From contig JACPQY010000024.1 of the NCBI GenBank assembly GCA_016190245.1, positions 121,620 through 185,619 on the forward strand: 64,000 nucleotides of DNA, in the 5' to 3' direction. This document shows, in pieces, positions 1-64,000 of the stretch. Position numbers and translations under genes: made by a program. This stretch comes from Nitrospirota bacterium (GTDB lineage: Bacteria; JACPQY01). Below the pieces are notes generated by a model that saw only the letters and a list, made by a program, of their open reading frames with translations, was not told the origin of the DNA and made no database searches. Numbering within the stretch: position 1 is the stretch's first letter; each line of letters begins with the position of its first letter.

Positions 1-1639
1 CCTCGGGCGTCGCGTTGGGCTTCATCACGGCAGCCGCGAGCATCTCCGCGTTGCCGCCCAGCACGATGTCCGTCCCACGACCGGCCATGTTGGTGGAAAT
101 CGTCACGGCCGCTTTGCGCCCCGCCTGCGCGACAATCTCCGCCTCGCGCTCGTGGTGCTTGGCGTTGAGGACGTTGTGCTTGATCCCGTCCCGCCGAAGC
201 ATCCCCGAGAGGAGTTCGGACTTCTCGATCGAGATCGTGCCCACCAGCACCGGCTGGCCGTGGCCATGCACATCCTTGATCTCTTCCACAATCGCCGCGA
301 ACTTCCCCTTCTCGTTCTTGTAGACGACGTCCGCGTAGTCCGCGCGGACCATCGGACGATGCGTGGGGATGACCACGACCTCGAGTTTGTAGATCTCCTC
401 GAACTCGCCCGCCTCCGTGGCCGCCGTGCCGGTCATCCCGGCCAGCTTGTCGTACATCCGGAAGTAGTTCTGGAAGGTGATCGTGGCGAGCGTCTGGTTC
501 TCGCGCTCGATCTTGAGCCCCTCCTTGGCCTCCACGCCCTGGTGGAGACCGTCGCTCCACCTCCGGCCCGGCATGAGACGCCCGGTGAACTCATCCACGA
601 TGATGACCTTGCCTTCCTTGACCACGTAGTCCACATCCACCTTGAACAGTTCGTGAGCCTTGAGGGCTTGGTCCACGTGGTGGACGAGGTCAATGTGCGC
701 GGGGTCGTACATGTTCTGCACGCCGAGGAGCTTTTCGACTTTCGCGATGCCTTCCTCGGTGAGCATGACGGAGCGGGCCTTCTCGTCCACCGTGAAGTCG
801 CCGGTGTAGGTCTTGGAACCATCCGGGTGCTTCGTCTCCTCGCCCTTCTCGAGCCTCGGGATGATCCGGTTGATGACGTAGTACTTCTCCGTGCTCTCCT
901 CGGCCGGGCCTGAGATGATGAGGGGCGTGCGGGCCTCGTCAACGAGGATGGAGTCCACCTCGTCCACAATGGCGTAGTTCAGCTCGCGCTGAACGTATTC
1001 CTCGAGGGAGAATTTCATGTTGTCGCGCAGGTAATCGAAGCCGAATTCGTTGTTCGTGCCGTAGGTAACGTCCGCCGCGTAGGCCTCCCTGCGGGTGCAA
1101 CGAACGAGCTTGACGCCGAATTTCCCGACCTTGGGCTCCCACTGGAGGCGGAAGGAGGCCTCGTGCTGGATCACACCGACCTCGAGGCCGAGCGCGAGGT
1201 AGATCGGGCCCATCCACGTGGCGTCACGTCGCGCCAGGTAGTCGTTCACGGTCACCAAGTGGGCGCCGTGGCCCGTCATGGCGTTGAGGACGAGCGGCAG
1301 CGTGGCGACAAGCGTTTTGCCTTCGCCCGTTTTCATTTCGGCGATCTTGCCTTGGTGCAGGACCATTCCGCCGATGAGCTGTACGTCGAAGTGCCTGAGC
1401 CCAATCGTGCGCCGCGAGACCTCGCGCACGGTCGCGAAAACCTCCGGGAGCAATTCATCCAAGTCATCTCCCTTTTCGGTCCGCTCGCGGAACTTGCGTG
1501 TCTGCGCCGCGATCGCCTCATCGTTGAGCCGCTCCATCTCCGGCTCGAGGGCGGTGATCTCGTCCGCAAGCGGGCGCAGTCCCCGGACAATGCGCTCGGT
1601 CTTGGTCTTGAAGATCTTTTCGAGGATCAGGCGGATCAT
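1..1639 (-). CDS. secA: Preprotein translocase ATPase SecA, N-terminal ~546 aa; gene runs off the window start
   Basis: Minus-strand frame from ATG at 1639..1637 reads [28 protein letters not shown]... with SecA motor signatures ([14 protein letters not shown] Walker [31 protein letters not shown]). No stop codon before position 1. Confidence 0.9.
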
Positions 1640-1722
1640 CGGAGCGGCGTCATTCTACGGCACGTTCGGCGCGGATGCCAAGGCGCGACCTGCGGGTCCG
1701 CGCCGGCAGGGATACGCGCGAT

Positions 1723-2742
1723 CTACAGCGTGCGACCGGCCGCTTCGGCGAACCGGCGCAGCTCCCCCATGAGCGTCGCGAATTTCTCGGGCTTGAGGGA
1801 CTGACCGCCGTCGCTGAGCGCTTTCTCGGGCTGGTTGTGGACTTCGATAATGAGGCCGTCCGCCCCGCAGGCCACGGCGGCCTTGGCCATCGGCGCCACC
1901 CATCTCCAGTACCCCGTGCCGTGGCTCGGATCCACGATGATCGGCAGGTGGGTCTTGGAGGCGAGGACGGGGACGGCGTTGAGATCGAGCGTGTTGCGTG
2001 TGGCCGTCTCGAACGTTCGAATGCCGCGCTCGCAAAGGATCACGTTCTCGTTGCCCCCGGCGAGGATGTACTCCGCGCAGAGGAGGAATTCCTGGATGGT
2101 CGTGGAAAGGCCCCGCTTCAGAAGGACCGGGCGTTTGACCTTGCCGAGCGCCTTGAGGAGAGCGAAGTTTTGGACGTTGCGCGCGCCCACCTGGATGACG
2201 TCCGAGTACTCCTCGAAAAGATGGACGTCCGTCGGGCTCATGATCTCGGTCACGATGGGGAGGCCCGTGCGCTCGCGGGCCTCGACCAGCAATTTGAGCC
2301 CCTCCTCCTCGAGGCCCTGGAAGGCAAAGGGGGAGGTTCGGGGCTTGTAGGCCCCCCCCCGGAGGAACTGCGCGCCGGCCTCCTTGACCCGGGTCGCCAC
2401 CTCGATGATCTGCTCGCGGCTCTCCACCGAGCAGGGTCCGGCAATCACCGAGATGCGCTGCCCTCCCACCTCGATGCCGTTCACGGACACGGCCGTGCGC
2501 TCGGGCTTGAACTCCTTGGAGGCGAGCTTGAAGGGCTCGAGGACAAGGATGACCTTCTCGACGCCTGGCTGCTGTTCGAGCGTTTCCTTGGCCATGCTCT
2601 TGCCGCGCTCGTCACCGACGGCAGCGATGACCGTCCTCTCGACGCCCTCGATCATGTGAGGCAGGTACCCCAACTCGATCACTTTCTCGCGCGCGGCTTG
2701 GATTTTGTCCCGCGAGCAACCCTTTTTCATCACCACAATCAT
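1723..2742 (-). CDS. 3-deoxy-7-phosphoheptulonate (DAHP) synthase, type I-beta, with N-terminal ACT/ferredoxin-like regulatory domain
   Basis: 339-aa ORF. N-terminus [26 protein letters not shown] resembles the Thermotoga/Bacillus-type regulatory domain. Catalytic core GPCSVES...[11 protein letters not shown]...VDPSHGTG is typical of the DAHPS/KDO8PS TIM-barrel. Confidence 0.8.
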
Positions 2743-2825
2743 GGGGACGCGTGCCTCCTAAGTTCGCAGATTGTATTCGTTCTCGCAGGGGGATTCAACC
2801 GGTCTTCCCGGGGTTACCCCAAAAC

Positions 2826-2853
2826 TTGACGCTGTCCATGCCCGGCGTAGAAT
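2826..2853 (+). promoter_or_regulatory. Candidate sigma70-type promoter (TTGACG-16 nt-TAGAAT) for the HEPN-like gene, in the divergent intergenic region with the DAHP synthase gene
   Basis: TTGACG at 2826-2831 and TAGAAT at 2848-2853 with a 16-nt spacer. ATG of the downstream gene is at 2870. Confidence 0.35.
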
Positions 2854-2869
2854 GAAATGAGAGCAGATC

Positions 2870-3268
2870 ATGAGCAAGTACTTGTTGCAGGCGGAAAAGT
2901 TCCACAAGAAGGCGCTGGCTGAGTTCCTCAAAGCCAAGAGAAACGGACTGGAGGAGACGGACATCATCCAGGCGGCGGAGAAGGGATGGCTTGCGGCGCA
3001 TCGGGCGACGAACGCGCTGCTGGAACGGCATGGGAAAAAGATCACGGCCGGAACGCAGCGGAAACAACAGGACTTGATCGATCTCGAGAGAGTATTCCCC
3101 GAGATCAAGAGGAGCGCCATCACCGACAAGTTCAACAGTTTCCACAGTAACTTGCACGTGGCTGCCGGCTGCATGGATTTTGTTTCAGCCAAGCTGATCG
3201 AGCGACACATCCGCGCGGTGGGCGAGTACATCCAAACCATTCGGCGGTTGACGGCGCGTGGGGGGTAA
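2870..3268 (+). CDS. Small all-helical protein, HEPN/PaREP1-like (hypothetical)
   Basis: 132-aa ORF. Codon usage is visibly AT-richer than the flanks (aaa/gaa/aag codons). The K/E-rich helical sequence resembles the PaREP1/HEPN superfamily. The assignment rests on pattern only. Confidence 0.45.
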   Translation: MSKYLLQAEKFHKKALAEFLKAKRNGLEETDIIQAAEKGWLAAHRATNALLERHGKKITAGTQRKQQDLIDLERVFPEIKRSAITDKFNSFHSNLHVAAGCMDFVSAKLIERHIRAVGEYIQTIRRLTARGG

Positions 3269-3508
3269 GAGGTCAGGCGAAGGATTTCGGCACGGTCGCG
3301 CGCACGGGATGCGTGAATCTGAGACTTGGCCTCACAGCCTCCGCACGTGCCCGGTCACGTTGGGAAGGTCACCGAGTTGGCCGAATTCCAAAGAAAGCAT
3401 AGGCGTGCATGTCTGACCCCCGCACCCCCACTACGCGGCCCGCCCCGCAACGATCGCGATCTCGACGGGGTCGCCGGGGATGGAGATGACGAGGGGGCTC
3501 ACCGTGCC

Positions 3509-3925
3509 CTACTGCGGTTCGCGCACCAGGCCCATCTGAACGAAGTGATGGTCGAACGCGAATACGCGCTGAACCCTGCGCTTCGCACACACCACCTGCG
3601 ACGTGCAGTCCGTAAACGACCATTTCTTGTCCGCGCCGATCCGCTCAAGCACTTCCCACGCCTCCGCCTCATCCTCGTGGGACAGATGCACGACGTCCAG
3701 TACACGACTTCGTTCCATCGCAAGTACCCGCTCCCGAAAAGCCCGCACCTTCTTTGGCCCCACCTCGCGAAGGAGTAGCGTGTACGTTTCATCAAACACG
3801 TAGCAACTGGTGACCAGCCGGTCCTGCCCAGCCGCGACGCCGTCCCGGTACCGTGCGGCCGCTTGGTGATGGCCGTCCGCCGGATCCTCCAGGGCCACCC
3901 AGCCGGAGGTGTCGACGAAGATCAC
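3509..3925 (-). CDS. vapC: PIN-domain ribonuclease toxin VapC
   Basis: 138 aa starting MIFVDTSGWVAL, with conserved acidic residues (D5, E.., D.., FTDCTS near the C-terminus) typical of VapC. Its start overlaps the stop of the upstream antitoxin ORF. Confidence 0.8.
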   Translation of the reverse strand: MIFVDTSGWVALEDPADGHHQAAARYRDGVAAGQDRLVTSCYVFDETYTLLLREVGPKKVRAFRERVLAMERSRVLDVVHLSHEDEAEAWEVLERIGADKKWSFTDCTSQVVCAKRRVQRVFAFDHHFVQMGLVREPQ

Positions 3926-4197
3926 GGACGAGATTTCGGCCTCGCCCCTTTCGCCCGGCGACCATACAGGTAGTCGTCCGCGCGCAGAGACAGATCCCCC
4001 GGCCCCCGTCCCTCGGACGGGTCACATCCCATGGCCAGGAGGGCCTGCCGTCCCGTGTCACCCTCGGTCTCTTGAACTTCCCTCTCCATGAGCGCCCTGA
4101 GAACCTCGGAGGCCGTCTTCCCCCGCCGACGTGACAATCTCTTGAACCCCTTCCAAGTATCCTCCTCGATCCGGATCGTGATGGCGGTATCCTTCAT
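3922..4197 (-). CDS. vapB: VapB-type antitoxin (ribbon-helix-helix/CopG-like)
   Basis: Within the 3922..4311 ORF, the ATG at 4197..4195 gives MKDTAITIRIEEDTWKGFKRLSRRRGKTASEVLRALMEREV..., an RHH motif. It overlaps vapC by 4 nt. The upstream 38 codons of the track ORF are R/G-rich and unlikely to be coding. Confidence 0.7.
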   Translation of the reverse strand: MKDTAITIRIEEDTWKGFKRLSRRRGKTASEVLRALMEREVQETEGDTGRQALLAMGCDPSEGRGPGDLSLRADDYLYGRRAKGARPKSRP

Positions 4198-4576
4198 GCC
4201 ATGATGTTGATACAAATGCCGAGGCACGTCAATACATGCCCGCTTTCCCCCTCCGACCCGATCCTCGCAGGCTCCCCCGGGCCCTCTCTTCCGTGTGTAT
4301 GCCGGGGACAAAATACCAAGAGCCTATCCTAAAACGTATCGCGGACCCCGCCGGAGCGGCAGAGCCTGAAGGCTCTGCTACAGGCGGGCCCGCTACGGAC
4401 CGTTGGATTCTTCTCGTAGCGGAGCCTTCAGGCTCCGCGAAGGTCGCGCCAGGGCCGAGAGGGGTTTTCGGATAGGCTCCAGTTTCCCTCGCCTTCGGCA
4501 CGAGGCGGCCCCTCGCGGCCGGCCCGGGCTTCCGTGTCAAGGCGAAAATCAGTAGACTGTCCCCGGAATACAAGAG

Positions 4577-6031
4577 ATGAGGTGTCACGCATGGACCATC
4601 CTCTGCGCCCCCATCGCCCTGATCCACTCCGCCTGCAGCGGTGCGGAAACATCTCTTCTTTTTCCGCCGGGATTTATGTGGGGGGCGGCAACAGCCGCCT
4701 ATCAGATTGAGGGGTACAACACTCACTCGGACCTCTGGGACTGGGAGGTGAAGTACGAACAGCGGTCGGGCGCGGCCGCCAATTCCTACGTTCTTTTCGA
4801 TGAAGATGCCGAGTTGGTGAAGCGACTCGGCATGGGCGTCTATCGGTTTTCGATCGAATGGGCCCGCCTGGAGCCCCGCAACAATGAATGGAACGCCGAG
4901 GCGATCGAGCACTATCATGAAGTCCTCCGCTCCCTCCGGAGCCGGAACATTCGTCCGATGGTCACGCTGCATCATTTCACGAATCCCAAGTGGGTTTATG
5001 AGATCGATCCGAGCCCCTGGGAAAACGGCGAGGTCGTGAGAGAGTTCGAGGAGTACGTTCGACTGGCGGCCCGGGAGTACGGTTCCGAGGTGGATATGTG
5101 GATCCCCTTCAACGAACCCAACGTATACTCATTCGGCGCCTACGGCATCGGCCGCTTCCCTCCCGGACAGGTGGGTCTCCTGAACCCGACCGAGCGGTTG
5201 CTGCCGGTCATGCAGAACATGGTCGAAGCCCACGTGCAGGCGTACCGGATGCTGCACGAAGTGGATACGGCGGATGCGGACGGCGACGGGGTCGCCGCAT
5301 GGGTGGGGGTGGGGCAAGCCGTGTCGGCGATCGAGCCCGCCGATCCCGACTCTGCGGCCGATCGCGCCGCGGTGGATCGCTATGCCCGCTTCTACGTCTG
5401 GCTCTTCCCGGACGCGATGGCGCGGGGAAACTTCGATTCCGATCTCCGGTTCGACGAGGCGATCGAGAGACCGGACTGGGCGGGGTCTCTGGATTTCCTC
5501 GGTTTGCAGTACTATTCGCGCCTGAAGGTCCGCGCACAGGAGGGGCTCCTCGACCCGCTCAATCTCCTGCCGTGTGCCTCCGAGGGGGCTCTGACACAGA
5601 TCTTTGGCGTGCTCGGATGTCCGGCTCCGGACCTGCCGAAGACGGACATGGGCTGGGAGATCTATCCCGAGGGATTCTACGACGTCGTGAGGCAGGCGTG
5701 GGAGCGATACGCCCTTCCGGTGGTGGTGACGGAGAACGGGATCGCGGATCAGACGGGAGAGAAGCGCGCGCCGTTTATCGTACAACATCTGGCCCAGTTG
5801 CACCGAGCGATACGGGATGGAGCGGACGTTCGCGGCTACATGCACTGGTCGCTGCTCGACAATTACGAATGGGGCAGTTTTCGTCCGCGGTTCGGTCTGT
5901 ACAGCGTGGATTACGAGAACGGATTCGCAAGAGAACTCACCGCTGGAGGGGCCGTGTATGGAGAGATTGTCGGGGCCAATGGGATTTCGTCGGACCTCCT
6001 GAACCGATTCGGCAGCGATGACTTCAGGTGA
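4577..6031 (+). CDS. Glycoside hydrolase family 1 (beta-glucosidase/beta-galactosidase-like)
   Basis: GH1 N-terminal signature FMWGAATAAYQIEG. Acid/base NEP (WIPFNEPN) and nucleophile ITENG (VVVTENGIAD) are present. 484 aa. The hydrophobic N-terminus suggests export, but the exact start is uncertain. Confidence 0.85.
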   Translation: MRCHAWTILCAPIALIHSACSGAETSLLFPPGFMWGAATAAYQIEGYNTHSDLWDWEVKYEQRSGAAANSYVLFDEDAELVKRLGMGVYRFSIEWARLEPRNNEWNAEAIEHYHEVLRSLRSRNIRPMVTLHHFTNPKWVYEIDPSPWENGEVVREFEEYVRLAAREYGSEVDMWIPFNEPNVYSFGAYGIGRFPPGQVGLLNPTERLLPVMQNMVEAHVQAYRMLHEVDTADADGDGVAAWVGVGQAVSAIEPADPDSAADRAAVDRYARFYVWLFPDAMARGNFDSDLRFDEAIERPDWAGSLDFLGLQYYSRLKVRAQEGLLDPLNLLPCASEGALTQIFGVLGCPAPDLPKTDMGWEIYPEGFYDVVRQAWERYALPVVVTENGIADQTGEKRAPFIVQHLAQLHRAIRDGADVRGYMHWSLLDNYEWGSFRPRFGLYSVDYENGFARELTAGGAVYGEIVGANGISSDLLNRFGSDDFR

Positions 6032-6181
6032 GGATAGGGAGGCCTACTTGAGTCTCAGGGGGTCACGAACGGCACAGCCGCCACCGTCATGGCGAAACCC
6101 GCCACGCCTCCGATTCCAACGGGAGTGGCGTATGGTCGGTGGCAGTAGCGGGTGCAACAGCCACAGTGGTAAAGTCCGCCC

Positions 6182-6445
6182 GTGGATGTGTTCGAGCGAC
6201 TGGCGAAGATCGAGGAGGATCTGCGGGTCCTCGGGCGGGACTACGATCAGTACTTCGCCGGCGGACTCAAGACCGAACCCTTTGCGCTCCTCTCGCGGGT
6301 GGAGCGTGAGATTCAGACGCTCTCGGTTGACCCCACGCTGAACACCGCACAACGGTTCAAGCTCAACACGATCATGGCGCGGTTCCACGTGAACAAGACG
6401 CGCTGGCAGAAGATCCTGCGCCAGCGGGAACAGCTCGCCGACTAG
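6182..6445 (+). CDS. Hypothetical small protein (87 aa)
   Basis: GTG-initiated ORF with coding-like K/E/D-rich composition in an otherwise R-rich antisense background. No recognisable domain, weak RBS. Confidence 0.3.
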   Translation: MDVFERLAKIEEDLRVLGRDYDQYFAGGLKTEPFALLSRVEREIQTLSVDPTLNTAQRFKLNTIMARFHVNKTRWQKILRQREQLAD

Positions 6446-6710
6446 CGGTTCCCGACCTGAAAATTCCGTCGCCCGGGGAAGAATCTTCCTTCGCCGAGTA
6501 AGTCTCGGGCGCGACCCGCGATAACGTCGCGCGTCTCCTGCACGATTCACACCGCGCCGCATGGAACGCCCTTTGCTCAAGCTAAACTGTAGTGTGAAGG
6601 TGTCCGATAAACCCTTATGAGGGAAATGAACCGCAACAGGTACGCAAGTGTCGGCTCCAAGGAGGGCGGAACCGGCAATGCTGCGGTGATCGTATCAAGG
6701 GGGTATCAAG

Positions 6711-9700
6711 ATGCAATGGACTGCACGACTAGGGAGAGATGGGGCGTGGCTGGTTTTCTGTCTTTTTTCCGTCCACGTCGCCAACACAGGATGTGACCGT
6801 TTCGACGGGGCGGCGCCCAAAGAAGCCCCGCCAAAGTCTTCCGCCGACCTGATCCGACTCGACGTAACGATTCCGCTCTCCCCCGAAGCCGCCGCGGCCC
6901 TCCTTGCCGTGCAGGAGCAGGACGGTCTGGTGGCCGACGTGGATCTAAACGGGCGCCGAGCGGCCCAGGAGCTGCCGGGCCGCGTTGAGGCCGGCGTTCG
7001 CGCGGGCGTTCGCGCCGGGATCCGCATGGCAGGCGCACCCACGGTGAAGCAAGGCGTCCGTGTCGGCGTACGGGCCGGCGTCCGTCTCTCCTCCGGGCGC
7101 GGAGGCGGTTCCACCTCGCCCACCCCCGGCTCGAATGTTGTCCTCGACTCCCGTTCGGTCTCAACTGGCCGCGGTGCGGGCGGTCTGGGTCTCGGCCTGT
7201 ACACGCCGCTCGAGACTCAGGATTCGTCCTCGCTCGTCGAAAGCCCACCTCTCCCCGCGCTCGAGGCCGACCCACCCGCGGGCGCCGACGAAATCGTTCA
7301 TCACTTCAGCACGTCGTTCGAGCTGCCGACGAACCTCGCGTCCGACGGGGGCAATCGCTTCGACTTTCGCATCCGCACCGAACGCCACGCCGACCTGATC
7401 CTCGCTCAGGTGAGCACGCTGATCCGCGCCACGTGGCGCGATCTCCCTTCGGCCTCGGACGGCTCGGGACAGGGCAACACGTCGGATCGTGCCCGCCGGG
7501 CGCTCGAAATCTCCCCGGAGCCGCTCGAGTCCTACGAAGTGGACCTCCCCGACCAAGACGGCGATGGCGTGGCCTCGCTCGTGGAGGTCGCCACCCTCGT
7601 GACGGTCCCTCCCGAAAACGGGGGCCGGCCGCTGACCTTGGACGAGGCCGCCCAGGCGGCCCGAACGGCCGGCGGACCTCAAGTCACCCCCTCGCAGGTC
7701 AAGACCGCGTTCAGCCTTCTCGCCAAGGATCTCGACGTTCGGACTCGAGAGGACCTGAACCGGAGCGGCACGCCCGCCCCTGCAACGTGGCACCCTGTGC
7801 TCACCCAAGCCGATCTCACAGCACCCGAGGCCCGAATCTCCGTTGACGCGACAACGCTCGTCGAAGGGAGCACGGTATCCGCCACACTGGACTGCAACGA
7901 AGCCGCCTGCGCCTATCGCTGCGCGCTCGACGGCGCCGAACCTGAGCCCTGCCCCGCCACGCTGGCCCTCACGCTCGCCCCCGGCTCTCACATCCTCGAA
8001 GTCCGGGCGGTAGACCCCTTCGGCAACCGCAGCGCCGACCCAGCCACCGCCGAGATCGTCGTGGCTCCGGCGCCCTCATGCTCGAGCGCCGCCTGCGAGG
8101 AGTCTCCGACCTCCTCCGACGAGCCCCCCCCCCCGGAGCCGACCGTCGAGTTCGCGGAACACCCGCCCCTGCTCTCGGCCGACCCGAGCGCGCGTTTCCA
8201 TCTGACTTCGGCTGCGCCCTCCGCGCGATTCGCCTGCCGGCTCGATACGGGCCGACCCTTCGCGTGCCCCTCAACGTTCGAGATCAAGAACCTCGACGAC
8301 GGGCCCCACACGTTGGCGGCCGGCGCATCCGCCGACGCGGCTCCCAATCTCTTCTCGTGGATTGTGGATCAGACCCCGCCGGATGCGGGTCGGGCCGGTC
8401 ACGCCACCACCGATGGGACCGCCTACCATGCCTCCGCAACCGTCTTCCCCGCCACCTGGACGGGTTTCTCCGACGGCCAGAGCGGCGTCGTGGGATTCGA
8501 GGTGAACCTCGGCACGGGGAACGATTGCCCCGGCGATACCCATCCCGGCGTCAAGGTGGGCGACACGGATCATGCCCTCCTCACCAATCTCTCCCTCGCG
8601 GATGGGCGGAAGTACTATTTCTGCGTCCGGGCCGTGGACCGGGCCGGGAACGCGAGCGCCTGGGCCGTGTCCTCCGGCACCGTCGTGGATCTTCGCCCAC
8701 CCGTCTCCGTGCCCCGAGCGCCCGCCAACGGTGCAAAGGTGGCGGCGGTCGGTCCGATCGGAGCAATCGCCGACGACACGTTGAGCGGCGTGCAGGAGGT
8801 CCGGGTCTCCATACAACGCGAGTCCGACCAGAAGTACTGGTCCGGCGGGTGGGTGGATCAGGAGTCCTGGCTGCCCGTGCAAAAAGAGGAAACGCTGTCC
8901 GATGCGGAACTCCCGGCCTGGATGATGGGCGAGTCCTACACCGTGCGGACCTTCGCCATCGACCGCGCCGGAAACGTGGAACCACTCAGCGCGCAGACGA
9001 AGTTCGTGTATGACACCGCGCCGCCCCTCTTCGAAGGGCTCGCGGGAGCTTTCGCCGTGGGCGACTCGGTCATCCTGAGCTGGACGCCCGCCCTCGACAA
9101 CGTGAGCGCCCCTTCGGACATGGTCTACCAGATCTGCCAATCCTCCACGGCCGCCGGGTGCGCGGCATTCACCTCCACCCAGGTGAGCGCGGCCGGGGCA
9201 TCCAGTCAGGTCGTCGCAAACGTGCCCGCGGGACCGGGCTACTTCGTGGTCCGCGCCCAGGACGAGGCGGGCAACTCCGATCCCAACCTGATCGTGCGTT
9301 CGGACGTCGCCGGGTTCGACGTGTGGGCCGGGCGCGCGCCGATGCCGACGCCCCGCACGACCGCTGGGGGGGCCGTTTCGGGGCTTGAACTGTACATCGT
9401 CGGCGGATATTCCGGCGGAGCGGTGCTCAACACCGTCGAAAGCTATAACCCGCTCCTCGACCGGTGGGTCGCCCGCCAGCCGATGCCGACCCCGCGCGAG
9501 GGGCCCGCCGTGGCCAAAGTGGACGAGCGGGTCTACGTGATCGGCGGGAGCAACGGCTCGGCCTTGAACGTGGTGGAGGTCTACGACCCGCAGGCGGGCA
9601 CGTGGACCACGCGAGCCGCCATGCCGACGCCCCGATCCCACGCCGCGGCCTGTGCGCTCGGCGGCAAGATCATTGTAGCCGGAGGTTGGAACGGAAGCGC

Positions 9701-10157
9701 CCTCGCTCAAGTGGAAGTGTACGACCCTGCCTCGGACACGTGGGCTGCCCTTCCCCCCCTGCCCAGCCCGCGCTGGCAGGCGGCCGCAGTGGTCGCGAAC
9801 GGCAGGGTCTACGTGCTGGGCGGGCGCTACGCCAGTGCGCTGAGCCTCGTGGATGAATACAACCCGTCCGGCAACTCCTGGGCGAGCCGCCCGCCCCTGC
9901 CGACCGCGCGATACGGCCTCGCAGCCGTTTCCCTCGGGAGTCGGATCATCGCGATGGGCGGCCGGGCCGAGCAGGCCAACGGCGTGGTCGAAGAGATCAA
10001 TCTCGACGCGGCGACGCCCTGGGCCACGCGCAGCTCCATGCCGACGCCGCGCGCGTCATTCGTGGCCGTGCCCTACGCGGGCAGGATCCTCGCGGTAGGC
10101 GGCGCCGGCGCCGCACAAGTCCTGGGCGTGGTCGAGGCCTACTCGCCGCTGCCGTAG
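6711..10157 (+). CDS. Giant secreted modular protein with signal peptide, GVRAG peptide repeats, DxDGDG calcium-binding motif, Ig-like CxxC-x-LDG domain(s), fibronectin/Ig-like repeats and a C-terminal six-blade Kelch beta-propeller
   Basis: 1148 aa with a good RBS (aaggggg) before ATG 6711 and an N-terminal hydrophobic segment. Contains GVRAGVRAGIR...GVRVGVRAGVR, DLPDQDGDGVASLVEV, and SATLDCNEAACAYRCALDGAEPEPCPATL...GSHILEVRAVDPFGN. The C-terminus has six Kelch repeats (LYIVGGYSGG...VYVIGGSNGS...IIVAGGWNGS...VYVLGGRY...IIAMGGRA...ILAVGGAGA). Confidence 0.85.
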   Translation: MQWTARLGRDGAWLVFCLFSVHVANTGCDRFDGAAPKEAPPKSSADLIRLDVTIPLSPEAAAALLAVQEQDGLVADVDLNGRRAAQELPGRVEAGVRAGVRAGIRMAGAPTVKQGVRVGVRAGVRLSSGRGGGSTSPTPGSNVVLDSRSVSTGRGAGGLGLGLYTPLETQDSSSLVESPPLPALEADPPAGADEIVHHFSTSFELPTNLASDGGNRFDFRIRTERHADLILAQVSTLIRATWRDLPSASDGSGQGNTSDRARRALEISPEPLESYEVDLPDQDGDGVASLVEVATLVTVPPENGGRPLTLDEAAQAARTAGGPQVTPSQVKTAFSLLAKDLDVRTREDLNRSGTPAPATWHPVLTQADLTAPEARISVDATTLVEGSTVSATLDCNEAACAYRCALDGAEPEPCPATLALTLAPGSHILEVRAVDPFGNRSADPATAEIVVAPAPSCSSAACEESPTSSDEPPPPEPTVEFAEHPPLLSADPSARFHLTSAAPSARFACRLDTGRPFACPSTFEIKNLDDGPHTLAAGASADAAPNLFSWIVDQTPPDAGRAGHATTDGTAYHASATVFPATWTGFSDGQSGVVGFEVNLGTGNDCPGDTHPGVKVGDTDHALLTNLSLADGRKYYFCVRAVDRAGNASAWAVSSGTVVDLRPPVSVPRAPANGAKVAAVGPIGAIADDTLSGVQEVRVSIQRESDQKYWSGGWVDQESWLPVQKEETLSDAELPAWMMGESYTVRTFAIDRAGNVEPLSAQTKFVYDTAPPLFEGLAGAFAVGDSVILSWTPALDNVSAPSDMVYQICQSSTAAGCAAFTSTQVSAAGASSQVVANVPAGPGYFVVRAQDEAGNSDPNLIVRSDVAGFDVWAGRAPMPTPRTTAGGAVSGLELYIVGGYSGGAVLNTVESYNPLLDRWVARQPMPTPREGPAVAKVDERVYVIGGSNGSALNVVEVYDPQAGTWTTRAAMPTPRSHAAACALGGKIIVAGGWNGSALAQVEVYDPASDTWAALPPLPSPRWQAAAVVANGRVYVLGGRYASALSLVDEYNPSGNSWASRPPLPTARYGLAAVSLGSRIIAMGGRAEQANGVVEEINLDAATPWATRSSMPTPRASFVAVPYAGRILAVGGAGAAQVLGVVEAYSPLP

Positions 10158-10172
10158 AGCCCGGCCGGGGCA

Positions 10173-10355
10173 TCAAGACGCGTGCCGCCAGGTCCACCGC
10201 ATAGGGCCATCGGACACGAAATCGTATCGGGAGCTTGAGCTGGAGCCTCCCTGGAGTCGCTCGGCCAGCCAAAGCTTGATGATGGTTTGGCGGGTCACGC
10301 CCAAGCGCCTCGCCTCCCGGTCAAGGGACTGCACCCTCCAGGTGGGGAAGTCCAC
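10173..10355 (-). pseudogene. BrnA/CopG-family antitoxin C-terminal fragment (no plausible N-terminus)
   Basis: The minus-strand 60-aa ORF encodes ...SLDREARRLGVTRQTIIKLWLAERL, matching the C-terminal RHH region of BrnA-like antitoxins (compare the intact brnA at 21861..22166). There is no partner toxin and no N-terminal region. Confidence 0.35.
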
Positions 10356-11108
10356 TTTGACCCACTATTCCTGCCCGGGCCCGCGGGCCTTGGAACGGTC
10401 CAGAGCCTTAGCCATGTCCTCCCCTCGCTCAAAACGCCTGTCAAATTCCTTCGCTTTCATGGATCTCCATTCCCTCCTTTCGAGAGCGCCTCACGCGAAT
10501 CAGGCGCACTTTTTCGCCGCGATACGAACGACGCCCCCTCCGAATTCGCCCAACGCGTGGACCGCGAGGCCCAGCGCCGCGGCTTCGACCAAGCCCCACG
10601 TCAGGCCGTCCTGGGCGACGGCGCGCCGTGGATCTGGAACGTGGCCGACGAACAATTCCCCGGCGCCGTCCAGATCGTCGATCTCTACCACGCCAAGGGG
10701 CACCTCTCGGACGTGGCCAAGGCCAACTACGGACCGGGCAGCCACGTGGGCGCCCAGTGGGCCGAGCAGCGACACGACGAACTGGACAAGGGTGAGATGG
10801 ACGCCTTGCTGCAAGCCCTGCGCGTCCATGCCGACGCCACCGACGCGGCACGCCAGTGCCTGGACTACGTCACTCGCAACCGGAGCCGCATGCGCTACCC
10901 GGAGTTCCGCGCCCATGGCCTGTGCGTCTCCACCGGCGTCGTCGAAGCGGGCTGCAAGGTGGCCAGCGGAACGCGCCTCAAGCGCGCCGGGATGCACTGG
11001 ACCGTCGCCGGGGCCGACGCCATCATCGCCCTGCGCTGCTGCAAGTTGAGCGGCCGGTTCGAAGACTTCTGGGGACGACGATCAGCGGCGGCGGTCGCCC
11101 GCCGCTGA
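10287..11108 (+). mobile_element. ISKra4-family transposase remnant (C-terminal ~195 aa only; N-terminal two-thirds missing)
   Basis: From about 10520 the frame reads ...AVLGDGAPWIWNVADEQFPGAVQIVDLYHAKGHL...RMRYPEFRAHGLCVSTGVVEAGCKVASGTRLKRAGMHWTVAGADAIIALRCCKLSGRFEDFW, which is the conserved C-terminus of ISKra4-like DDE transposases. The upstream part of the ORF (10287-10520) is P/G-rich non-homologous sequence. No intact N-terminal region or inverted repeats were seen. Confidence 0.6.
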
Positions 11109-11142
11109 TGGGAGTATCTCACAAGTTTATCGTGCACCCCCA

Positions 11143-11285
11143 CTGACTCCTGACTGACCAGCCAAGGACGATGCCGTTCCAAGGATGACTGACGGTACCT
11201 GGAGCGCCACGAAGGCTGCGGAGGGTGCGGTACCCGCCGCAACAAACCGAGCCGGATGCGAGGTAGAGGTACGGAAGGGTACTTT
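11143..11285. repeat. Direct repeat A (left copy) bracketing the MTase-helicase cassette
   Basis: The 28-mer ctgactcctgactgaccagccaaggacg (11143-11170) is identical to 21463-21490. The tail ggtgcggtacccgccgcaacaaaccgagccggatgcgaggtagaggtacggaagggtacttt matches 21560-21620 with a few substitutions. The ~50-bp core between them diverges but keeps a ccaagga/tccttgg hairpin. Confidence 0.8.
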
Positions 11286-11323
11286 TGACACCTTCCCACT
11301 GATCTTCTACTCTCCGGCTTGCA

Positions 11324-14300
11324 ATGGCCGAACGAGTGGAGCGACAGCAAGCCATATCGGAAATTCTAAGGAATCTTCACCAAACCAAAGCTAATGGGCT
11401 GAAGCAACTCTTCTGGACGGAGCTCAACTACAGCCAGGAAAACAGGCCGTTGAGCCCGCGTCCGTGGCCCGCGAGCGCCACGGAATCCCTGGATGATGAT
11501 CCGGTTCTGTTCGCCACCGGCGGCGAGGAGGGCGCGTTCCACGTCGTCTACGCGCGACTGTCCGGCGATACCCTCTCCCGCGGAGCGGAACGCCCCATCG
11601 TCAACCAACTCCTGCGCGACCATCCTTACGCGCTGTTCGTCTTCTCGAACAAGAGCCAATCGGCCTGGCATCTCCTGAATGTGAAGTATGACGACGCCGT
11701 GGAAAAGCGGCGCCTAATCCGCCGCATCTCGATTCGGGCCGGCGAGGGATTGCGGACCGCGGCAGAGCGCATGGCCTTGCTGGACCTTCAAGCCGTAAGC
11801 CCGAACCTCGTCGGGCTTTCGCCGCTCGCGATTCAACAGCGCCACGACGATGCGTTCGATGTGGAAAAGGTCACCAAGGACTTCTATCGCGAAATCGCCG
11901 ACTGGTACTTCTGGGCCATCGGGTGCGATCAGTTGTCCTACCCCCCGGACGTCCACCGGGACGACGAGAAAGCCCTTTTCCTGATCCGACTCCTCACCCG
12001 CCTGATCTTTTGCTGGTTCCTGCGGGAAAAGCGCAATCCGCGGACCGGGGAGGGCCTGATTCCTGACCCTATTTTCGATCCGCGTGGGATTGCCGGGTAC
12101 CTGAAAAACCCTTCTCCGGATTCCTGCTCCTACTATACGGCCATCCTCCAGAACCTCTTCTTCGCCACGCTGAATACTGAGATGGACCCACCCGCCGAGG
12201 AGGACAAGACTGGGCGACCACCGGAGCGCCGATTCGCGAAGGGGGCCGGCGATCACATGATTCACACCTTTTGGCGGCATAAGGACGATCTGCGCGACCC
12301 CGACGCGCTGACCCGCCTTCTACGCGGAATTCCGTTCCTGAACGGGGGTCTGTTCGAGTGTCTCGATGAACGGGAAGAAAAGGGGAGGTCGCCCTATACG
12401 AAGGAATTTCGCGTGGACGGTTTCTCGACCGATCCCGAGAAGCAGCCGAGACTGCCCAATTTCCTCTTCTATGGGCCGGGTCGGACGGCGGATCTCTCCG
12501 GCCCGTACGGCGATTCGACCCGGCGTCGCCAGACCGTCACCCCCATTCTGGAGATCCTGCGCCGGTACAACTTCACTCTCACCGAAAACACACCCTTCGA
12601 CCAGGAAGTGGCCCTCGATCCGGAACTGCTCGGGCACGTGTTCGAAAACCTCTTGGCCGCATACAACCCGGAAACGGAAACAGTAGCCCGCAATGCCACC
12701 GGCTCCTTCTACACCCCCCGAGTGGTGGTGGATTGGATGGTCGATCAGGCGATCACGGCGCGATTTGCCGGCGCCCTGAAGAATGGATCTCCCCTCGTGG
12801 GTGACCGGACGGAGAGAATTCGAAAACTCCTTTCATGGGAACACACGGATCACGATTTCAGCCCGCAGGAAACCGAAGTGCTGATCGACGCGATCGACAA
12901 CCTCAAGGCTCTCGATCCCGCCTGCGGCTCCGGCGCTTTCCCCATGGGCCTGCTCCAGAAGCTGGTCCATGTCCTGAAAAAGCTGGACCCCGAGAACAAG
13001 GCGTGGCGGAAGCGTCAGGAGGACAAGGCGAGGCAAATCGAGAGCAGCCCGACCCGCGAGGAAGCGCTCAAGGCCGTCGAACGCGCGTTCGCCCGCGACA
13101 ACGACGACTATGGCCGCAAGCTCTATCTCATCGAGAACTGCCTGTACGGCGTGGATATCCAACCCATCGCCGTCCAGATCGCCAAACTTCGGTTTTTCAT
13201 CTCGCTCGTGGTGGATCAGGCCATCGATCCGAAGGAGGAGAACTACGGCATCCTCCCCCTGCCGAACCTGGAAACGAAGATTGTGGCGGCTAACACTCTC
13301 GTCGGGCTGAAGCGGGGTCAACTCACCCTCCGCACGGGAAACGTCGAACGTCTCGAACAGGAGCTCAAACAGATTCGGCACGATTACTTCACCGCGAGAA
13401 TCTACAAGGAGAAGAAAAAGCTGCGGGCGCGGGACCGCGTCCTGTGCGGAGAGCTGGCCGAGGAGCTGGCGAAGTCCGGCGAGTTTACGACGCATGACGC
13501 CAAGCGGCTGGCCGAGTGGAATCCGTACAAGGCCAACGAGCCGGCCACCTTTTTCGATCCAACCTGGATGTTCGGCCTGACGTCCAACAAAACCGATGGA
13601 GTGTTCGATCTCGTCATCGGAAATCCTCCCTACGTTCGGCAGGAGGAACTCAAGAGCCGGATGGCCGTAGGGAGCGATGGGAAGGAGCGTCCGCTCAAGG
13701 ACGTCCTGAAAGAGCAGTACGAATGTTACGTGGGCACGGCCGATCTCTACGTCTACTTCTTCGAACGGTCCCTGCAACTGCTACGAATGGGCGGGATTCT
13801 GAGCTTCATCACGAGCAACAAGTATTTCAGGGCGGCGTATGGGGAACCCCTCCGGAGGTATCTCGCGTATGCCACGCGGCCGGCGGCGGCCCTCGATTTC
13901 GGCGAGGCTCCCGTTTTCACCTCGATCGTTGAACCAGCCATCCTCGTGGCGGAGAAGACACGACACATCAGCAAGGCGGAAGCGAAGCTGCCGGACTCTC
14001 TGGATGCGTATCCGCCGCCGGGGGACTGGAAATCCCGCGTTCTCACGTGGGTGCCAGCCAAGGATGGTGCGGCACCCCGCCAAGAAGGTCGGCCAGGAAG
14101 GTCGACGAAAGTAAGCGGGGCGCCGGGACCGGACTTCAGGGAGTTTCCGGAGATCTTCGAGCAGAAGGCCCAGGCCCTGCCACAGCGGGAGTTGAAACCG
14201 GACGGGTGGCGATTTGAAAGTCCGCTCAAACTCCGCCTCCTCGAACGATTGAAGAAGACGGGCACTCCGCTGGGCAACTACGTGAAGGGGCGGTTCTATT

Positions 14301-14725
14301 ACGGCATCAAGACCGGACTGAACGAGGCGTTTGTCGTGGACCGCGCCACGCGCGACCGCCTGATTGACGAGCACCCCTCATCGAAGGAAATCCTCAAACC
14401 CTTCCTCCGCGGCCGGGATGTGAAACGCTGGCGGTGCGAATTCGATGATCGGTATTTGATCAAGATTGAATCGTCGAAAAATGTGCATCACCCTTGGTCC
14501 GGGAAGCCGAAAAAGGAGGCCGAGAAAGTATTCGAAAAGACCTATCCGGCCGTTCACGGTTTTTTCGACGCAAAGAGGCAACCCCTCATCAAGCGATATG
14601 ACCAAGGGGAATACTTCTGGGAACTAAGATCGTGCGCCTACTGGCGGGAATTCGAGCAGCCGAAGATTTTGTACCCGGACATCTACGATCATCAGAGCTT
14701 TGCCTGGGACAGTGAAGGCTTCTAG
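11324..14725 (+). CDS. Eco57I/MmeI-type (type IIG/IIL, gamma-class) N6-adenine DNA methyltransferase with ~330-aa N-terminal domain and start of a TaqI_C-like target-recognition domain; terminated by an in-frame TAG inside that domain
   Basis: 1133 aa. Motif I is LDPACGSGAFPMGLLQKL, motif IV is VIGNPPYVRQ, and FITSNKYFRAAYGEPLRRYL plus ENCLYGVDIQPIAVQIAKLRFFISLV are typical of the Eco57I/PglX family. The C-terminal part (...AFVVDRATRDRLIDEH...KILYPDIYDHQSFAWDSEGF) is the first half of a TaqI_C-type specificity domain. The stop is TAG at 14723-14725. Confidence 0.85.
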   Translation: MAERVERQQAISEILRNLHQTKANGLKQLFWTELNYSQENRPLSPRPWPASATESLDDDPVLFATGGEEGAFHVVYARLSGDTLSRGAERPIVNQLLRDHPYALFVFSNKSQSAWHLLNVKYDDAVEKRRLIRRISIRAGEGLRTAAERMALLDLQAVSPNLVGLSPLAIQQRHDDAFDVEKVTKDFYREIADWYFWAIGCDQLSYPPDVHRDDEKALFLIRLLTRLIFCWFLREKRNPRTGEGLIPDPIFDPRGIAGYLKNPSPDSCSYYTAILQNLFFATLNTEMDPPAEEDKTGRPPERRFAKGAGDHMIHTFWRHKDDLRDPDALTRLLRGIPFLNGGLFECLDEREEKGRSPYTKEFRVDGFSTDPEKQPRLPNFLFYGPGRTADLSGPYGDSTRRRQTVTPILEILRRYNFTLTENTPFDQEVALDPELLGHVFENLLAAYNPETETVARNATGSFYTPRVVVDWMVDQAITARFAGALKNGSPLVGDRTERIRKLLSWEHTDHDFSPQETEVLIDAIDNLKALDPACGSGAFPMGLLQKLVHVLKKLDPENKAWRKRQEDKARQIESSPTREEALKAVERAFARDNDDYGRKLYLIENCLYGVDIQPIAVQIAKLRFFISLVVDQAIDPKEENYGILPLPNLETKIVAANTLVGLKRGQLTLRTGNVERLEQELKQIRHDYFTARIYKEKKKLRARDRVLCGELAEELAKSGEFTTHDAKRLAEWNPYKANEPATFFDPTWMFGLTSNKTDGVFDLVIGNPPYVRQEELKSRMAVGSDGKERPLKDVLKEQYECYVGTADLYVYFFERSLQLLRMGGILSFITSNKYFRAAYGEPLRRYLAYATRPAAALDFGEAPVFTSIVEPAILVAEKTRHISKAEAKLPDSLDAYPPPGDWKSRVLTWVPAKDGAAPRQEGRPGRSTKVSGAPGPDFREFPEIFEQKAQALPQRELKPDGWRFESPLKLRLLERLKKTGTPLGNYVKGRFYYGIKTGLNEAFVVDRATRDRLIDEHPSSKEILKPFLRGRDVKRWRCEFDDRYLIKIESSKNVHHPWSGKPKKEAEKVFEKTYPAVHGFFDAKRQPLIKRYDQGEYFWELRSCAYWREFEQPKILYPDIYDHQSFAWDSEGF

Positions 14726-14728
14726 TCC

Positions 14729-15259
14729 GTGAATACGACCTATTTTATTCCTACCACTGAGAAATGGCTCGCCGGGCTTCTGAATTCTCCGTGCGTCGAG
14801 TGGTTCTATTCCCAAATCGCCAACCGAGTGCGTGGAGGCTACATGCGCGCCTTCTCCGACTACATGAAGCAGGTCCCTATTCCAACCCTCTCTCCGAACC
14901 AACAACAATCCTGCGAGCGGCTGACCGAAGCGTTGATCTGGCTTCATTCCCCCCGAGTATCGAAGAAGACGACCGAAGCGCCGGTCGGCATGATGCAGGC
15001 GTATTTCGAGCAATGGCTCAACGGCCTCGTGTACGAACTCTTCTTCCCCGCCGAGCTCCACGCCCGGAAACTGACCCTCTTCGATGAAACCGCCAAGCTG
15101 AACCTCCCGGACCTCGCAGAAATTCCGGAGGCGCAGAAACTCCCCCGCCTCCGGGAATCGTTCGAGTCCGCCTACGACACCAACTCCCCCCTCCGCGCCA
15201 TGCTCTTCGACCTCCATTCCATTGAAGAAGTCCGCGTGATCGAGGAACGGACCGAATGA
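14729..15259 (+). CDS. Continuation of the methyltransferase specificity (TaqI_C-like) domain plus C-terminal tail, in the same frame as 11324..14725 and separated only by TAG + one codon
   Basis: Same reading frame (11324 and 14729 are both congruent to 2 mod 3). It begins SVNTTYFIPTTEKWLAGLLNSPCVEWFYSQIANRVRGGYMRAFSDYMKQVPIP, the second half of the TaqI_C consensus (..LLalLNSkl.ewyf...lrggy.rf...yl..lPIP), which is normally contiguous with the preceding ...FAWDSEGF segment. Confidence 0.6.
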   Translation: MNTTYFIPTTEKWLAGLLNSPCVEWFYSQIANRVRGGYMRAFSDYMKQVPIPTLSPNQQQSCERLTEALIWLHSPRVSKKTTEAPVGMMQAYFEQWLNGLVYELFFPAELHARKLTLFDETAKLNLPDLAEIPEAQKLPRLRESFESAYDTNSPLRAMLFDLHSIEEVRVIEERTE

Positions 15260-15327
15260 GCCGTGGGACGAATATCCGTAACGGGTATTTTATAAGTATT
15301 TGAATATACACGATATTATTTGAGATC

Positions 15328-15356
15328 TTGACAGCATTAATATATATGTTAATAAT
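15328..15356 (+). promoter_or_regulatory. AT-rich promoter (TTGACA-17 nt-AATAAT) with a partial dyad (attaata...taataat), likely the operator of the TA(C) operon
   Basis: TTGACA at 15328-15333 and AATAAT at 15351-15356. A 150-bp AT-rich gap (15260-15409) sits between GC-rich genes. The toxin ATG is at 15410. Confidence 0.45.
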
Positions 15357-15409
15357 GCCGATTCTAGTGGTGGAAGTACAGCAGGAATCGGTGCGCCAAG
15401 GAGCGGGGC

Positions 15410-15742
15410 ATGCCACTTCGGCAGGTCGCCTTCGGAAAACAGGGCACCGTAGCTGAATACGTACGAAGTGGTGGCCGATGTCCGGCGCGCGTTTTCTTGG
15501 ACTGGTGCCAAAAGCCGATGCGGGACAAGTTTGACGATGCGTTCGTTGCCCTCGTGAGAATGGGAGCAAGTTACGTCAACCAAGAACGATTCTGGCTCTT
15601 ACATGGGCATGGAAAACCCCTGTGGGAGTTCAAAGAACACCACCACAGACTCTACTGTGCCAGAGAGCAGGTTGGACCGGCTGTGAGGGTGATTCTTCTA
15701 CATGGGTGGAAAAAACAGAAGGAAGGTGGGACCAAAGAATAG
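15410..15742 (+). CDS. higB: RelE/HigB-superfamily toxin, phage Gp49-like (DUF891) family
   Basis: 110 aa. ...LWEFKEHHHRLYCAREQVGPAVRVILLHGWKKQ matches the Gp49-like/HigB toxin family signature. It is followed by an XRE-HTH gene in toxin-first (HigBA) order. Confidence 0.7.
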   Translation: MPLRQVAFGKQGTVAEYVRSGGRCPARVFLDWCQKPMRDKFDDAFVALVRMGASYVNQERFWLLHGHGKPLWEFKEHHHRLYCAREQVGPAVRVILLHGWKKQKEGGTKE

Positions 15743-15819
15743 GACCAAGAAATTCGGAAAGCTTTGAACTTATACATAGAGTTTCAGCAAGAAGAAAAAA
15801 TGATCGGAAAGGAGGAAGT

Positions 15820-16257
15820 ATGGAGAAGACTAAGCCATTGAGTCGTTCCCCCGCTCTAACCCGCCGGGATCTGGAAAGGGCTGAGGGTGTGGCCATCGCC
15901 ATGGCGCAGGCCACGATCCAAAATGCAATGGATGGCGCGAATATCACGAAGGCCGAGCTTGCCAGGAGACTTCGCAAGAAGCCTCCCTATATTACGCGCA
16001 TGATGCAAAGCGATCACAATTTGACAATCAGAACGTTTTCCGGCGCACTCGCGGTATGCGGATTTGAGGTGGACTTCGAGTTGGCTCCGCTCGGTCAGAG
16101 CTGGTCGCTCGCACCGGTCCAACGTACCTTCTACCGATCACGACCTCAAGCAAGCGTGACGCCTCCCATTTTGGGGGGCGTTCCTACGTGGTCGGCAAGA
16201 CCCGACTTCGCGGGAACGCTCCCCTTGGTTGGTTCGCTGGATTCGAGAGGAGATTAG
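15820..16257 (+). CDS. higA: XRE-family HTH antitoxin (HigA-like) with ~50-aa C-terminal extension (candidate chaperone-addiction region)
   Basis: ATG at 15820 is preceded by ggagga. HTH is ITKAELARRLRKKPPYITRMMQSDHNLTIRTFSGALAVCGFEV. The C-terminal tail QSWSLAPVQRTFYRSRPQASVTPPILGGVPTWSARPDFAGTLPLVGSLDSRGD is absent from plain HigA proteins. The 3-prime end overlaps the next gene by 29 nt. Confidence 0.7.
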   Translation: MEKTKPLSRSPALTRRDLERAEGVAIAMAQATIQNAMDGANITKAELARRLRKKPPYITRMMQSDHNLTIRTFSGALAVCGFEVDFELAPLGQSWSLAPVQRTFYRSRPQASVTPPILGGVPTWSARPDFAGTLPLVGSLDSRGD

Positions 16258-16759
16258 CGTGGCCGAGGATATCGATCTAGGAACGGTTGCCAAGATTGCG
16301 CGACGAGCGCGTCTGCTGGACATACAACTCGCTTTACTACAGGCAACCACTCAATCACGGCCGGGGGGCGAACTTGTTCCAGCACATAAAGTGTCTTCCG
16401 TCCTGCTTGGTCGAAAGGACTCCGGCGCCGTCATTGCCTCCTCATTCGCATTCACGGTTACCGTTGGTCAGGCTCAAGTCGCTGAAGTCAGCATGACATT
16501 CCACTTGGTGTATGAATTCGAAGGCCAAGATCCTCTATCGGACGACGACATCGGCCATTTCGCCAGAGGGAACGGAACGTACCACGCATGGCCCTACATG
16601 AGGGAAATGTTGAGCAATCTCCTCCCGCGTATGGGCTTCCCCCCCTTTACCCTTCCCGTTCTTGTATTCGGACAGCCTCAGCGGCAAGCACCTCAATCTG
16701 AAACGAAACAGGATGGACCAAGGGACGATCAAACAGAGGTGAAGGAACCAACCGTATAA
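16229..16759 (+). CDS. SecB-like chaperone (TAC-system chaperone, SecB_TA-like)
   Basis: 176 aa. The C-terminal segment GNGTYHAWPYMREMLSNLLPRMGFPPFTLPVLVF parallels the SecB motif (..CPNILFPYARE.I..LV.RGGFP.L.L.PVNF). Gene order toxin-antitoxin-SecB matches M. tuberculosis Rv1955-1957. Confidence 0.6.
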   Translation: MVRWIREEISVAEDIDLGTVAKIARRARLLDIQLALLQATTQSRPGGELVPAHKVSSVLLGRKDSGAVIASSFAFTVTVGQAQVAEVSMTFHLVYEFEGQDPLSDDDIGHFARGNGTYHAWPYMREMLSNLLPRMGFPPFTLPVLVFGQPQRQAPQSETKQDGPRDDQTEVKEPTV

Positions 16760-16870
16760 GCAGATTCCCGCCGAGGCAAGGGTGGTCCGCCTTTGAGTCA
16801 AGAGAAGAATCGAACGGGCGATCCCGTTCAGTAACTTGCATTTTAACCATCAATCGGCTAAATATCAGCC

Positions 16871-18103
16871 GTGATTCAGCGGCATATCTCGGGGAACTTG
16901 GACGAGTCTCTGGCGGACACCCCGGTGGCGCTCCTGACGGGCGCCCGGCAGACGGGCAAAACGACTCTCGCCATGGAGTGGGCCGGCCGAAGAAAGGCCC
17001 GGTACTTCACACTCGATGAAGCCGCAACCCTGGCGGGAGCCGCCTCCGACCCGCAAGGATTCATCGAAAATCTCGAACAGCCGGCGGTCATCGACGAGGT
17101 TCAAAAGGTTCCGGCCCTGCTTCCCGCCATCAAACTCCGAGTGGATCGCGATCGTCGGCCAGGAATGTTCCTTCTCACGGGTTCGGCCAACGTCCTCACG
17201 CTCCCGAAGGTGTCGGAATCGCTGGCAGGAAGGATGGAGATCCACAGGCTCTGGCCCCTCTCACAAGGCGAAATTCATGGCCGACACGAAGACTTCATTG
17301 CCACCGCGTTCTCCAAAAGGCCCCCGCGGGCCGTTTCGAACGGACTCATCCCCCTCGCACGGCCCATTACGGTGGGAGGCTACCCTGAAGTCCAAAAACG
17401 CAAGGGGAACCGCTCGGCAGCATGGTTCGGCTCATACATCAGCGCCCTTCTTCAACGCGACGTGCGGGACCTGGCGCACGTGGAACGCCTCACGTCCATC
17501 CCCAATCTTTTGACGCTCCTCGCCACCCGCTCGGCGTGCCTCCTCAACACTTCCGACCTCACGCGCGACGCGCGCATCGCCAACTCAACGCTCAAACGAT
17601 ACCTCAGCCTCCTGGAGATGATTTTCATCGCCTATCGCCTGCCCGCATGGTCGGTCAACCTCGGCAAACGTCTGGTCAAAGCGCCCAAGCTGATGCTGTG
17701 CGATACGGGCCTGGCCTGCCACTTGCTGGGCGCGGATGAGAACCGCTTGAACGGGGACGCGACCCTGAAGGGCAGGCTGACGGAAAACTTCATTTCGAAT
17801 GAATTGCACAAGCAGGCCACCTGGTCCGCTGTGTCTGTCCGCATTTTCCACTTCCGTTCGGCGTCCGCGCAGGAAATCGATTTTATCCTGGAGGATACAC
17901 GGGGGCGAGTTGTCGCCATCGAGGTGAAAGCCTCGCACACCGTCCGGCCCGAGGATTTCCATCCCATGAGGGCCTTGGCCGAATCGTTGAAGTCCCGTTT
18001 CATCCGGGGCATTCTTCTGCATGACGGCCGGCAGGTTATTCCCCATGGGGCAAATCTCTGGTCCGCGCCGTTTTCGTGTTTGTGGTCCGCCGGAGAATCC
18101 TGA
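16871..18103 (+). CDS. AAA+ ATPase of the DUF4143/AAA_14 (COG1373-like) family
   Basis: 410 aa. Walker A is LLTGARQTGKTTL and Walker B-like is MFLLTGSANVL. The C-terminal DUF4143-like region ...IDFILEDTRGRVVAIEVKAS has the typical architecture of this widespread ATPase family. Confidence 0.8.
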   Translation: MIQRHISGNLDESLADTPVALLTGARQTGKTTLAMEWAGRRKARYFTLDEAATLAGAASDPQGFIENLEQPAVIDEVQKVPALLPAIKLRVDRDRRPGMFLLTGSANVLTLPKVSESLAGRMEIHRLWPLSQGEIHGRHEDFIATAFSKRPPRAVSNGLIPLARPITVGGYPEVQKRKGNRSAAWFGSYISALLQRDVRDLAHVERLTSIPNLLTLLATRSACLLNTSDLTRDARIANSTLKRYLSLLEMIFIAYRLPAWSVNLGKRLVKAPKLMLCDTGLACHLLGADENRLNGDATLKGRLTENFISNELHKQATWSAVSVRIFHFRSASAQEIDFILEDTRGRVVAIEVKASHTVRPEDFHPMRALAESLKSRFIRGILLHDGRQVIPHGANLWSAPFSCLWSAGES

Positions 18104-18106
18104 ACC

Positions 18107-25462: not shown

Positions 25463-28400
25463 ATGGTCAGGCTGCTCCCGGAGGCTCCGCGCCGAAAGTT
25501 GACGCGGTGGGCGCCTCCTGTCATCCTACGTGTATTGGGCTTGGGGGAGATCACGAAAGCCGCCTATCAGGGAAGAGCCGGCCATCACGGCCCATGGCTC
25601 GTCGCGCTGGTTCTCCTGTCGGTCTGGTCCGGCGGGTGCTCTAAGAAGAAGAGTGCCGACCCGGTCCCGCTCGACACGGCCGTCCCGCTCACGCTGGAAC
25701 AGGCCGCGGCCCTCAATGGCGTGCGCGGCGGCGTGCGGGCTGGACAGGAAGAGGGCGTGCGGGGCGGCACCCAGGAGGGCGTCCGAGCGCTCGCTTCGCT
25801 CGAAGTGGATGCAGAGGGCGTGCGCGGCGCCGAGACCGAGGGCGTTCGCGGAGGTGTCCGTGCCGGCGTCCGAGGAGGCGTGAGCGGCGGCGTCCGAGGG
25901 GCGGAGGCGCAGGGTGTTCGCGGGGGCGTACGCGCAATTCGCACTCGGGATGTCGGGATATCGGGACGTCGGGATGCCGACGACCTCACGACCTCACGAC
26001 CTCCCGATCTCGCGCTCCGCCGCGAGGCAGCGAGCCTCCGCGACCTGGCCTACGTGGTCAACTTCAAGCTGGACGATGAACTGGATCCCGGTGAGCATAC
26101 GATCGGCGTCGCGGTTCTTTTCGAGGATCGCCCGGACATCCGCTTCGTGGACATGGCCGCTCGCGCTTCGTCGGGCAAGACCGGTCTGGACGCGGACGTG
26201 CCACACGATCAGGTCGTGCTACCCGACTCGGACGGCGACGGCGTATCGGACCTCATTGAAGTCGTGCTCTCGGAGAAAACGGGGCAGACCTTCGACCCCA
26301 AGGATGCAGGCACTCGTCCCCGGAGCGAGGCTCAGATCAAGGAGATCTTCCGCACGCTGGGACAGGAACTCGTCACCACCATCAAGGAACAGGAAAAGGC
26401 CGAGCGGGCCGCGGCGCTTGCCCAGGCGAAAGGCGTGGCCGTGGACAAATTGAGTGACAGCGATCTCGCTAAGATCGCCCAGGACGTCGAAGCCGAGACC
26501 CAGTCCTTTGCCGCAGAGGTCACGAGCGCCGTGGAGAAAGCCGATCTCACACCTCCAGCGACGGCGACCGTGACGGCCTCGGACGGCAACGGGAACCCCG
26601 TGGCGTCCGGCGGAACGACCGACTCGCCCGATCTCACCATCACGTTCACGTGCAGCGAGACCGGCTGCGCCTTCCAATGCTCGCTGGACGGCGGCCCGTT
26701 CAAGGCCTGCACGACAGCCACCTACGGCGATCTGCGCGAGGGTGAGCACGTCCTGCGCGTGAAGGCCACCGACACCTTCGGGAACTCCGAGGCGGTCCCG
26801 CGGGAATTCCGCTGGACCGTCCGCCTCCCAGCCAAGGGCAAGCGCGGCCCGGAGTGCGGCAACGGCGTCTGCGAGGCCGGAGAGGATCCGGGCTCGTGCC
26901 CGTCCGACTGCTCCGGCGCGATCTGCGGCAACGGGCTGTGCGAGTCCGGCGAGAACTACTCCGGCTGCCCATCCGATTGCACGGCCCCTCCTCCTACGCC
27001 TGCCGGCGACACCCTCCCGCCCCAGACCACGATCGTTTCAGCCAAAGCCTCCACCGGCTCCACCGTTGAGCCCGGAAGCTCGACCGCAGACACCGCGCCT
27101 GTCTTCACCTTTTCGGCGTCCGAACCGGACGCCTCGGCCACCCCCGGCGCGACCTTCGAGTGCGCCCTCGACTCGGGCGACTTCCACCTCTGCACCTCGC
27201 CCCACACGCCCGCTGCCGTGACCGACGGGGCGCACACCCTCAAGGTCCGCGCGATTGATGCGGCCAACAACGCCGACCCCACCCCCGCCGAGTTCACGTG
27301 GACCCAGGACACCACGCCACCGGACACTACAATCACCACCACCGACCTCTCCTCCCTCAGCGGGACCATCAGCAAGAAGACATCCATCGCCTTCACGATC
27401 ACCTCGGCCGATGCGGGGACCGTTCTCGAATGCGATGTGGACGGCGGCGGCTTCCTCGTTTGCACCTCGCCACGCACGGTGACGGGGCTCGCCGACGGCG
27501 CCCATACGTTCAAGGCGCGCGCCAAAGACCCCGTCGGCAATCTCGACGCCACACCCGCTCAGGCCACGTGGACGCAGGACAGTTCCCCTCCTTCCACGCC
27601 GGGCAGCTTCAGCGCCAGCGGCGGCAACAAGTCAGTCACGCTGAGTTGGACCGCCTCAACGGACGCCACCGGAGTCAGCCACTACCTCGTCTACTACGGC
27701 ACCGTCTCCGGCTCGTACAACGGCACGACGGCCTCCCAGGGCGCCTCACCCTTCCAAGTCACGTGCAGCACGTCCTCCTGCTCATCGGGCCTCTCCGGGC
27801 CGAACATCAGCAACTGCTTCACCTACTACCTCGCCGTCACGGCCACCGACACGCTCGGACAGGAATCGGCCAAGACCGCGGAGAAATCGGCCGTGACCTC
27901 CATCCCTGCGCCCGGCAGCGTCTCCGCCACCGGCGCTCTGGTCGGAAAAATCACGGTGAGCTGGGACGCCGTGACGAACGCCAGCGGATACGTGGTGAGA
28001 TACGGCACGAGCAGCGGCTCCTACCCCAGCAACCTCACCGTCTCGGCCGGAACCACCTCCACCGACGTGCCCGCTACGGGCACAACCTATGCCATCGTGG
28101 AATCCAGGGACGGGACCTGCCCGAGTTCGCCCTCGTCCGAAGTCTCCGCCACCCCCAAAACACTGACCCTGTTCACTCAGGAAACGGAATTGGTGTCCGG
28201 CAATCTTTTCGGCAGCTCGATCGCGATGCTCGGCGATGTCAACTCGAACGGACGGGCGGACTGGATCGTGGGCATCCCAATGTGCGGCGGGGCGGACGGC
28301 TGCGCGCACGTGTACGACAGCAAGGGCGCGGGCTCCTCCTCGTGCACATCCACCGCCAACTCCTGCGCGTTCATGACTACGCCGACACCGGACGGGATCG

Positions 28401-29491
28401 AGGGCCATCCCAACGGGCCTTCCCTCGCCCAGATGAAGCTGGGCACCTCCGTTTCGGGCGGCCTCGACATGAACGGGGCCACGAGCACGGGTGACTGGGT
28501 CATCGGCGGACCTTTCATTGATCAGCCTACGTGCAACGGCGGGGCCACCGCGGCCGACGTGGGGGGGGTCATCGTGTACGACGGCGTGAACGGCTCCGCC
28601 TTGATCCCAACAGGCGTGGCCACGCTGTGCGGATCGGGGGCCAACAACAAGTTCGGGGCCTCGGTGGCCGTGATCGGGGATGTTACCGCGGACGGGAAGG
28701 CGGAGTTCGCCGCGGGCGCGCCCGGAGCCAACGCGGTCTACGTCTGGTCCCACAGCTCCGGCTCGACCTTCAACATGACCTCCTACTCCCCGCTGATCAT
28801 CCCCAGCAGCACGCTCGGCTCGGCCGTCGCAGGCAGGGGAGACGTGAACGGAGACGGGAAGGGCGATCTGATCGCCGGCGCCGAGACGGCCTTCTCCGGC
28901 AACTCGAACGGGGGGGCGTACGTCTACTGCGGTGCCACGGGCCAGCAACTCTACGCGAAAGGTTCCGAGGACAACACCTGCTGCATGAACGGGATCGGGA
29001 AGCTGCATTCGGTCCTCATCCTCGGCGACGTGAACGGCGACTCGAAGGCGGAGTTTCTCATGGGCGTGCCTTGGATCGGGAGCAGCAGCTCGCCGGGCTA
29101 CGTCCGCGTCTACTCCGGAACCGACGGCACGCAGCTCTACCAAGTGACGGGCGAGAACAACGCCGACGAGTTCGGCACCGCCCTCGCCTCCGTGGGCGAT
29201 CTGAACGGCGACGGGAAACCTGACTTCGCGGTGGGGGCGATCAAGTGGAAATCCGGCTCGACCAAGGTGGGGAAGATCTACGTCTACAGCGGGACGGATG
29301 GCAGCCTCCTCGGCTCCTATTCACCGGGAACGGGGGGGGGACTTGAGGCGGACTCGGATTTCGGCCAGGCCATCGCGGGCGGGCAGGACATTGACGCGGA
29401 CGGGAAACTGGACATCGTGGTCGGCGCACCTGCGGATGACGTCTCCGGCCAGACCAACAGCGGAAACACCTTCATCGTTTCGTTCAAGTAG
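25463..29491 (+). CDS. Giant secreted modular protein, paralogue of 6711..10157: signal/lipobox, GVRGG peptide repeats, DxDGDG motif, three CxxC-x-LDG Ig-like domains, two Cys-rich CGNGxCExGE...CPSDC repeats, fibronectin type III domains and a C-terminal FG-GAP (integrin-alpha-like) beta-propeller
   Basis: 1342 aa. WLVALVLLSVWSGGCS lipobox. GVRGGVRAG...GVRGGVRAGVRGGVSGGVRGAEAQGVRGGVRA repeats. PDSDGDGVSDLIEV. CAFQCSLDGGPFKACTT, FECALDSGDFHLCTSP and LECDVDGGGFLVCTSP Ig-like domains. Six FG-GAP repeats (FGSSIAMLGDVNSNGRADWIVG, FGASVAVIGDVTADGKAEFAAGAP, LGSAVAGRGDVNGDGKGDLIAGA, ...GDVNGDSKAEF..., FGTALASVGDLNGDGKPDFAVGA, FGQAIAGGQDIDADGKLDIVVGAP). Confidence 0.85.
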   Translation: MVRLLPEAPRRKLTRWAPPVILRVLGLGEITKAAYQGRAGHHGPWLVALVLLSVWSGGCSKKKSADPVPLDTAVPLTLEQAAALNGVRGGVRAGQEEGVRGGTQEGVRALASLEVDAEGVRGAETEGVRGGVRAGVRGGVSGGVRGAEAQGVRGGVRAIRTRDVGISGRRDADDLTTSRPPDLALRREAASLRDLAYVVNFKLDDELDPGEHTIGVAVLFEDRPDIRFVDMAARASSGKTGLDADVPHDQVVLPDSDGDGVSDLIEVVLSEKTGQTFDPKDAGTRPRSEAQIKEIFRTLGQELVTTIKEQEKAERAAALAQAKGVAVDKLSDSDLAKIAQDVEAETQSFAAEVTSAVEKADLTPPATATVTASDGNGNPVASGGTTDSPDLTITFTCSETGCAFQCSLDGGPFKACTTATYGDLREGEHVLRVKATDTFGNSEAVPREFRWTVRLPAKGKRGPECGNGVCEAGEDPGSCPSDCSGAICGNGLCESGENYSGCPSDCTAPPPTPAGDTLPPQTTIVSAKASTGSTVEPGSSTADTAPVFTFSASEPDASATPGATFECALDSGDFHLCTSPHTPAAVTDGAHTLKVRAIDAANNADPTPAEFTWTQDTTPPDTTITTTDLSSLSGTISKKTSIAFTITSADAGTVLECDVDGGGFLVCTSPRTVTGLADGAHTFKARAKDPVGNLDATPAQATWTQDSSPPSTPGSFSASGGNKSVTLSWTASTDATGVSHYLVYYGTVSGSYNGTTASQGASPFQVTCSTSSCSSGLSGPNISNCFTYYLAVTATDTLGQESAKTAEKSAVTSIPAPGSVSATGALVGKITVSWDAVTNASGYVVRYGTSSGSYPSNLTVSAGTTSTDVPATGTTYAIVESRDGTCPSSPSSEVSATPKTLTLFTQETELVSGNLFGSSIAMLGDVNSNGRADWIVGIPMCGGADGCAHVYDSKGAGSSSCTSTANSCAFMTTPTPDGIEGHPNGPSLAQMKLGTSVSGGLDMNGATSTGDWVIGGPFIDQPTCNGGATAADVGGVIVYDGVNGSALIPTGVATLCGSGANNKFGASVAVIGDVTADGKAEFAAGAPGANAVYVWSHSSGSTFNMTSYSPLIIPSSTLGSAVAGRGDVNGDGKGDLIAGAETAFSGNSNGGAYVYCGATGQQLYAKGSEDNTCCMNGIGKLHSVLILGDVNGDSKAEFLMGVPWIGSSSSPGYVRVYSGTDGTQLYQVTGENNADEFGTALASVGDLNGDGKPDFAVGAIKWKSGSTKVGKIYVYSGTDGSLLGSYSPGTGGGLEADSDFGQAIAGGQDIDADGKLDIVVGAPADDVSGQTNSGNTFIVSFK

Positions 29492-29539
29492 CGCGGGCCG
29501 CCCCCCGAGGACCGCTCCGCTTGCTCCCGTGGTGGCGAA

Positions 29540-30970
29540 GTGCCAGTGTCACACGCCATGAGGCCCTTCACGCGTGCTCCCTTCCCGGCCTTTCCGGGCT
29601 TCGCCGTCCTCATGGGCCCCGGCCTCGTCTGGATGGCGCTAGCGCAGGGGAGCGGCGAGCTCATCTGGTGGCCCTACCTGATGGCGAAGTACGGCCTCGG
29701 TTTTCTCTTCCTCCTCGTTCCCGCCTGCCTGCTCCAACTCCCGCTGAATGTCGAGATCGGCCGCTACACCGTCCTGACCGGCGAGGGCCTCTTCCGCGGC
29801 TTCCTCCGCATGAACCGCGCCTACGGGCTCGTCCTCTACGCCCTGTTCATTCTCTCGTTCCTCTGGTTTGGCGCCTTCGCCTCCGCGGGCGGAACCGCGC
29901 TCGCCGAGCTCACCCAATTCCCGGCCGAATGGTCACCCAAAGCGCGCACGCTCCTGTGGGGCGAAGCCTCGATCGCGCTGTGCCTGGTCGGTCTCCTCGC
30001 GGTCAAAGTCATCTACCGCCTGATCGAGTGGGTGATGAAGGTCGTCGCGATCGTGACGCTCGCGGGGATGCTCCTCGCCTGCCTCCATCCCGAGGCGCGC
30101 GCCGTGGCGGGCGAAGTCCTCCGCGCGCTTTTCGTCCCGGCGCTCCCTCTTGCCCGACCGTGGGATCCCGCCGACGCCACAAAGCTCCTCACCGCGATCA
30201 CCTTCGCGGGGCTGGGCGGCTTCTGGACGACCTTCTACTCCTACTGGCTCAAGGAGAAGCGGGCCGGGATGGCCGCGCACGGCAGCCAGCTTCTCGGCCT
30301 GCGTGCGGGCGCCCGCAACCTCAGCCTCGGGGGGGGACAGATCCCGGAAGAGGCACCGGATCTCGCCGCGAAAAGCCGGCGGTGGAACCGCTACCTCGTG
30401 GTCGACAGTCTCGTCGGGATTCTCGGCAACCTCGTCACGACGGTCCTAACCTGCCTCCTCGCCTTCGCCCTCCTGTTCCCCAAGGGCATCCTCCCGGACG
30501 GCTACCAGATCGCCGTCGTCCAGGCCGAGTTCTTCCAGGCCTCCTGGGGCGCCTTCGGGCGGGTCCTCTTCCTCTTCATTGCGGGCGCTTTCCTCGCAGA
30601 CACCTGGCTGGCCACCGTGGATGCCGTGGCACGGATCCACGTGGACGTCCTGCCGGTCGTCTGGAAACGCGCGGAAACGATCGGCCCCCAGAAGCTCTAC
30701 TACGGCTTCGTGGCTCTGCTCACGATCGTCACGGCGGTGACGATGCTCCTCGATCAGCCGGGCGAGCTGATCCTCCTCAGCGCCGTCCTCGGCTTCATCG
30801 GCACGGTGACCTACACAACCGGGCTCATCGTACTCAACCATCGCTTCCTGCCGAAGCAGTTGCCGCAAGCCCTCCGCCCCTCGCGCCTGAGCCTCGCCTT
30901 CATCCTGCTCGTCTGGACGGCCTACGCCCTCCTGATGGCGCTCTATCTCAGGGCACAGTTCTTTGCATGA
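29540..30970 (+). CDS. Nramp-related (APC-superfamily) polytopic membrane transporter, divergent: DPGN metal-site motif replaced by GSGE
   Basis: 476 aa with about 11 hydrophobic segments. GPGLVWMALAQGSGELIWWPYLMAKYG aligns with Nramp TM1 (GPGFL..IA..DPGN......G..GY.LLW). The stop is followed by the REP-like hairpins. Confidence 0.65.
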   Translation: MPVSHAMRPFTRAPFPAFPGFAVLMGPGLVWMALAQGSGELIWWPYLMAKYGLGFLFLLVPACLLQLPLNVEIGRYTVLTGEGLFRGFLRMNRAYGLVLYALFILSFLWFGAFASAGGTALAELTQFPAEWSPKARTLLWGEASIALCLVGLLAVKVIYRLIEWVMKVVAIVTLAGMLLACLHPEARAVAGEVLRALFVPALPLARPWDPADATKLLTAITFAGLGGFWTTFYSYWLKEKRAGMAAHGSQLLGLRAGARNLSLGGGQIPEEAPDLAAKSRRWNRYLVVDSLVGILGNLVTTVLTCLLAFALLFPKGILPDGYQIAVVQAEFFQASWGAFGRVLFLFIAGAFLADTWLATVDAVARIHVDVLPVVWKRAETIGPQKLYYGFVALLTIVTAVTMLLDQPGELILLSAVLGFIGTVTYTTGLIVLNHRFLPKQLPQALRPSRLSLAFILLVWTAYALLMALYLRAQFFA

Positions 30971-30997
30971 GCCACACAAGACGCGGGCACTCCCCGC

Positions 30998-31054
30998 GTC
31001 GTTCCCGCGAAAGCGGGGACCCAGTCTGGATTCCTGCTTCCGCAGGAATGACGA
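30998..31054. repeat. REP-like intergenic element, copy 2
   Basis: gtcgttcccgcgaaagcggggacccagtctggattcctgcttccgcaggaatgacga. It is preceded by a further hairpin gacgcgggcactccccgcgtc directly after the transporter stop codon. Confidence 0.55.
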
Positions 31055-31116
31055 AGACGGTGGCCCTCCCAATCTCGTGGATTCGCAACTCTAATCCCGC
31101 TTGCATCGCTACCTAG

Positions 31117-32235
<1,119 letters not shown>

Positions 32236-32343
32236 TTCTCTTCGCCTCCGTCCGGGGAAGGACCCCCTGGGCCGCCAGCGCCTCCGTGTCAGGACCGGAA
32301 TGAGTATTCTGTCCCCGGACATTCAATACACTACCGCTAACCG

Positions 32344-32408
32344 ACCCGTGAGGGACGTTGACCCGTGAGGGACGTTGCCAGTTGACCCGTGAGGGACGTT
32401 GCCAGGTT
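32344..32408. repeat. Tandem 17-mer acccgtgagggacgttg (x3, with ccagttg/ccaggtt spacers) about 160 bp upstream of the lipoprotein gene start
   Basis: Units at 32344-32360, 32361-32377 and 32385-32401. The track ORF 32358.. begins (TTG) inside this repeat, but the likely start is the ATG at 32568. Confidence 0.7.
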
Positions 32409-32567
32409 ATACAGGGAATGAACGCGTGGTTGCTGATCCCCAACCATTTCCACCTTGTTGTTCGGACGGCCGGGCCTCCCCTCCCCCGCGCCACAGGGGA
32501 CATAGGTAGAGTAGAGCGCCGGCACGGATCCTGCTGGACAAGGGCGACCGCCCTCGCCAGAGTACCG

Positions 32568-35500
32568 ATGATGGCGCCCAGCCCGCGCCCGCCTCGTGCC
32601 CTTACCGGGCTCTTCACCGCGCTCTGCCTGGTGTTCGGATGCAGCCAGTCGAGCGGCCCCTGCCGCGACGAGGGGTCGGGTACTGGCCCCGACGCGCTCG
32701 CGGAACGCGGCTACTGCCTCCTCGAAAAAGGCTACCACGAAGAGGCGAGAGACACGTTCGAACGCGCCGTGGAAACCGACCCGAGTCACGCCCCCGCCCG
32801 ATTCGGCGCGGCGTTCACCGACTTCTTCCTCATCGTCAATGGCCTATATGCGAAGTTGTGGGAGATCTCGTTCGACCAGGCGGGCTCCTTCAGCCGTTTC
32901 CAGTCGTGGCTCATCGAGGACCTCCTGGGAGGCTCTCCCACCGCGCGCGGCCGCCTCGCCACGGACATCGAGCACCTCCGCCTCGCCGCGGCAGACCCGG
33001 CGCTCCGCCGAAACCTCAAGGGCGCCGTCCTGCGTCTCAACCAGCTCGAGGTGTACCTCGACTTCATTGAGGTGGACCCCGGCGAGGCCCACGCCTTCGC
33101 CGCCATTCTCAGCACCCTCGCCGCCGTGGCCGACGTCCTGGCCGCCTACGACCTCGACGTCCCCGTCTCGTACATGCTCAACCCGGGCGAGCCCATCTAC
33201 TCGCTCTTCAAGCTGGATATCGAGGGGGCGATGAACGACCCCGCCTATCCTCGCTTCCTCACATTGCGTGCCGACGGCAAGGAGTGGATGCATGCCGCGC
33301 GCGCGGCCCTCGAAGACGCATCCACGGAACTCGTCTCCGCGACCGCCGCCACGATGGAAGAAACAGACAACCAATCCATCCCCGATCTTCCCGACTACCC
33401 CGACCTCGTGAGCCGCCCCTACTTCACCCTCGACGGCACATTCTTCATCCCCGGCATCTTCGGCCCCTCGCCCGCCACGGCCGTCCTCCAGATGCTTTTC
33501 CAGGAGGATCGCAAGGGCGTGATCAGCCTCATCAGCCAAGTCTTCCCCGGCAGCCCCACCGAGCTGCCCGACGCCCAGATCCACATCCTCGACGCCTTTG
33601 CCACTTCCCTGCGCGGCGAGAGACCGTTCAACATGGCCGGGGTCGAAGTGCCCCTGTACTCCTTCTTCGAAAACCCACCCCATCTGCGGACGCTCCTCGA
33701 TCTCCTCCAAGCCGCCGAGCCGGTCACACCCGGCGCCGCCCAGCCCATCCCGTGGTCACCGGGCGCCGACATCAACCGCGCGGATCCGAACGCTCTGCCG
33801 TGGGAACACCCCGAGAAGTACGAACCCGTCCCCCTGCCCTCCGTGCTCGAAACCCAGCGCATGCGCGGGGTGGACGGCCCGGCCGCCGAGATCCACGTGG
33901 GCAACGGCGAACTGATGGCGGGGTTCACCCGCGAGGGGCGCCTGAAGAACCTCTTCTTCCCCTCGACTACTTCGTACAATCTCGTCCCGTACATCACGCG
34001 CGTGACGCATCCCTACCTCGAGACCGAGCCGCTCCCGTTCATGGGAGCGAACGAAGAGCACGGGTCTTTCCCCGGTCTGCGGATCAATGGCTCGCTCACG
34101 TGGCCGATGCGCTGGCTCGATCATCGCCACATCAATCCCGGCGATCCCTCGGGCCGGAAAGTCCTGCCGCGCTACGAAGAGGACGGCATCCCCGTCGCCC
34201 GAATCACCTACGAGCCGCCCGTCACGAGCATCCGCCTGGAAGAAACAGCCTTCGTGCCGCTCACCGGAGACGGCCACCGCCTCAACGTCCTCGTGCGCGA
34301 TTTCGTGATCCGCAACACAAGCACCTCTCCGCAGAGCGTGAACTTCCTCTACTACGGCGCGTTCAATGTCACGAACATAGACCAGTACATCCTGGGTCCG
34401 AAGTTCTGGATCGCGTGGCTCTTCTCGCCCAATCGCCTGATTGCGGAGCCGGATGGGAGCCTCCTGTGGAACGGCCCCGGCTGGTCCGGTCATCCCAAGG
34501 GCGAGTACGCGGCCCTGCGGCTCTCGGGCGAGACTTCAGGCTCGCTCCTCCGGCGCTCGATCGGCCGCCTCACACGCGAGGGAGACACCGGCGCGTGGGA
34601 GCATGCCCGTTCGGGCGCCTCTCACACGGAACCGCTCGAAGGCGTCTCCTTCGGAAACGGCTACCTCGAATGGGACCTCGGCACGCTCGATCCGGGTGCA
34701 AACGCGCGCGTGACCGTCATGATCTCGCTCGGCGCAGGTGCCACCCCCGAGGGCGCTGCCTCCGACGCGCAAGCCCAGGAGCGCGCCGTCCGCGAAGCCG
34801 GCATCGAAACCGTTCACGCCCGCACGCGCGAACACTGGCGCAACTGGCTCGCGTCAAACCGCACTCCCGATGGCGAGATGAGCAAAGCCGAGAAAGAGAT
34901 GTTCGAGCGTTCGGCCATGGCCCTGAAACTCGATCACGCCGCCCTCACCGGCGCCCTTCCCGAAATGTGGGACATGCAGCCGATGTGGTTCATGGTTTGG
35001 CCCGGAAACGGCATCTGGCATGCTGCCGCGCTGGATGCACTCGGCCACCCGGACGAGGCCCGCGCCTACCTCGACTACCTCGCCCGCATACAGTCGCCGG
35101 ACGGCCACTGGCGGATGGCCTATACCGCGCTCGGGGATCCCCACGGCGCCTTCGAGCTCGAGTACTACGCCACGGCCTCGATCGTCTGGTACGCGTGGGC
35201 GCACTGGAAACTCACGGGCGACAACGCATGGCTGCGTGGCTACTGGCCCACCGTCGAGCGCGCCGCGGATTTCCTCGTGAGCCGCGTGGCCCAAAACGGC
35301 CTCCTGTATGCCTCCGCCGATTTCGTCGAGGACCTCACCAGCATCCGCCAGTCGCTCTTCACCAACAGCATCGCCGTGTCCGCCCTCAATGCCGCGTCAG
35401 AGATGGCCGACCTCGTCGGGAGCGACCGACGCTCACGCTATCGCCGATCCGCCCGCGACATCCACGACGCCATGATCGAGACCTTCTGGATCCCCCGGGA

Positions 35501-35954
35501 GCAACGCTTCCACGCCTTCCAGGACATGCACGGCCGCCACGGCCTCGACACGCCGCCGGTGTTCGCCTGGCCGTTCCACGCCTTCCGCCTCGATGACAAG
35601 CGCGTCGCCGCCTACGCCGCCACCCGCCTCGATCCGGCGACCCTCGCGCAGGACTACCTCTCGTTCGTGGACTCCGGCGACTGGAGTCCCGGCCTCATAA
35701 AAAACGCCCTCTTCTACGTGAACCACTTCAATGCCACCGGCCGCCCCCTCTCGCGCGACCTCGCGCAGTCCATCGTGGACGGACTCCTCCAGCCGCAGAA
35801 CCTCACCCTCGCCGGTTTCATCGCGGAGCGCTTCTTCGGCTATGGCGTGAAAGGCTCCGGCAAACCCCTCCTCTGGCCCCACTCCCTCTTCGTCCTCCAT
35901 GAGTTCTCCAAGTCCGGCACCAGCCCCCTACCGCTCATCGAGCCGCTAGAGTGA
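32568..35954 (+). CDS. Large lipoprotein with N-terminal TPR-like helices and a C-terminal (alpha/alpha)6-barrel glycoside-hydrolase domain (GH15/GH63/glucodextranase-like)
   Basis: Start MMAPSPRPPRALTGLFTALCLVFGCSQS (lipobox). The C-terminal region ...MWDMQPMWFMVWPGNGIWHAAALDALGHPDEARAYLDYLARIQSPDGHWRMAY...YYATASIVWYAWAHWKLTGDNAWL... is typical of six-hairpin glycosidases. About 1129 aa from 32568. Confidence 0.65.
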   Translation: MMAPSPRPPRALTGLFTALCLVFGCSQSSGPCRDEGSGTGPDALAERGYCLLEKGYHEEARDTFERAVETDPSHAPARFGAAFTDFFLIVNGLYAKLWEISFDQAGSFSRFQSWLIEDLLGGSPTARGRLATDIEHLRLAAADPALRRNLKGAVLRLNQLEVYLDFIEVDPGEAHAFAAILSTLAAVADVLAAYDLDVPVSYMLNPGEPIYSLFKLDIEGAMNDPAYPRFLTLRADGKEWMHAARAALEDASTELVSATAATMEETDNQSIPDLPDYPDLVSRPYFTLDGTFFIPGIFGPSPATAVLQMLFQEDRKGVISLISQVFPGSPTELPDAQIHILDAFATSLRGERPFNMAGVEVPLYSFFENPPHLRTLLDLLQAAEPVTPGAAQPIPWSPGADINRADPNALPWEHPEKYEPVPLPSVLETQRMRGVDGPAAEIHVGNGELMAGFTREGRLKNLFFPSTTSYNLVPYITRVTHPYLETEPLPFMGANEEHGSFPGLRINGSLTWPMRWLDHRHINPGDPSGRKVLPRYEEDGIPVARITYEPPVTSIRLEETAFVPLTGDGHRLNVLVRDFVIRNTSTSPQSVNFLYYGAFNVTNIDQYILGPKFWIAWLFSPNRLIAEPDGSLLWNGPGWSGHPKGEYAALRLSGETSGSLLRRSIGRLTREGDTGAWEHARSGASHTEPLEGVSFGNGYLEWDLGTLDPGANARVTVMISLGAGATPEGAASDAQAQERAVREAGIETVHARTREHWRNWLASNRTPDGEMSKAEKEMFERSAMALKLDHAALTGALPEMWDMQPMWFMVWPGNGIWHAAALDALGHPDEARAYLDYLARIQSPDGHWRMAYTALGDPHGAFELEYYATASIVWYAWAHWKLTGDNAWLRGYWPTVERAADFLVSRVAQNGLLYASADFVEDLTSIRQSLFTNSIAVSALNAASEMADLVGSDRRSRYRRSARDIHDAMIETFWIPREQRFHAFQDMHGRHGLDTPPVFAWPFHAFRLDDKRVAAYAATRLDPATLAQDYLSFVDSGDWSPGLIKNALFYVNHFNATGRPLSRDLAQSIVDGLLQPQNLTLAGFIAERFFGYGVKGSGKPLLWPHSLFVLHEFSKSGTSPLPLIEPLE

Positions 35955-36036
35955 GCGTGCGCATGGGCGGAGAATCATGCATGATGAGCGCTGCCGGGTT
36001 TTCCTTCATCCCTCCGGCTCGCGCCGCCTCAAGCGC

Positions 36037-36960
36037 ATGAAACGGCCCCTTCCTCACACCCGCCCCGCCCGCCGAATCGGGGTGTTGTCGGCGGGCCTCC
36101 TCTCCTTGTGCCTCACCGGCTGGGCCGGCTGCGGGGCAACCGAGCGCACAGTGGACAGCCCCATCCGGGTGATGACCTTCAACGTGCTGTGCTCCTTCTG
36201 CAACCTCGAGGACTTCGACCCCTGGGAGGAACGCCTCGCGTATTTCGCGGACATCCTGGCCCGTCACGACCCGGACCTCATCGGTCTGCAGGAGCTCATG
36301 CTCGCCTCTGAGGTCGAACAGCTTCGCACGCTCCGACCGGGATACGAGGCCGTTTTCTTCCACAATGAGCAGGGCCTGAAGGACTACCCGGACGCCACCA
36401 TACTGTACCGCTCGAGCCGCTACGAGCTTCTCGAATCGGGTTCGTATTGGCTCAGCCCAACCCCGGATGAGCCCTGGTCGGTCGGCTTCTCGAAAACGGC
36501 CCAACTCTTCCGGCTCGTCCTCTGGGCGCGGCTGGAAGACGAATCCCAAGGCCGGGAGCTCTTCTTCGTCACGACGCACTTCGACAACAACGCCCCAAGC
36601 CAAGATCTGAGCGCTCCCCTCCTACTTGAACGCACGGCCCCGATGGCCGACCGCCTACCGGTGGTGGTAACAGGCGACTTCAATTCCCAGACGTTCGATC
36701 CCGCCTATCACGTGCTCGTGGAAGGCCTCCCCGGCAGTGATTTCCGCTTCACGGACGCCTACGAGATCGCCTCGGAGCGGCGGATCGAAACGAACCTGGA
36801 CCCCCCACCGCCCTACGATGCCGTCGGCCGGATCGATCACATCTTCCTGGCCGGCCACGCCTGGCGCAGTCGCGAGTGGGCGGTGGACATGACAACCTAC
36901 GGATCCCGCAGCCGGTACCCATCGGATCACTTCCCCGTCGCCGCCGTTCTCGAATGGTAG
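36037..36960 (+). CDS. Endonuclease/exonuclease/phosphatase (EEP) family lipoprotein
   Basis: MKRPLPHTRPARRIGVLSAGLLSLCLTGWAGCG lipobox. EEP motifs IRVMTFNV, LIGLQEL, VVVTGDFNS, and C-terminal SDHFPV. Confidence 0.75.
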   Translation: MKRPLPHTRPARRIGVLSAGLLSLCLTGWAGCGATERTVDSPIRVMTFNVLCSFCNLEDFDPWEERLAYFADILARHDPDLIGLQELMLASEVEQLRTLRPGYEAVFFHNEQGLKDYPDATILYRSSRYELLESGSYWLSPTPDEPWSVGFSKTAQLFRLVLWARLEDESQGRELFFVTTHFDNNAPSQDLSAPLLLERTAPMADRLPVVVTGDFNSQTFDPAYHVLVEGLPGSDFRFTDAYEIASERRIETNLDPPPPYDAVGRIDHIFLAGHAWRSREWAVDMTTYGSRSRYPSDHFPVAAVLEW

Positions 36961-36964
36961 TCGA

Positions 36965-38200
36965 ATGCGGATCGTTCCCCTGCTTCTCCTCCTCCCCGCG
37001 CTACTCTCGTCCTGCGACAGCGGCAGAAGCACCGCCGACGGATTCCTCTGGGGCATCGTGTTCACACCGGGCGCGAACGGGCGGACGCTCGAGGCGCAGG
37101 CACGCGACATGAGCGACGCCGGCGCCAATGCCGCCAAGTTCTGGCTCGACTGGAGCCGTGTTCAGCCAACGGTTCTTCGCTTCGACGAGAGCCTCGTCCC
37201 CTCCACCACAGGCGCGCTCCCCACCCGCGAGGCCGTCCGCGCGGCGCCCCGGCTCATCGAGGCCTTCGCCCAACCCGAGTCGTCCGCCCTCCGAGAGTGG
37301 GTGGACTGGTCGTACTCCGATAAACTGATCGGCACGCTCTCCCGTGCGGGCCTCGCCGCCGTACCTCTTATCGCGGACGCCACCACCGCCCCCTTCCTCA
37401 CGGCCGACCGCGCGCGAAGGACCCGAATCGCCCCCGAGGAGCCACCCTGGAAGGATACGAGCGTGACCGATGCCATCGAATCGGGCTACGAAGGAATCGG
37501 ACGCGAGAACTACCTCGGACAGGTTCTCCTGTACACGGCGGCCGCGGCGCGACGGTACTCCCGCGGCAGCCTCGCCGTAGGTCTTTGGAACACGGAAAAC
37601 GAACTCAACTGGACGTACGTGCACGTCCTCGTGGCGGGGTGGCGCAAGGGCAACGCCTGGCTGGACGAGGGGTTCCTCACGGACCTCATGGCAACACTCG
37701 CGGAAGGGATTCACCTAGGTAACCCCGCCGCGCGCGTCACGATGAACCTCAACATCAGCGACCCCGATTGGCTTGCCGATCTTCGGACCTACGGGCCCCA
37801 CATGGATGTGATCGGCCTCGGCGCCTACCCGAACTACCTCTACGGCGAACCGATCCTGTCGGACCTCGTGGGCGCCGCAGTTGGGGACGCGCGGCGGGCC
37901 GGCCTGCCCGCCTCGGCGGGCAAGCCCGTGATGGTTTTGGAAACGGGCTACCCTTCGGGCCCCCCGGGCCGCGATTGGAGTCCGGAATACCAAGCCGAGT
38001 ATCTGAGGCGTGCCGCCGGGGGCGCGTGCCGCGAAGGCGCGGAAGGGTTTTTCTACTTCAAGCTGGACGACGAGGATCTCCCAAGGCAAGACGTCCAGGC
38101 GGTGGAGAACTACTGGGGACTGGTGGATGCGAGCGGAAACCGCAAGCCCTCGTTTCACGCCCTCACCGAAACCATCCGGGAGGTCTGCCCGCTCCCGTAG
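36965..38200 (+). CDS. Clan GH-A (TIM-barrel, GH5-like) glycoside hydrolase lipoprotein
   Basis: MRIVPLLLLLPALLSSCD lipobox. Candidate acid/base in GLWNTENELNW and nucleophile in VMVLETGYPS. The C-terminal tail ...NRKPSFHALTETIREVCPLP recurs as a remnant at 42926..42997. Confidence 0.6.
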   Translation: MRIVPLLLLLPALLSSCDSGRSTADGFLWGIVFTPGANGRTLEAQARDMSDAGANAAKFWLDWSRVQPTVLRFDESLVPSTTGALPTREAVRAAPRLIEAFAQPESSALREWVDWSYSDKLIGTLSRAGLAAVPLIADATTAPFLTADRARRTRIAPEEPPWKDTSVTDAIESGYEGIGRENYLGQVLLYTAAAARRYSRGSLAVGLWNTENELNWTYVHVLVAGWRKGNAWLDEGFLTDLMATLAEGIHLGNPAARVTMNLNISDPDWLADLRTYGPHMDVIGLGAYPNYLYGEPILSDLVGAAVGDARRAGLPASAGKPVMVLETGYPSGPPGRDWSPEYQAEYLRRAAGGACREGAEGFFYFKLDDEDLPRQDVQAVENYWGLVDASGNRKPSFHALTETIREVCPLP

Positions 38201-38280
38201 TGGGAGGCAGAGCAGCGCCTTCACTTGACAGAGAAAGCCCCATTGCGAACGATTCGCCGAGCTTGGGAACTCAAGTCACT

Positions 38281-40854
38281 TTGAGAGATCGAGCACTTCT
38301 CTTCACCCTCGCCTGCTTGGCTGTGTTCGGACTGGCCATAGGGATCCGCCTGACCGCATTCTCCCAATACCCAGCCTTGTTCGACGCGCCGGGCTACGTG
38401 AACCACCTGGACTGGAACCGGCTGGATTGGCTCGGAGGCGGAAGCTTTGAAGAAGCCAGGAGACACCTCTACCACCTCCTGGGTTTTGCAACGTCAAGCC
38501 TCGTCCGGCGGTTCGCCGATGTCCGGAGCGAATACGTCCTGGGTTGGCTCTCGGCTGCGGCGGGGTCAGGAGCGCTCGTGTTTCTCTATCTCCTGGTTCG
38601 CCACCTCACATCGGAGTCTTGGACGGCTCTCCTGACCGTCCTCGTGGCCGGCCTCATACCGCGGGCCTTGGGGTTGGATCTCGTGGGCAACCCCCATTCC
38701 GTTTCCTACTTTTTCTACATGATGAGCCTCTGGGCATGGACTCGATGTGTGCTTCCTCCAAGCACGGGAAGGGCGGGGGTCCCGTCGAACGAAACGTCGC
38801 AAAGGAACCTCGGACGGGCCGCTTTCGCGGGACTCCTTCTGGGCTGCAGTTACGCGACTCACCTCTCCATTGCGCCATGGTTGATCGGTCACTTTGCCGT
38901 CACCCTCCAAGGCATCCTGAGTGCACCGGGTGGAATCCGCGCCAAGTGCCGCGCCGGTTGCCGGTTGGCCGCCAAGATCGCCACGGGGGCGGCGGCGGCG
39001 CTCGGCATGGTCTCCGCTGTGGGTGTCAGTTCGTTCTTCCTCGCTCCGCCATGGGACAAGCCCACGGCGCGGGACATCTACGCTAGTCTCCTCGCCCGGC
39101 ACGGCGCCTCGCTCAGCAACTTGACCATGCCGGGCAGCTTGCTTGCCTCCGCGGAACGCATCATCGAGTCGGTCACGCTGCTGACTGCCGCCTTCGCTAT
39201 CCTGGGCATCATGTTCCGGAAACCCAAGTCGGGTCCCTATTGGACGTTTCTACTGTTGTTGGTCCCGTTGCCCTATGCACAGCTTCTGGCACATCCACTC
39301 AATTGGTATGGACGGTTCACGGTGCCCGGCCTCTACGTCATTGGTTTCTGGGCCGCCGCGTTCGTCACTGCGTGTTTTCGCAGCCGGTCCCGCCTCGCAC
39401 GCGGTTGCGGCGTCGTGGCGGCCGGCCTCTTGATCGGAAACCTGATTGGCGCCTCTATTCCGCTTGCGCTGGGAATGCGAGCCCCTTCTTTGCCCATCCA
39501 ACTGCGGGACCTCGCGAAGAAATTGCCACCGGATCAGGTCTTGCTCTATCCCGAACCCGTGCGAACGTTCATGGACTTCAAGTGGGTCTATCAAGGGGAG
39601 CGTATCATGGTGAGCTGGTTCGGTCCTGCACATCACGACAGAATCCGGGAGTTCCTCGCGGCGGGGAAACGAGTCTTCGCGGACTATTCTCTCCTCAACA
39701 TGCCGGCCCGCGCCTACGACGGCTACTACAGTCTTGAACATTTCGTGCCGGACCAAGCAGTCTCGGCCACGCTCGACATCGCGAACCTCTGGAAAGAGTA
39801 CGAGGCCCGGCCAGTGCTTGCATCGGATGCCGGGAGCGGTCTCGTGTACTACGAACTGCGGAAGCCGGGAGCCACAACTACGGGGAGTCTCATCGATCCC
39901 CACGCGAAGAGTGACCTTGGAGACAATGCCGTGCTCTACGTCTCCGTCCGCGATTCGCGGGCTACACCGGTTGTGGGCGGCATCGTCTGCATCTATCTCT
40001 CGGAACCTCAGCACCGCCATTCCCCCCTGAGCTTCGCCCAGCTCGACCCGGCCATTCGACTCGGCTACCTTCTGATGGGAGCGAGGGACGCCCACGTATG
40101 CGGGCGGACCGGACCGGACGGCGTGGTTTCCCTCGTTGTGGCGGCCAACGCGGTCGAGACGGTGCAACTCGGTCTCTTCACGGATCACCGGAGCACCCTC
40201 GGCATTCAAACCTACCCCTTTCTCCCCTCCCGGAAGATTCAGCTCAGGCAGCAGGCGTCGCCCGAATCCTCGGCCGAGGAGGCCCTAGGGGATCCGGGAA
40301 TAACAGCGGTGGCCGTGTATCCCTCCGATGACACGGCCAGACCCCTCCCACCGCGTATCGTTCTCCGATATGCCCCGCCCGAGCGTCTGGAGCAGTATCG
40401 CCTCGAGGCCGAGACATCCGCTCTGCATCACGGAATCATCGTGCGGGATGAGGCCGCCAGCGGCGGTCGGGCGATCAAACTCGCCCAGGAGGTTCCGGGG
40501 TCTATGCCCGCCTGGGGCCCGTACATCCCTCTTCCGCCAAGACGGTTCCGGGCGATCTTTCGACTACGCTACGAGCGATCATCTGCCTTCCATCGCTACA
40601 CCGACCATCGGCCGATTACCGTCGCAAACGTCTTTCACACCGGACACAAGGTCGACGCGCGGCTGCCCATCTGGCCAGCCGATCGCCGGGAGAAACCCGA
40701 ATATCGCGGGTTCGAAATCGAGTTCGAATCGGACGGCACGGGACATTGGGAGTTCCGTCTCACGGAGCGAGACCCACGGGCCATCATCTATCTTGACAGC
40801 GTCGATGTCCTTCCTGCGACGAATGCCGAGCAGATACCGCCTCCACCTGAGTAA
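38281..40854 (+). CDS. Polytopic membrane protein with N-terminal PMT/ArnT-like (GT-C, DUF2723-like) transmembrane domain and large C-terminal extracytoplasmic domain
   Basis: The track ORF 37768..40854 overlaps the upstream GH gene, so the start is placed at the in-frame TTG at 38281 (...LRDRALLFTLACLAVFGLAIGIRL). About 10 TM segments follow, then about 450 aa of soluble domain. The start codon is uncertain. Confidence 0.55.
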   Translation: MRDRALLFTLACLAVFGLAIGIRLTAFSQYPALFDAPGYVNHLDWNRLDWLGGGSFEEARRHLYHLLGFATSSLVRRFADVRSEYVLGWLSAAAGSGALVFLYLLVRHLTSESWTALLTVLVAGLIPRALGLDLVGNPHSVSYFFYMMSLWAWTRCVLPPSTGRAGVPSNETSQRNLGRAAFAGLLLGCSYATHLSIAPWLIGHFAVTLQGILSAPGGIRAKCRAGCRLAAKIATGAAAALGMVSAVGVSSFFLAPPWDKPTARDIYASLLARHGASLSNLTMPGSLLASAERIIESVTLLTAAFAILGIMFRKPKSGPYWTFLLLLVPLPYAQLLAHPLNWYGRFTVPGLYVIGFWAAAFVTACFRSRSRLARGCGVVAAGLLIGNLIGASIPLALGMRAPSLPIQLRDLAKKLPPDQVLLYPEPVRTFMDFKWVYQGERIMVSWFGPAHHDRIREFLAAGKRVFADYSLLNMPARAYDGYYSLEHFVPDQAVSATLDIANLWKEYEARPVLASDAGSGLVYYELRKPGATTTGSLIDPHAKSDLGDNAVLYVSVRDSRATPVVGGIVCIYLSEPQHRHSPLSFAQLDPAIRLGYLLMGARDAHVCGRTGPDGVVSLVVAANAVETVQLGLFTDHRSTLGIQTYPFLPSRKIQLRQQASPESSAEEALGDPGITAVAVYPSDDTARPLPPRIVLRYAPPERLEQYRLEAETSALHHGIIVRDEAASGGRAIKLAQEVPGSMPAWGPYIPLPPRRFRAIFRLRYERSSAFHRYTDHRPITVANVFHTGHKVDARLPIWPADRREKPEYRGFEIEFESDGTGHWEFRLTERDPRAIIYLDSVDVLPATNAEQIPPPPE

Positions 40855-41123
40855 ACGATCTCTCGTACGGAAGAGGCCTCGAGACACAGGTCTACGGAAG
40901 CCGCGGCGACCTTGCCGCTCGGACGCACCTTCGGCAACGCCACGGCGGTAGTGCTCCGAATCCTCTACACAGATCGGGCGAGTTGGCCCGAAGGGCCCTC
41001 CCGGCGCCAGGGGTTGGGGCGTGCCGGCAGACTGATCCTGGTCTCCATTGCCCCGGGGTGGCCCGAACAACATCCCCGAGCATCGAAATGGCAGGACGCG
41101 CATTCTTTCGCTATCATCCATCC

Positions 41124-42869
41124 ATGGGGCCGTGGCGGAGGACCGCGCACCTACTGCATCTCGCAGTGTTCCTCACCGTGGTCGCCTGCGGGAAAAGTCG
41201 AACATCACAGTCCGAGGAAGCAGTCAGCCAGCCCCAGCCGATCGCCTCGGACCAACTCGGAGACCCCACCGAGACGAGACCGCCCGAGCGCACAGCGATC
41301 GAGCTCCGGGTGGTCGTAGAGCCCTCTGATCTCGTCCTGGGCCAAGAGGCTGAAGTGCGTCTGACGCTGCTGTATTCGGATGGGACGGAGGAGTCTCTCC
41401 CGACACCCTACTGTGCCAGCTCCGATCTGAACGTTCTGACGTTTGCTTCCGAGATCGGCTACGTGCAAGCCATAGGCAGGGGCTCCGCCAAACTCACCTG
41501 CTGGCGTTACGACCTCATGGCCCAGATCAGCCTGAAGGTCGTTGATCCCCAACCTCCAGCCACCCAGGAGCCCGCCGCGCCACCGCCCGCCCCAGCCACA
41601 GCCCCAGAGCCCAAGCTGATCCTGGAACCCACATCGGGCGCAGCGCCTCTCGAAGTGGACACATTCCTGATAGCCGCTGCCTCCTGCCCGATGTCCTCCC
41701 ATGATCTTACCTCTATCGACCTGTCCACTGATTGGGGTGACGGCCAGCACGGAAAGGGTTCGCACCGGTACGTGGCCGCGGGGACGTTTTCCGCATGCAG
41801 CAGGACAGAATGTATTGGGCGCTTCACGGGCAAGAAACTACTGGAGCCCCCCGCCTGTGCCGCTGTGGTCGTGAGGCCAGCGGCGCGAGCGGCGATACGA
41901 ATCGCCGTGGGGCGGGCACATGTTTGCGCCCTCTTGGACGGTGGGAGCGCCTATTGCTGGGGGGAGAACGACCAGGGTCAGGCCGACGGGAAGCCCGGTC
42001 AACCCCTCTCCCAACCGGTTCTGGTTGACACAGGGGGCCCCGTATCTCATGTGACGACGGGGGACGACCACACGTGCGCCATCCTGGACGACCAACAGGT
42101 GGCCTGCTGGGGCAAGAACGAGAGGGGCCAACTGGGCAGGGGCATGTTCGGCGGTAGCGCCGGGGCTGTGGCCACCGTGCCAGCCTTGGACAAGGTTGTT
42201 GATCTGAGCGCGGGCGGCGCGCACACGTGCGCCGTGCTTGAAGATGGCACCGTCCATTGCTGGGGGGCGAACCAAGCCGGTCAGCTTGGCGATGGGACGA
42301 CCGTTGATCGGGCCGGACCGGTGGCCGTGTCGAACCTCACAGAGGTGGTTCGGATTGCAGCGGGAGGCAACCACTCGTGCGCCCTACACCACTCGGGCAC
42401 GGTCTCCTGCTGGGGTCGGAACGCCAACGGTCAGCTCGGCAATGGCAGCAACGGAGATTCGACGACGGCGGTGGAGGTGACGGGGATGCAAGCCACGCTC
42501 GTGTCTGTGGGGGAAAAGCACTCGTGCGCCGTTGACCGCCAGGATTCGGTGTGGTGCTGGGGGGCCAACGACGCCTATCAACTCGGCACGGGCGAAACCA
42601 AAGATTCATCCCAACCTGTGCAACCCATTCCAAGCGTGAACGCAACACGCCTGGCTGCCGGGGAAGTACAGACCTGCGCTCACCGAGCAAATGATTTCCT
42701 GTCTTGCTGGGGCAAGGGATTCGCAGAACAGCCTCTGGTCCACACGTCCCTCGGCCCGCCACGCGTCGCCGCAGCGTCCGTCCGCTCCAGTCGCACCTGC
42801 GTGATCTTCACCGGCGGCCTCGTCCGCTGCTCCGATACACCGGCGAACGAGGTCATCAACTTCCCGTAG
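41124..42869 (+). CDS. Lipoprotein with a Big_2 Ig-like domain and a six-repeat RCC1-type beta-propeller
   Basis: MGPWRRTAHLLHLAVFLTVVACG lipobox. Big_2 domain LRVVVEPSDLVLGQEAEVRLTLLYSDGTEE...AKLTCW. RCC1 repeats HVCALLDGGSAYCWGENDQGQ, HTCAILDDQQVACWGKNERGQLG, HTCAVLEDGTVHCWGANQAGQLG, HSCALHHSGTVSCWGRNANGQLG, HSCAVDRQDSVWCWGANDAYQLG, QTCAHRANDFLSCWG. Confidence 0.75.
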   Translation: MGPWRRTAHLLHLAVFLTVVACGKSRTSQSEEAVSQPQPIASDQLGDPTETRPPERTAIELRVVVEPSDLVLGQEAEVRLTLLYSDGTEESLPTPYCASSDLNVLTFASEIGYVQAIGRGSAKLTCWRYDLMAQISLKVVDPQPPATQEPAAPPPAPATAPEPKLILEPTSGAAPLEVDTFLIAAASCPMSSHDLTSIDLSTDWGDGQHGKGSHRYVAAGTFSACSRTECIGRFTGKKLLEPPACAAVVVRPAARAAIRIAVGRAHVCALLDGGSAYCWGENDQGQADGKPGQPLSQPVLVDTGGPVSHVTTGDDHTCAILDDQQVACWGKNERGQLGRGMFGGSAGAVATVPALDKVVDLSAGGAHTCAVLEDGTVHCWGANQAGQLGDGTTVDRAGPVAVSNLTEVVRIAAGGNHSCALHHSGTVSCWGRNANGQLGNGSNGDSTTAVEVTGMQATLVSVGEKHSCAVDRQDSVWCWGANDAYQLGTGETKDSSQPVQPIPSVNATRLAAGEVQTCAHRANDFLSCWGKGFAEQPLVHTSLGPPRVAAASVRSSRTCVIFTGGLVRCSDTPANEVINFP

Positions 42870-42925
42870 GGCCAACCGGGATCGCAGCCGCCGACGCGGC
42901 ATGTGGCTCTCGGGGCCCCGTGATC

Positions 42926-42997
42926 GCCAAGGACAACCGCAAGCCGTCCTCCCACGCCCTCCAAGAGGCCATCCGAACCGGCTGCCCGCTTCCGTAG
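42926..42997 (+). pseudogene. Remnant of the C-terminus of a clan GH-A hydrolase paralogue
   Basis: ...IAKDNRKPSSHALQEAIRTGCPLP* parallels the last residues ...SGNRKPSFHALTETIREVCPLP* of the 36965..38200 product. No upstream catalytic region is present. Confidence 0.4.
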
Positions 42998-43024
42998 GAT
43001 GCAACCCGGAACTCGCCAAACGCT

Positions 43025-43546
43025 TTGACACGCCCCCGTGGCAGGCGGACAATAGTGCCGATGTCTGCTGATCGGCAGGCTTCAACGGTCGGATTCGGTC
43101 GCCGGATCCTCAGCCCGACGCCATGGCCTTGGGCGTGGACCCTCGTAGCGCTGTGGGGTTTCCATGCCGCAGCATGCACCTACAGCCGAATCGCCGAAGT
43201 GCCACAGCCTCTCAAGACCTCGGGGAATTTGCCCATCTCGGGCGCGGTGGAGGCCAATCTCGGACCGTTCGTGACGGGCGAGGTGTGCCGTTCCCGCGTC
43301 TTCTTCTGGGGCAGCGGGAAGGCTTCCATCGGCTACGCCATGCAGGATGCCCTCTCGAAGTCCCAGGGTTCGCACACGCTCTTCAACCCCATCATCGAGA
43401 AACAGATGTGGGAGTTCCTCGTCTGGGGCAAGCGATGCGTCATCGTCTCCGGGCAGGCCGTTCAGTTCGTCGTCAAGAAAACCGCCCTCAAGAAAGCGCC
43501 TCCGCCGCCCTCTCAGGAAGCGCCGCCGCCTTCCTCCGCGCCCTGA
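43025..43546 (+). CDS. Hypothetical exported protein with Pro-rich C-terminus
   Basis: 173-aa ORF with a hydrophobic segment WPWAWTLVALWGFHAAAC (possible lipobox) and coding-like composition. No recognised domain. Confidence 0.45.
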   Translation: MTRPRGRRTIVPMSADRQASTVGFGRRILSPTPWPWAWTLVALWGFHAAACTYSRIAEVPQPLKTSGNLPISGAVEANLGPFVTGEVCRSRVFFWGSGKASIGYAMQDALSKSQGSHTLFNPIIEKQMWEFLVWGKRCVIVSGQAVQFVVKKTALKKAPPPPSQEAPPPSSAP

Positions 43547-43626
43547 TCCGTCGCTGAGGCGGCGTCCCCCACCCGCTCACGAAGACACGCGCGCCTGTGG
43601 CGAGGGGGCTGTCGCACACCCCCCCC

Positions 43627-43654
43627 TTGACAGGCCGGACCCATGGTCTATAAT
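43627..43654 (+). promoter_or_regulatory. Perfect sigma70 consensus promoter TTGACA-16 nt-TATAAT; start codon 8 nt downstream (leaderless); 13-bp direct repeat ctataattcgacc x2 overlapping the -10 and codons 2-6
   Basis: TTGACA at 43627-43632, TATAAT at 43649-43654, ATG at 43662. Direct repeats at 43648-43660 and 43666-43678. Confidence 0.6.
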
Positions 43655-43661
43655 TCGACCA

Positions 43662-44447
43662 ATGGACTATAATTCGACCGCAAGTCAGGTCATCGCCCTG
43701 CCGGATCGGAAACAGCGCGAGAGGGAAGCGCGGGGCGATCTCATCCTCGAAGCGGCCCAGCAGGTGTTCGAAGAAAAGGGCTACCAGGCCGCGACGATGG
43801 CGGACATCGCCGAGCGGGCCGGCTTCGGAAAGAGCTCCATCTATTTCTATTTCAAGAGCAAGGACGAGATCTACGTCACTCTCATCGTCGAGGGACTCAA
43901 GGAACTCCGCGCCAAAGTCCTCGCCCGGATCGCCTCCACCGACACCGTGCAGGAGAAGATCAATGTGATCCTCACCGCGTTCATGGATTTCCTCCGGGGA
44001 CGCCGGAGCTACTACGATGCGCTCGTCCTCTTCTACCCCGAGGACAGCCCCGCCACCCTCCCCGCTGAGCTCGAAGAGGCTTGGGGACGGGAGATCCTGA
44101 CGAGCATCGAGTTGCTGGCCTCGATCGTGGACGCACTGCAGCCCCCGGCTCGCCGCGACATCCGCGAGGCCCGGCAGCGCGTGTTCATCGTCGTCGGCGC
44201 CTGCCTCGGAATCTACAGCCTCACGCAATCGCGCTCCAAGGCCCTGCGCAATCGCCTGGACTACGATCGCCTCATGGAAATTGTTCGAAATGAAGTCGTG
44301 CCGGCGCTCTTCCGACTCGACGGATGGGCCACCGGCGCGCGATCCACACCGCCGTCCGCCTTATCGTCCCCCCCCCGGCGGCGTCACTCCCCGGTGAGGA
44401 CAAAGAGCGGATCCCAATCACGAAGGAGGAACCATGGTCCAAGTTGA
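43662..44447 (+). CDS. TetR/AcrR-family transcriptional regulator
   Basis: N-terminal HTH ...REARGDLILEAAQQVFEEKGYQAATMADIAERAGFGKSSIYFYFKSKDEIYVTL. The likely core is about 215 aa. The ORF stays open to 44447 and overlaps the next gene, so the C-terminal 40 aa (R/S/P-rich) may not be real. Confidence 0.8.
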   Translation: MDYNSTASQVIALPDRKQREREARGDLILEAAQQVFEEKGYQAATMADIAERAGFGKSSIYFYFKSKDEIYVTLIVEGLKELRAKVLARIASTDTVQEKINVILTAFMDFLRGRRSYYDALVLFYPEDSPATLPAELEEAWGREILTSIELLASIVDALQPPARRDIREARQRVFIVVGACLGIYSLTQSRSKALRNRLDYDRLMEIVRNEVVPALFRLDGWATGARSTPPSALSSPPRRRHSPVRTKSGSQSRRRNHGPS

Positions 44448-45027
44448 CGTGTTCTGGACGTTCGCGATCGGCTCCTCGTTCGCGGCCGCCGCCTCGCGGC
44501 AGCTCAAGAACGAGAAGAAGCCCTACGTGAACAAGTATTTTGTGTACACGCTCGTCTTTCTCTCCGTCCTCTTCGCCCCCTCGGGCGTGTATCTCCTTTG
44601 GGCGTTCCCAGGGTGGGAAACGATGTTCATGCTCGATCGCAACGTCCACCCGAGCATACCCTGCATCTTCGCCGCCACGAACATCCTGTTCGGGATCCTC
44701 GGCTGGAGGATGGCCTACGGCTACATCAAGAAAGGCCAACCCGGCGCCGTCCATCGGCTGTACCTGTTCGGGTACGCCATGATGTTCGGGATCCTCGGTT
44801 TCGGCTGGAAGCGATTCTTCTACTCCGGGACGATCGAGGAATGGCGCGCGGGCGTTCCGTACAGCGTGTCCGCGTGGTTCACGTCGGACGTGGCCCTCGC
44901 CCTCCTCGTCATGGGCGTGATCATCGCCCCGCCGCTCATCTACCCCTATCGCGCGTGGCCGCGTGAGGGCAAGGCCCTCTCCCTGACCACCCGGGTGCCG
45001 CACGGCGCTGCGCCGCGACCCGCCTGA
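44434..45027 (+). CDS. Hypothetical integral membrane protein (4-5 TM)
   Basis: 197 aa with hydrophobic helices (YTLVFLSVLFAPSGVYLLWAF, IFAATNILFGILGW, LYLFGYAMMFGILGFGW, VALALLVMGVIIAPPLIY). Translationally coupled to the TetR gene. Confidence 0.6.
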   Translation: MVQVDVFWTFAIGSSFAAAASRQLKNEKKPYVNKYFVYTLVFLSVLFAPSGVYLLWAFPGWETMFMLDRNVHPSIPCIFAATNILFGILGWRMAYGYIKKGQPGAVHRLYLFGYAMMFGILGFGWKRFFYSGTIEEWRAGVPYSVSAWFTSDVALALLVMGVIIAPPLIYPYRAWPREGKALSLTTRVPHGAAPRPA

Positions 45028-45035
45028 AGCGGAAC

Positions 45036-46184
45036 ATGACCATGCCCATGCCCAAGCGCCGCGGCCGGCAGCTCATGGACGGAGTACTCCACACCGACCC
45101 GGGCTGCTTCGTCCTGTGCGAATCGGACGCGGCGCAGGAGCTCAGGAGGCTCGTCCCCGAACCGCTGGAGCCGGGACGTAGGGTCCTCCTCATGCTGAAC
45201 CGCTATCCCGAGGGCCTCTCCCTCGGAAACTCGCGGCTTGAGGAGGTGGAACCCTACTCCGAGAGCATCATCTGCATCGAGACGGACAAGGGCTGGTACA
45301 ACTCGCACATCTGGCTGACGGACGACGTGGGCCTGATCGGCGGACGCGAGGGAATCGGGATGCCCAAGTTCCTCGCCGATCACGAGCTCCGATGGGCGGG
45401 GCGAACCTTCGAGGGCCGCGTGACCCGCCGCGGAGCGTTCCTCTTCTCGATCCGCGCCGGCGGGCTCGCGAGGACGAGCGCGCCCGCTCTCCCCTTCGGG
45501 CCGAGCGAGCGGATGGTCACGCTGCGCCAGATACCCGCCCCGGGGATGGTTGGCCTCACCTCGAAGGAACTGATGTTCACGCGGCTGACCTATCGAGTAG
45601 AGGACGTGCGTGAGTCGGAGGATGTTCGGGTTGAGCTCGGGAATGCCCCCAACACCCCTTTGAGCCGCCTTGCCCCGCTCAGGCCCCTGAAGGCATGGGT
45701 GGGCCGCAGCCACATTTTTCTCACGTTCACGCCGGAGACGATCCCGCTCGATCCCCGCATAATCCACCTCCCGCAGTATTTCCTCCCCATGGAGAAGTAC
45801 TTCGGCGCCGCAGCGGCCGATTTCCTCAACGACCGGCTGAACGCGGTCTACTCGAACGGAGGTCCGGGCCGCGCCGTCCTCCGAAGGTGGGTTCCCCGGC
45901 GCGGCGAGCGCGCGGTGGATATCCGCGTGAAAGGCATGCCGGACCTTCCCGCGATCCGCCTCACCCTCGAGCGCACGCGTTTCCAAGTGGGAAAGGCCGA
46001 TGCGAACCGCCCGGCCGACCTCGCCGTCGAGGGCTACATGCGAACCTTCTGGGACATTCTCACCGGCGACGCCCGACCGCTCACCGCATGGCTAAAGGGC
46101 GAGATCACGATCCGGCCGAGACTGGCGGTCGGCGCGCACCTCGCGGCCCTATCTATTTTCGCGCCCCAAGGAGGCCGACCATGA
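45036..46184 (+). CDS. Acetoacetate-decarboxylase-like (ADC family) domain fused to a C-terminal SCP2 sterol-carrier-like domain
   Basis: 382 aa. The N-terminal ~250 aa (..WLTDDVGLIGGREGIGMPKF...) resembles ADC-family proteins. The C-terminal ...DLAVEGYMRTFWDILTGDARPLTAWLKGEITIRPRLAVGAHLAALS resembles SCP2 lipid-binding domains. Its stop overlaps the next start as ATGA. Confidence 0.6.
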   Translation: MTMPMPKRRGRQLMDGVLHTDPGCFVLCESDAAQELRRLVPEPLEPGRRVLLMLNRYPEGLSLGNSRLEEVEPYSESIICIETDKGWYNSHIWLTDDVGLIGGREGIGMPKFLADHELRWAGRTFEGRVTRRGAFLFSIRAGGLARTSAPALPFGPSERMVTLRQIPAPGMVGLTSKELMFTRLTYRVEDVRESEDVRVELGNAPNTPLSRLAPLRPLKAWVGRSHIFLTFTPETIPLDPRIIHLPQYFLPMEKYFGAAAADFLNDRLNAVYSNGGPGRAVLRRWVPRRGERAVDIRVKGMPDLPAIRLTLERTRFQVGKADANRPADLAVEGYMRTFWDILTGDARPLTAWLKGEITIRPRLAVGAHLAALSIFAPQGGRP

Positions 46185-47443
46185 ACGCCCTTTTCAAACC
46201 CATCCGAATCGGAGCCCGTGAAGTAAAGAACCGGCTGGTCAAGACGGCCACGTTCGAGACGATGGGCACGCCGGACGGATACATTACGCAGCAATACGTG
46301 GACTGGTACGCGGCCCTCGCACGCGGCGGTGTGGGGATGATCCACACGGGCATCGTCTATCCCCAGGCCGCGGGACAGGCCTCGCCCCACGAGGTGGGGA
46401 TCGAGAAGGACGAGCGAATCGCCGGCTTCCGGCGACTCGCCGAGGCGGTCCACCAATACGACGGCCTGATCCTCGCCCAACTCCACCACCCGGGCCGCCA
46501 GTTCTTCCCCACGCCCGACCTCCCCGGTGAGGTGGTCGGCCCTTCGCCGGTAAGAAACCTCATCTCGCGCATCACTCCACGGCAGCTCACCATCGCCGAG
46601 ATCGAGGGACTCATCTCGGCCTGGGCCGCGGCGGCGCGGCGGGCCGAAGAGGCCGGGCTGGACGGCGTTCAGCTCCACATCGCCCACGGCTACCTCATTC
46701 ACGCGTTCATCTCCGGCCGGACGAACCGGAGAACGGATGTCTATGGCGGATCGCTGGACGACCGGCTCAAGCTCGTGCGAGACCTCGTGGCCGCCGTGCG
46801 CGCAAAGACGGGACCGACGTTCCTCGTCACGGTGAAAATCAACGGCGCGGATGGACTCCCCCCCGGCGGGGTCACACCGCGTATCGCTGCCGATGTCGCC
46901 GAGCGCATCTCCTCGCTTCCGATCGACGCCATCGAGGTGAGCCGGGGCACGTACGAATATCCGAGCACCGTCCGCGGAGACCTCTTCTTCCCGCTGATGC
47001 TCAGCAAGGGCCTCGGGAAGCACCTCCCCTCCTATATAAAAGCTGTCGCCTATGCCCTTGCGCCGGTGCTCGCGGTGGCCCTGCGATACCGCGAAGGCTT
47101 CAACATGGATGCGGTGCGGTTGATCCGGCCGAAGACGCGCAAACCGCTCATCGCCCTCGGGGGATTCAAGACGCCCTCCGTGATGGCGCGGATCGTTGAG
47201 AGCGGCGAGGCGGACATGATCTCCATGGGTCGCCAACTCGTCGCAGATCCCGACCTCCCGAACAAGATCCGCGACGGAGGCGAGATCAACGTATGCACGT
47301 TCTGCAACAAGTGCATCGCCCTCGTCGGGGTGAAACCGGCGCTCTGCTACAAAGACGTGGACGTGGAGACCGTGTCGCCGCCGATTTCCGGGGCGATCCG
47401 TGACCACGCGGGCGACCCGGTTCGCCTCGCTGCCGCGAGCTGA
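46181..47443 (+). CDS. Old-Yellow-Enzyme family NAD(P)H:flavin oxidoreductase (ene-reductase/2,4-dienoyl-CoA-reductase-like)
   Basis: ATG 46181 with aaggagg RBS. MNALFKPIRIGAREVKNRLVKTATFE..., HTGIVYPQAAG, GVQLHIAHGYLIHAFISGRTNRRTDVYGGSLDDRLKL are OYE TIM-barrel signatures. Confidence 0.85.
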   Translation: MNALFKPIRIGAREVKNRLVKTATFETMGTPDGYITQQYVDWYAALARGGVGMIHTGIVYPQAAGQASPHEVGIEKDERIAGFRRLAEAVHQYDGLILAQLHHPGRQFFPTPDLPGEVVGPSPVRNLISRITPRQLTIAEIEGLISAWAAAARRAEEAGLDGVQLHIAHGYLIHAFISGRTNRRTDVYGGSLDDRLKLVRDLVAAVRAKTGPTFLVTVKINGADGLPPGGVTPRIAADVAERISSLPIDAIEVSRGTYEYPSTVRGDLFFPLMLSKGLGKHLPSYIKAVAYALAPVLAVALRYREGFNMDAVRLIRPKTRKPLIALGGFKTPSVMARIVESGEADMISMGRQLVADPDLPNKIRDGGEINVCTFCNKCIALVGVKPALCYKDVDVETVSPPISGAIRDHAGDPVRLAAAS

Positions 47444-47467
47444 GATGAACATCTCAATCCCCGTCGA

Positions 47468-48490
47468 ATGAAAGCGCTCGTCACGGGCGGAGCGGGTTTC
47501 GTCGGCTCGCACGTCGTCAAGACCCTGCTCGCCAAAGGCATCGAGACGCGGGTCCTCCAACTGCCAAAAGAGGACACACGCAATCTGAAGGGCCTGGAGT
47601 ACGAGCCGATCGTCGGCGACCTCACGGATCCCTCCTGCCTCGAAAAGGCCGTGAAGGGATGCGATTGGGTTTTCCACGTCGCCGCCATCTATGCTCTGTG
47701 GCTCCCGAAACCCGAGCGGATGCGGCAGGTGAACGTAGAAGGCACGCGCAACATCCTCCGCGCAGCCGAGAAGGCCGGCGTGAAGAAGGTGGTGCACACC
47801 AGCACGATCGCGGCCTTCAGCGGGCAGGGTGTGAACCAGGATGTGACCGAAAAGAGTCCCTTCAGCCTTCAGCACACGGGCGATCTCTACTGCATCACAA
47901 AGTACGAGGCTCACAAGGTGGCGGAGGAATTCGCGGCGCGCGGCCTGGATGTCTCCATCGCTGCGCCGTGCGGCCCGATCGGCCCGGGAGACGTGGCGCC
48001 GACACCCACGGGCCGGTTCTTCCTCGCCACGGTGAACATGCCCATCACATTCATGATCGACATGCAGGCCAACCTCGTGGATGTGAGGGACGTCGCGGCG
48101 GGCCATATCCTCGCGGCGGAAAAAGGACGCCGGGGCGAGAGCTACCTCCTCGGGAACGGGAACTACGCCTATCGCGAGATCGCCGATCTGGTGATGCGCA
48201 TCACGGGCGTGCGCAAAACTGTCGTTACCCTCCCCAACTCCGCCGCCGCGGCGGCCGCCCGGGTGGCGCTCTTCCTGGCGGACCACGTGACGCACCGACC
48301 GCCGCTCCTCACGCCGGCCACTGTGGCGATCCGTCGCTACGGTCTGCGGGCGGACTGCACGAAGGCGTTTACCGAACTCGGGCTCCCGCGAACGCCCTTG
48401 GAAACGTCAGTTCGGGACGCCCTGATCTGGTTTGCCCGGAACGGCTACATCAAGAACGAAAAAGTCCTCCGGAACCTTCCCCGGTCCTGA
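47468..48490 (+). CDS. NAD-dependent epimerase/dehydratase (extended SDR; dihydroflavonol-reductase/HpnA-like)
   Basis: MKALVTGGAGFVGSHVVKTLL Rossmann motif and catalytic YxxxK in ...LYCITKYEAHKV; 340 aa. Confidence 0.85.
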   Translation: MKALVTGGAGFVGSHVVKTLLAKGIETRVLQLPKEDTRNLKGLEYEPIVGDLTDPSCLEKAVKGCDWVFHVAAIYALWLPKPERMRQVNVEGTRNILRAAEKAGVKKVVHTSTIAAFSGQGVNQDVTEKSPFSLQHTGDLYCITKYEAHKVAEEFAARGLDVSIAAPCGPIGPGDVAPTPTGRFFLATVNMPITFMIDMQANLVDVRDVAAGHILAAEKGRRGESYLLGNGNYAYREIADLVMRITGVRKTVVTLPNSAAAAAARVALFLADHVTHRPPLLTPATVAIRRYGLRADCTKAFTELGLPRTPLETSVRDALIWFARNGYIKNEKVLRNLPRS

Positions 48491-48550
48491 CCAGCCAGTG
48501 CCAACCCGGCTCGCACCGGCCGGGCTCGACGTGTGGGGCACCCCGCCACC

Positions 48551-48715
48551 TCAGGGCACACTCATACTCGGGTGGGAGCGGGCCAGCTTGCCCGAACTTA
48601 GCAGCGGAGTCGAAGCCTTGCTGGACAGCATTTGGGCCGTCACGAGGAGGACGAACCCCACCATGCTTGCCGCCACGATCCAGAGACCCATGCCTACGTA
48701 CCCGTTCTTTCTCAT
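48551..48715 (-). CDS. Hypothetical small single-TM protein (~54 aa)
   Basis: ATG at 48715 with aaggggg RBS 8-9 nt upstream. MRKNGYVGMGLWIVAASMVGFVLLVTAQMLSSK... with one hydrophobic helix. Speculative. Confidence 0.3.
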   Translation of the reverse strand: MRKNGYVGMGLWIVAASMVGFVLLVTAQMLSSKASTPLLSSGKLARSHPSMSVP

Positions 48716-48994
48716 GGGAACAAGACCCCCTTTCCGGGTCGTTCCCGCCACTCATTCTGGCCAAGGCGTGGTGTCACAATACATCAAGATTCGACGTCTG
48801 AAAAGCTGGTTTTCTTCCGAGCAAGGCACAAACGTCATTGGTCGCCCCCCGGGGGACAGGCCAACGCCGCTTGCCAGAACAAATAGCGGGAAATCAGTAT
48901 GTCAGCGGTGGGCTCAGGTGCGGCCTGCCCCGCCGCCCACCACTCCGCGATCCAAGACCGAGGGTCGAGAGAAGCTCCGAGCCTCCCTACCGAC

Positions 48995-50191
48995 TCAGTA
49001 CGACCTCGGCATCCCGAGCACGTGCTCGCTGATGTAGTTGAGAATCATCTCCTTCGAGATGGGAGCCGTGCGCAAGAGCCGCGTGCCCTCCCAGTAGTAG
49101 ATCAGGCCGTACTCCTCGGAGAAGCCGTAGCCGCCGTGCGTCTGGATGGCACGGTCCACCGACTTGATGGCCACCTCGGCCGCCTGGTACTTCGCCATGT
49201 TGGCCCACGTGCCGACCTGTGCCGGGTCAAAACCCTTGTCGAATGCCCAAGCCGCCTTGTACATGAGCAGCCGCGCGCCTTCCAACTCGATCTTGCATTC
49301 CGCCAGCGGATGTTGAAGCCCCTGATACACGCCGATGGGCTGGTCGCGGAAGACCTTTCGCTGGCTGGCGTACTCCACGGCCTTCCCGATCACGTAGTCG
49401 GACATCCCCACGGCCGTGGCCGCGGCAAGAATCCGCTCGGGGTTGAGCGTGTTGAACAGGGCCATCGAGCCCATGTTCTCCTGCCCGATGAGGTTCTCCG
49501 CGGGCACTTTCACATCATCGAAGAAGATCGTGAACTGCCTCATGCCCTCGATGCCGTGTGTCGGGATCACCTGAAGCTCGATGCCCTTGCTCTTGCAGTC
49601 CACCATGAAGAGCGAGAGGCCGAACGCCTTGGGCAGACCCTGCTTGGCGAGCTCGTCCACCGTGGTCGTGCGCGCCACGACGAGCATGTAGTCGGCCGCG
49701 TCCACGCCGGTGATGAAGGTCTTCTGGCCCGAGAGACTGTACGCCGAGCCGTTCTTCCGCGCGACGGTCTTGAGGCGGAACGTATTGCTGCCCGCGTCCG
49801 GCTCGGTGAGGGCAAAGGCGAACTTGAGCTTGCCCTGGGCCACGCCGGGAAGGAACCGCCGCTTCATCTCCTCGCTGCCGTTGCGGAGGATGCAGAGCGA
49901 GTCCATCGTTGTGAGGATCGTGAGTGCCGTTCCGAAACCGTGGCTGCCCATCGTCTCGGAGGCAACCACCATGGCCGTGAGACCCAGTCCCGTGCCGCCG
50001 TACTCCGCTGGGATCAGGCTGCCCATGATGCCGGCCTCCGCAAGGGCATCCCAAAGCTCCTGGGGAAATTTCTTCTCCTTCAGGACCATCTTGCGGAACT
50101 CCTCGCGGCGCGGGGCGAACCGCTTGATCATGTCGTCGACGGTCTTCTGGATCATCTTGTGTTCTTCGCTGAGCTCGAAATCCATCGCCAT
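48995..50191 (-). CDS. Acyl-CoA dehydrogenase
   Basis: 398 aa: MAMDFELSEEHKMIQKTV..., ...FALTEPDAGSN..., ...QTHGGYGFSEEYGLIYYWEGTRLLRTAPISKEM.... Canonical ACAD fold signatures. Confidence 0.9.
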   Translation of the reverse strand: MAMDFELSEEHKMIQKTVDDMIKRFAPRREEFRKMVLKEKKFPQELWDALAEAGIMGSLIPAEYGGTGLGLTAMVVASETMGSHGFGTALTILTTMDSLCILRNGSEEMKRRFLPGVAQGKLKFAFALTEPDAGSNTFRLKTVARKNGSAYSLSGQKTFITGVDAADYMLVVARTTTVDELAKQGLPKAFGLSLFMVDCKSKGIELQVIPTHGIEGMRQFTIFFDDVKVPAENLIGQENMGSMALFNTLNPERILAAATAVGMSDYVIGKAVEYASQRKVFRDQPIGVYQGLQHPLAECKIELEGARLLMYKAAWAFDKGFDPAQVGTWANMAKYQAAEVAIKSVDRAIQTHGGYGFSEEYGLIYYWEGTRLLRTAPISKEMILNYISEHVLGMPRSY

Positions 50192-50316
50192 GGTAATTCC
50201 TCCTTAGGTGGTCCCCTTGTGGACCCCGGTTTCCTCCCATAACCCAGATTCGCGCGGGCGTCCACCGAGTTCGGCACTCGCTCGGGCCGAGCACGCCCCT
50301 CTACGAGACCCGCCCT

Positions 50317-50946
50317 CTACAACCACCCCCACGAAGCGAAAACGGCAAGGCAGACCGCGTCGAACGCGTACAGGAAGCCCACCGTCGTCGCCTTTCGGCG
50401 CACCGTCGGCATGTCATGCACCCAAGAGGCCGTGAGAAACATCGGGAGGTAGCCGAAAAGGAAGATCAGCCACGGCGACCGGGCCGACCACCACGGGTAG
50501 TCCCACGCCAAGGCCCCGATCGAGTTGAGGGCGATCTCAACAAGCACGCAGATCACGCTGAACCCGCACGCGATCACGAGGCGGTTGGGCAGCCCGGCCA
50601 GCTTCATCGCCCTGTCGCGGGGCAGCACCTGGGCGACAGCCACACCCATGACGAGGAACATCAGACAGATCTCGATGTTGAGGCCGATCACAATCAGATA
50701 GGCCGTTCCCGCCGGCGCGCCCCAGATCGGCGCGTACTGCGTGAAGTGGAACACGAGCCCGTTGACGATTTCGTTGAACCAGTCCACCCCCCACAGGGCC
50801 AGCCCCGCGAACACGATGTCCCAGTTTTTCCGCCCGATCTCGACGTGATAGATGTAGATCGCGATCACGAGGATCGGGATAACATGCCACTGGAAATGCG
50901 ACCCATCCCTCAGGATGGACATCGCTTGGGCGGCCGAGGGTGTCAT
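50317..50946 (-). CDS. Hypothetical integral membrane protein (6 TM)
   Basis: 209 aa, W-rich TM helices, no recognised family. An upstream (5-prime) region carries palindrome site 1. Confidence 0.55.
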   Translation of the reverse strand: MTPSAAQAMSILRDGSHFQWHVIPILVIAIYIYHVEIGRKNWDIVFAGLALWGVDWFNEIVNGLVFHFTQYAPIWGAPAGTAYLIVIGLNIEICLMFLVMGVAVAQVLPRDRAMKLAGLPNRLVIACGFSVICVLVEIALNSIGALAWDYPWWSARSPWLIFLFGYLPMFLTASWVHDMPTVRRKATTVGFLYAFDAVCLAVFASWGWL

Positions 50947-51050
50947 CTCGCGCCCCGCACCCTACCCCGCGCCGCGGCCACGGTCAACGCGAGGAACATG
51001 TCCGCGCGTCCCGCTCCACCATCGAGCGCGCCCCCAGCGGTCGCTTCACT

Positions 51051-51082
51051 ACTGTACACTGACCGGCCGTCTTATGTACAGT
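51051..51082. promoter_or_regulatory. Composite palindrome site 1: ACTGTACA-ct-GACCGGCCGTC-tta-TGTACAGT
   Basis: Perfect 8-bp inverted arms plus a palindromic GC-rich centre. It lies between the regulator stop (51116) and the membrane-protein gene start (50946). Confidence 0.6.
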
Positions 51083-51115
51083 AAAGATCGCCGGCCTGCA
51101 CACCTGCCGGGCCCA

Positions 51116-51766
51116 TCAAGGCGGGAGGAGGATCATCTCCCCCCAGCAGCAATAGGGCATCACGCCCAAGTCCTCCATGCGTTCGAGCGTCGGCCGCAGC
51201 CGGGCGGGAGGGCCGACGTAGTAGCTGCCGTTGAGCTGAATGAAACCGAACCCGAGAAGACACCTCCGCGCCCGTGCCCGATCCTTCCGCAAGCGTTCGG
51301 GGATGTCATACGAGATGAACGCAGCCCGCCGCTTGCCCAGACCGACCGATCGCGCGAGCATCCGTCGGAGCCCGTGGAAGCGGTCCTGGCGGCTCATCTT
51401 CCTGGCGGCCTTCTCGACTTCGGCCAACCGCCTCCCCGTGACCCCTTGCCCTCCGGCGCCGGTGGAATCCGAAGCCCGTTCCCACTCCGGAAGGCTTCGT
51501 GCCCCCTTGGGCGTCAGCGCAATCCGTTTCTGTCTACGCAGTCCCTGCATCCTGACCAGCCCGGCTGCGGCCAGGCGGTAGAGGTAGCGGTACGTATGCG
51601 CGGACCTGCGGCTCGGATTCTGATCCACAAACACGAACTGTTCTCGTAGGCTCAAGACACGCACCAGTTCGTTGACGAGGATGGGCGCGGCCACGTCCTG
51701 GGCGAGGACCCGGAGGATGGCGAGATTCAACCGGCTGCGGACTCGGCGGCGTTCCCCGGGCGTCAT
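51116..51766 (-). CDS. PaaX-like transcriptional regulator: N-terminal winged HTH plus Cas2-like middle domain (no PaaX C-terminal domain)
   Basis: 216 aa. wHTH region LNLAILRVLAQDVAAPILVNELVRVL...YRYLYRLAAAGLVRM. The C-terminal RRAAFISYDIPERLRKDRARARRCLLGFGFIQLNGSYYVG follows the Cas2-fold pattern (..YDV....RR.K.AK.L.DYG.RVQ.SV..) that also forms the middle domain of PaaX-family repressors. Confidence 0.55.
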   Translation of the reverse strand: MTPGERRRVRSRLNLAILRVLAQDVAAPILVNELVRVLSLREQFVFVDQNPSRRSAHTYRYLYRLAAAGLVRMQGLRRQKRIALTPKGARSLPEWERASDSTGAGGQGVTGRRLAEVEKAARKMSRQDRFHGLRRMLARSVGLGKRRAAFISYDIPERLRKDRARARRCLLGFGFIQLNGSYYVGPPARLRPTLERMEDLGVMPYCCWGEMILLPP

Positions 51767-51773
51767 GCCGGAT

Positions 51774-51805
51774 ACTGTACACTAGACGGCCGTCCAATGT
51801 ACAGC
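51774..51805. promoter_or_regulatory. Composite palindrome site 2: ACTGTACA-cta-GACGGCCGTC-caa-TGTACAGC, 8 bp upstream of the regulator start codon
   Basis: Same architecture as sites 1 and 3. It overlaps the expected promoter/RBS region of the minus-strand regulator gene, suggesting autoregulation. Confidence 0.6.
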
Positions 51806-51974
51806 AAGACCCCCGCCATGGGTGACCCAATCGAGAGGCGGCGTTCCCCACCACCCTGCCGGTCCAGACCGCTGCGAGACCGTGGGCAAATCCCTCCCAG
51901 ACGACATCATCCCGCGCCGGCGGCGGGACGTCGGCTGAGCCTCGCGAGCCGCGCACCTGACTCGTGGTGCGTAT

Positions 51975-52006
51975 ACTGTACATAAGACGGCCGTTCACTG
52001 TACAGT
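51975..52006. promoter_or_regulatory. Composite palindrome site 3: ACTGTACA-taa-GACGGCCGTT-cac-TGTACAGT, ~125 bp upstream of the + strand gene 52132..52566
   Basis: Third copy of the 32-bp composite palindrome within 1 kb. Confidence 0.6.
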
Positions 52007-52131
52007 AGAAACGGAGGCCGTCGCGGACCGCCGCGCCTCCCGATACGTGGCTGTGCCGTCGCCGACGGGGCGGCGGTGGGTCGCAAGCCCCAAGCCTGAT
52101 CCCCAAGGACCGTTGACGCTGGGCGCACCGC

Positions 52132-52566
52132 GTGCGCCCAGCGTCAACGATGAAGACAACCATGCCCACTGACGGCTTCGCTGAGGCCGTCCGCTATTAC
52201 AGAAACGCCCGTGAGTTGCTCGGTCGGTGCAAGGTGGAGGACAACCGCTACGAATACATGAAACCGGTCAGGGAGTCCTTCGGCACGGCTTGGCTCGCCT
52301 TCGATCACGCCGCCAAGGTCGCACTGATCCAGAGTGGAGTTGATCCGAAGAAGATGCCCAGAACGTGGGATGCGCTCCTGGCGGAGGTCAGGAAGCGCCT
52401 CGACGCGCACAACGGCAAGCTCGTCCGGCTCCTGAGCGACGCCTACCAAGTCGTCCACATCGCAGGCTACTACCACGGGGAATTCCGCTTCGCCCCCTTG
52501 GCCAAGGACGGTCTGCAGGTGGTCCGTCAAGGCATCGGAAAACTCTCCGGCCGACGGATCGGTTGA
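52132..52566 (+). CDS. Hypothetical helical protein (144 aa)
   Basis: Coding-like ORF (YYRNARELLGRCKVEDNRYEYMKPVRESFGTAWLAFDHAAKVALI...). No confident family assignment. Confidence 0.45.
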   Translation: MRPASTMKTTMPTDGFAEAVRYYRNARELLGRCKVEDNRYEYMKPVRESFGTAWLAFDHAAKVALIQSGVDPKKMPRTWDALLAEVRKRLDAHNGKLVRLLSDAYQVVHIAGYYHGEFRFAPLAKDGLQVVRQGIGKLSGRRIG

Positions 52567-52587
52567 AAGTCGCAGGTCTGTCAGCGC

Positions 52588-53404
52588 GCCATCTCGGGAT
52601 CGAACTCCTCGGCTCGCGAGAGCAGACTTTCGACCTCCTCCGCAAGATCAACCAGCCAAGACCACCGAGCCGCGATGATATCCTGGGCATGGGCGAGTTC
52701 GTTGCGAAGATCCTCCAGTTCCTCCAAGAGCACTTCTCAATCGCTCTTCGACGGAAGGCCAAGCGCCGACACAAGCTGCGGGGTCTCCAGTACTATCGTC
52801 CTCTTGTCCGCAAACTGCAGGCAATCGGCCAAGTAAGCCGCTTCGTTTCTTCTCTGCCGGTGCTCGAAGATGGCCCGCTTCCAGTCCCGTGAACAACAAC
52901 GGCGTCTGACACGGCGCTTCGGGCGCCCCATCCAGCGAACACTGAAACACAACCGCCTCGCTCGCGCAGAGGACGAAGCTCGCGGCGGTCTCTTTCGTAT
53001 TCCACTGTGTCCGTGGCCGGCGTCGTCTGGCCGGGCTCGCACGAAGGCAACCGGCTGAGCGTCGCTTCCCCTTCCACAAACCCGATCCCCGCCACGTGCG
53101 GCGTGAGATCGATCCAGTTGATGACCACCGCCACCACCAGCCCTTGCTTGTTCAGCTCCTCAACGAGCATCGAGGCGAACTTCTCCACCGCGGCCTTCAC
53201 CTGCTCCTCGGAAGGCTTCGTGGCCTTGTCCAACGCCGCCTCCTCCCCCATCGTGACCGCCTCAAGCAACGTGGAGATGCCGTCCCCGTCCACATCCGAC
53301 AGTTCCGCCTCGCCCGCGGCGATGTCTCGCTCCTCCACCTCCATGGCGCCTGGCTGATCGCTGACCGCCGACGGCTGAATGCTCATCTTCAGTGCCGTCC
53401 GCAC
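52588..53404 (-). pseudogene. Fragmented paralogue of the giant surface-protein family (DxDGDG motif and CxxC-x-LDG Ig-like domain) with at least two frameshifts and an in-frame TGA
   Basis: Frame A (53404 to ~53045): ...AELSDVDGDGISTLLEAV...EEQVKAAVEKFASMLVEEL, compare PDSDGDGVSDLIEVV...EAQIKEIFRTLGQELV in 25463..29491. Frame C (~52990-52880): EAVVFQCSLDGAPEAPCQTPLLFTGLEAGH, compare AYRCALDGAEPEPCPATLAL/AFQCSLDGGPFKAC. Frame B (~52883-52740) ends ...GLPSKSD, then TGA, then EVLLEELEDLRNELAHAQDIIAARW... in the same frame. Confidence 0.5.
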
Positions 53405-53577
53405 CCGGAGAAGATCAGCCCCGGTGGCATCCTTGGGCCGTACCCGTACGGCAAGACCGTTCTCCCCCTCCCGGGCCAGTCTCTTGGGAAGCCTTCAGGC
53501 CGCGGAGGTCACGCATCCTGAAGGGTCCGGCTACCGCTCAATACTCAAGACAGACCCGACTCGCTGCTTCACCCGCC

Positions 53578-54861
53578 TCAGTACGGCAGGCCGAGGACGT
53601 GGAGGAGGGTGAAGATGGCGAGGTCGCGGGAATAGGCCAGCTCGATCCGCCGGTTCTCGGCGGAGACGAGTTCGGTTTCGGCCTCGACCAGTTCCGTCTG
53701 ACTCGCGCGTCCCTGCTCGAAACGATGCGTTGTCGCTTCAAGGGTTTCCCGCGCGAGTGCGAGCGCCTGCTCGGACCAGCCCAGCGTTTGTTCCAACGTG
53801 CTCAGCCTCGACCGGGCCTCCTCGATCTGGAGGGCCACTTCCTTCTCCAGTGCTTCCACTTGCATCGCGGCCTGCCGGACGTCCGCCAGTCGCGCGCGGC
53901 GCTCCGCCACCCGCCTACCGCTCTCGAAGAACGGCCAGGACACCGTGGAGAGCGCCCGCCACGTCGTCCGATCCGCTCCTGACGTCGGCTCGTCCGTCCA
54001 GATGTACTGCCCCGCCACCGACAGCGAGGGCCAGAACTCGGCGCCCACCAGACGCACGCCCTTCTCGGCCTGGTCAACCGAGGCACGCGAACGAATCAGA
54101 TCCGGCCTGTGCCTGACAACTTCTTCGAGAGGCGTGTCGGGAGCCACCGCCGGTGGTTTCGGGCTCTCGAGCCGGCCCACGGATTCGACCCCCGTGATCC
54201 GTGAAAGTCTCTTCCGTGCCAAGTCAGCCCGCGCCTGTGCCTCAGCAAGCCGCGAGGCCGCCTCGGAAACCGCCACGTCCGCACGGCGGACGTCCGTTTC
54301 CGTCGCGCGGCCGTTCTCGTGGAACCGCCGCGTGGTCTCCGCGTGGGTCTTGGCCCGCCTCTCCGCCTGGCGCGCGATCTCCACAAGGGCGTCCGCTCTC
54401 AGAACCTCATAAAACTGAACGACCGTCTGGTAGCGCATTTCCCACAGCGCTTCGCCCCTTTCCGACTCGGCCCTCCGCACTCCACTCCTGGCCGCGGAAA
54501 CGGAGGCCCACGCTCGAGGCTCGATGATCGGCTGGCGCAGAGAAAGCTCCCCCATTCGCGTCCGCTCGGGCTGGAAGAGAAGGATCGAGGGCGGCTGCTC
54601 CGGATCGGAAGGCGGGAGGTCAATCGTGAGCTCCTGAGAATTCCTGAGGAGTGTCCCCTCCGCGGAGCTCGAAGGCCCGAGAAGGGCACGGGCAGCCGAG
54701 AGCCCCGCGCGCGCCCCCTCCACGGCATGGTCCGCAACCCTCACGGACTCGTGGCGAACCGACGACTCCAAACACTCCCTGAGCGTGAGCACTCCTTCTG
54801 CATTGCCCCCGCCCGCGCCGAGCAAGATTAGGAAGACCAGCGGCTGGTACATCGCCGTCAC
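53578..54861 (-). CDS. TolC-like outer-membrane efflux protein (OMF)
   Basis: 427 aa with a signal peptide and two tandem coiled-coil/beta-barrel repeats typical of the OMF family. Last gene of the efflux operon. Confidence 0.8.
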   Translation of the reverse strand: MTAMYQPLVFLILLGAGGGNAEGVLTLRECLESSVRHESVRVADHAVEGARAGLSAARALLGPSSSAEGTLLRNSQELTIDLPPSDPEQPPSILLFQPERTRMGELSLRQPIIEPRAWASVSAARSGVRRAESERGEALWEMRYQTVVQFYEVLRADALVEIARQAERRAKTHAETTRRFHENGRATETDVRRADVAVSEAASRLAEAQARADLARKRLSRITGVESVGRLESPKPPAVAPDTPLEEVVRHRPDLIRSRASVDQAEKGVRLVGAEFWPSLSVAGQYIWTDEPTSGADRTTWRALSTVSWPFFESGRRVAERRARLADVRQAAMQVEALEKEVALQIEEARSRLSTLEQTLGWSEQALALARETLEATTHRFEQGRASQTELVEAETELVSAENRRIELAYSRDLAIFTLLHVLGLPY

Positions 54862-55862
54862 CGCCGAGGGACCAGGATCTCCTCGCCCTCGCTGAGCCCC
54901 TCGAGGACCTCCACCTGGCCGTCGCCCCGCTCACCCAACCGCACCGCCCGCCGAACGGGATCCTTGCCGCCGACGCGCACCGAAACGAAGGGATCTTCTC
55001 TTCCCGTGTCCACCGCCGCTGCTGAAACAATAAGAACGCCCTCGCGTTCCAGCGTCACAATCCGCGCTTGCGCGGTCATCCCGGGCTTCAACTCCGTCGG
55101 GGAAAGGATTTCGATCTCGGTCTCGACCACCTTGGCATCGAGCTTCTCTCGCGGGTCGTCGGACAGCGCCTTCTTCCGCCCGGCCGCGGAGGCCACTTGG
55201 CGGACGACTCCCTCGAATGTTTCGCCTCGGAATGCATCACTCGTCACCACAGCCTTTTGCCCATCGCGAACGGTTCCTGCGTCGGTCTCATCCACTTCCG
55301 CCACAATCTTGAGTCGGCCAAGGTCGGCCAGTCGGAAGAGCGGGGCTGACGGCCCAACGCCGGAGATGGCTTCGCCTGTCTCGAAGTAGGTTTTGAGGAT
55401 CTTGCCTGAGAAGGGCGCGCGGACGACGTGATCCGCCAGCGACGACTCGGCGAGCTCGCGTTGCGCCGTCGCCCGCTCAAAGGCCGCCTCCGCCTCGTCC
55501 AGCGCCTCCTGGGGCACATCGCCCCTGCTCCGAAGGGCGCGCGTCCTCTCGAGCGTGAGGCGAGCGAGCTTCTCACCCGCCAAGGCCTCCTTGAGCCGGG
55601 CCATGAAATCGGCCCTTTCCAGCAGCACCACGGGCTCGGCCTCCTCCACGGAGTCGCCTTCAGCCTTGAGGTACGTCTCGATCCGTCCAGGCACTCGCGC
55701 GGAGACGTCCGCCATTCTCCACCCTTCCACGCGACCGGTGGCCACCACGGTTTTTCGGATCGTCCCCCGCTCGACCTTCCGTATCTCCTGGCCATGGTTG
55801 TTGCAGCCTGAGACCGCGAGGATCGACACGAACAGCACAACGAGCACACCGGCCTTCTTCAT
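54858..55862 (-). CDS. Periplasmic adaptor (membrane-fusion protein, HlyD/MacA-like) lipoprotein
   Basis: MKKAGVLVVLFVSILAVSGC lipobox. Biotinyl/lipoyl-like and beta-barrel MFP domains. 4-nt overlaps with flanking genes. Confidence 0.85.
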   Translation of the reverse strand: MKKAGVLVVLFVSILAVSGCNNHGQEIRKVERGTIRKTVVATGRVEGWRMADVSARVPGRIETYLKAEGDSVEEAEPVVLLERADFMARLKEALAGEKLARLTLERTRALRSRGDVPQEALDEAEAAFERATAQRELAESSLADHVVRAPFSGKILKTYFETGEAISGVGPSAPLFRLADLGRLKIVAEVDETDAGTVRDGQKAVVTSDAFRGETFEGVVRQVASAAGRKKALSDDPREKLDAKVVETEIEILSPTELKPGMTAQARIVTLEREGVLIVSAAAVDTGREDPFVSVRVGGKDPVRRAVRLGERGDGQVEVLEGLSEGEEILVPRR

Positions 55863-56575
55863 GATGGACGAACCTCCTCATGGTTTGCGTGTTGCTCCGC
55901 GAGCCGGCCGTCCTCCATGCGGAAGAGCCGGTCCACCAACTCCGAGACGCGGTGGTCGTGCGTCACGATCGCCACGGCGGAGCCGTTTTCGCGCGCGAGG
56001 CTGCGCAGGAGCGCGAGCACCTGCCGGCCGTTCTCGGAATCGAGGCTCCCGGTCGGCTCATCCGCCAAGATGAGCGGCGGTCGGGCCACGATGGCCCTCG
56101 CGAGCGAGACGCGCTGCTTCTGGCCGCCGCTGAGGTCCTTGGGCAGGAAACGCAACCGATCGGAGAGGCCCACTTTCGTCAGCGCCTCCTCGGCGTGCGC
56201 CCGAGCCTCGCGCCCAGCCATACCCCGGATCCGGAGCGCGAGCGCCACATTCTCGAGCGCCGAGAGCGCGGGGAAAAGGTTGAAACTCTGAAACACGAAC
56301 CCGATCTCCTCCCGACGAACCACCGGGAGCTTGCGCTCGGGCAGCCTCGCCGTGTTGCGCCCACGGATCCACATCTCCCCGGAGGTCGGACGCAGGATGC
56401 AGCCCATGATGGACAGCAGCGTGGTCTTCCCGCTCCCCGAGGGCCCCATGATGCCGAGGATCTCGCCGGGACGGACCTCGAGCGAGACCCCGCGCACGGC
56501 CTCCACAGGGACGCGCTCCTCGGTGTAGACCTTGCGGACGTTCTCCAGCTTGAGGACGGGCTCGGGCAGTGTCAT
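55859..56575 (-). CDS. ABC transporter ATP-binding protein (MacB/LolD-like)
   Basis: Start MTLPEPVLKLENVRKVY (ATG 56575, ATGA overlap with permease stop). Walker A GPSGSGKTT, signature LSGGQKQRVSLARA, Walker B LILADEPTGSLD. Confidence 0.9.
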   Translation of the reverse strand: MTLPEPVLKLENVRKVYTEERVPVEAVRGVSLEVRPGEILGIMGPSGSGKTTLLSIMGCILRPTSGEMWIRGRNTARLPERKLPVVRREEIGFVFQSFNLFPALSALENVALALRIRGMAGREARAHAEEALTKVGLSDRLRFLPKDLSGGQKQRVSLARAIVARPPLILADEPTGSLDSENGRQVLALLRSLARENGSAVAIVTHDHRVSELVDRLFRMEDGRLAEQHANHEEVRPS

Positions 56576-57699
56576 GTCTTGAACACCATCGCCGGATCCG
56601 TGTTCACGGCCTTGCGCACGGACACAATGGAGGCCAGCCCGCACATGACCAGAACCATTCCGAACACCGCCGCCTGAAGCCACGGCTCCATCACGATATC
56701 TATCCCCGTGCTCGAATACCCCTTCGCCAGAGGGTCCATGGCCAGGCGACCCACGCCGTAGCCGAGCACGGCGCTGATGAAGGCCTGCGTCAGGATGATC
56801 CGGTAGATGAGACCGTTCCCACCCCCGATCGCCTTGAGCGTGCCGTATTCCCGCAGATGCTCCACCGTGGCGGAGTACAGCGTCTGACTCACCACCACCA
56901 TGCCCACCACGAACGCCATGAAGGAACTGAGCGCGAACCCAACGCCCATACCCGTCTCAACGGTCCAGTACCGCCGGGTCCTACGGCTGAACTGCGCTGT
57001 CGTGAAGACATCGACATACGGCAGCCGCTCTGAGAGCAGACTCGCCGTTTCCCGCGCGTTCGCTCCGGGTTCGAGCGTGGCGAGGATGTAGGCCGTGTCC
57101 TCGGGCCGGTAATAGCTGCCCACCTTCTTGGCGGTCTTGTAGGAAGCGAACACGAACGGCGCCGTGGTGATCGAGCGTACGCCCCGTGAGTGCCCCACCA
57201 CGCGCACGGCTTGGCCGTACATCTCGCGCGTCGAGCCGATGGGAAGAGGCCCCAATTTCTTCTGAGACGATTCGTCGAAAATGACGAAATCGCCTCCCAC
57301 CACGTCGCGTATGTTCCCGATGCTCATCTCCCACGGCCCGCCCACGCCCCAGTCCGGGTGGAATCCGATGATGACGACCTGCTCGCGACCGCCGTTCTCG
57401 AGCTTGACGGTGGCGAACGCGAACAGGTAGGGCTCCGCCCGCTCGATCCCCGGCGTGGAGCGCACGACGTTGACGAACCGTTCCGGGATGGCCTCGGCCC
57501 ACTCGAAATTCGGCGTGCCGCGCGAGGTCACCCAGAGGTCCGCGCCGGAGTGATCGATGATCGAGGCGGCGTTGTTCATCGCCCCGAGGAAGATGCCCAC
57601 CTGCGCGAAGATCAGCACCACCGAGAAGGCGATCCCCACGAGCGTTGTGATGAACCGGATCTTGTCGTAGAGGAGATTCTTGTAGGCGACGATCAGCAT
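56572..57699 (-). CDS. ABC transporter permease (FtsX/MacB-type, 4 TM with large periplasmic loop)
   Basis: 375 aa. N-terminal TM, about 200-aa periplasmic domain, then a C-terminal three-TM FtsX-like domain (...LKAIGGGNGLIYRIILTQAFISAVLGYGVG...). Confidence 0.85.
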   Translation of the reverse strand: MLIVAYKNLLYDKIRFITTLVGIAFSVVLIFAQVGIFLGAMNNAASIIDHSGADLWVTSRGTPNFEWAEAIPERFVNVVRSTPGIERAEPYLFAFATVKLENGGREQVVIIGFHPDWGVGGPWEMSIGNIRDVVGGDFVIFDESSQKKLGPLPIGSTREMYGQAVRVVGHSRGVRSITTAPFVFASYKTAKKVGSYYRPEDTAYILATLEPGANARETASLLSERLPYVDVFTTAQFSRRTRRYWTVETGMGVGFALSSFMAFVVGMVVVSQTLYSATVEHLREYGTLKAIGGGNGLIYRIILTQAFISAVLGYGVGRLAMDPLAKGYSSTGIDIVMEPWLQAAVFGMVLVMCGLASIVSVRKAVNTDPAMVFKT

Positions 57700-57706
57700 C
57701 GCGGCC

Positions 57707-58435
57707 TCACTTTGGCAGCCACTCGCCCCTCGCCATGGCCTCGCGCACGCGCCGGTCCAGCATGCGGTCCAGCACGTACCGCCGGACGAAGCGGATATCC
57801 CGGGCCATGTCGAGCGTGGCCTTCACCGCGACCTCGGGCGGCAGCCTGCGCACCAGCCGATTGCGCAGGGCCAGTTCCTCGCGCAGGAGCGCGCGCGCAA
57901 CGCGTCGAACGCGCCGAAGATCGGAAGGCTTGAAACCGTAGACCGCATAGCGTCGGAGGATGCGGCCGTACTCCACGTCCTCCGCGTCGTACCGCCCGGG
58001 ACGCGTCGGCATGAGGATGCCCTCGCGCGTCAGGCGTTCCACCTCCGGGCGCGTGAGCCCCGTGAGGTCGCAGAACTTGGCCGTGTCCACCCCGAAGCCG
58101 CCCGCCTGAGCCCCGTCCAGGGACAGGACGCAACCCAACTCGATGAGCGTCTGGACGGGCGCTCCCCCCTCCACGAGGCCGAGGTATTTCTTGATGGCCG
58201 ACAGCTTGAGCCGCTGCTCGCTCTGGAGCCTCTTAATGAGCAGCAGGCGGTCCACCACCCCTTCGGGATAGAGATGGAAATTCGCCTTGAGACGGATCGG
58301 CTCTCCCAGGAGACCTTGCCGGGCGTAGAAGAGGATGGCCGTGCGCGAGATCCCCGTCCGGCGGACGAGCGCCGCCATCTTGAGCCCCCGCGCGGCCCCA
58401 TTCCCCGTTTGTTCAGCATCCAGTCGCTTCTGCAT
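57707..58435 (-). CDS. MerR-family transcriptional regulator
   Basis: HTH MAALVRRTGISRTAILFYARQGLL (the likely true start is the internal ATG at about 58378). First gene of the efflux operon. Confidence 0.75.
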   Translation of the reverse strand: MQKRLDAEQTGNGAARGLKMAALVRRTGISRTAILFYARQGLLGEPIRLKANFHLYPEGVVDRLLLIKRLQSEQRLKLSAIKKYLGLVEGGAPVQTLIELGCVLSLDGAQAGGFGVDTAKFCDLTGLTRPEVERLTREGILMPTRPGRYDAEDVEYGRILRRYAVYGFKPSDLRRVRRVARALLREELALRNRLVRRLPPEVAVKATLDMARDIRFVRRYVLDRMLDRRVREAMARGEWLPK

Positions 58436-58710
58436 AGTGATGAGTGTTACTTAGCACTATGCACAGGAGTTGTCAAGGCCGCCGCCCGTGATCCGTAGGC
58501 GACGATGCCGCTCGCATCTGTTGCTTTCCCGTAGCGCCCGGTTTCACGCCGGGCGAGCGCCGTCCGGCATAAAGCCGGACCCTACGGCCACCTTCACCTG
58601 ATGGGTGCCCCCGCGCGCGATGTGAACGGTGCTTGCCTGCGGATTACGAAAGATCCGGGAATCCCCACCCGGCAAATGAAGAAAGCCCGGGAAAGGCGTA
58701 CCCTGCCTCC

Positions 58711-59592
58711 ATGGTCGAGGACCGAAGCAGGCCCCGCCGACGTTCGAACAGCAATCCCGGGCAGAGTCCTTTTCGGAGGGCCATCGGCTTCCTCACGAGG
58801 CGCTACAACATCGACTCGTTGGACAACCGGAATGAGGAATGGACGGGTTGGATCGCCCGTTGGGCGGGTCGCGTCGTCGTTCCCTACCACCGCGGACAGG
58901 TGAGAGGCATCGATGCCGTCCCGGAAGGGCCCTGCCTGTTCGTCGGGAATCACAACGGCGGGGCCGTCAATCAGGACACGCTGATCCTCTTCCACGCTCT
59001 CTGCAACCGGTATGGCATCGGCGCAGTTCCGTATGGCCTTGGCCATGAGGTCGTGCTCAAACTCCCGGTCTTCCATCAGTTGTTCGTTCCGGGGGGCGCC
59101 GTTCGAGCCAGCCACCACAACGCAGAACGGCTCCTCGGGGCTGGCCGAAAGGTGCTTGTGTACCCGGGCGGCGATCTGGACAACTTCCGCCCCTTTCGCC
59201 ACCGACACCGTATCGTCTTCGGCGGACGCCGCGGCTACATCCGCCTGGCCTTGCGAGCGCGAGTGCCCATCCTCCCCGTGGTCGCCACCGGCGCCCACTC
59301 CACCTTCGTCGTGCTCGACGACATGCGCTGGCTTGCCCGCCTCATGCGTACCAATCGGTGGGCGCGAACCAAGGCATGGCCTCTCATCCTCAGCCTGCCG
59401 TGGGGTATCACGCTGGGCCCACTCCCCTTCCATTTTCCTCTGCCCGCCAAGATCACGGTCGAGATCCTCAAGCCCATCCGCTTCCCACGCTATGGCGAGA
59501 AGGCCGCGGGCGACGACTCCTATGTGAAATCGTGTGCCGACGAGGTGGAAGCGGCCATGCAGACCGCCCTGAGCCGCCTCGCGGAAGCCTGA
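58711..59592 (+). CDS. Lysophospholipid/glycerol-3-phosphate acyltransferase-family protein (LPLAT/PlsC-like)
   Basis: Start MVEDRS... within track ORF 58633... Acyltransferase box VGNHNGGAVNQD (HX4D-like) and PGG motif region ...VYPGGD.... Confidence 0.65.
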   Translation: MVEDRSRPRRRSNSNPGQSPFRRAIGFLTRRYNIDSLDNRNEEWTGWIARWAGRVVVPYHRGQVRGIDAVPEGPCLFVGNHNGGAVNQDTLILFHALCNRYGIGAVPYGLGHEVVLKLPVFHQLFVPGGAVRASHHNAERLLGAGRKVLVYPGGDLDNFRPFRHRHRIVFGGRRGYIRLALRARVPILPVVATGAHSTFVVLDDMRWLARLMRTNRWARTKAWPLILSLPWGITLGPLPFHFPLPAKITVEILKPIRFPRYGEKAAGDDSYVKSCADEVEAAMQTALSRLAEA

Positions 59593-59682
59593 CCCCGCGC
59601 CTCGTTCTGCGACCGCTTTCGCCCGCCGCCCTGCAGGGCTTCCCTTGAATCCCCCCGGGTCGTCTGATAGGAAGAGGGCGCC

Positions 59683-61002
59683 ATGCGTAACCCCCGGAGG
59701 GCTGCACGCTCAATCAGCCCTCTCCTCGCGCTCATTATCACCGTTCTCCTCGCCCCCGCCACCTCCGGGGCGCGCGAGCCCGAAGGCATCTTCCCCGAGA
59801 TCCGCGGCACCTTCGATCCCGCCGCGCTCGTGCCGATCCTCGAGCGGGCCTCGATTGTCGTGATCCACGAGCAACCGGGCAAACCAACCTACATCACGGG
59901 CATCCTTCTCATCCACGCCTCGTTCGAGAAGGTCTGGAGCGTGGTGACGGACTACGATCACTACCACGAGTTCGTGCCCAACGTGATCCACGTCATCGTG
60001 AAAGAAAAACGGCCCCAGGAGGGCACACAGGACTCCGAGTACAAGACCGGATTCAAGGCCGGCCCCATCGAGCTTGGAATCGTGTGGACCTTGGAGCAGC
60101 ACCTCCTGAAAGACGAGCACATGATCTGGGGCCTCCCCGCGAAGAAAGGCGAGCAGGCGTTCACGGAGGTCAACTACCGCGAGATCTACTTCCCGGTGGA
60201 CGAAACTCGCACGATCATGACCTACACCACATATGCGAATCTCTCCTCGTTCGGCGCGCTCGCCAAGCTCATGTTCAAAACCTTCCCCGAGTTGGAGACG
60301 CCCACCCTCGTCTCCGTGGGAACGCTCTTCCCGGAGTCCGTCAAGGAGCGCGTGGAGGGAATCAAGATCATCGTCGAGCCCAAGGACCTGGACCGGCAGA
60401 AGGTGGCCGTCCCCCCCCCACTGCGCAACAGCGCCGCCCTCGAAGGGCTGGTTCGGCGGTTCAAGAAGGTCGTCCTCTCGTGGTACCCGGATCCGAACGG
60501 AGCGCGCTTCGTCTCCTCCGTGGCCCTCGTGGACGCCTCCCCCGAGGCCTGCCGAACCGTCGTGTCGGACTTCAACCGCTACCCCAAGATCTTCAAGGTC
60601 ATGCAGAAATCACGGAAGATCAAAGGCGACGAGAAGGCCTTCACAGTCGAGTTCGACGTCAAGTACAAGGTCATTTTCCCGCTGGCGTTCGAGTACTCGC
60701 TCGACTATGCGTGGAGCGAGGACCGGTCGCGCCTTTCGAGCACGCTCAACCAGATTCGCGAACACAACCTGGGTAACGAATGGGCCGCGTGGGATTTCTA
60801 TCCGATGGACAACGGGACACTGCTCAGCTACACGAACTTCGCCGACCTCCGTTCGGCAGGGATGTTTATGCGCCTGCTCATGGACAACATCGTGGGATTC
60901 GGTCTTGGATTGCGCGTGGGCATGGTCTCGGTCCTGATGCAGGCTTTCTCGACAGCCATCATGGCCCCCCCCCCGGCCGCGGTGTCGGGGATGGGATTCT
61001 GA
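59683..61002 (+). CDS. Secreted protein with two SRPBCC (START/polyketide-cyclase-like) domains
   Basis: Signal peptide MRNPRRAARSISPLLALIITVLLAPATSGA. Two repeats of about 180 aa with START-like pattern (...FEKVWSVVTDYDHYHEFVPNV... and ...PEACRTVVSDFNRYPKIFKVM...). Confidence 0.55.
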   Translation: MRNPRRAARSISPLLALIITVLLAPATSGAREPEGIFPEIRGTFDPAALVPILERASIVVIHEQPGKPTYITGILLIHASFEKVWSVVTDYDHYHEFVPNVIHVIVKEKRPQEGTQDSEYKTGFKAGPIELGIVWTLEQHLLKDEHMIWGLPAKKGEQAFTEVNYREIYFPVDETRTIMTYTTYANLSSFGALAKLMFKTFPELETPTLVSVGTLFPESVKERVEGIKIIVEPKDLDRQKVAVPPPLRNSAALEGLVRRFKKVVLSWYPDPNGARFVSSVALVDASPEACRTVVSDFNRYPKIFKVMQKSRKIKGDEKAFTVEFDVKYKVIFPLAFEYSLDYAWSEDRSRLSSTLNQIREHNLGNEWAAWDFYPMDNGTLLSYTNFADLRSAGMFMRLLMDNIVGFGLGLRVGMVSVLMQAFSTAIMAPPPAAVSGMGF

Positions 61003-61097
61003 TACGGGAGCCGCGAGTCCGTCATGGGGCGGAGAGCCGCGAGCAGAACATGGGGAACCCACAGAAATTGAGCGGGAGGTAAGGAGGCAAACGCAAC

Positions 61098-62288
61098 GTG
61101 AACGTACATGAGTACCAAGCGAAGGATCTCTTGAAGGCCTTCCAGGTGCCGGTGCCGCGCGGTGTGCTCGCGCGCACCCCTGAGGAGGCCCGGCAGGCCG
61201 CGCTCCAACTGGGCACGTGGCCTGTCGTGATCAAGGCCCAGGTGCACGCCGGGGGCCGTGGCAAGGCCGGCGGCATCCGGCTTGCGTCGAGTGAGGCCGA
61301 AGTGGCGAACCTCGCGCCGAAGATGATCGGGATGACCCTCGTCACCCCGCAAACGGGCGCGCAGGGCAAGAAGGTCCGCATGCTTTACATCGAAGAGGGC
61401 CTGCCCATTGCAAAGGAGTACTACCTCAGTCTGGTCCTGGATCGGAGCCGCAACCGGATCGTGGCGATGGCCAGCACCGAGGGCGGTATGGAGATCGAGG
61501 AGGTCGCCCGCAAGACGCCCGAGAAGATCGTCAAGGTCGCGATCGATCCCGCCATCGGCGCCCTGCCGTCGCACGGACGCCGGGCCGGCCAGGCGCTCGG
61601 GCTCAATGGAGAGGCGCTTTCCCGGTTCGTGGGCCTCCTCAGCGCGCTCTATCGCGCCTACGTGGGGCTCGACGCCAGTCTTCTCGAAATCAACCCGCTC
61701 GTCCGCACGAAGGACGATCGGTGGTATGCGCTGGACGCAAAGGTGAACCTGGACGACAACGCCCTCTTCCGCCACAAGAACTACCTCGACCTGCGCGATG
61801 CCGCCGAGGAGGACCCCATGGAGGTCGAGGCCGCGAAACACGATCTCAGCTACATCCACCTCGATGGAAACATCGGCTGCATGGTGAACGGCGCGGGCCT
61901 CGCGATGTCCACGATGGACATCATCAAGCTCCACGGCGGCGAGCCCGCCAATTTCCTGGATGTGGGCGGCGGCGCCGGCGTGGAGAAGGTGGCCGCGGCG
62001 TTCAAGATCCTCGTTGCCGACAGGAACGTGAAGGCGATCCTCGTCAACATCTTCGGGGGCATCTTGCGGTGCGACACGCTCGCGCAGGGCATCGTGACGG
62101 CCGCCCGCGAGGTGTGGGGCAAGGGCGAGAAGATCGAGATGCCGCTCCCGCTCGTGGTCCGGCTCGAAGGCACCAACGTGGACCAAGGGAGAAAGACCCT
62201 GGCCGATTCCGGCCTGCCCATCATCGTGGCGGCCGACCTCGGGGACGGCGCGAAGAAGGCCGTCGCCGCCGCGAAGGGGGTGAGGTGA
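61098..62288 (+). CDS. sucC: Succinyl-CoA synthetase beta subunit
   Basis: [22 protein letters not shown]... ATP-grasp N-terminus and ligase-CoA domain. Canonical. Confidence 0.95.
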
Positions 62289-62291
62289 GCC

Positions 62292-63200
62292 ATGGCCGTA
62301 CTGATTGATCGCAGATCGAAAGTCCTGATCCAGGGCATCACGGGCAGCAACGGCGCCTTCCACGCCCGCCAGTGCCTCGAATACGGCACGAAGATCGTGG
62401 CCGGGGTGACGCCGGGGAAGGGAGGCGAATCCTTCGACCCTCAAAACGGCAAGCCGAAGCCCGTGCCCATCTTCGACACCGTGGAAGAAGCCAAACGCAA
62501 GACGGGGGCGAACGTCTCCGCCATCTTCGTGCCCGCCGCGTTCGCCATGGATGCGATGGTGGAAGCCATCGATGCCGAGATGGACGTGGTGGTGTGCATC
62601 ACCGAAGGAATTCCCGCGTACGACATGGTGCGGGTGAAACGCTACCTCGATGGGAAGAAGACTCGACTCATCGGGCCGAACTGCCCGGGGCTCATCACGC
62701 CGGGCGAGTGCAAGGTGGGCATCATGCCCGGCTACATCCACAAGAAAGGCGGCGTAGGGATCGTTTCGCGCAGCGGCACGCTCACCTACGAGGCCGTCTG
62801 GCAGCTCACGCAGCGGGGGATCGGACAGTCCACCTGCATCGGGATCGGTGGCGATCCGATCATCGGGACAGGCTTCGTGGACGCGCTGGACCTGTTCAAC
62901 AATGATCGCCAGACCAAGGCCGTGGTCATGATTGGCGAGATCGGCGGCACGCAGGAGGAGGAGGCTGCCGAGTTCATCCGTCGGCACGTGAAGAAACCGG
63001 TTGTCGCGTTCATCGCGGGCCAGACAGCGCCGCCGGGCCGCAGGATGGGCCACGCGGGCGCGATCATTTCTCAAGGGACCGGCACGGCGGCCTCCAAGAT
63101 GGAGGCGCTGAAGCGCGCCAAGGTCGAGGTGGTCAAGAGCCCCGCCTCGATCGGCGAGGCGATGGCGAAGAAACTCCGGCGCGGGCGCGCGCGGGGCTGA
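62292..63200 (+). CDS. sucD: Succinyl-CoA synthetase alpha subunit
   Basis: [27 protein letters not shown]... and the phosphohistidine loop ...GHAGAII.... Canonical. Confidence 0.95.
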
Positions 63201-63217
63201 ACCGCCCACCGGCGCCT

Positions 63218-64000
63218 ATGCTCGCCAAGCTCGCAGAGGCCCTCACCCGCTGGAGCACGCGGTGGGTGCCGGACTCCTTCGTCATCGTTTTCATCTTGAC
63301 CCTGCTCGTGTTCGGGCTGGCCAAAGGGCTCACGCCGTCTTCGTGGTCCGCCCTTGTTCAGGGATGGGGCGACGGACTTTGGGCGCTCCTCGCGTTTTCG
63401 GCTCAGATGTGCCTCATCATGATCGCCGGGCATCTGCTGGCCAGCACCCCCGTCTTCAAGCTGATCCTGGGGCGCCTCGCGTCGTGGCCGAAGGGCCCGC
63501 GCTCGGCCATTTTTCTCGTCGCACTCACCTCGATGCTCCTCGCGCTGCTGAATTGGGGGCTCAGCCTCATCGGAAGCGCGGTTCTCGTCCGCGAGGTCGC
63601 GCGGCATCGGCGGGACACGGACTACCGCCTCATGGTGGCGAGCGGGTATCTCGGGCTGGGCGCGGTCTGGCATGCGGGTTTCTCCGGCTCGGCCCCGCTC
63701 CTCGTCGCCACGAGCGACCACTTTCTCGCCAAGCAGATCGGCGTCATCCCCATCACGCAGACGACGCTCAGTCCGTTCAATCTTACCCTGACGCTCGCAG
63801 TGCTCGTCGTCCTGAGCTTGGCGGGTATCCTTCTCCATCCCCGATCCACGGTGCCAGGCGCTCCGGTCGAGGCCCGGACCGAGTCTGGGAGTGACGCGAC
63901 GGCCGCGCCCCCTCGAACGCCTGCCGAACGCTTGGAACGATCCCCGTGGGTGACGCGCTGCCTGGCCGTTCTCGGCGTAGGGTACCTTGTCATCATCTTC
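63218..64000 (+). CDS. Short-chain fatty acid transporter, AtoE family (partial; continues past window end)
   Basis: MLAKLAEALTRWSTRWVPDSFVIVFILTLLVFGL...WGDGLWALLAFSAQMCLIMIAGHLLASTPV...VREVARHRRDTDYRLMVASGYLG... is collinear with E. coli AtoE (..SRWLPDPLIFAMLLTLLTFV..WGDGFWNLLAFGMQMALIIVTGHALASSAPV..REVARRVPGSDYPLL..). Confidence 0.8.
   Translation, partial: MLAKLAEALTRWSTRWVPDSFVIVFILTLLVFGLAKGLTPSSWSALVQGWGDGLWALLAFSAQMCLIMIAGHLLASTPVFKLILGRLASWPKGPRSAIFLVALTSMLLALLNWGLSLIGSAVLVREVARHRRDTDYRLMVASGYLGLGAVWHAGFSGSAPLLVATSDHFLAKQIGVIPITQTTLSPFNLTLTLAVLVVLSLAGILLHPRSTVPGAPVEARTESGSDATAAPPRTPAERLERSPWVTRCLAVLGVGYLVIIF

What the first reader, a model, noticed from the sequence alone, without database searches (positions are those of the whole stretch)
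6711..10157. Paralogous family of giant modular surface proteins that share N-terminal modules but carry different C-terminal beta-propellers (Kelch versus FG-GAP)
6711..10157 (1148 aa) and 25463..29491 (1342 aa) share a common N-terminal architecture. It consists of a signal/lipobox, a short AAAL segment, tandem GVR(A/G)G peptide repeats, a thrombospondin-type-3-like DxDGDGVsdLiEV calcium-binding motif, and Ig-like domains built around a conserved C-x(2-3)-C-x-LDG...C...P...G-H-x-L-x-V-[RK]-A-x-D-x-x-G-N signature. They end in unrelated propellers: six Kelch blades in the first, six FG-GAP (integrin-alpha-like) blades in the second, which also has Fn3 and Cys-rich CGNGxCExGE..CPSDC repeats. 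A frameshifted third member lies at 52588..53404. Module shuffling of adhesin/ligand-binding propellers on a common stalk suggests a diversifying cell-surface recognition family. The Kelch member is the integration target of the defence island.
Basis: partly seen in the sequence, partly recalled or inferred. Interest (0 to 1): 0.6.

Follow-up and report, generated by a model that had tools for sequence, protein, structure and literature searches.

The report
Lipid-anchored stalk proteins with swappable propellers
Two large genes in this window belong to a rare family, seen in only a few uncultured groundwater bacteria, in which the same lipid-anchored base and stalk carries any of five unrelated beta-propeller heads, which makes it a clear natural case of domain swapping in what are probably cell-surface binding proteins.

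Summary
ORFs 6711..10157 (Kelch) and 25463..29491 (FG-GAP) share a collinear N-terminal region: lipoprotein-type signal, (I/V)PLxxEAAAL motif, G(V/I)R repeats, a beta domain, an LPDxDGDGVxxLxEV loop, a DLTxP hinge and a four-cysteine Ig-like domain (BLASTP E 6e-20). They end in different propellers.

A profile of the N-terminal part alone, searched against 1.84 billion proteins, found only 17 hits. Sixteen are family members and one is a dockerin false positive. They come from this MAG (NCBI label "Nitrospirae bacterium", HYY13), a second MAG (HYT87) and a few stray contigs. Across them the same base carries Kelch, FG-GAP, NHL, RCC1 or BNR/Ycf48-type heads. Stalk and neck similarity does not follow head type, so heads were exchanged.

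The base has no Pfam, NCBIfam or PDB match. The Ig domain is the known OmpL47 type.

- The FG-GAP head has seven blades, not six.
- The calcium-type loop gets no TSP_3 hit and fits an EF-hand/dockerin pattern.
- The "third member" is a 5'- and 3'-truncated fragment with one frameshift, on the minus strand at about 52873..53518.
- A diverged copy of the Kelch 3' end beyond the defence island supports insertion there, but no integrase remains.

Surface display and ligand binding are inferred, not shown. This is a new variant of a known kind.

The parts
6711..10157 (+). Kelch-headed family member (1148 aa; identical to MBI2889869.1)
   Evidence: ORF. Pfam Kelch_1 5.4e-55. Self-hit P0011. An independent Logan assembly reproduces the gene's 3' end and the junction downstream of it at 100% over the stretch compared, 9979..10915.
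6711..6794 (+). Kelch member: lipoprotein-type signal peptide ending in NTG|C
   Evidence: Sequence MQWTARLGRDGAWLVFCLFSVHVANTGC. The Cys aligns with [ASTG][GS]C in 12 other members. No signal-peptide predictor was available.
6864..6908 (+). Kelch member: conserved IPLSPEAAAAL motif
   Evidence: Family consensus V.IPLTPEQAAAL.GV. The equivalent segment of the FG-GAP protein is modelled as a strand plus helix with pLDDT about 90.
6981..7091 (+). Kelch member: six G(V/I)R units, an Arg/Gly-rich repeat loop
   Evidence: Regex count. Low pLDDT in the model apart from two short strands.
7287..7592 (+). Kelch member: base beta domain followed by the LPDQDGDGVASLVEV calcium-type loop
   Evidence: Alignment A5: D, D, D, G, L and E are invariant or nearly so. 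No Pfam hit.
7806..8066 (+). Kelch member: DLTAP hinge and first four-cysteine Ig-like domain (OmpL47 type)
   Evidence: NCBIfam NF047446 41.8 bits, cut-off 40. Signature CALDG...C...GSHILEVRAVDPFGN.
8136..9032 (+). Kelch member: further Ig/Fn3-like stalk domains
   Evidence: Weak Big_13, fn3 and Big_3_2 matches, all below cut-off. Internal repeat of the Cys-Ig signature seen in BLASTP.
9033..9314 (+). Kelch member: 'neck', a disulfide-containing Fn3 subtype (W..A.D...Y.IC.S....C...YFVVRA.DEAGN) that directly abuts the head
   Evidence: Aligned with the necks of Kelch, RCC1, BNR and FG-GAP members at 31-60% identity. More than 100 Fn3-type homologues elsewhere.
9315..10154 (+). Kelch member: six-bladed Kelch propeller that ends the protein, with no C-terminal anchor
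   Evidence: Six blades of 39-47 aa, mean 36% blade-to-blade identity. Pfam Kelch families.
25463..29491 (+). FG-GAP-headed family member (ORF 1342 aa; likely start TTG 25541, 1316 aa = MBI2889878.1)
   Evidence: ORF. Pfam FG-GAP 2e-29 and Big_13 4.9e-9. Self-hit P0012.
25541..25639 (+). FG-GAP member: lipoprotein-type signal peptide ending in SGG|C
   Evidence: LGEITKAAYQGRAGHHGPWLVALVLLSVWSGGC.
25676..25939 (+). FG-GAP member: VPLTLEQAAAL motif and eleven GVR units
   Evidence: Model: strand 11-19 and helix 21-39 with pLDDT about 90, repeats mostly disordered.
26039..26266 (+). FG-GAP member: base beta sandwich and LPDSDGDGVSDLIEV loop
   Evidence: AlphaFold2 strands 138-188 with pLDDT about 80-85, followed by the loop and helix 206-216.
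26327..26536 (+). FG-GAP member: two long helices, of which this protein has an extended version
   Evidence: Helices 232-266 and 275-301 with pLDDT about 90. The insertion relative to the other members is visible in A5 columns 420-470.
26537..26827 (+). FG-GAP member: DLTPP hinge and first OmpL47-type Ig-like domain
   Evidence: NF047446 53.8 bits, cut-off 40. Foldseek matches this part to the region of Bacteroides sensors that holds the Y_Y_Y Ig-like domain (E 6e-5) and to PKD domains.
26855..26980 (+). FG-GAP member: two CGNGxCExGE....CPSDC cysteine repeats
   Evidence: Regex. One copy sits at the same position in P0014, P0015, P0017 and P0019. No Pfam or NCBIfam model matched.
27020..28147 (+). 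FG-GAP member: two more Cys-Ig domains, then two Fn3-like domains
   Evidence: Big_13 two stretches; fn3 weak. Signatures at aa 567 and 657.
28148..29488 (+). FG-GAP member: FG-GAP propeller with seven repeats by eye, five of them with a D-x-[ND]-x-[DN]-G Ca loop; it ends the protein
   Evidence: Pfam FG-GAP five stretches. Regex.
52873..53518 (-). Truncated fragment of a third member with one frameshift, running from the base beta domain to mid Ig domain; closest to the Kelch-headed paralogue P0020
   Evidence: tblastn: P0020 aa 158-323 at 54% and aa 326-365 at 60% in another frame, E 5e-52. Motifs SDVDGDGISTLLEAV, DLTP and FQCSLDGAPEAPC.
21751..21887 (+). Diverged duplicate of the Kelch gene's last ~95 nt plus downstream sequence, beyond the defence island
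   Evidence: tblastn: Kelch aa 1103-1147 at 51-57% identity. Direct repeat D1, 73-77% identity.
10158..21750 (.). Inserted low-GC block holding a BrnA fragment, an ISKra4 transposase fragment, a split type IIG methyltransferase, a PDC-S01 ATPase and an HKD+SNF2 helicase
   Evidence: GC 55-60% against about 65% elsewhere. Pfam, PADLOC and NCBIfam hits. Inner direct repeats 11140-11285 / 21460-21620.
40983..42869 (+). Separate RCC1-propeller lipoprotein on a different stalk. It is not a family member, but its head resembles the family's RCC1 heads.
   Evidence: Pfam RCC1 1.5e-37. 41-43% identity to the heads of P0019, P0021 and P0027. The N-terminal sequence lacks the family motifs.

Best explanation
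The two genes encode N-terminally lipid-anchored, stalked display proteins of one lineage-restricted family.

Proposed layout, from membrane outward:
- A type II signal peptide leaves a lipidated cysteine.
- A short variable tether leads into a conserved base: the (I/V)PLTPEQAAAL strand and helix, an Arg/Gly-rich GVR loop, a beta sandwich, and a DxDxDGxxxxxE calcium-type loop.
- A helical segment and a DLTPP hinge connect the base to a rigid stalk of disulfide-bonded OmpL47-type Ig-like domains and Fn3-like domains.
- A conserved Fn3 'neck' holds a beta-propeller at the far end. The propeller ends the protein, so the only anchor is N-terminal.

The propeller is the exchangeable working part. 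Within the family the same base and neck carry Kelch, FG-GAP, RCC1, NHL or BNR/Ycf48-type propellers, which were swapped in by recombination at the neck-head junction. The most likely role is binding of different external ligands (glycans, proteins, or surfaces of other cells) at a distance from the cell envelope.

Shown here: the homology of the base, the domain order, the five head types, and the mismatch between stalk similarity and head type.
Inferred: lipidation, surface exposure, calcium binding and ligand binding.
For: Homology of the shared region:
- BLASTP E 6e-20.
- A profile of the N-terminal part without the Ig domain finds only 17 proteins among 1.84e9. Sixteen of them have the same collinear motifs.

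Heads, by Pfam:
- Kelch: P0011, P0020, P0026.
- FG-GAP: P0012, P0015, P0024.
- NHL: P0014.
- PSII_BNR: P0017.
- RCC1: P0019, P0021, P0022, P0027.

Evidence that heads were swapped:
- Kelch-member stalks are only 29-36% identical to each other, whereas RCC1 member P0021 is 48% identical to FG-GAP member P0015.
- The neck of Kelch member P0020 is 60% identical to that of RCC1 member P0027, but 41-44% to the other Kelch members.
- The Kelch heads of P0020 and P0026 are 55% identical, while their stalks are 36% identical.

Anchoring:
- All N-complete members have a hydrophobic stretch followed by [ASTG][GS]C.
- All end at the last blade, with no sorting domain.

Structure:
- The AlphaFold2 model of the base plus first Ig domain has pTM 0.76 and mean pLDDT 77. 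The base elements and the Ig domain are confident.
- The Ig part matches Ig/PKD-like domains of surface and periplasmic binding proteins, including an archaeal S-layer propeller+PKD protein and Bacteroides surface glycan-binding lipoproteins.

Stalk domain: it is NF047446, the OmpL47 type. OmpL47 is surface-exposed in Leptospira and was tested for binding of host matrix components (PMC2698987, PMC2935396; titles and abstracts only).

Genomic context: no conserved neighbouring genes around four members, which fits stand-alone proteins.
Against: - No experiment or predictor tested lipidation, localisation, calcium binding or ligand binding. The organisms are uncultured MAGs.
- In a diderm, a lipoprotein may face the periplasm, and no export route to the surface is identified.
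- Some propeller classes found here are often enzymes. The NHL head of P0014 also hits SGL/lactonase models, and the Kelch head weakly hits NanM-type mutarotases.
- The swap inference rests on pairwise identities at 30-60%, not on reconciled phylogenies.
- The base modelled alone gives only pLDDT 59.
Confidence: 0.6

Rival explanations
1. They are periplasmic lipoproteins, anchored in the inner membrane or the inner leaflet of the outer membrane. On this reading the propellers act as enzymes or periplasmic binding or assembly factors, and the Ig/Fn3 domains serve only as spacers across the periplasm.
For: - The source is labelled Nitrospirae (diderm) and no surface-export signal or partner is identified.
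- The Kelch protein has Asp at position +2 after the Cys. In E. coli that residue means inner-membrane retention (own knowledge).
- NHL/SGL, BNR/Ycf48 and NanM-like Kelch propellers include periplasmic enzymes and assembly factors.
- The best structural match of the Ig domain is in the periplasmic sensor domain of Bacteroides hybrid two-component systems.
Against: - A stalk of five or more Ig/Fn3 domains plus a base would exceed the usual width of a periplasm (inference).
- Five unrelated propellers on one conserved scaffold fits display of binding modules better than five unrelated enzymes.
- The +2 residue is not conserved in the family (S, I, Q, G, V, T, F).
- The OmpL47-type domain is known from a surface-exposed protein (PMC2698987).
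Confidence: 0.2
2. They are structural envelope or S-layer-like proteins. The Arg/Gly-rich GVR region and the base would bind a cell-wall polymer, and the propellers would build a lattice rather than bind external ligands.
For: - There is fold similarity to an archaeal S-layer protein made of a beta-propeller plus PKD domains (1l0q).
- The Arg-rich repeats next to the anchor could contact anionic envelope polymers (inference).
Against: - There are many divergent paralogues per genome with different heads (at least 4 in HYY13 and at least 8 in HYT87). S-layers are normally built from one or two abundant proteins.
- One copy is a decayed fragment and another has a mobile island at its 3' end, which suggests the genes are dispensable.
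Confidence: 0.08
3. The shared N-terminal similarity is a by-product of low-complexity sequence and of ubiquitous Ig-like repeats, not a homologous family-specific module.
For: - The GVR region is low-complexity.
- The first word-indexed search returned only Ig-domain matches.
- One profile hit (P0025) is an unrelated dockerin-repeat protein that matched through the DxDGDG loop.
Against: - With the Ig domain removed, the profile still finds specific relatives at E 7e-25 to 1e-9 that align over most of its length.
- The motif order and spacing are conserved in 15 sequences, with invariant residues outside the repeats.
- AlphaFold2 folds the non-repeat parts confidently.
Confidence: 0.02

Closest known systems
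Leptospira OmpL47 (multi-beta-barrel-domain surface protein; NCBIfam NF047441 / domain NF047446)
   Same: The four-cysteine Ig-like stalk domain is of the OmpL47 type (53.8 and 41.8 bits, cut-off 40). OmpL47 is a surface-exposed envelope protein that was studied as a candidate adhesin (PMC2698987, PMC2935396).
   Different: The whole-protein OmpL47 model is far below cut-off (18-25 bits against 250). OmpL47 has no propeller head and lacks the PLTPEQAAAL / GVR / DxDGDG base.
Calcium-stabilised giant repeat adhesins exported by type I secretion (SiiE, LapA, MpIBP; NCBIfam Ca_tandemer NF033510)
   Same: They follow the same building logic: an anchor at the N-terminus, a long extender of Ig-like repeats, and ligand-binding modules at the far C-terminal end. 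There are weak Ca_tandemer and SiiE matches to the stalk.
   Different: The proteins here have a lipobox signal instead of a C-terminal RTX/T1SS signal, and only 3-6 stalk domains rather than tens. The Ca_tandemer score is below cut-off (26.8 against 50). Their heads are whole beta-propellers.
Integrin alpha subunits (seven-bladed FG-GAP propeller on Ig-like 'leg' domains)
   Same: The FG-GAP member combines a seven-repeat FG-GAP propeller bearing Ca loops with a leg of Ig-like domains and a single membrane anchor.
   Different: The polarity is opposite: here the head is C-terminal and the anchor is an N-terminal lipid, whereas integrins have an N-terminal head and a C-terminal transmembrane helix. 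No beta-subunit partner is evident. The similarity is limited to the repeat family.
Bacteroides SusE/F-like surface glycan-binding lipoproteins (e.g. MLGUL SGBP-B, PDB 6e57)
   Same: They are lipoproteins with an Ig-like spacer domain next to the membrane and binding domains further out. Foldseek gives a hit at E about 1e-2.
   Different: Their binding domains are beta-sandwich carbohydrate-binding modules, not propellers. They are encoded in polysaccharide utilisation loci with SusC/D partners, and no such neighbours occur here.
Archaeal surface-layer protein with YVTN beta-propeller and PKD domains (PDB 1l0q)
   Same: It combines a beta-propeller with Ig/PKD-like domains in an envelope protein.
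   Different: The domain order, propeller family and anchoring all differ, and there is no sequence relationship to the base.

Membership tests
Kelch-repeat beta-propeller (Pfam PF01344 and clan) | Tandem ~45-residue Kelch motifs scoring above the Pfam gathering threshold | tested here: met
   Kelch_1 182.9 bits against a cut-off of 20.1, E 5.4e-55. Six blades of 39-47 aa.
FG-GAP / integrin-alpha-type propeller (Pfam PF01839) | Tandem FG-GAP repeats above the gathering threshold, typically seven blades with D-x-D/N-x-D/N-G Ca loops | tested here: met
   FG-GAP 101.4 bits against a cut-off of 22.1, five stretches. Five canonical loops by regex, plus two degenerate repeats by eye, give seven.
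Thrombospondin type-3 repeat (Pfam TSP_3) | A match to the TSP_3 profile (aspartate-rich calcium-binding repeat, usually tandem) | tested here: not met
   No TSP_3 hit at E <= 0.1 in either protein, nor at E <= 1 in any of the 14 N-modules. The motif occurs only once per protein.
EF-hand/dockerin-type DxDxDG calcium loop | A 12-residue loop D-x-[DN]-x-[DN]-G-x-x-x-x-x-[DE] with an acidic residue at position 12 | tested here: inconclusive
   The pattern is met by the sequence (DSDGDGVSDLIE and DQDGDGVASLVE) and is nearly invariant in the family. The only false-positive profile hit is a dockerin-repeat protein. No EF-hand or dockerin Pfam hit was found, and metal binding was not tested.
OmpL47-type beta-barrel/Ig-like domain (NCBIfam NF047446) | Domain score at or above the curated cut-off of 40 bits | tested here: met
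   53.8 bits for the FG-GAP protein, 41.8 for the Kelch protein and 51.6 for P0014. Foldseek confirms an Ig-like fold.
Leptospira OmpL47 protein family (NCBIfam NF047441, equivalog) | Whole-protein score of at least 250 bits | tested here: not met
   18.1 and 25.3 bits.
Bacterial Ig-like domain Big_13 (Pfam PF19077) | Score of at least 27 bits | tested here: inconclusive
   The FG-GAP protein scores 37 bits (met) and the Kelch protein 23.1 bits (below cut-off). Most homologues pass.
Fibronectin type III (Pfam PF00041) | Score of at least 25 bits | tested here: inconclusive
   18.3 and 19.6 bits in the two window proteins. Several homologues and neck-domain relatives pass.
Bacterial lipoproteins (signal peptidase II substrates) | N-terminal signal peptide with a lipobox [LVI][ASTVI][GAS]C recognised by Lgt/LspA | not testable with these tools
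   A hydrophobic stretch followed by NTGC or SGGC; the Cys aligns across 13 members. The -3 residue is atypical (N, S). No SignalP/LipoP was available and there is no experiment.
Type I-secreted Ca-tandemer adhesins (NCBIfam NF033510) | Repeat score of at least 50 bits and a C-terminal RTX/T1SS signal | tested here: not met
   26.8 bits. The proteins end at the last propeller blade.

The most novel reading that the evidence does not exclude
The conserved N-terminal base is a previously undescribed anchoring and display platform specific to this deep-branching lineage. It consists of a lipidated Cys, the IPLTPEQAAAL strand and helix, the Arg/Gly GVR loop, a beta sandwich and a DxDxDG loop. It has no Pfam, NCBIfam or PDB relative. 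It occurs in only 16 protein clusters among 1.84 billion representatives, all from a handful of groundwater samples. On this reading the genomes maintain a combinatorial repertoire of receptors by actively exchanging whole propeller cassettes (Kelch, FG-GAP, RCC1, NHL, BNR) at a fixed neck junction. The donor pool would include propeller lipoproteins outside the family, such as the RCC1 protein at 40983..42869.
Probability: 0.25. Interest if true: 0.65.

Novelty: new variant of a known kind. Interest (0 to 1): 0.45.

Why it matters
Large modular surface proteins with Ig-like stalks and a binding head are common. Here, though, one well-defined scaffold carries five unrelated beta-propeller superfamilies within two or three closely sampled genomes. 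That makes the unit and the junction of domain swapping unusually easy to read.

It gives a natural test bed for how propeller heads are exchanged and re-amplified. One member has eight blades that are 71% identical to each other.

It also defines an N-terminal module that current domain libraries miss. These 1100-2000-residue proteins are therefore annotated only as "hypothetical" or by their head.

If the proteins are surface receptors, the head repertoire would indicate what these uncultured groundwater bacteria attach to or sense.

Tried and rejected
- Word-indexed homology searches with the N-terminal 460 aa and with the 15-sequence stalk alignment returned only generic Ig-domain proteins or two fragments. 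They did not even return the query's own protein, so they were not usable for a census. The exhaustive HMMER search supplied the family.
- A scan of GTDB species representatives with [LM]PD[QVL]DGDGV found no relative. Two scans of JGI metagenome contigs, using that pattern and [EQD][VI][VFQ]LPD[AS]DG, also found none. These scans see only members that carry those exact patterns.
- Placing the organism through its tRNA-guanine transglycosylase failed. The best identity was 57%, spread over Bacillota, Desulfobacterota and Nitrospirota, so only the NCBI label "Nitrospirae bacterium" can be quoted.
- I looked for conserved neighbours around P0014, P0018, P0024 and the two window genes and found none. 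The contigs of P0015 and P0020 could not be retrieved.
- TSP type-3 assignment: rejected, because there is no profile hit.
- A toxin or contact-dependent-inhibition reading: rejected, because the proteins end at the propeller with no C-terminal effector domain.
- A functional link between the family and the defence island: rejected as unsupported. The island is a low-GC insertion with IS debris, and other family members have unrelated neighbours.

Full report
**Observation.** The window is about 65% GC. ORF 6711..10157 (1148 aa) and ORF 25463..29491 (1342 aa) are present as described.
- Pfam assigns the C-terminus of the first to Kelch repeats (Kelch_1 5.4e-55) and of the second to FG-GAP repeats (2e-29). 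Only weak Ig/Fn3 matches lie in between.
- BLASTP between the two gives E 6e-20 across Kelch aa 276-550 and FG-GAP aa 250-613. A second segment at E 1e-5 covers the signal peptide, the AAAL motif and the GVR repeats.
- The shared elements come in the same order in both: hydrophobic signal ending in Cys; (I/V)PL(S/T)xE(A/Q)AAAL; 6 versus 11 G[VI]R units; LPDxDGDGVxxLxEV; DLTxP; and a four-cysteine Ig-like domain ending in G-H-x-L-x-V-[RK]-A-x-D-x-F-G-N.
- There are six Kelch blades. I count seven FG-GAP repeats rather than six, five of them with a canonical Ca loop.
- The two CGNGxCExGE....CPSDC repeats are at aa 465-506.
- The FG-GAP gene most likely starts at the TTG at 25541, which gives a 33-residue lipoprotein-type signal. 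That is also the start of the database protein.

**Is the shared part a real module?** I built a profile from the region between the lipobox Cys and the DLTPP hinge, leaving out the Ig domain, and ran it with HMMER against 1.84 billion representative proteins.
- Only 17 proteins scored E <= 1e-3. Two are the window's own proteins and one is a dockerin-repeat false positive that matched through the DxDGDG loop.
- The other 14 carry the same motifs in the same order and spacing.
- A 15-sequence alignment shows invariant residues outside the repeats: D198, D202, G203, L207, four cysteines, and the A-x-D-x-x-G-N signature.
- AlphaFold2 on this alignment gives pTM 0.76 and mean pLDDT 77. The confident elements are an N-terminal strand plus helix (the PLTLEQAAAL motif), two short strands within the GVR region, a beta sandwich, the acidic loop followed by a helix, two long helices, and the Ig domain. 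Most of the GVR repeats are disordered.

**What the parts are.**
- The Ig domain is a known type. NCBIfam NF047446 (OmpL47-type domain) scores 53.8 and 41.8 bits against a cut-off of 40.
- Foldseek aligns this Ig part of the model to Bacteroides hybrid two-component sensors, which carry a Y_Y_Y Ig-like domain (E 6e-5). It also aligns it to PKD domains, Bacteroides surface glycan-binding lipoproteins and an archaeal S-layer propeller+PKD protein.
- The base has no match in Pfam (0 of 14 members at E <= 1), in NCBIfam, or in PDB by sequence profile or fold. The base-only model is weak, at pLDDT 59.
- The acidic loop gets no TSP_3 hit. Its pattern, D-x-D-G-D-G-x-x-x-L-x-E, is that of a 12-residue EF-hand/dockerin loop.
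- The domain just before the head (the "neck") is a disulfide-containing Fn3 subtype. It has more than 100 relatives elsewhere, many of them ~150-residue secreted proteins.

**The family.** Exact look-ups show where the members come from.
- The window comes from a MAG labelled "Nitrospirae bacterium" (locus tag HYY13; Kelch = MBI2889869, FG-GAP = MBI2889878; contig 230,501 bp).
- HYY13 holds two further members on another contig: P0015 (FG-GAP) and P0020 (Kelch).
- A second MAG, HYT87 (GCA_016180645.1), holds at least eight members.
- A few more come from one Logan run (SRR22387949) and one JGI contig.
- Pattern scans of GTDB representatives and of JGI metagenome contigs found no further relatives.
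- The organism's TGT protein has no close relative; the best identity is 57%. The family is therefore rare and lineage-restricted as far as these searches can see.

**Heads.** Pfam on the members shows five propeller superfamilies on the same base:

| Head | Members |
|---|---|
| Kelch | P0011, P0020, P0026 |
| FG-GAP | P0012, P0015, P0024 |
| NHL | P0014 |
| PSII_BNR/Ycf48-type | P0017 |
| RCC1 | P0019, P0021, P0022, P0027 |

One partial protein (P0013) continues into MopE-type cysteine repeats. All complete members end at the last blade, with no C-terminal sorting domain.

**Evidence that heads were exchanged.** Similarity of stalk and neck does not follow head type.
- Kelch-member stalks are 29-36% identical to each other. 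RCC1 member P0021 is 48% identical to FG-GAP member P0015 and 46% to BNR member P0017.
- The neck of Kelch member P0020 is 60% identical to that of RCC1 member P0027, but 41-44% to the other Kelch necks.
- The Kelch heads of P0020 and P0026 are 55% identical although their stalks are 36% identical.
- The junction is sharp: a few residues after the conserved ...YFVVRA.DEAGN...N..E.SA segment, the propeller starts.
- The window also holds an RCC1 lipoprotein on an unrelated stalk (40983..42869). Its head is 41-43% identical to the family's RCC1 heads, so propellers appear to move between scaffolds.
- One Kelch head (P0026) has eight blades that are 71% identical to each other. This fits the recurrent amplification of propellers from single blades described in PMC9218822 (abstract).

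**Mechanism proposed.** The architecture reads as an N-terminal lipid anchor, a membrane-proximal base, a stalk of Ig/Fn3 domains, a neck and a distal propeller.
- The many cysteines (four per Ig domain, the CGNG repeats, two in the neck) point to an oxidising compartment.
- The OmpL47-type domain comes from a protein shown to be surface-exposed in Leptospira (PMC2698987).
- The lack of conserved neighbours suggests self-contained proteins.
- I therefore favour stalked surface-display proteins whose propeller binds an external ligand, with different paralogues covering different ligands (confidence about 0.6).
- The main rival is a periplasmic location with enzymatic or assembly functions for the propellers (about 0.2). 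An S-layer-like structural role is less likely (about 0.08).
- Lipidation, location, calcium binding and ligand binding are all inferred.

**Third member.** On the minus strand, 53491..53000 matches P0020 aa 158-323 at 54% identity, and 52992..52873 matches aa 326-365 at 60% in another frame (E 5e-52).
- A weaker match to P0018 extends the fragment to 53518.
- The fragment begins just downstream of a gene that reads like a TolC-type outer-membrane channel by eye; no profile search was run on it.
- It ends against an HEPN-like fragment.
- It is a gene remnant without signal, repeats, stalk or head.

**Defence island.** Between the two genes the GC content falls to 55-60%.
- The block holds a BrnA antitoxin fragment and an ISKra4 transposase fragment.
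- It also holds a split type IIG restriction-methyltransferase, a PDC-S01 ATPase and an HKD+SNF2 helicase.
- The last ~95 nt of the Kelch gene plus downstream sequence recur beyond the block at 21751..21887. The identity is 73-77% at DNA level and 51-57% at protein level.
- A second, inner pair of direct repeats (11140-11285 / 21460-21620, 92-97% identity) brackets the defence genes.
- This pattern fits nested insertions at the 3' end of the Kelch gene in which the incoming DNA supplied a replacement gene end. No integrase remains, so the mechanism is unresolved.
- An independent assembly reproduces the gene-island junction exactly, so it is not a binning artefact.
- Nothing links the island functionally to the family.

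**Verdict.**
- The finding is a new variant of a known kind: modular stalked envelope proteins. Its distinctive features are an undescribed base module and an unusually broad, clean set of propeller swaps.

Noticed in passing
window 11140-11285 and 21460-21620: A second, inner pair of direct repeats (31 nt at 97% and 63 nt at 92%, separated by a divergent spacer) brackets the restriction/helicase genes exactly. It is nested inside the outer Kelch-3'-end duplication (10063-10175 / 21751-21863). This suggests two successive insertions.
   Followed up: partly
window 11324-15259: The type IIG restriction-methyltransferase is split into 1133-aa and 176-aa ORFs at 14725/14729. The TaqI_C specificity domain is divided between them, so the gene is probably inactivated or has slipped frame.
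   Followed up: partly
window 10173-11108: Directly after the Kelch stop codon lie a C-terminal fragment of a BrnA antitoxin (minus strand, NF047399 2.6e-15) and the C-terminal half of an ISKra4-family transposase (NF033572 1.3e-54, below cut-off). This is debris at the left edge of the island.
   Followed up: partly
window 21861-22447 (minus strand): Two small ORFs read by eye like a BrnT (DUF497)-type toxin and a ribbon-helix-helix antitoxin. They converge on the displaced Kelch 3' remnant. No PADLOC or NCBIfam model matched them.
   Followed up: partly
window 22531-22602 and 30998-31052: There are two intergenic copies of a palindromic REP-like element (GATTCC.GCTT.CGC.GGAATGAC in inverted pairs). 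That makes four matches where none is expected by chance.
   Followed up: partly
window 40983-42869: A separate lipoprotein-like gene has Big/PKD-like N-terminal domains and an RCC1 propeller. The propeller is 41-43% identical to the RCC1 heads of stalk-family members in the other MAG, so it is a possible donor or recipient of head cassettes.
   Followed up: partly
homologues P0013, P0017, P0019, P0021, P0027 (HYT87 MAG): Short peptides such as GAPFTGASSDAGIKPA and LPRLHESTASGAPARPFREGL recur at different positions in several family members. They look like in-frame insertions of a small repeat element read in both orientations, reminiscent of Rickettsia palindromic elements (own knowledge).
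   Followed up: no
window 52581-52870 (minus strand): A frameshifted HEPN-like fragment (motif RNELAH) abuts the 3' truncation point of the third-member remnant. An unannotated 144-aa ORF lies at 52132..52566 on the other strand.
   Followed up: no
proteins P0030-P0149: The 'neck' Fn3 subtype has more than 100 relatives that are ~150-residue secreted proteins from soil Actinobacteria/Chloroflexi-type metagenomes. One of them carries a prepilin N-methylation domain. Their function is unknown.
   Followed up: partly
homologue P0026 (HYT87 MAG): Its Kelch head has eight blades with a mean 71% pairwise identity (maximum 85%). This points to very recent amplification of a single blade. The six blades of the window's Kelch head average 36%.
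   Followed up: partly
HYY13 MAG, this window and a 38.7-kb contig: In both loci of this genome a Kelch-headed and an FG-GAP-headed member lie 9-10 protein accessions apart (MBI2889869/878 and MBI2890719/729). This hints at a duplicated two-gene arrangement. The second contig could not be retrieved.
   Followed up: no

What the first reader, a model, noticed from the sequence alone, without database searches (positions are those of the whole stretch)
14700..14760. Single in-frame amber codon splits the methyltransferase inside its TaqI_C-like specificity domain
ORFs 11324..14725 and 14729..15259 are in the same frame, separated only by TAG (14723-14725) plus one codon. The translation ...KILYPDIYDHQSFAWDSEGF * SVNTTYFIPTTEKWLAGLLNSPCVEWFYSQIANRVRGGYMRAFSDYMKQVPIP is a continuous match to the TaqI_C consensus. 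The stop therefore truncates the TRD, so the MTase is probably specificity-dead. Possible explanations are a recent nonsense mutation (consistent with a decaying island: no integrase, truncated transposase), relief of self-toxicity after loss of protection, stop-codon read-through, or a sequencing error. An unmethylated host carrying an intact PLD-helicase would be expected to be selected against, so the state of this pair is informative about how the system works.
Basis: seen in the sequence. Interest (0 to 1): 0.6.

Follow-up and report, generated by a model that had tools for sequence, protein, structure and literature searches.

The report
Nonsense-mutated defence methyltransferase pseudogene
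A single stop codon has replaced a conserved tyrosine inside the DNA-recognition domain of a large restriction-modification-type DNA methyltransferase, which most likely makes it a recently inactivated gene, an ordinary fate for bacterial defence genes.

Summary
TAG at 14723-14725 interrupts one reading frame (11324-15259) that would otherwise encode a 1311-residue Eco57I-family N6-adenine methyltransferase. Pfam TaqI_C positions 1-59 lie before the stop and 66-118 after it. Every homologue examined reads through this point, and most carry Tyr there, so the change is a single TAY>TAG transversion. Intact relatives are 1,105-1,428 aa and continue about 165-190 residues past this position; none ends here. 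TAG is a normal terminator in this window, and the window holds no tRNA gene. The 177 codons after the stop have no further lesion. They are no more diverged from intact homologues than those homologues are from each other, so the lesion is recent.

The sequence matches a GenBank metagenome-assembled genome labelled 'Nitrospirae bacterium', where the tail is annotated as a separate 176-aa hypothetical protein. No independent assembly covers the codon, so a consensus error cannot be excluded.

The gene belongs to a low-GC island with an intact PLD(HKD)-SNF2 helicase. The island resembles Hma / 'Type-2 BREX-related' systems but lacks their DUF499 and DUF3780 genes. This is an ordinary pseudogene of low interest.

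The parts
11324..14725 (+). 5' part of the methyltransferase gene: 1133 codons plus the premature TAG. It comprises an N-terminal domain of about 430 aa with no family match, an Eco57I-type gamma-class N6-adenine MTase domain (motif I LDPACGSGAF, motif IV NPPY), and the first half of the TaqI_C recognition domain.
   Evidence: Pfam Eco57I 1.1e-35 at residues 605-865 and TaqI_C profile 1-59 at residues 1025-1132. PADLOC REase_MTase_IIG 1e-94.
14723..14725 (+). Premature amber codon replacing a conserved aromatic residue. The aligned residue is Tyr in 8 of 9 proteins aligned pairwise (Cys in P0006), and Phe in locus L004 and a few others. L002 uses TAC at this codon.
14726..15259 (+). In-frame continuation of 177 codons plus TGA. 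It carries the second half of the TaqI_C domain (TYFIP strand, LLNS helix, GGY..RAF...PIP motif) and the conserved C-terminal helical domain. GenBank annotates it from GTG 14729 as a separate 176-aa hypothetical protein, MBI2889872.1.
   Evidence: Invariant family residues (N, S, P, V, L columns) are all retained.
14714..14731 (+). GAAGG (14714-18) lies 10 nt before GTG 14729, which is 3 nt after the stop. This is a possible but unproven translational restart site. The motif is explained by the Glu-Gly-Phe coding sequence.
   Evidence: Read from the sequence. No test of function.
15410..16759 (+). Three overlapping small ORFs (110, 211 and 176 aa) with no convincing family match.
   Evidence: Only weak PADLOC PDC-M64 hits were found.
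16871..18103 (+). AAA_14/DUF4143 ATPase (410 aa), matching PADLOC candidate PDC-S01. It sits in the cargo position between the methyltransferase and the helicase.
   Evidence: Pfam 3.6e-47 and 3.2e-24. PADLOC 4.8e-157. The same cargo gene is present in L009.
18107..21451 (+). Intact PLD(HKD) nuclease plus SNF2 helicase fusion (1114 aa), the presumed restriction effector.
   Evidence: Pfam PLDc_2, SNF2-rel_dom and Helicase_C. PADLOC 'HKD+Snf2' 4.3e-82. Full-length single-frame matches in L006, L008 and L041 at 65-75% identity. GenBank MBI2889874.1.
10287..11108 (+). Remnant of an ISKra4-family transposase; only the C-terminal half is present.
   Evidence: NCBIfam NF033572, 1.3e-54, profile positions 236-421 of 422, score 186, below the 205 cut-off.
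11140..11285 (.). Left copy of a direct repeat that brackets the methyltransferase-to-helicase island.
   Evidence: 31 nt at 97% and 63 nt at 92% identity to 21460-21490 and 21558-21620.
21460..21620 (.). Right copy of the bracketing direct repeat, starting 9 nt after the helicase stop codon.

Best explanation
The gene is a recently pseudogenised methyltransferase. A single-base transversion changed a conserved tyrosine codon (TAC or TAT) to TAG at codon 1134 of a 1311-codon gene. That gene encodes an Eco57I-family N6-adenine DNA methyltransferase with a TaqI_C-type target-recognition domain (TRD).

Translation should stop there, giving a 1133-residue product. It keeps the catalytic domain but loses the second half of the TRD and the conserved C-terminal helical domain. 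Such a product is expected to be unable to recognise its DNA site, so it would no longer methylate. That last step is inferred, not shown.

The gene is the modification/specificity partner of an adjacent, still intact PLD-nuclease/SNF2-helicase in a horizontally acquired, partly decayed defence island. The nuclease-helicase probably depends on the methyltransferase for target choice, as in Type I, Type III and Type ISP restriction systems. Losing the TRD would then switch off modification and restriction together, which would be harmless to the host. This dependence is also an inference.
For: - **Position and continuity.** The stop and the continuous frame are confirmed. TaqI_C is split 1-59 | 66-118.
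- **Homologues read through.** More than 100 homologues cross this position. The aligned residue is Tyr in 8 of 9 proteins aligned pairwise, with Cys in P0006 and Phe in L004 and a few others, and L002 uses TAC.
- **Intact relatives are longer.** Representative homologues of 1299-1363 aa align up to this point and then continue 166-192 aa. A DNA-level survey of 80 metagenome loci gave 73 single-frame matches without a stop and about 40 complete ORFs of 1,105-1,428 aa. L041 is an intact methyltransferase-helicase pair of the same subtype.
- **The lesion is recent.** The 177 post-stop codons carry no other stop or frameshift. They are 67%, 63% and 57% identical to P0001, P0002 and L002. Those intact proteins are 61%, 55% and 66% identical to each other over the same columns, so the tail has not diverged faster.
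- **TAG is an ordinary terminator here.** It ends 12 of 34 long ORFs in the window, and the window has no tRNA gene.
- **The lost segment matters for DNA recognition.** A model of homologue P0002 matches the TRDs of CamA, MmeI and M.BseCI (E 2e-6 to 4e-4). In a weak HMMER alignment the stop falls beside CamA Ser472/Ala473. CamA base-contact residues Ser472, Ala473, Ile517 and Tyr521 all lie at or after that point (PMC8187626).
- **The island is foreign and decaying.** It has low GC, a truncated ISKra4 transposase and flanking direct repeats.
- **Similar lesions occur at other positions in relatives.** L036 has Tyr447>TAA, L086 has TAG at residue 1056, and L004, L071 and L081 have frameshifts.
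Against: - No independent sequence covers the codon. The only other assembly of this DNA, Logan contig L001 from SRR12113385, starts at window 15021, 300 nt downstream. A pattern scan of JGI metagenomes found nothing. A consensus or assembly error in the MAG is therefore not excluded.
- Loss of methylation is inferred from homology and was not measured.
- The open, well-conserved tail is what a recent mutation predicts, but it would also fit continued selection on a separately translated fragment.
Confidence: 0.8

Rival explanations
1. The TAG is an assembly or consensus artefact. The real organism, or most cells in the sampled population, carries a tyrosine codon, and the stop is an error or a minority allele fixed in the MAG consensus.
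For: The sequence matches a metagenome-assembled genome. The codon has no independent confirmation: L001 starts 300 nt downstream and the JGI pattern scan was empty. Assemblies of this gene family often break in or next to the TRD. L006 and L007 have 100-N gaps there, and L001 begins inside the conserved NGLVYELFFP motif. This suggests that related alleles co-occur and could confuse a consensus.
Against: The difference is a substitution, and consensus substitution errors are rare in short-read assemblies. The 6.5 kb shared with the Logan assembly is 100% identical. Comparable real lesions are seen in about 6-14% of related loci, so a genuine nonsense allele is not surprising.
Confidence: 0.12
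2. The gene is a functional split or recoded gene. Either the ribosome reinitiates at GTG 14729 (3 nt after the stop, with GAAGG 10 nt upstream) and the 1133-aa and 176-aa fragments reassemble into an active enzyme, or the TAG is suppressed at low level to give regulated amounts of full-length protein.
For: A start codon and a Shine-Dalgarno-like motif sit in a plausible position. The downstream ORF is intact and as conserved as in functional homologues.
Against: No homologue is split here. Fragment start points in the databases are scattered from residue 948 to 1153 with no cluster at 1135. The stop is not conserved in any relative. The cut lies between strands of one compact domain. TAG is a normal terminator and no suppressor tRNA is in the window. 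The GAAGG is simply the Glu-Gly coding sequence.
Confidence: 0.05
3. The inactivation was adaptive. The nonsense allele was selected because the system was costly or self-toxic, for example after a specificity change or loss of protection. It would then be more than neutral decay.
For: Several relatives have lost the methyltransferase while keeping the helicase (L005, L008, L010). The island carries other signs of turnover.
Against: Nothing distinguishes selection from drift for a single allele. Most relatives are intact. Lesion positions are scattered and do not recur.
Confidence: 0.15

Closest known systems
Eco57I / TaqI_C-type gamma-class N6-adenine methyltransferases, including the MTase-TRD modules of Type IIG/IIL enzymes (MmeI, BpuSI) and the orphan or Type II enzymes CamA and M.BseCI
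   Same: Eco57I domain well above the Pfam threshold, with motif I and NPPY present. TaqI_C TRD. Best PADLOC match is REase_MTase_IIG at 1e-94. The TRD of a 71%-identical homologue superposes on CamA, MmeI and BseCI.
   Different: The TRD is interrupted by a stop codon. The N-terminal 430 aa have no detectable nuclease or other family match. The protein is much longer than CamA or BseCI (about 1311 aa against about 580). It is paired with a separate PLD-SNF2 protein instead of carrying its own PD-(D/E)XK nuclease.
Hma system / 'Type-2 BREX-related (BR)' systems (Rakesh & Krishnan, NAR 2026, PMC12839542)
   Same: An N6-adenine methyltransferase is combined with a helicase that has an N-terminal HKD (PLD) endonuclease fused to a Swi2/Snf2 core. 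It is read as an R-M-like system in which the MTase marks self DNA and the HKD-helicase restricts.
   Different: The window has no DUF499 AAA+ ATPase and no DUF3780 gene, which the paper gives as core components (DUF3780 in 98% of taxa). The ATPase present is an unrelated AAA_14/DUF4143 protein in a variable cargo position. The PADLOC HmaA match is only partial.
Class 1 DISARM (DrmD SNF2 helicase, DrmMI adenine MTase, DrmC PLD nuclease)
   Same: The same three activities are present (SNF2 helicase, PLD nuclease, large adenine MTase). There are sub-threshold profile similarities to DrmD, DrmMI and DrmC.
   Different: All NCBIfam scores are far below the cut-offs (DrmD 153 against 610). DrmA and DrmB are absent. 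PLD and SNF2 are fused in one protein.
Nonsense or frameshift pseudogenes of restriction-modification genes, a common state of R-M loci in bacterial genomes (general knowledge)
   Same: A single point lesion in an otherwise conserved R-M-type gene within a mobile, decaying island. Comparable lesions occur at other positions in relatives.
   Different: Nothing material. No repeat tract or inversion system that would make the lesion phase-variable was found.

Membership tests
Eco57I-family N6-adenine DNA methyltransferase with TaqI_C TRD | Eco57I catalytic domain above the Pfam gathering score, with SAM-binding motif I and the NPPY motif | tested here: met
   PF07669 scores 123.7 bits against a cut-off of 25.3. 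LDPACGSGAF and GNPPYVRQ are visible in the translation.
Eco57I-family N6-adenine DNA methyltransferase with TaqI_C TRD | A complete TaqI_C recognition domain in one polypeptide | tested here: not met
   Profile positions 1-59 lie in ORF 1 (20.6 bits, below the 26.5 cut-off) and 66-118 in ORF 2 (29.1 bits), separated by TAG.
Type IIG/IIL bifunctional restriction-modification enzyme | N-terminal PD-(D/E)XK (or other) endonuclease domain in the same polypeptide | tested here: inconclusive
   No Pfam family matched residues 1-439 even at E<=5. PADLOC REase_MTase_IIG profiles do match the protein. No structure was predicted for the N-terminal domain.
Type-2 BREX-related (Hma-like) system | HKD-endonuclease + Swi2/Snf2 helicase fusion | tested here: met
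   PLDc_2 at residues 125-211, with SNF2-rel_dom and Helicase_C, in the 1114-aa ORF 18107-21451. PADLOC HKD+Snf2 4.3e-82.
Type-2 BREX-related (Hma-like) system | DUF499 AAA+ ATPase in the locus | tested here: not met
   No DUF499 hit in any ORF between 10.2 and 22.9 kb. No unassigned ORF is large enough.
Type-2 BREX-related (Hma-like) system | Stand-alone DUF3780 gene | tested here: not met
   The small ORFs 15410-16759 and 21494-21799 have no Pfam or NCBIfam match.
BREX PglX methyltransferase | Score above the NCBIfam BREX MTaseX cut-off | tested here: not met
   Best score is 42.9 bits against a cut-off of 500.
DISARM class 1 | DrmD at equivalog score, with DrmA and DrmB present | tested here: not met
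   DrmD scores 153 bits against a cut-off of 610. No DrmA- or DrmB-like ORFs are in the island.
Programmed stop-codon read-through or reassignment | The stop is conserved in relatives, or TAG is not used as a terminator, or a suppressor/Pyl tRNA is present | tested here: not met
   No relative has a stop at this position. TAG ends 12 of 34 long ORFs. The window has no tRNA gene. The rest of the genome was not available.
Naturally split two-subunit methyltransferase | Homologues that end at this point with a separately encoded C-terminal subunit | tested here: not met
   Intact homologues continue 166-192 aa past this point. About 40 complete single ORFs of 1,105-1,428 aa were found. Fragment start points are scattered and do not cluster at residue 1135.

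The most novel reading that the evidence does not exclude
The amber allele could be one 'off' state in a population that carries several co-existing TRD alleles of a compact two-gene R-M-like module: an Eco57I-type methyltransferase plus an HKD-SNF2 helicase, without DUF499 or DUF3780, and with a swappable cargo slot between them. Three observations are compatible with this. Assemblies break repeatedly at the TRD. The flanks of the TRD are conserved while the TRD itself is mosaic. The cargo genes differ between loci. In this reading the truncated methyltransferase, possibly together with a reinitiated 176-aa fragment, would retain a role. None of this is shown.
Probability: 0.07. Interest if true: 0.5.

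Novelty: new member of a known kind. Interest (0 to 1): 0.15.

Why it matters
The finding matters little beyond annotation. The two ORFs should be annotated as one pseudogene, not as a methyltransferase plus a 'hypothetical protein' (GenBank MBI2889872.1). The island should be scored as a probably inactive defence system.

Two modest points go further. First, relatives that keep the PLD-SNF2 helicase after losing the methyltransferase suggest the nuclease-helicase is harmless without its partner. This is a testable clue that the methyltransferase supplies target recognition for restriction. Second, the methyltransferase-cargo-helicase layout without DUF499 or DUF3780 is a variant of the recently described BREX-related/Hma systems and may deserve its own survey.

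Tried and rejected
- **Exact-protein look-ups.** Neither the 1133-aa nor the 176-aa product had a gene position on record. Only the helicase led to another assembly, L001, and that contig stops 300 nt short of the codon.
- **JGI metagenome scan.** A search for the 37-nt context with NNN at the codon found nothing.
- **Source genome.** It is not among the GTDB species representatives.
- **TRD deletions in L006 and L007.** I first read these as deletions; they are 100-N scaffold gaps, so I rejected that reading.
- **Family-wide fragmentation.** I suspected this because every top protein hit was 624 aa or shorter, and several hits on long contigs start at internal alternative start codons. The DNA-level survey of 80 loci showed that most genes are intact. 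The impression came mainly from short contigs and from my own selection of short hits. L009 and L011 may also be long-read assemblies with indel errors.
- **Silent TRD cassettes or inverted repeats.** I looked for signs of programmed TRD switching. There is no second copy in the window and no convincing inverted repeat.
- **N-terminal domain of the methyltransferase.** No family match was found.
- **Structure model.** Confidence is only moderate (pLDDT 74, low in the first TRD half), so I used it only for fold assignment and the position of the cut.
Full report
**Observation.** The window reads ...GAA GGC TTC TAG TCC GTG AAT..., with TAG at 14723-14725. Translating 11324-15259 in one frame gives 1133 codons, one stop, then 177 codons ending at TGA 15257-15259. 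The ORF listing returns the two pieces as 11324..14725 and 14729..15259, the second from a GTG. Pfam finds an Eco57I methylase domain (1.1e-35) in the first piece. The TaqI_C specificity domain is split, with profile positions 1-59 before the stop and 66-118 after it.

**What the gene is.** The joined product is a 1311-residue gamma-class N6-adenine DNA methyltransferase, with motif I LDPACGSGAF and motif IV NPPY. Its best PADLOC match is to Type IIG REase-MTase profiles (1e-94), with weaker similarity to DrmMI and PglX. No NCBIfam model reaches its cut-off; BREX PglX scores 42.9 against 500. By sequence, the nearest solved structures are M.BseCI, CamA and M.TaqI. An AlphaFold model of the 71%-identical homologue P0002 (pLDDT 74) matches the DNA-recognition domains of CamA, MmeI and M.BseCI by Foldseek, with E from 2e-6 to 4e-4. 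The N-terminal 430 residues match no family.

**Is the stop an ancestral feature?** It is not.
- A search with 357 residues spanning the stop found 1090 homologues, and the best (71% identity) cover 99-100% of the query without interruption.
- In alignments, the residue opposite the stop is Tyr in most close relatives. It is Tyr in 8 of 9 proteins aligned pairwise, Cys in P0006, and Phe in a few others including locus L004. L002 uses TAC. TAG is one transversion from TAC or TAT.
- An exhaustive search of 1.84 billion representative proteins shows full-length relatives of about 1,200-1,360 aa. The 1299-1363-aa relatives whose match reaches residues 1129-1133 continue 166-192 residues beyond it.
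- A DNA-level survey, which does not depend on gene calling, covered 80 JGI metagenome loci. In 73 of them homology lies in a single frame without a stop, and about 40 are complete ORFs of 1,105-1,428 aa. L041 is an intact methyltransferase-helicase pair of the same subtype (59% and 65% identity).
- Protein fragments in the databases start at positions scattered from residue 948 to 1153, with no cluster at 1135.

**Recoding.** TAG terminates 12 of 34 long ORFs in the window, including the well-supported Kelch, metallophosphatase and FG-GAP genes. ARAGORN finds no tRNA gene in the window. No relative carries a stop at this position. GTG 14729 lies 3 nt after the stop, with GAAGG 10 nt upstream. 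Reinitiation is therefore physically possible. However, the motif is simply the Glu-Gly coding sequence, and the cut falls between strands of one compact domain.

**Age of the lesion.** The 177 post-stop codons contain no second lesion and keep all family-invariant residues. Over the post-stop columns the window is 67%, 63% and 57% identical to P0001, P0002 and L002. Those intact proteins are 61%, 55% and 66% identical to one another over the same columns. The pre-stop figures are 71-77% against 70-76%. The tail has not diverged faster, so the mutation is recent, unless the tail is still under selection.

**Consequence (inferred).** The truncation removes the TYFIP strand, the LLNS...EWFY helix, the GGY..RAF...PIP motif and the C-terminal helical bundle. 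In a weak HMMER alignment to CamA, the stop sits next to CamA Ser472/Ala473. The CamA-DNA structure paper lists Ser472, Ala473, Ile517 and Tyr521 among the base-contacting TRD residues (PMC8187626). The equivalents of all of these would be at or after the cut. Loss of site recognition, and hence of methylation, is the expected outcome, but it was not measured.

**Source and reliability.**
- The 176-aa tail is identical to GenBank MBI2889872.1 ('MAG: hypothetical protein HYY13_03700 [Nitrospirae bacterium]', 230.5-kb contig). The helicase is identical to MBI2889874.1.
- A Logan assembly of SRR12113385 (L001) is 100% identical to window 15021-21546 but begins 300 nt after the stop.
- A pattern scan of JGI metagenomes was empty, and the genome is not among the GTDB representatives.

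The codon therefore rests on one MAG consensus. A substitution error is unlikely but cannot be excluded.

**Context.**
- The gene sits in a 55-60% GC island within 64-66% GC DNA.
- Downstream lie three small unassigned ORFs, an AAA_14/DUF4143 ATPase (PADLOC PDC-S01, 4.8e-157), and an intact 1114-aa PLD(HKD)-SNF2 helicase (PADLOC 'HKD+Snf2', 4.3e-82).
- Upstream is the C-terminal half of an ISKra4-family transposase.
- The methyltransferase-to-helicase block is bracketed by direct repeats at 11140-11285 and 21460-21620. A copy of the Kelch gene's 3' end recurs at 21751-21887.
- In relatives the same methyltransferase and helicase flank different cargo: Schlafen/AlbA_2 in L002, AIPR plus AbiEi/AbiEii in L008, HNH in L007, and the same AAA_14/DUF4143 in L009.

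**Comparison with known systems.** The closest described system is the Hma / 'Type-2 BREX-related' class. It combines an N6-methyltransferase, an HKD-Swi2/Snf2 helicase, a DUF499 ATPase and a DUF3780 gene, and is read as R-M-like (PMC12839542). The window has the first two components but neither DUF499 nor DUF3780. It works like that class but is not a member of it. DISARM class 1 shares the same activities, but its membership criteria fail.

Several relatives argue otherwise.
- L005 has a methyltransferase with an in-frame deletion of residues 199-783, which removes motif I and NPPY, next to a helicase that matches in a single frame to the contig end (residues 1-1012).
- L008 keeps only the last 67 codons of the methyltransferase beside a full-length helicase.
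- L010 has a frameshifted methyltransferase next to a more distant PLD-SNF2 helicase of 1096 aa (24% identity).

The simplest reading is that the nuclease-helicase is inert without its methyltransferase partner. In Type I, III and ISP enzymes, restriction likewise uses the modification/specificity module for target recognition. That comparison rests on established knowledge of those families, and its application here is inference.

**How common are such lesions?** In the 80-locus survey the clear lesions are L036 (Tyr447>TAA), L086 (TAG at residue 1056), frameshifts in L071 and L081, and a frame change in L079. A further six loci are ambiguous: L044 and L060 have stops near a shorter natural C-terminus, and L030, L039, L055 and L061 have short ORFs that do not reach a contig edge. 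Among the genome loci, L004 is frameshifted in both genes, and L009 has both genes in three pieces. Lesion positions do not recur. This is ordinary decay of defence genes and does not indicate a programmed feature.

**Verdict.** The most likely explanation is a recent, lineage-specific nonsense mutation (TAY>TAG) that turns the specificity/modification subunit of an R-M-like defence module into a pseudogene (confidence about 0.8). Consensus error (about 0.1) and a functional split or read-through (about 0.05) are the alternatives. Whether the loss was selected is a separate question (about 0.15 that it was). Interest is low.

Noticed in passing
window 11140-11285 and 21460-21620: Direct repeats (31 nt at 97%, 63 nt at 92%) bracket the methyltransferase-to-helicase block. 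The left copy ends 39 nt before the methyltransferase start and the right copy begins 9 nt after the helicase stop. They could be attachment-site-like or recombination boundaries of the island. They are absent from the related loci fetched.
   Followed up: partly
window 10063-10199 and 21751-21887: The 3' end of the Kelch-repeat gene plus about 40 nt downstream recurs at 77% identity just beyond the island. This suggests insertion with target duplication, or a remnant of a second Kelch paralogue.
   Followed up: partly
window 10287-11108: The ORF matches only the C-terminal half of an ISKra4-family transposase (profile 236-421 of 422, 1.3e-54). It is a truncated IS remnant at the island's left edge.
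   Followed up: yes
window 15260-18103; L002 11270-13063; L008 1334-5154; L007 10451-11428; L009 12240-13472: The space between the methyltransferase and the PLD-SNF2 helicase is a variable cargo slot holding different defence-type genes: AAA_14/DUF4143, Schlafen AlbA_2/HATPase_c_4, AIPR, AbiEi/AbiEii and HNH.
   Followed up: partly
L001 start (= window 15021); L006 1429-1528; L007 10054-10153; L071 about 850; L081 about 5145: Independent assemblies break or shift frame in or at the edge of the TRD. One contig starts inside the conserved NGLVYELFFP motif. Two loci have 100-N scaffold gaps spanning the TRD. Two loci have frameshifts at the same variable/conserved junction (residue about 1223). 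This would fit co-occurring TRD alleles with conserved flanks that confuse assemblers.
   Followed up: partly
L005 8855-11116 and 18057-21083; L008 1046-1246 and 5139-8504: These relatives keep the PLD-SNF2 helicase as a single uninterrupted match (full-length in L008, to the contig end in L005). The methyltransferase has lost its catalytic core in L005 (in-frame deletion of residues 199-783) or survives only as a 67-codon remnant in L008.
   Followed up: yes
L011 11808-14984: A 1058-aa TIR_2 + TPR protein carries a C-terminal segment of about 420 aa that is 36% identical to the methyltransferase's TRD plus C-terminal helical domain. It sits right after a frameshifted methyltransferase. This is an apparent TIR-TPR-TRD fusion.
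   Followed up: no
L009 6585-17436: This locus has the same gene set as the window (methyltransferase, AAA_14/DUF4143, PLD-SNF2 helicase), but both large genes are broken into three ORFs each. This is either advanced decay or indel errors of a long-read assembly.
   Followed up: partly
most metagenome loci, e.g. L013, L023, L027, L031, L033: In most of the more distant relatives a PLD/SNF2 helicase (27-30% identical) lies upstream of the methyltransferase. The window subtype, seen in L041, L045 and L078, has the helicase downstream.
   Followed up: no
window 21864-22328 (minus strand): A small ORF just beyond the island's right repeat has a weak CopG-antitoxin-like match (1.8e-4, below the cut-off).
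   Followed up: no

Follow-up and report, generated by a model that had tools for sequence, protein, structure and literature searches.

We analysed a stretch of 64,000 nucleotides from a Nitrospirota metagenome-assembled genome (hereafter the window). Three open reading frames in it are co-oriented on the + strand and encode, in this order, a toxin, an antitoxin and a chaperone. Each has homologues at E-values far below chance level. The features of the locus are as follows:

15328 to 15356, + strand: sigma-70-like promoter, TTGACA-17 nt-AATAAT, agreeing with 11 of 12 consensus positions
15334 to 15358, no strand assigned: imperfect palindrome GCATTAATA-N7-TAATAATGC in the promoter spacer
15410 to 15742, + strand: truncated HigB/Gp49-like toxin gene, 110 codons followed by TAG at 15740-15742 (ORF and homologue alignment)
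15743 to 15841, + strand: in-frame remnant past the toxin stop (DQEIRKALNLYIEFQQEEK...), coding for the family's C-terminal helix alpha3 (homologue alignment)
15820 to 16257, + strand: HigA-like antitoxin, 145 aa, ATG start (HTH matches and family profile)
16180 to 16215, + strand: ChAD-like motif VPTWSARPDFAG, antitoxin residues 121-132 (likeness to the M. tuberculosis ChAD core)
16259 to 16759, + strand: SecB-like TA chaperone, 166 aa, GTG start (sequence and fold matches)
16811 to 16830, no strand assigned: GC-rich hairpin that follows the chaperone stop by 52 nt

This one promoter upstream of the operon lies within the sole AT-rich stretch preceding the toxin and probably drives transcription of the operon. 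Its -35 box is the coordinate, 15328, at which the first-pass annotation had started the locus. Since autoregulation is typical of type II TA systems, the palindrome in the spacer is a candidate operator for the HTH antitoxin, through which the operon is probably autoregulated. The gaps between the genes are 77 nt (toxin-antitoxin) and 1 nt (antitoxin-chaperone); ancestrally, the toxin and antitoxin genes overlap by 22 nt. The hairpin has a terminator score on the - strand only and lacks a T-run on the + strand, so it is a weak candidate for the end of the operon.

A SecB fold is found for the product of the third gene, so the outcome that was to refute its initial SecB-like assignment, the lack of any SecB-fold hit, did not occur. 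Used alone as a phmmer query against PDB sequences, the chaperone has Rv1957 as its best match (E 4.7e-7), and a profile built from 59 family sequences matches Rv1957 over nearly its full length (E 1.9e-19) and, more weakly, H. influenzae SecB (E 3e-3). The AF2 model (pLDDT 87.9) has 5mtw as its top Foldseek match (TM 0.81-0.83, rmsd 2.3 A), followed by the canonical SecB structures 1fx3, 1qyn and 1ozb. Pfam SecB is matched by 21 of the 59 family members, and the window protein alone scores 15.7 bits, below the 26-bit threshold; all matches of the single window proteins to Pfam and NCBIfam models fell below the curated thresholds. A word-indexed protein search with the chaperone retrieved the query itself and nothing else. 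Of the residues through which Rv1957 contacts the chaperone-addiction extension (ChAD) of the antitoxin, D27 is kept as a family-invariant D and LPPL appears as FPPF. The chaperone was previously read as starting at TTG 16229 and overlapping the antitoxin by 29 nt. Its start is instead GTG 16259, 1 nt past the antitoxin stop: GGAG lies 6 nt upstream, the homologue alignments begin at this codon, and the gene calls of NCBI and Logan both give a protein of 166 aa.

Several chaperone relatives carry the JGI label 'preprotein translocase subunit SecB', and M. tuberculosis SecB(TA) can reportedly replace E. coli SecB (PMC6377645), as would suit a housekeeping export chaperone that sits beside a two-gene HigBA pair by chance. 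We regard this as highly improbable, given the 1-nt spacing to the antitoxin, the better sequence and fold match to the TA-dedicated Rv1957 than to export SecB, the ChAD-like tail on the antitoxin, and a linkage to the toxin-antitoxin pair that is kept in 16 or more loci from different phyla.

The antitoxin gene is preceded by AAGGAGG 4 nt upstream of ATG 15820. Its product carries a Cro/C1-type helix-turn-helix DNA-binding domain: an XRE-type HTH spans approximately residues 25-88, and the single sequence matches Pfam HTH_31, HTH_3 and HTH_37 below threshold. Against the PDB, the family profile finds XRE proteins (best E 1.6e-5), HicB HTH domains (E 5e-4) and HigA 2icp (E 0.056). The C-terminal extension, first put at about 50 aa, is a tail of 57 aa (residues 89-145). 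Within it, the motif VPTWSARPDFAG resembles the M. tuberculosis ChAD core, 104-EVPTWHRLSSYRG-116 (PMC6377645); the local alignment score of tail and core was reached by 81 of 20,000 tail shuffles (p ~0.004), and the homologues lack the motif. The sequences of ChAD elements vary (PMC5105189).

The toxin, preceded by AAGGAG 6 nt upstream of its start, is a member of a divergent RelE-fold family of the Gp49/HigB-like kind. Pfam finds no Gp49 (PF05973) match in the 110-aa ORF; reading through the stop is needed to obtain one, which spans the stop and scores 16.2 bits against a 23.9-bit cut-off. Among 15 family members, 12 match Gp49, all below threshold (best E 1.7e-4), and neither the window toxin nor its 15 relatives reach the curated threshold. 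The family profile retrieved nothing meaningful from the PDB sequences, so the identity of the toxin rests on its fold; hhalign of the family against the single HigB1 sequence likewise gave no alignment. We modelled this fold on a full-length homologue, P0005, which is 53-54% identical to the window toxin. The AF2 model (pLDDT 85) has the topology beta-alpha-alpha-beta4-alpha, a RelE/BECR fold ending in a long helix that the window product itself lacks. Its top Foldseek match is S. pneumoniae HigB 6af4 (E 1e-6), followed by M. tuberculosis HigB1 7nbu_Y (TM 0.56-0.60) and then RelE and YoeB. The family assignment proposed at the outset thus holds; the description of the module as complete does not, since a nonsense codon strips the toxin of alpha3.

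At the position of the TAG (codon 111), Glu is invariant across the 14 homologues, every one of which is longer than the window ORF. Past the TAG, the frame stays open and conserved for 32 codons, to TGA 15839-15841, and overlaps the start of the antitoxin. In the P0005 model, this stretch corresponds to helix 104-129, which makes alpha3 26 of 130 residues; within the family, A118 of this helix is invariant and E124 nearly so. A nonsense change at codon 111, for which GAG to TAG is the simplest route, therefore takes off the whole of alpha3.

The TAG is a real allele. Single-base errors can occur in metagenome-assembled genomes such as the one from which the window derives, and the gene might then be intact behind a sequencing or assembly artefact. 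We consider this very improbable, as the TAG-bearing sequence is identical, with 0 mismatches over 1350 nt, in the independently assembled runs SRR12113385, SRR12113390 and SRR12113401 (neighbouring accessions that probably sample one population). An intact allele turned up neither in the protein database nor, when the stop codon was left as NNN in a DNA pattern, in the genome and metagenome contig collections. We also considered and rejected recoding of TAG as a sense codon: of the two in-frame TAGs, the one in the toxin corresponds to Glu and the one in the neighbouring methyltransferase to Phe or His, TAG ends the antitoxin gene as an ordinary stop, and no tRNA gene was found in the window.

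We favour, with moderate confidence, a horizontally acquired HigB-HigA-SecB(TA) tripartite toxin-antitoxin-chaperone (TAC) operon in which antitoxin and chaperone are intact but the toxin has lost all of alpha3, so that the module is most likely disarmed or strongly attenuated. In M. tuberculosis HigB-TAC, alpha3 contacts the P-site tRNA, and the substitutions K113A or R117A in it impair toxicity (PMC9098466). As alpha3 is large and packs on the sheet in this fold class (PMC5416850), its removal should, judging from the model, also destabilise the protein.

The 110-aa product could nevertheless retain some activity. The core beta-sheet and the putative catalytic residues (E73, K75, R80, W100, K102 and K104, paired by motif with E66, R68, R77, F93, K95 and K99 of HigB-TAC) all precede the stop. 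Some RelE-superfamily RNases, namely P. vulgaris HigB, BrnT and MqsR, do without alpha3 (PMC5416850), and the basic alpha3 residues important in M. tuberculosis are not conserved in this family, whose alpha3 is acidic and hydrophobic. Carried further, these points would make the 110-aa form the native, active toxin of a fully functional TAC, with the conservation past the stop being a recent relic or an antitoxin leader; intact antitoxin and chaperone genes, each with a strong Shine-Dalgarno sequence, are what a live toxin in need of control would lead one to expect. We hold this to be possible but rather unlikely, since all 14 homologues read through with Glu at the stop position and a conserved helix beyond it, alpha3 is required for activity in the closest characterised TAC toxin, and the lost helix makes up a fifth of the modelled fold.

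The intact, conserved frame past the stop would also fit a regulated leak, in which rare readthrough yields a little full-length toxin while the abundant truncated form serves as a non-toxic, antitoxin-binding decoy. Such a dosage attenuator would have arisen more than once: in a second lineage (L023, Bryobacterales), an in-frame TGA lies two codons downstream of the window TAG position, again with an intact frame beyond. We think this improbable. There are two cases only, and the second comes from a long-read metagenome-assembled genome that also has homopolymer frameshifts. Lys, Glu, Gln and Arg codons, each one substitution away from a stop, abound in the linker, where nonsense changes are therefore to be expected. 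The 32 post-stop codons are too few for a selection test, and a search of the window for a suppressor tRNA or readthrough signal found none, nor any tRNA gene in its 64 kb. It is equally doubtful, in our judgement, that independent stops at the junction of toxin core and alpha3, TAG in Nitrospirae and TGA in Bryobacterales, represent a selected state rather than decay. If they did, one possibility would be a toxin dose limited by readthrough, and another a toxin-core decoy by which antitoxin and chaperone are kept in use together, perhaps as an anti-addiction module or as a phage sensor that has no warhead.

The type IIG methyltransferase adjoining the operon is also knocked out by an amber codon, an in-frame TAG that splits the gene, which suggests that the defence island is decaying or has been domesticated. 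A functional coupling to the methyltransferase and to the helicase, suggested earlier, finds no counterpart among the relatives: none of five annotated neighbourhoods of the TAC family showed RM or helicase linkage, and these neighbourhoods are unrelated to one another (among them a plasmid-like element, IS1 surroundings and housekeeping genes). The order of toxin, HTH protein and SecB-like protein itself is seen again in no fewer than 16 other loci, which are unrelated and come from several phyla (L001, L002, L005, L012, L014 and 11 further genome loci), and the family is found in Nitrospirota, Acidobacteriota, Myxococcota, Planctomycetota and Binatota. To call TAC systems comparatively rare was an overstatement, as an exhaustive search of representative sequences gave 1543 chaperone clusters at E<=1e-3, part of which are housekeeping SecB.

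The arrangement likened initially to Rv1955-Rv1956-Rv1957 (HigB1/HigA1/SecB-TA) of M. tuberculosis is borne out: gene order and all three protein classes are shared, the chaperone of that system is the best sequence and fold match of the window chaperone, with D27 and the PP motif kept, and the window toxin family has the extended C-terminal helix that characterises Gp49-like HigB. The antitoxin tail reads VPTW-x5-F-x-G in the window and VPTW-x5-Y-x-G in the M. tuberculosis ChAD core, whose R110 has no same-position counterpart in the window tail. The two systems also differ: the chaperones are 23-27% identical by structural alignment, the toxins are detectably alike by fold only, alpha3 is basic in M. 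tuberculosis, and the window toxin, unlike that of M. tuberculosis, is cut by a stop before this helix.

In an intact member of the family, the HigB-like RelE-fold toxin would cut mRNA on the ribosome, the HTH antitoxin would bind both toxin and operator, and the SecB-like chaperone would bind the antitoxin by its aromatic ChAD tail, maintaining its solubility and shielding it from proteolysis. Titration of the chaperone, for example by a phage structural protein, would then free the toxin. TAC systems have been described as antiphage defences with chaperone-based sensing (bioRxiv 10.1101/2024.02.24.581848; PMC11618068). HigBAC of E. coli NT1F31 is antiphage, and its chaperone senses a phage protein by the same aromatic pattern that it reads in the ChAD (bioRxiv 10.1101/2024.02.24.581848); the window copy lies in a defence island and has a truncated toxin. 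HigBAC and the Geobacter lovleyi TAC are alike in class to the window operon, both being HigBA-type. CmdTAC (PD-T4-9) shares the chaperone-addiction logic, and PADLOC matches the window chaperone weakly to its chaperone, PD-T4-9_C (E 2e-5). Its toxin CmdT, however, is an mRNA ADP-ribosyltransferase, whereas the window toxin is of the RelE-fold RNase class, and the antitoxins are unrelated. Among solved structures, those nearest in fold to the toxin family are S. pneumoniae HigBA (6af3/6af4) and Vibrio cholerae HigB2, both Gp49-like with a long alpha3, but these are two-component systems without a chaperone or ChAD tail.

The window operon is a new and divergent member, probably with an attenuated toxin, of a known system class. 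It extends HigBA-type TAC to a divergent family missed at current Pfam and NCBIfam thresholds and is a case from nature of a TAC that has kept its antitoxin and chaperone although the toxin is cut. In annotation, the locus is better labelled a TAC with a truncated toxin than a complete one, and the adjacent type IIG methyltransferase is better labelled as interrupted; these labels leave the understanding of TAC systems unaltered.

The first-pass annotation had proposed a toxin-antitoxin-chaperone (TAC) module, and three co-oriented open reading frames in that order are indeed found in the window, as listed here with the promoter and neighbouring genes.

11324..14725 and 14729..15259, upstream of the TAC: Eco57I-family type IIG methyltransferase, split (PADLOC REase_MTase_IIG, E 1e-94)
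15328-15356, + strand: sigma-70-like promoter TTGACA-17-AATAAT (11 of 12 consensus positions match)
15410..15742, + strand: toxin, 110 aa (AAGGAG 6 nt 5' of the start)
15820..16257, + strand: antitoxin, 145 aa, ATG start (AAGGAGG 4 nt 5' of the start)
16259..16759, + strand: SecB-like chaperone, 166 aa, GTG start
16871..18103, downstream of the TAC: PDC-S01 AAA_14/DUF4143 ATPase, candidate defence gene (PADLOC E 5e-157)
18107..21451, 3 nt past the ATPase: HKD(PLD)+Snf2 helicase (PADLOC C3a139, E 4e-82; DrmD-like matches)

The locus holds a genuine, divergent TAC operon of the HigBA type, with a truncated toxin. In build and working it resembles the HigBA-type TACs of M. tuberculosis (Rv1955-1957), Geobacter lovleyi and E. 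coli (HigBAC), and its chaperone weakly matches the CmdTAC chaperone model. TACs are established antiphage systems, with the chaperone also acting as phage sensor (bioRxiv 10.1101/2024.02.24.581848; PMC11618068). The characteristic architecture, SecB fold and HTH are all present; an active full-length toxin is not, as an in-frame TAG (15740-15742) lies ahead of alpha3, the C-terminal helix of the toxin fold. The identification as a TAC thus stands, while its description as complete and the proposed chaperone start do not.

The SecB-like assignment of the third gene is upheld by sequence, profile and structure searches, all of which place M. tuberculosis Rv1957 first. Pfam SecB (15.7 bits, cut-off 26) and NCBIfam SecB (E 0.008) match the single chaperone sequence weakly. 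Across all PDB sequences, its best phmmer match is Rv1957 (5mtw, E 4.7e-7), with H. influenzae SecB behind. HMMER, run exhaustively over 1.84 billion representatives, returned 1543 relatives at E<=1e-3, many labelled "preprotein translocase subunit SecB" by JGI. A profile built from 59 relatives, 21 of which match Pfam SecB individually, aligns with Rv1957 over nearly its full length (E 1.9e-19) and with canonical SecB at E 3e-3. The AF2 model (pLDDT 87.9) has a four-stranded sheet and a long helix, and Foldseek returns 5mtw at the top (TM 0.81-0.83, rmsd 2.3 A), followed by H. influenzae and E. coli SecB; the lack of a SecB-fold match, named beforehand as evidence against the assignment, was therefore not observed. 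Rv1957 contacts the chaperone-addiction (ChAD) tail of its antitoxin through residues that include D27 and L154-P-P-L157 (PMC6377645). The counterpart of D27 is an Asp that is invariant across the chaperone's subfamily, and that of L154-P-P-L157 is F-P-P-F. We place the start at GTG 16259, which has GGAG 6 nt 5', is where homologue alignments begin and agrees with the 166-aa NCBI and Logan calls. This replaces the previously proposed TTG 16229: the chaperone begins 1 nt past the antitoxin stop, and the supposed 29-nt overlap is an artefact of choosing the longest ORF.

The antitoxin had been described as an XRE-HTH protein with an extension of ~50 aa, which agrees with our data: the XRE-type HTH spans residues ~25-88 and is followed by a 57-residue tail. 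Pfam HTH_31, HTH_3 and HTH_37 match below threshold, and a six-orthologue profile matches XRE proteins (E 1.6e-5), HicB HTH domains (~5e-4) and E. coli HigA (0.056) in the PDB. Residues 121-132 of the antitoxin (VPTWSARPDFAG) are similar to the ChAD core of M. tuberculosis HigA1 (104-EVPTWHRLSSYRG-116; PMC6377645), with VPTW identical, G116 retained and F in place of the key Y114. The observed alignment score was reached by 81 of 20000 tail shuffles, which makes the ChAD-like motif suggestive, not decisive. VPTW is absent from the antitoxin orthologues compared, which instead share a PLxWxW patch directly past the HTH; ChAD elements are known to differ in length and sequence (PMC5105189).

The 110-aa toxin ORF has no curated family match. 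It has 14 homologues at 43-56% identity, and 12 of the 15 family members match Pfam Gp49, all below threshold. To examine the fold we used an AF2 model (pLDDT 85) of P0005, a full-length homologue, which shows a beta-alpha-alpha-beta4 arrangement and a long C-terminal helix (residues 104-129). Its closest PDB fold is S. pneumoniae HigB (6af4; E 1e-6, TM 0.68-0.74), several RelE and YoeB toxins also match, and ribosome-bound M. tuberculosis HigB1 (7nbu_Y) aligns at TM 0.56-0.60 over 126 columns. The label "Gp49/HigB-like" is therefore right as to fold, although the Pfam threshold is not reached.

Beyond the TAG, the toxin frame stays open for 32 codons (DQEIRKALNLYIEFQQEEK...), up to TGA 15839-15841. 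In all 14 homologues the frame is open here, with a Glu in every one, and the codons past the window stop align to the conserved helix of these proteins. The Pfam Gp49 match to the window toxin appears only with the stop read through, and straddles it. The simplest event behind the stop is GAG to TAG. In the P0005 model, whose helix spans 104-129, the stop falls at residue 106, so the mutation deletes essentially all of alpha3, and a complete module, as first claimed, is not what the window holds. The TAG is a real allele: three sequencing runs, each assembled on its own, all carry it and show no mismatch across 1350 nt. An intact allele was not found among 5.8 billion proteins (the next-best was only 50% identical), nor did two contig collections contain a match to a DNA pattern in which the stop codon was set to NNN. 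Recoding of TAG is unlikely, because the antitoxin gene itself terminates at TAG, no tRNA genes were found in the 64-kb window, and the in-frame TAG of the methyltransferase (14723-14725) aligns to a different residue (Phe or His in its relatives).

In M. tuberculosis HigB-TAC, alpha3 runs along the P-site tRNA; the substitutions K113A and R117A both reduce toxicity, the former with complete loss of activity in vitro (PMC9098466). The alpha3 of V. cholerae HigB2 packs against the sheet, at a site contested by an antitoxin helix (PMC5416850). By analogy, loss of the conserved 26-residue helix should cripple or destabilise the window toxin, and a disarmed or strongly attenuated product is the reading we favour, with some reserve. 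Continued function of the truncated toxin seems rather improbable, even though its putative catalytic residues precede the stop, some RelE-superfamily RNases are missing alpha3 altogether (PMC5416850), and the important basic alpha3 residues of M. tuberculosis are not conserved in the window toxin family.

The same gene order recurs on L001, a contig from Acidobacteriota; in L002-L004, from a Thermoanaerobaculia MAG; on L005, a plasmid-like contig that also encodes ParA, RPA and Prim-Pol; and in loci L012 and L014. Database calls for orthologous toxins are 85-99 aa (L001:3851-4000, L002:3851-4000) and lack the N-terminal strand and helix. These calls are start-codon artefacts: the missing part lies 5' in frame without an ATG, and the true start is probably non-ATG. 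Scanning GTDB with one genome for each species gave 14 related loci, 12 with all three genes in order and one other on a contig that ends early. Most hosts belong to Acidobacteriota; the others include Myxococcales, Planctomycetota and Binatus. In the last of the 14, from a Planctomycetota MAG (L021:14-768), toxin and HTH antitoxin are followed by an unrelated ORF, without a SecB-like gene downstream; this may be a two-component relative.

Toxin lesions were also seen elsewhere. A Bryobacterales MAG (L023:3280-3369, CAWAUR010000003.1) has an in-frame TGA (GAC TGA GAA ATT) that lies two codons past the position of the window TAG, with the helix-coding frame beyond intact, and its SecB-like gene is frameshifted in a G-run. 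L026:3271-3360 carries an extra A in an A-run of the toxin linker and a frameshifted chaperone gene, and in L025:2968-3392 the toxin is frameshifted mid-gene. L025 and L026 are long-read MAGs from one project and L023 is also a long-read MAG; given the homopolymer frameshifts in their chaperone genes, sequencing error is possible in L023 and L026. Many codons of the linker encode Lys, Glu, Gln or Arg and lie one step from a stop. Recurrent selected truncation, or control by readthrough, strikes us as very improbable.

GC content is ~0.70 in the flanking genes and 0.52-0.60 across ~11.0-21.4 kb (the block from methyltransferase to helicase, with TAC and ATPase between them), and its minimum falls at the TAC promoter and toxin; an acquired island would be expected to show such a drop. 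The methyltransferase upstream and the PDC-S01 ATPase and helicase downstream bear out the placement within a defence island. The TaqI_C specificity domain straddles the methyltransferase stop (E 3.7e-18 with the two ORFs joined), so two adjacent, potentially costly defence genes carry one amber codon each. The suggested functional coupling to these neighbours finds no support in the comparison, since no methyltransferase or helicase is present in the five annotated neighbourhoods compared around related TACs; the TAC module is an independent mobile unit. Its promoter sits in the sole AT-rich stretch 5' of the toxin, and the spacer holds an imperfect palindrome, GCATTAATA-N7-TAATAATGC, which we infer to be a candidate antitoxin operator. 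Two of the three run assemblies (L007 and L008) start within this AT-rich promoter, at ~15334-15345 just 5' of the toxin, and the third runs on into the methyltransferase; low coverage or strain variation at the junction could underlie the breaks. Just before the island, the high-GC flank encodes a Kelch-repeat protein of 1148 aa (6711-10157).

What the first reader, a model, noticed from the sequence alone, without database searches (positions are those of the whole stretch)
51051..52006. PaaX-like regulator (wHTH + Cas2-like domain) framed by three 32-bp composite palindromes
Three near-identical sites of the form ACTGTACA-n2-3-GAC(C)GGCCGTC-n3-TGTACAGT lie within 1 kb, at 51051-51082, 51774-51805 and 51975-52006. 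Each combines perfect 8-bp outer inverted arms with an internally palindromic GC centre. Site 2 ends 8 bp from the regulator's start codon (autoregulation). Site 1 precedes the divergently arranged membrane-protein gene 50317..50946, and site 3 precedes 52132..52566. The 216-aa regulator ends in RRAAFISYDIPERLRKDRARARRCLLGFGFIQLNGSYYVG, a Cas2-fold-like signature. This domain is also the middle domain of PaaX-family repressors, but here the PaaX C-terminal domain is missing, so this is a short PaaX-like variant with a clearly defined candidate operator set.
Basis: partly seen in the sequence, partly recalled or inferred. Interest (0 to 1): 0.6.

Follow-up and report, generated by a model that had tools for sequence, protein, structure and literature searches.

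The report
Short PaaX-like repressor with bookend operators
A small DNA-binding regulator from an uncultured Nitrospirae bacterium sits among three near-identical 32-bp palindromes that are almost certainly its own binding sites; it is an ordinary kind of self-controlling switch, with one unusual and conserved trait, a second copy of the site just after the gene's stop codon.

Summary
Three sites of the form ACTGTACA-N5-CGGCCG-N5-TGTACAG(T/C) lie at 51051-82, 51774-805 and 51975-52006. Shuffles of the window give none, and there are no further copies in the 64 kb.

The 216-aa protein (51116-51766, minus strand) passes Pfam's cut-off for PaaX_M, the Cas2-like middle domain of PaaX. Its AlphaFold model is a winged helix, three helices and a beta-alpha-beta-beta-alpha-beta domain. 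That domain matches Cas2, and the model also matches E. coli PaaX. No PaaX C-terminal effector domain is present.

The family is rare: about 14 full-length representatives among 1.84 billion proteins. In 7 of 12 family loci, a genome-specific composite palindrome occurs both just before the start codon and 5-57 nt after the stop codon. The palindrome usually coincides with the best promoter-like hexamers.

Best reading: a dimeric autorepressor whose operators overlap core promoters. In this genome it probably also controls a DUF5618 gene and perhaps a membrane-protein gene.

One correction: the membrane gene is co-directional with the regulator, not divergent. Binding, the inducing signal and the role of the downstream "bookend" site are untested.

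This is a new variant of a known kind, of moderate interest.

The parts
51116..51766 (-). Regulator gene, 216 aa. [quoted passage not shown] It has no PaaX_C effector domain.
   Evidence: ORF. Pfam PaaX_M 27.2 bits against a cut-off of 24. 100% identical to MAG Nitrospirae bacterium HYY13_03820. The start codon agrees with homologues. AF2 model. Foldseek matches to Cas2 and PaaX.
51774..51805 (.). Site 2: composite palindrome 7 nt upstream of the regulator's ATG. It is the candidate autoregulatory operator and coincides with the best promoter-like hexamers on the minus strand (TGTACA-18-TACAGT, 8/12). The 7-nt gap and the lack of a Shine-Dalgarno sequence suggest a leaderless mRNA.
   Evidence: Equivalent sites lie upstream of homologues.
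51051..51082 (.). Site 1: composite palindrome 33 nt after the regulator's stop codon and 104 nt upstream of the co-directional membrane-protein gene. This is the 'bookend' copy.
   Evidence: With its flanks it is 94% complementary (35 nt) to site 3 (I1). Homologous downstream copies occur in 6 other family loci.
51975..52006 (.). Site 3: composite palindrome 201 bp from site 2 and 143 nt upstream of the DUF5618 gene. Relative to its outward-facing gene it has the same orientation as site 1.
52150..52566 (+). DUF5618 gene (138 aa from ATG 52150), divergent from the regulator. Candidate regulated gene.
   Evidence: Pfam DUF5618, 5e-18. Gene call in Logan contigs.
50317..50946 (-). Membrane-protein gene (209 aa; called as 201 aa elsewhere), downstream of and co-directional with the regulator. 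Possible regulated or co-transcribed gene.
   Evidence: ORF. Precomputed Pfam PF27271 AF_1327. No hit in the local Pfam copy.
52111..52149 (+). Perfect 18-bp stem with a 3-nt loop, ending at the base before the DUF5618 ATG. It lies within the putative 5' leader downstream of site 3.
   Evidence: I4; the leader folds at -88.9 kcal/mol, z = -4.3. It is unique in the window.

Best explanation
The 216-aa protein is a short PaaX-like transcriptional repressor. Its Cas2-fold domain makes it a dimer (inferred from PaaX and Cas2). The two winged helices read a long composite palindrome: outer arms TACTGTACA/TGTACAGTA about 24 bp apart, plus a central GA-CGGCCG-TC.

Site 2 overlaps the core promoter of the regulator's own gene, with -35-like TGTACA and -10-like TACAGT 7 nt before the ATG and no Shine-Dalgarno sequence. 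Bound protein would therefore exclude RNA polymerase, giving negative autoregulation of a probably leaderless mRNA.

Sites 3 and 1 are near-identical to each other when each is read in the direction of its outward gene. They place the divergent DUF5618 gene, and perhaps the downstream membrane-protein gene, under the same control. Three sites 201 and 723 bp apart would allow cooperative binding or looping.

Because the PaaX C-terminal effector domain is missing, the signal that relieves repression is unknown.

Shown: the sites, the domain architecture, and the family-wide co-occurrence of regulator and palindrome.
Inferred: binding, dimerisation, promoter overlap, repression and regulon membership.
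For: - Three sites where shuffles give none, and no other copy in 64 kb.
- Not a generic repeat in public genomes or metagenomes.
- PaaX_M above Pfam's cut-off and in 11 of 14 family members.
- The AF2 model and Foldseek matches to Cas2 and PaaX 8a39. The N-terminal domain is weakly MarR/PadR-like.
- Comparative evidence: in 7 of 12 family loci the flanks upstream and downstream of the regulator gene share a palindrome, matching 19-23 of 24 positions. The shuffle maxima were 16-19, and L022 exceeds its maximum by only one position.
- Every genome has its own sequence. The three closest relatives (48-50% identity) keep the CGGCCG core, while more distant ones have CAGGTG, CACGTG or ACGT cores. 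Outer arms all contain TGT/ACA.
- In 8 of 11 loci with an upstream palindrome, the best sigma-70-like hexamer pair upstream of the regulator overlaps it. In L007 it ends 2 nt before the palindrome. In L008 and L010 only lower-ranked or tied pairs lie on the palindrome.
- Where the site is 3-13 nt from the ATG there is no Shine-Dalgarno sequence. Where it is 15 nt or more away there is one.
- E. coli PaaX also uses widely spaced inverted arms, TGATTC-N27-GAATCA, and represses its own promoter by steric hindrance (PMC9493321).
- Sites 1 and 3 are 94% complementary over 35 nt, including the non-palindromic spacer positions. They therefore have the same orientation relative to their outward genes.
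Against: - No binding data exist.
- The window's site reaches only 8/12 against the E. coli promoter consensus, and the standard scan reports no promoter. Nitrospirae promoters are not characterised here.
- The neighbouring genes are not conserved among family loci. Regulon membership of the DUF5618 and membrane genes therefore rests only on site position.
- The downstream copy occurs even where the next gene is convergent (L001, L006, L017), so site 1 may have nothing to do with the membrane gene.
- It is unclear which part of the composite site the winged helices read.
- Five of 12 loci show no downstream copy. In L019 and L020 the next called gene starts within 8 nt of the stop codon or overlaps it, leaving little intergenic room.
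Confidence: 0.68

Rival explanations
1. The palindromes act as RNA stem-loops in the 5' and 3' untranslated regions of the regulator's mRNA and in the neighbours' leaders. They would stabilise, terminate or control translation of the mRNA, rather than serve as DNA operators.
For: - On the sense strand, site 2 folds into a continuous stem (14-15 pairs, depending on the flanks folded) using G-U pairs: -19.6 kcal/mol against -10.9 for the antisense strand.
- The sites bracket the coding sequence the way UTR hairpins would.
- Several upstream sites fold better in sense than in antisense (WIN, L005, L016, L022).
Against: - There is no consistent strand bias across the family. L001-up, L010-down and L020 favour antisense, and L017, L008 and L007 are equal.
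- The L006 and L005 sites are very weak as RNA (-1 to -3 kcal/mol for most), although they are conserved as sequence between the two ends.
- The three copies in the window keep identical arm sequences rather than showing compensatory changes.
- The best promoter hexamers lie inside the palindrome, so most of it would not be transcribed.
- No U-tract terminator is present.
Confidence: 0.12
2. The regulator gene with its flanking inverted repeats is, or was, a small mobile or invertible cassette. Sites 1 and 3 would be 35-bp terminal inverted repeats, and the wHTH-Cas2-like protein would act on them as a nuclease or recombination factor.
For: - Sites 1 and 3 form a 35-nt, 94% inverted repeat enclosing 890 nt with the gene.
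- In L006 the two asymmetric sites are inverted relative to each other, matching 22 of 24 positions.
- Gene neighbourhoods differ in every family locus.
- The Asp of the Cas2-type 'YDI' motif (D154) is invariant.
Against: - Each repeat is itself a palindrome, which is typical of dimer operators and not of transposon ends.
- In L017 the asymmetric cores are in direct orientation, so the geometry is not consistent.
- No target-site duplication is visible beside sites 1 and 3.
- No second copy occurs in the window.
- Proteins found on two contigs (P0009, P0011, P0014) sit in what looks like the same neighbourhood as far as the contigs overlap.
- No relatives occur in plasmids, phages or viral contigs.
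- There is no compositional anomaly.
- No known recombinase or transposase domain is present.
Confidence: 0.05
3. The palindromes are bound by some other factor, or are chance local duplications, and the adjacent wHTH-Cas2-like protein is unrelated to them.
For: No direct binding evidence links protein and sites.
Against: Across at least 7 (up to 11) family loci at 26-50% identity, the palindrome changes sequence but keeps its position next to the regulator gene and its composite architecture. This is the signature of a regulator co-evolving with its own operator. The site is absent from the other 63 kb of the window.
Confidence: 0.05

Closest known systems
PaaX, repressor of phenylacetate catabolism (E. 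coli W, PDB 8A39; Jannaschia sp. CCS1, PDB 3L09)
   Same: - N-terminal winged helix followed by a Cas2-like middle (dimerisation) domain. Pfam PaaX_M is above its cut-off, and Foldseek matches 8a39 at probability 0.96 over 156 columns.
- Long operators with widely spaced inverted arms. PaaX uses TGATTC-N27-GAATCA and represses its own promoter by steric hindrance (PMC9493321).
   Different: - No C-terminal helical domain, which the review assigns to binding of the phenylacetyl-CoA inducer (216 aa against 305 for the 8a39 chain).
- The N-terminal domain does not hit the PaaX N-terminal Pfam family.
- No paa genes are adjacent.
- The operator has an additional central GC palindrome.
- A second operator copy follows the stop codon.
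Cas2 / VapD (ferredoxin-like b-a-b-b-a-b nucleases and CRISPR adaptation subunits)
   Same: The C-terminal 70 residues are predicted to adopt the same fold (Foldseek probability 0.99-1.0, about 75 columns, rmsd about 3 A). They keep a 'YDIP' motif at the end of strand 1, where Cas2 models align (Pfam residues 150-185 to profile 4-36; TIGR01573 residues 151-185 to profile 5-40).
   Different: - Scores are far below the Cas2 cut-offs (12.5 against 23.8 bits; 13.3 against 24.5 bits).
- The domain is fused to a DNA-binding domain.
- No CRISPR array occurs in the 64-kb window.
- No defence-system hit apart from one weak, isolated Cas2 match.
Short wHTH + Cas2-like proteins of Patescibacteria and other uncultured bacteria (P0018-P0046), some named 'CRISPR-associated endonuclease Cas2' in MAG annotation
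   Same: Same two-domain architecture and size (about 160-215 aa). They share the motif (F/Y)DIPE..R..R..LR..L..GF..(L/M)Q.S(V/F)(W/Y).G.
   Different: They match the family profile mainly over the Cas2-like domain, and a few only over the N-terminal domain (E 1e-4 to 1e-7). The family studied here has a longer three-helix linker and a distinct N-terminal domain. Their operators were not examined.
Phage repressors with operators on both sides of the repressor gene (lambda CI with OR/OL; TP901-1 CI with OR, OL, OD). Analogy from my own knowledge, not tested here.
   Same: The repressor gene is bracketed by copies of its own palindromic operator, with outward-facing regulated genes and several sites hundreds of bp apart that could cooperate by looping.
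   Different: Unrelated protein folds. No phage context. Here the bracket is tight, only 5-57 nt beyond the stop codon.

Membership tests
PaaX family repressors | Central Cas2-like domain (Pfam PF20803, PaaX_M) | tested here: met
   27.2 bits against a gathering cut-off of 24, residues 151-205. 11 of 14 family members match. A b-a-b-b-a-b fold is predicted.
PaaX family repressors | PaaX-type N-terminal winged-helix domain (Pfam PF07848) | tested here: not met
   No hit to that family at E <= 1 for the window protein, or at E <= 0.1 for any of the 14 members. A winged helix is nevertheless predicted. It is weakly similar to MarR/PadR chains and is covered by the Foldseek alignment to 8a39.
PaaX family repressors | C-terminal helical effector domain (Pfam PF08223, PaaX_C), assigned to phenylacetyl-CoA binding | tested here: not met
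   The protein ends at residue 216, four residues after the last strand of the Cas2-like domain. No PaaX_C hit.
PaaX family repressors | Association with paa (phenylacetate catabolism) genes | tested here: not met
   The neighbours are DUF5618, an AF_1327-like membrane protein, an acyl-CoA dehydrogenase, an epimerase and an efflux system. Family loci show unrelated neighbourhoods.
PaaX family repressors | Binds long operators with widely spaced inverted arms that overlap promoters | not testable with these tools
   Sites of the right kind are present and co-vary with the protein. Binding needs EMSA or footprinting.
Cas2 (CRISPR adaptation protein) | Sequence membership (PF09827 / TIGR01573 above cut-off) | tested here: not met
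   12.5 bits against 23.8, and 13.3 bits against 24.5.
Cas2 (CRISPR adaptation protein) | Ferredoxin-like b-a-b-b-a-b fold | tested here: met
   AF2 secondary structure E147-153, H157-172, E176-179, E182-185, H187-200, E206-212. Foldseek matches many Cas2 chains at probability 0.96-1.0.
Cas2 (CRISPR adaptation protein) | Genomic association with cas1 and a CRISPR array | tested here: not met
   No CRISPR-like array in the 64-kb window. No cas gene is called next to any family member. The window's larger ORFs were not individually screened for cas1.
Insertion sequence / transposon | Terminal inverted repeats with target-site duplication, a transposase, and multiple copies or variable contexts | tested here: not met
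   An inverted repeat is present. However, each arm is itself palindromic, no duplication flanks the repeats, no transposase domain is present, there is a single copy in the window, and there are no plasmid, phage or viral relatives.

The most novel reading that the evidence does not exclude
The regulator gene plus the two copies of its own palindrome, one at the start codon and one 5-57 nt past the stop, is a self-contained cassette. It is conserved in 7 of 12 family loci whatever the neighbours are. On the most novel reading, the bracket is the point of the system. The wHTH-Cas2-like protein retains the Cas2-type Asp (invariant D154). It would act on the two bracketing sites as a site-specific nuclease or recombination factor, or as a loop-forming insulator, making this a previously unrecognised kind of minimal selfish or self-insulating gene module rather than a plain repressor.
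Probability: 0.07. Interest if true: 0.8.

Novelty: new variant of a known kind. Interest (0 to 1): 0.42.

Why it matters
This locus gives a clean, testable regulator-operator pair for a protein family with no characterised member. The architecture is PaaX stripped of its ligand-binding domain.

The family supplies about seven to eleven natural operator variants. These could show how a Cas2-fold dimer positions two winged helices on a 32-46 bp composite site, and which part of the site each element reads.

The conserved operator copy just past the stop codon is not explained by ordinary promoter control. It could reveal a looping, insulating or antisense mechanism.

Practically, the wider set of wHTH + Cas2-like proteins that MAG annotations label 'Cas2' are probably regulators, which matters for CRISPR censuses in uncultured bacteria.

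Tried and rejected
- **Generic repeat.** Rejected. No other copy in the window, and only isolated, unrelated matches in the genome and metagenome collections.
- **Central motif alone.** GACGGCCGTC with up to 1 mismatch is not enriched in the window: 12 found against about 8 expected.
- **Known RNA family.** Only a sub-threshold FinP match caused by the hairpin at 52111-52149.
- **Structured RNA between sites 2 and 3.** z = +0.7 and +0.3 on the two strands, so none.
- **Canonical promoter or terminator scan.** Nothing at 9/12 or better and no U-tract terminators.
- **Strand-specific RNA hairpin test across the family.** No consistent bias.
- **Mobile-element tests.** No relatives in plasmids, phages or viral contigs, no PADLOC or PHROG hits, and flat GC content.
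- **The search for related loci in genomes and metagenomes with the family alignment.** No confirmed relatives. Family loci had to be fetched one by one through the look-up of encoding contigs.
- **Sequence search of PDB.** Only weak MarR/PadR hits with the full-family profile and nothing useful with the C-terminal domain alone. The PaaX and Cas2 relationship rests on Pfam and on fold comparison.
- **Literature.** No paper in the library treats PaaX and Cas2 together, and the E. coli PaaX structure paper is not held.
Full report
**1. The observation**

- Site 1, 51051-51082: ACTGTACACTGACCGGCCGTCTTATGTACAGT.
- Site 2, 51774-51805: ACTGTACACTAGACGGCCGTCCAATGTACAGC.
- Site 3, 51975-52006: ACTGTACATAAGACGGCCGTTCACTGTACAGT.

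Allowing three mismatches, the pattern ACTGTACA-N16-TGTACAGT finds only these three places in 64 kb. Shuffles give a mean of 0.03, and none of 100 reaches three. The octamer ACTGTACA occurs seven times against 0.27 expected. Six of those are in the three sites, and the seventh (9389) is an isolated half-site inside coding sequence.

All three sites share the exact geometry ACA-N5-CGGCCG-N5-TGT, and the palindrome extends one base outward (TACTGTACA...TGTACAGTA). Centre-to-centre distances are 723 and 201 bp.

The motif is not a dispersed repeat. A scan of one genome per species (185,579 species) gave five hits and a scan of JGI metagenomes gave ten. All are single sites in unrelated organisms, none has the full arms, and none is near a homologue of the regulator.

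**2. The gene layout**

The regulator is 51116-51766 on the minus strand, 216 aa. Site 2 is 7 nt upstream of its ATG. Site 1 is 33 nt downstream of its stop codon.

The membrane-protein gene 50317-50946 is on the same strand, 104 nt beyond site 1.

The divergent gene is the DUF5618 gene (ATG 52150 to 52566; Pfam 5e-18). It lies 143 nt beyond site 3.

The source is a Nitrospirae MAG (protein HYY13_03820, 100% identity). The surrounding genes are ordinary chromosomal ones: an epimerase, an acyl-CoA dehydrogenase, and OEP/HlyD efflux components. GC content is flat across the region. There is no CRISPR array in the window and no phage or defence hit beyond one weak Cas2 match.

**3. The protein**

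Pfam PaaX_M ('PaaX protein central Cas2-like domain') scores 27.2 bits against a cut-off of 24, over residues 151-205. Cas2 models score only 12-13 bits.

An exhaustive HMMER search of 1.84 billion representatives found only about 14 full-length relatives (P0002-P0014; E from 1e-126 to 1e-15). It also found a tail of shorter proteins that share mostly the Cas2-like domain. The family is therefore rare.

The alignment shows these invariant residues: R10, I17, L62, T85, G88, L92, Y153, D154, P156, S181, G185, L190, E198, W208 and G209. The 'SYD(I/L/V)P' motif sits at the end of strand 1, where Cas2 profiles align.

AlphaFold with the 14-sequence alignment gives pLDDT 79. The model has these parts:
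- helices to residue 42 (the nearly invariant P28 probably splits them);
- a low-confidence variable loop, residues 43-54;
- helix 52-67;
- a beta-hairpin wing, residues 71-84;
- three linker helices, residues 86-141;
- a b-a-b-b-a-b domain, residues 147-212.

Foldseek against the PDB returns Cas2 and VapD chains at probability 0.96-1.0 over about 75 columns. It returns E. coli W PaaX (8a39) at probability 0.96 over 156 columns. A profile search of PDB sequences gives only weak MarR/PadR winged-helix hits for residues about 47-105.

No member hits the PaaX N-terminal or C-terminal Pfam families, and the protein ends four residues after the last strand. Strictly, though, the protein is a PaaX_M-containing relative and not a PaaX.

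**4. Comparative evidence that the palindromes belong to the regulator**

I fetched the DNA around eleven relatives.

Seven of twelve loci, counting the window, carry the same composite palindrome twice. One copy lies just upstream of the ATG and one lies 5-57 nt after the stop codon. The best ungapped 24-mer match between the two flanks is 19-23 of 24. The maxima of 30 shuffles per locus were 16-19, and L022 exceeds its maximum by only one position.

Each genome has its own sequence:

| Locus | Protein | Core | Arms or flanks |
|---|---|---|---|
| L001 | P0002, 50% identity | CAGCGGCCGCTG | arms diverged |
| L005 | P0003, 48% | TAACGGCCGTTA | AACA / TGTT |
| L006 | P0004, 44% | CAGGTG | TACA(A/T)TA(A/T)C...TGTA |
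| L010 | P0007 | TACACACGTGTGTA | TGTATA...TATACA |
| L017 | P0009 | GTATCAGGTGATAC | TTTGTGCAAA...TTTGCACAAA |
| L022 | P0014 | GTCTCACGTCGGAC-like | GGAATGTAAC...GTAACATTCC |

Four of the remaining loci have a single upstream palindrome of the same style:
- L008: a perfect 16-bp inverted repeat around CAGCGACAGGTGTAAAC.
- L016: TTTTACA-N23-TGTAAAA.
- L020: GATAAGCTTATC with AT-rich arms.
- L007: AACACAAGC-N19-GCTTGTGTT.

In L019, whose contig begins only 84 nt upstream of the gene, no palindrome was identified.

The inner core tracks protein relatedness. The three closest proteins share CGGCCG, and more distant ones have CA(G/C)(G/C)TG or ACGT. The outer arms always contain TGT/ACA. Sequence that changes while position and architecture stay fixed is what a regulator co-evolving with its own operator looks like.

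**5. Relation to promoters (inference)**

For each locus I scored sigma-70-like hexamer pairs upstream of the regulator. In 8 of the 11 loci with an upstream palindrome the top-scoring pair overlaps the palindrome:
- Window: TGTACA-18-TACAGT, 8/12, exactly site 2.
- L001: TTGACA-17-TAATGT, 9/12.
- L006: TTTACA-17-TATTGT, 9/12.
- L020: 9/12.
- L005, L022 and L017: 7-8/12.
- L016: 10/12, with the -10 hexamer overlapping the left arm.

In L007 the top pair (11/12) ends 2 nt before the palindrome. In L008 and L010 the top pair lies at the edge of or beside the palindrome, and only lower-ranked or tied pairs sit on it.

Where the site ends 3-13 nt from the ATG (window, L001, L005, L006, L022) there is no Shine-Dalgarno sequence. 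Where it is 15 nt or more away (L008, L010, L016, L017) there is one. This fits a -10 element in the promoter-proximal arm and leaderless or near-leaderless mRNAs.

By the E. coli consensus the window's site is weak, and the standard scan reports no promoter. This step therefore remains an inference.

E. coli PaaX is a good functional parallel. Its operator is TGATTC-N27-GAATCA, and it represses its own Px promoter by steric hindrance of RNA polymerase (review PMC9493321).

**6. Sites 1 and 3**

With their flanks, sites 1 and 3 are 94% complementary over 35 nt (I1). This includes the non-palindromic spacer positions.

Read in the direction of the outward gene, both are ACTGTACA-TAAGA-CGGCCG-(T/G)TCA(C/G)-TGTACAGT. 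The same orientation relative to the DUF5618 gene and the membrane gene is what outward-facing operator-promoters would show. This supports, but does not prove, that both genes are controlled.

Against a simple reading for site 1: the family-wide downstream copy is present even where the next gene is convergent (L001, L006, L017). The 'bookend' is therefore a property of the regulator cassette itself.

I could not resolve its role. Looping, a roadblock or insulation against read-through, an antisense promoter, and a 3' hairpin all remain possible.

**7. Rivals**

*RNA hairpins.* Site 2 folds on the sense strand into a continuous stem of 14-15 pairs using G-U pairs (-19.6 against -10.9 kcal/mol). 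Across the family, however, there is no consistent strand bias, and some conserved sites are very weak as RNA.

*Mobile cassette.* The 35-bp inverted repeat around the gene and the variable neighbourhoods are suggestive. Several observations weigh against it:
- Each arm is itself palindromic.
- The asymmetric cores are inverted in L006 but direct in L017.
- There is no target-site duplication and no second copy.
- Proteins seen on two contigs sit in what looks like the same context as far as the contigs overlap.
- There are no relatives in plasmids, phages or viral contigs.

*An unrelated binding factor.* This is made unlikely by the co-variation described in section 4.

**8. What is known, and novelty**

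The architecture is catalogued: Pfam has PaaX_M as a separate domain. A wider group of about 160-215 aa wHTH + Cas2-like proteins exists, and one cluster is labelled 'CRISPR-associated endonuclease Cas2' in a Patescibacteria MAG. I found no paper in the held library that treats short PaaX-like proteins or links PaaX with Cas2.

The finding is best classed as a new variant of a known kind. It is a PaaX-like repressor without the effector domain, with a three-part composite operator and a conserved operator copy behind its own stop codon.

A specialist would not be surprised by an autoregulated winged-helix repressor. The conserved bookend site and the absence of any sensing domain are the interesting parts.

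Interest 0.42. Confidence in the operator-repressor model is about 0.68.

Noticed in passing
window 52111-52149 (and leader 52007-52149): A perfect 18-bp stem with a 3-nt loop (CGTTGACGCTGGGCGCAC-CGC-GTGCGCCCAGCGTCAACG) ends at the base before the ATG of the DUF5618 gene. The whole 143-nt putative leader folds unusually well (-88.9 kcal/mol, z = -4.3). It is unique in the window and gives only a sub-threshold FinP match. It could be a translational or attenuation element, or another protein's palindromic site.
   Followed up: partly
window 51767-52149: The divergent intergenic region is long (383 bp) and about 68% GC, above the GC of the adjacent genes. It has no convincing ORF, no Rfam hit, and no excess RNA structure between sites 2 and 3 (z = +0.7 and +0.3).
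   Followed up: partly
window 52563-52892 (+) and 52581-52733 (-): Public gene calls place a 109-aa gene overlapping the DUF5618 stop codon, while the opposite strand has a 50-aa helical-looking ORF. Neither has any Pfam, PADLOC or PHROG hit, so which one is real (if either) is unclear.
   Followed up: partly
L016 1-80 (JGI Ga0439197_0481227): This public metagenome contig begins with Illumina adapter sequence (AATGATACGGCGACCACCGAGATCTACAC...GCTCTTCCGATCT). This is an assembly contaminant directly upstream of a family member.
   Followed up: no
L002 and L003 (Logan contigs of the same organism), 3' ends: Both contigs end exactly 65 nt after the regulator's stop codon, at the outer edge of site 1. 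The palindrome or inverted repeat apparently breaks the assembly.
   Followed up: no
L008 1-118 (GCA_020063115.1, JAGUVA010000196.1): Upstream of the homologue P0006, the 20-mer CTTCAGCGACAGGTGTAAAC occurs twice in direct orientation. The second copy is nested in a perfect 16-bp inverted repeat (AACTTTGTAGAGTCTT / AAGACTCTACAAAGTT). This is a more elaborate operator layout than in the other loci.
   Followed up: no
proteins P0018-P0046, e.g. cluster of P0043/P0049 (HJN84842.1): A larger set of about 160-215 aa proteins combines a winged helix with an 'FDIPE..R..R..LR..L..GF..LQ.SVW.G' Cas2-like domain. One cluster is annotated 'CRISPR-associated endonuclease Cas2' in a Patescibacteria MAG. These are probably short PaaX-like regulators that are mis-named.
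   Followed up: partly
window 50317-50946 (-): The membrane protein downstream of the regulator has no hit in the local Pfam copy. The precomputed annotation assigns it to PF27271 (AF_1327), an uncharacterised family named after an Archaeoglobus protein.
   Followed up: no
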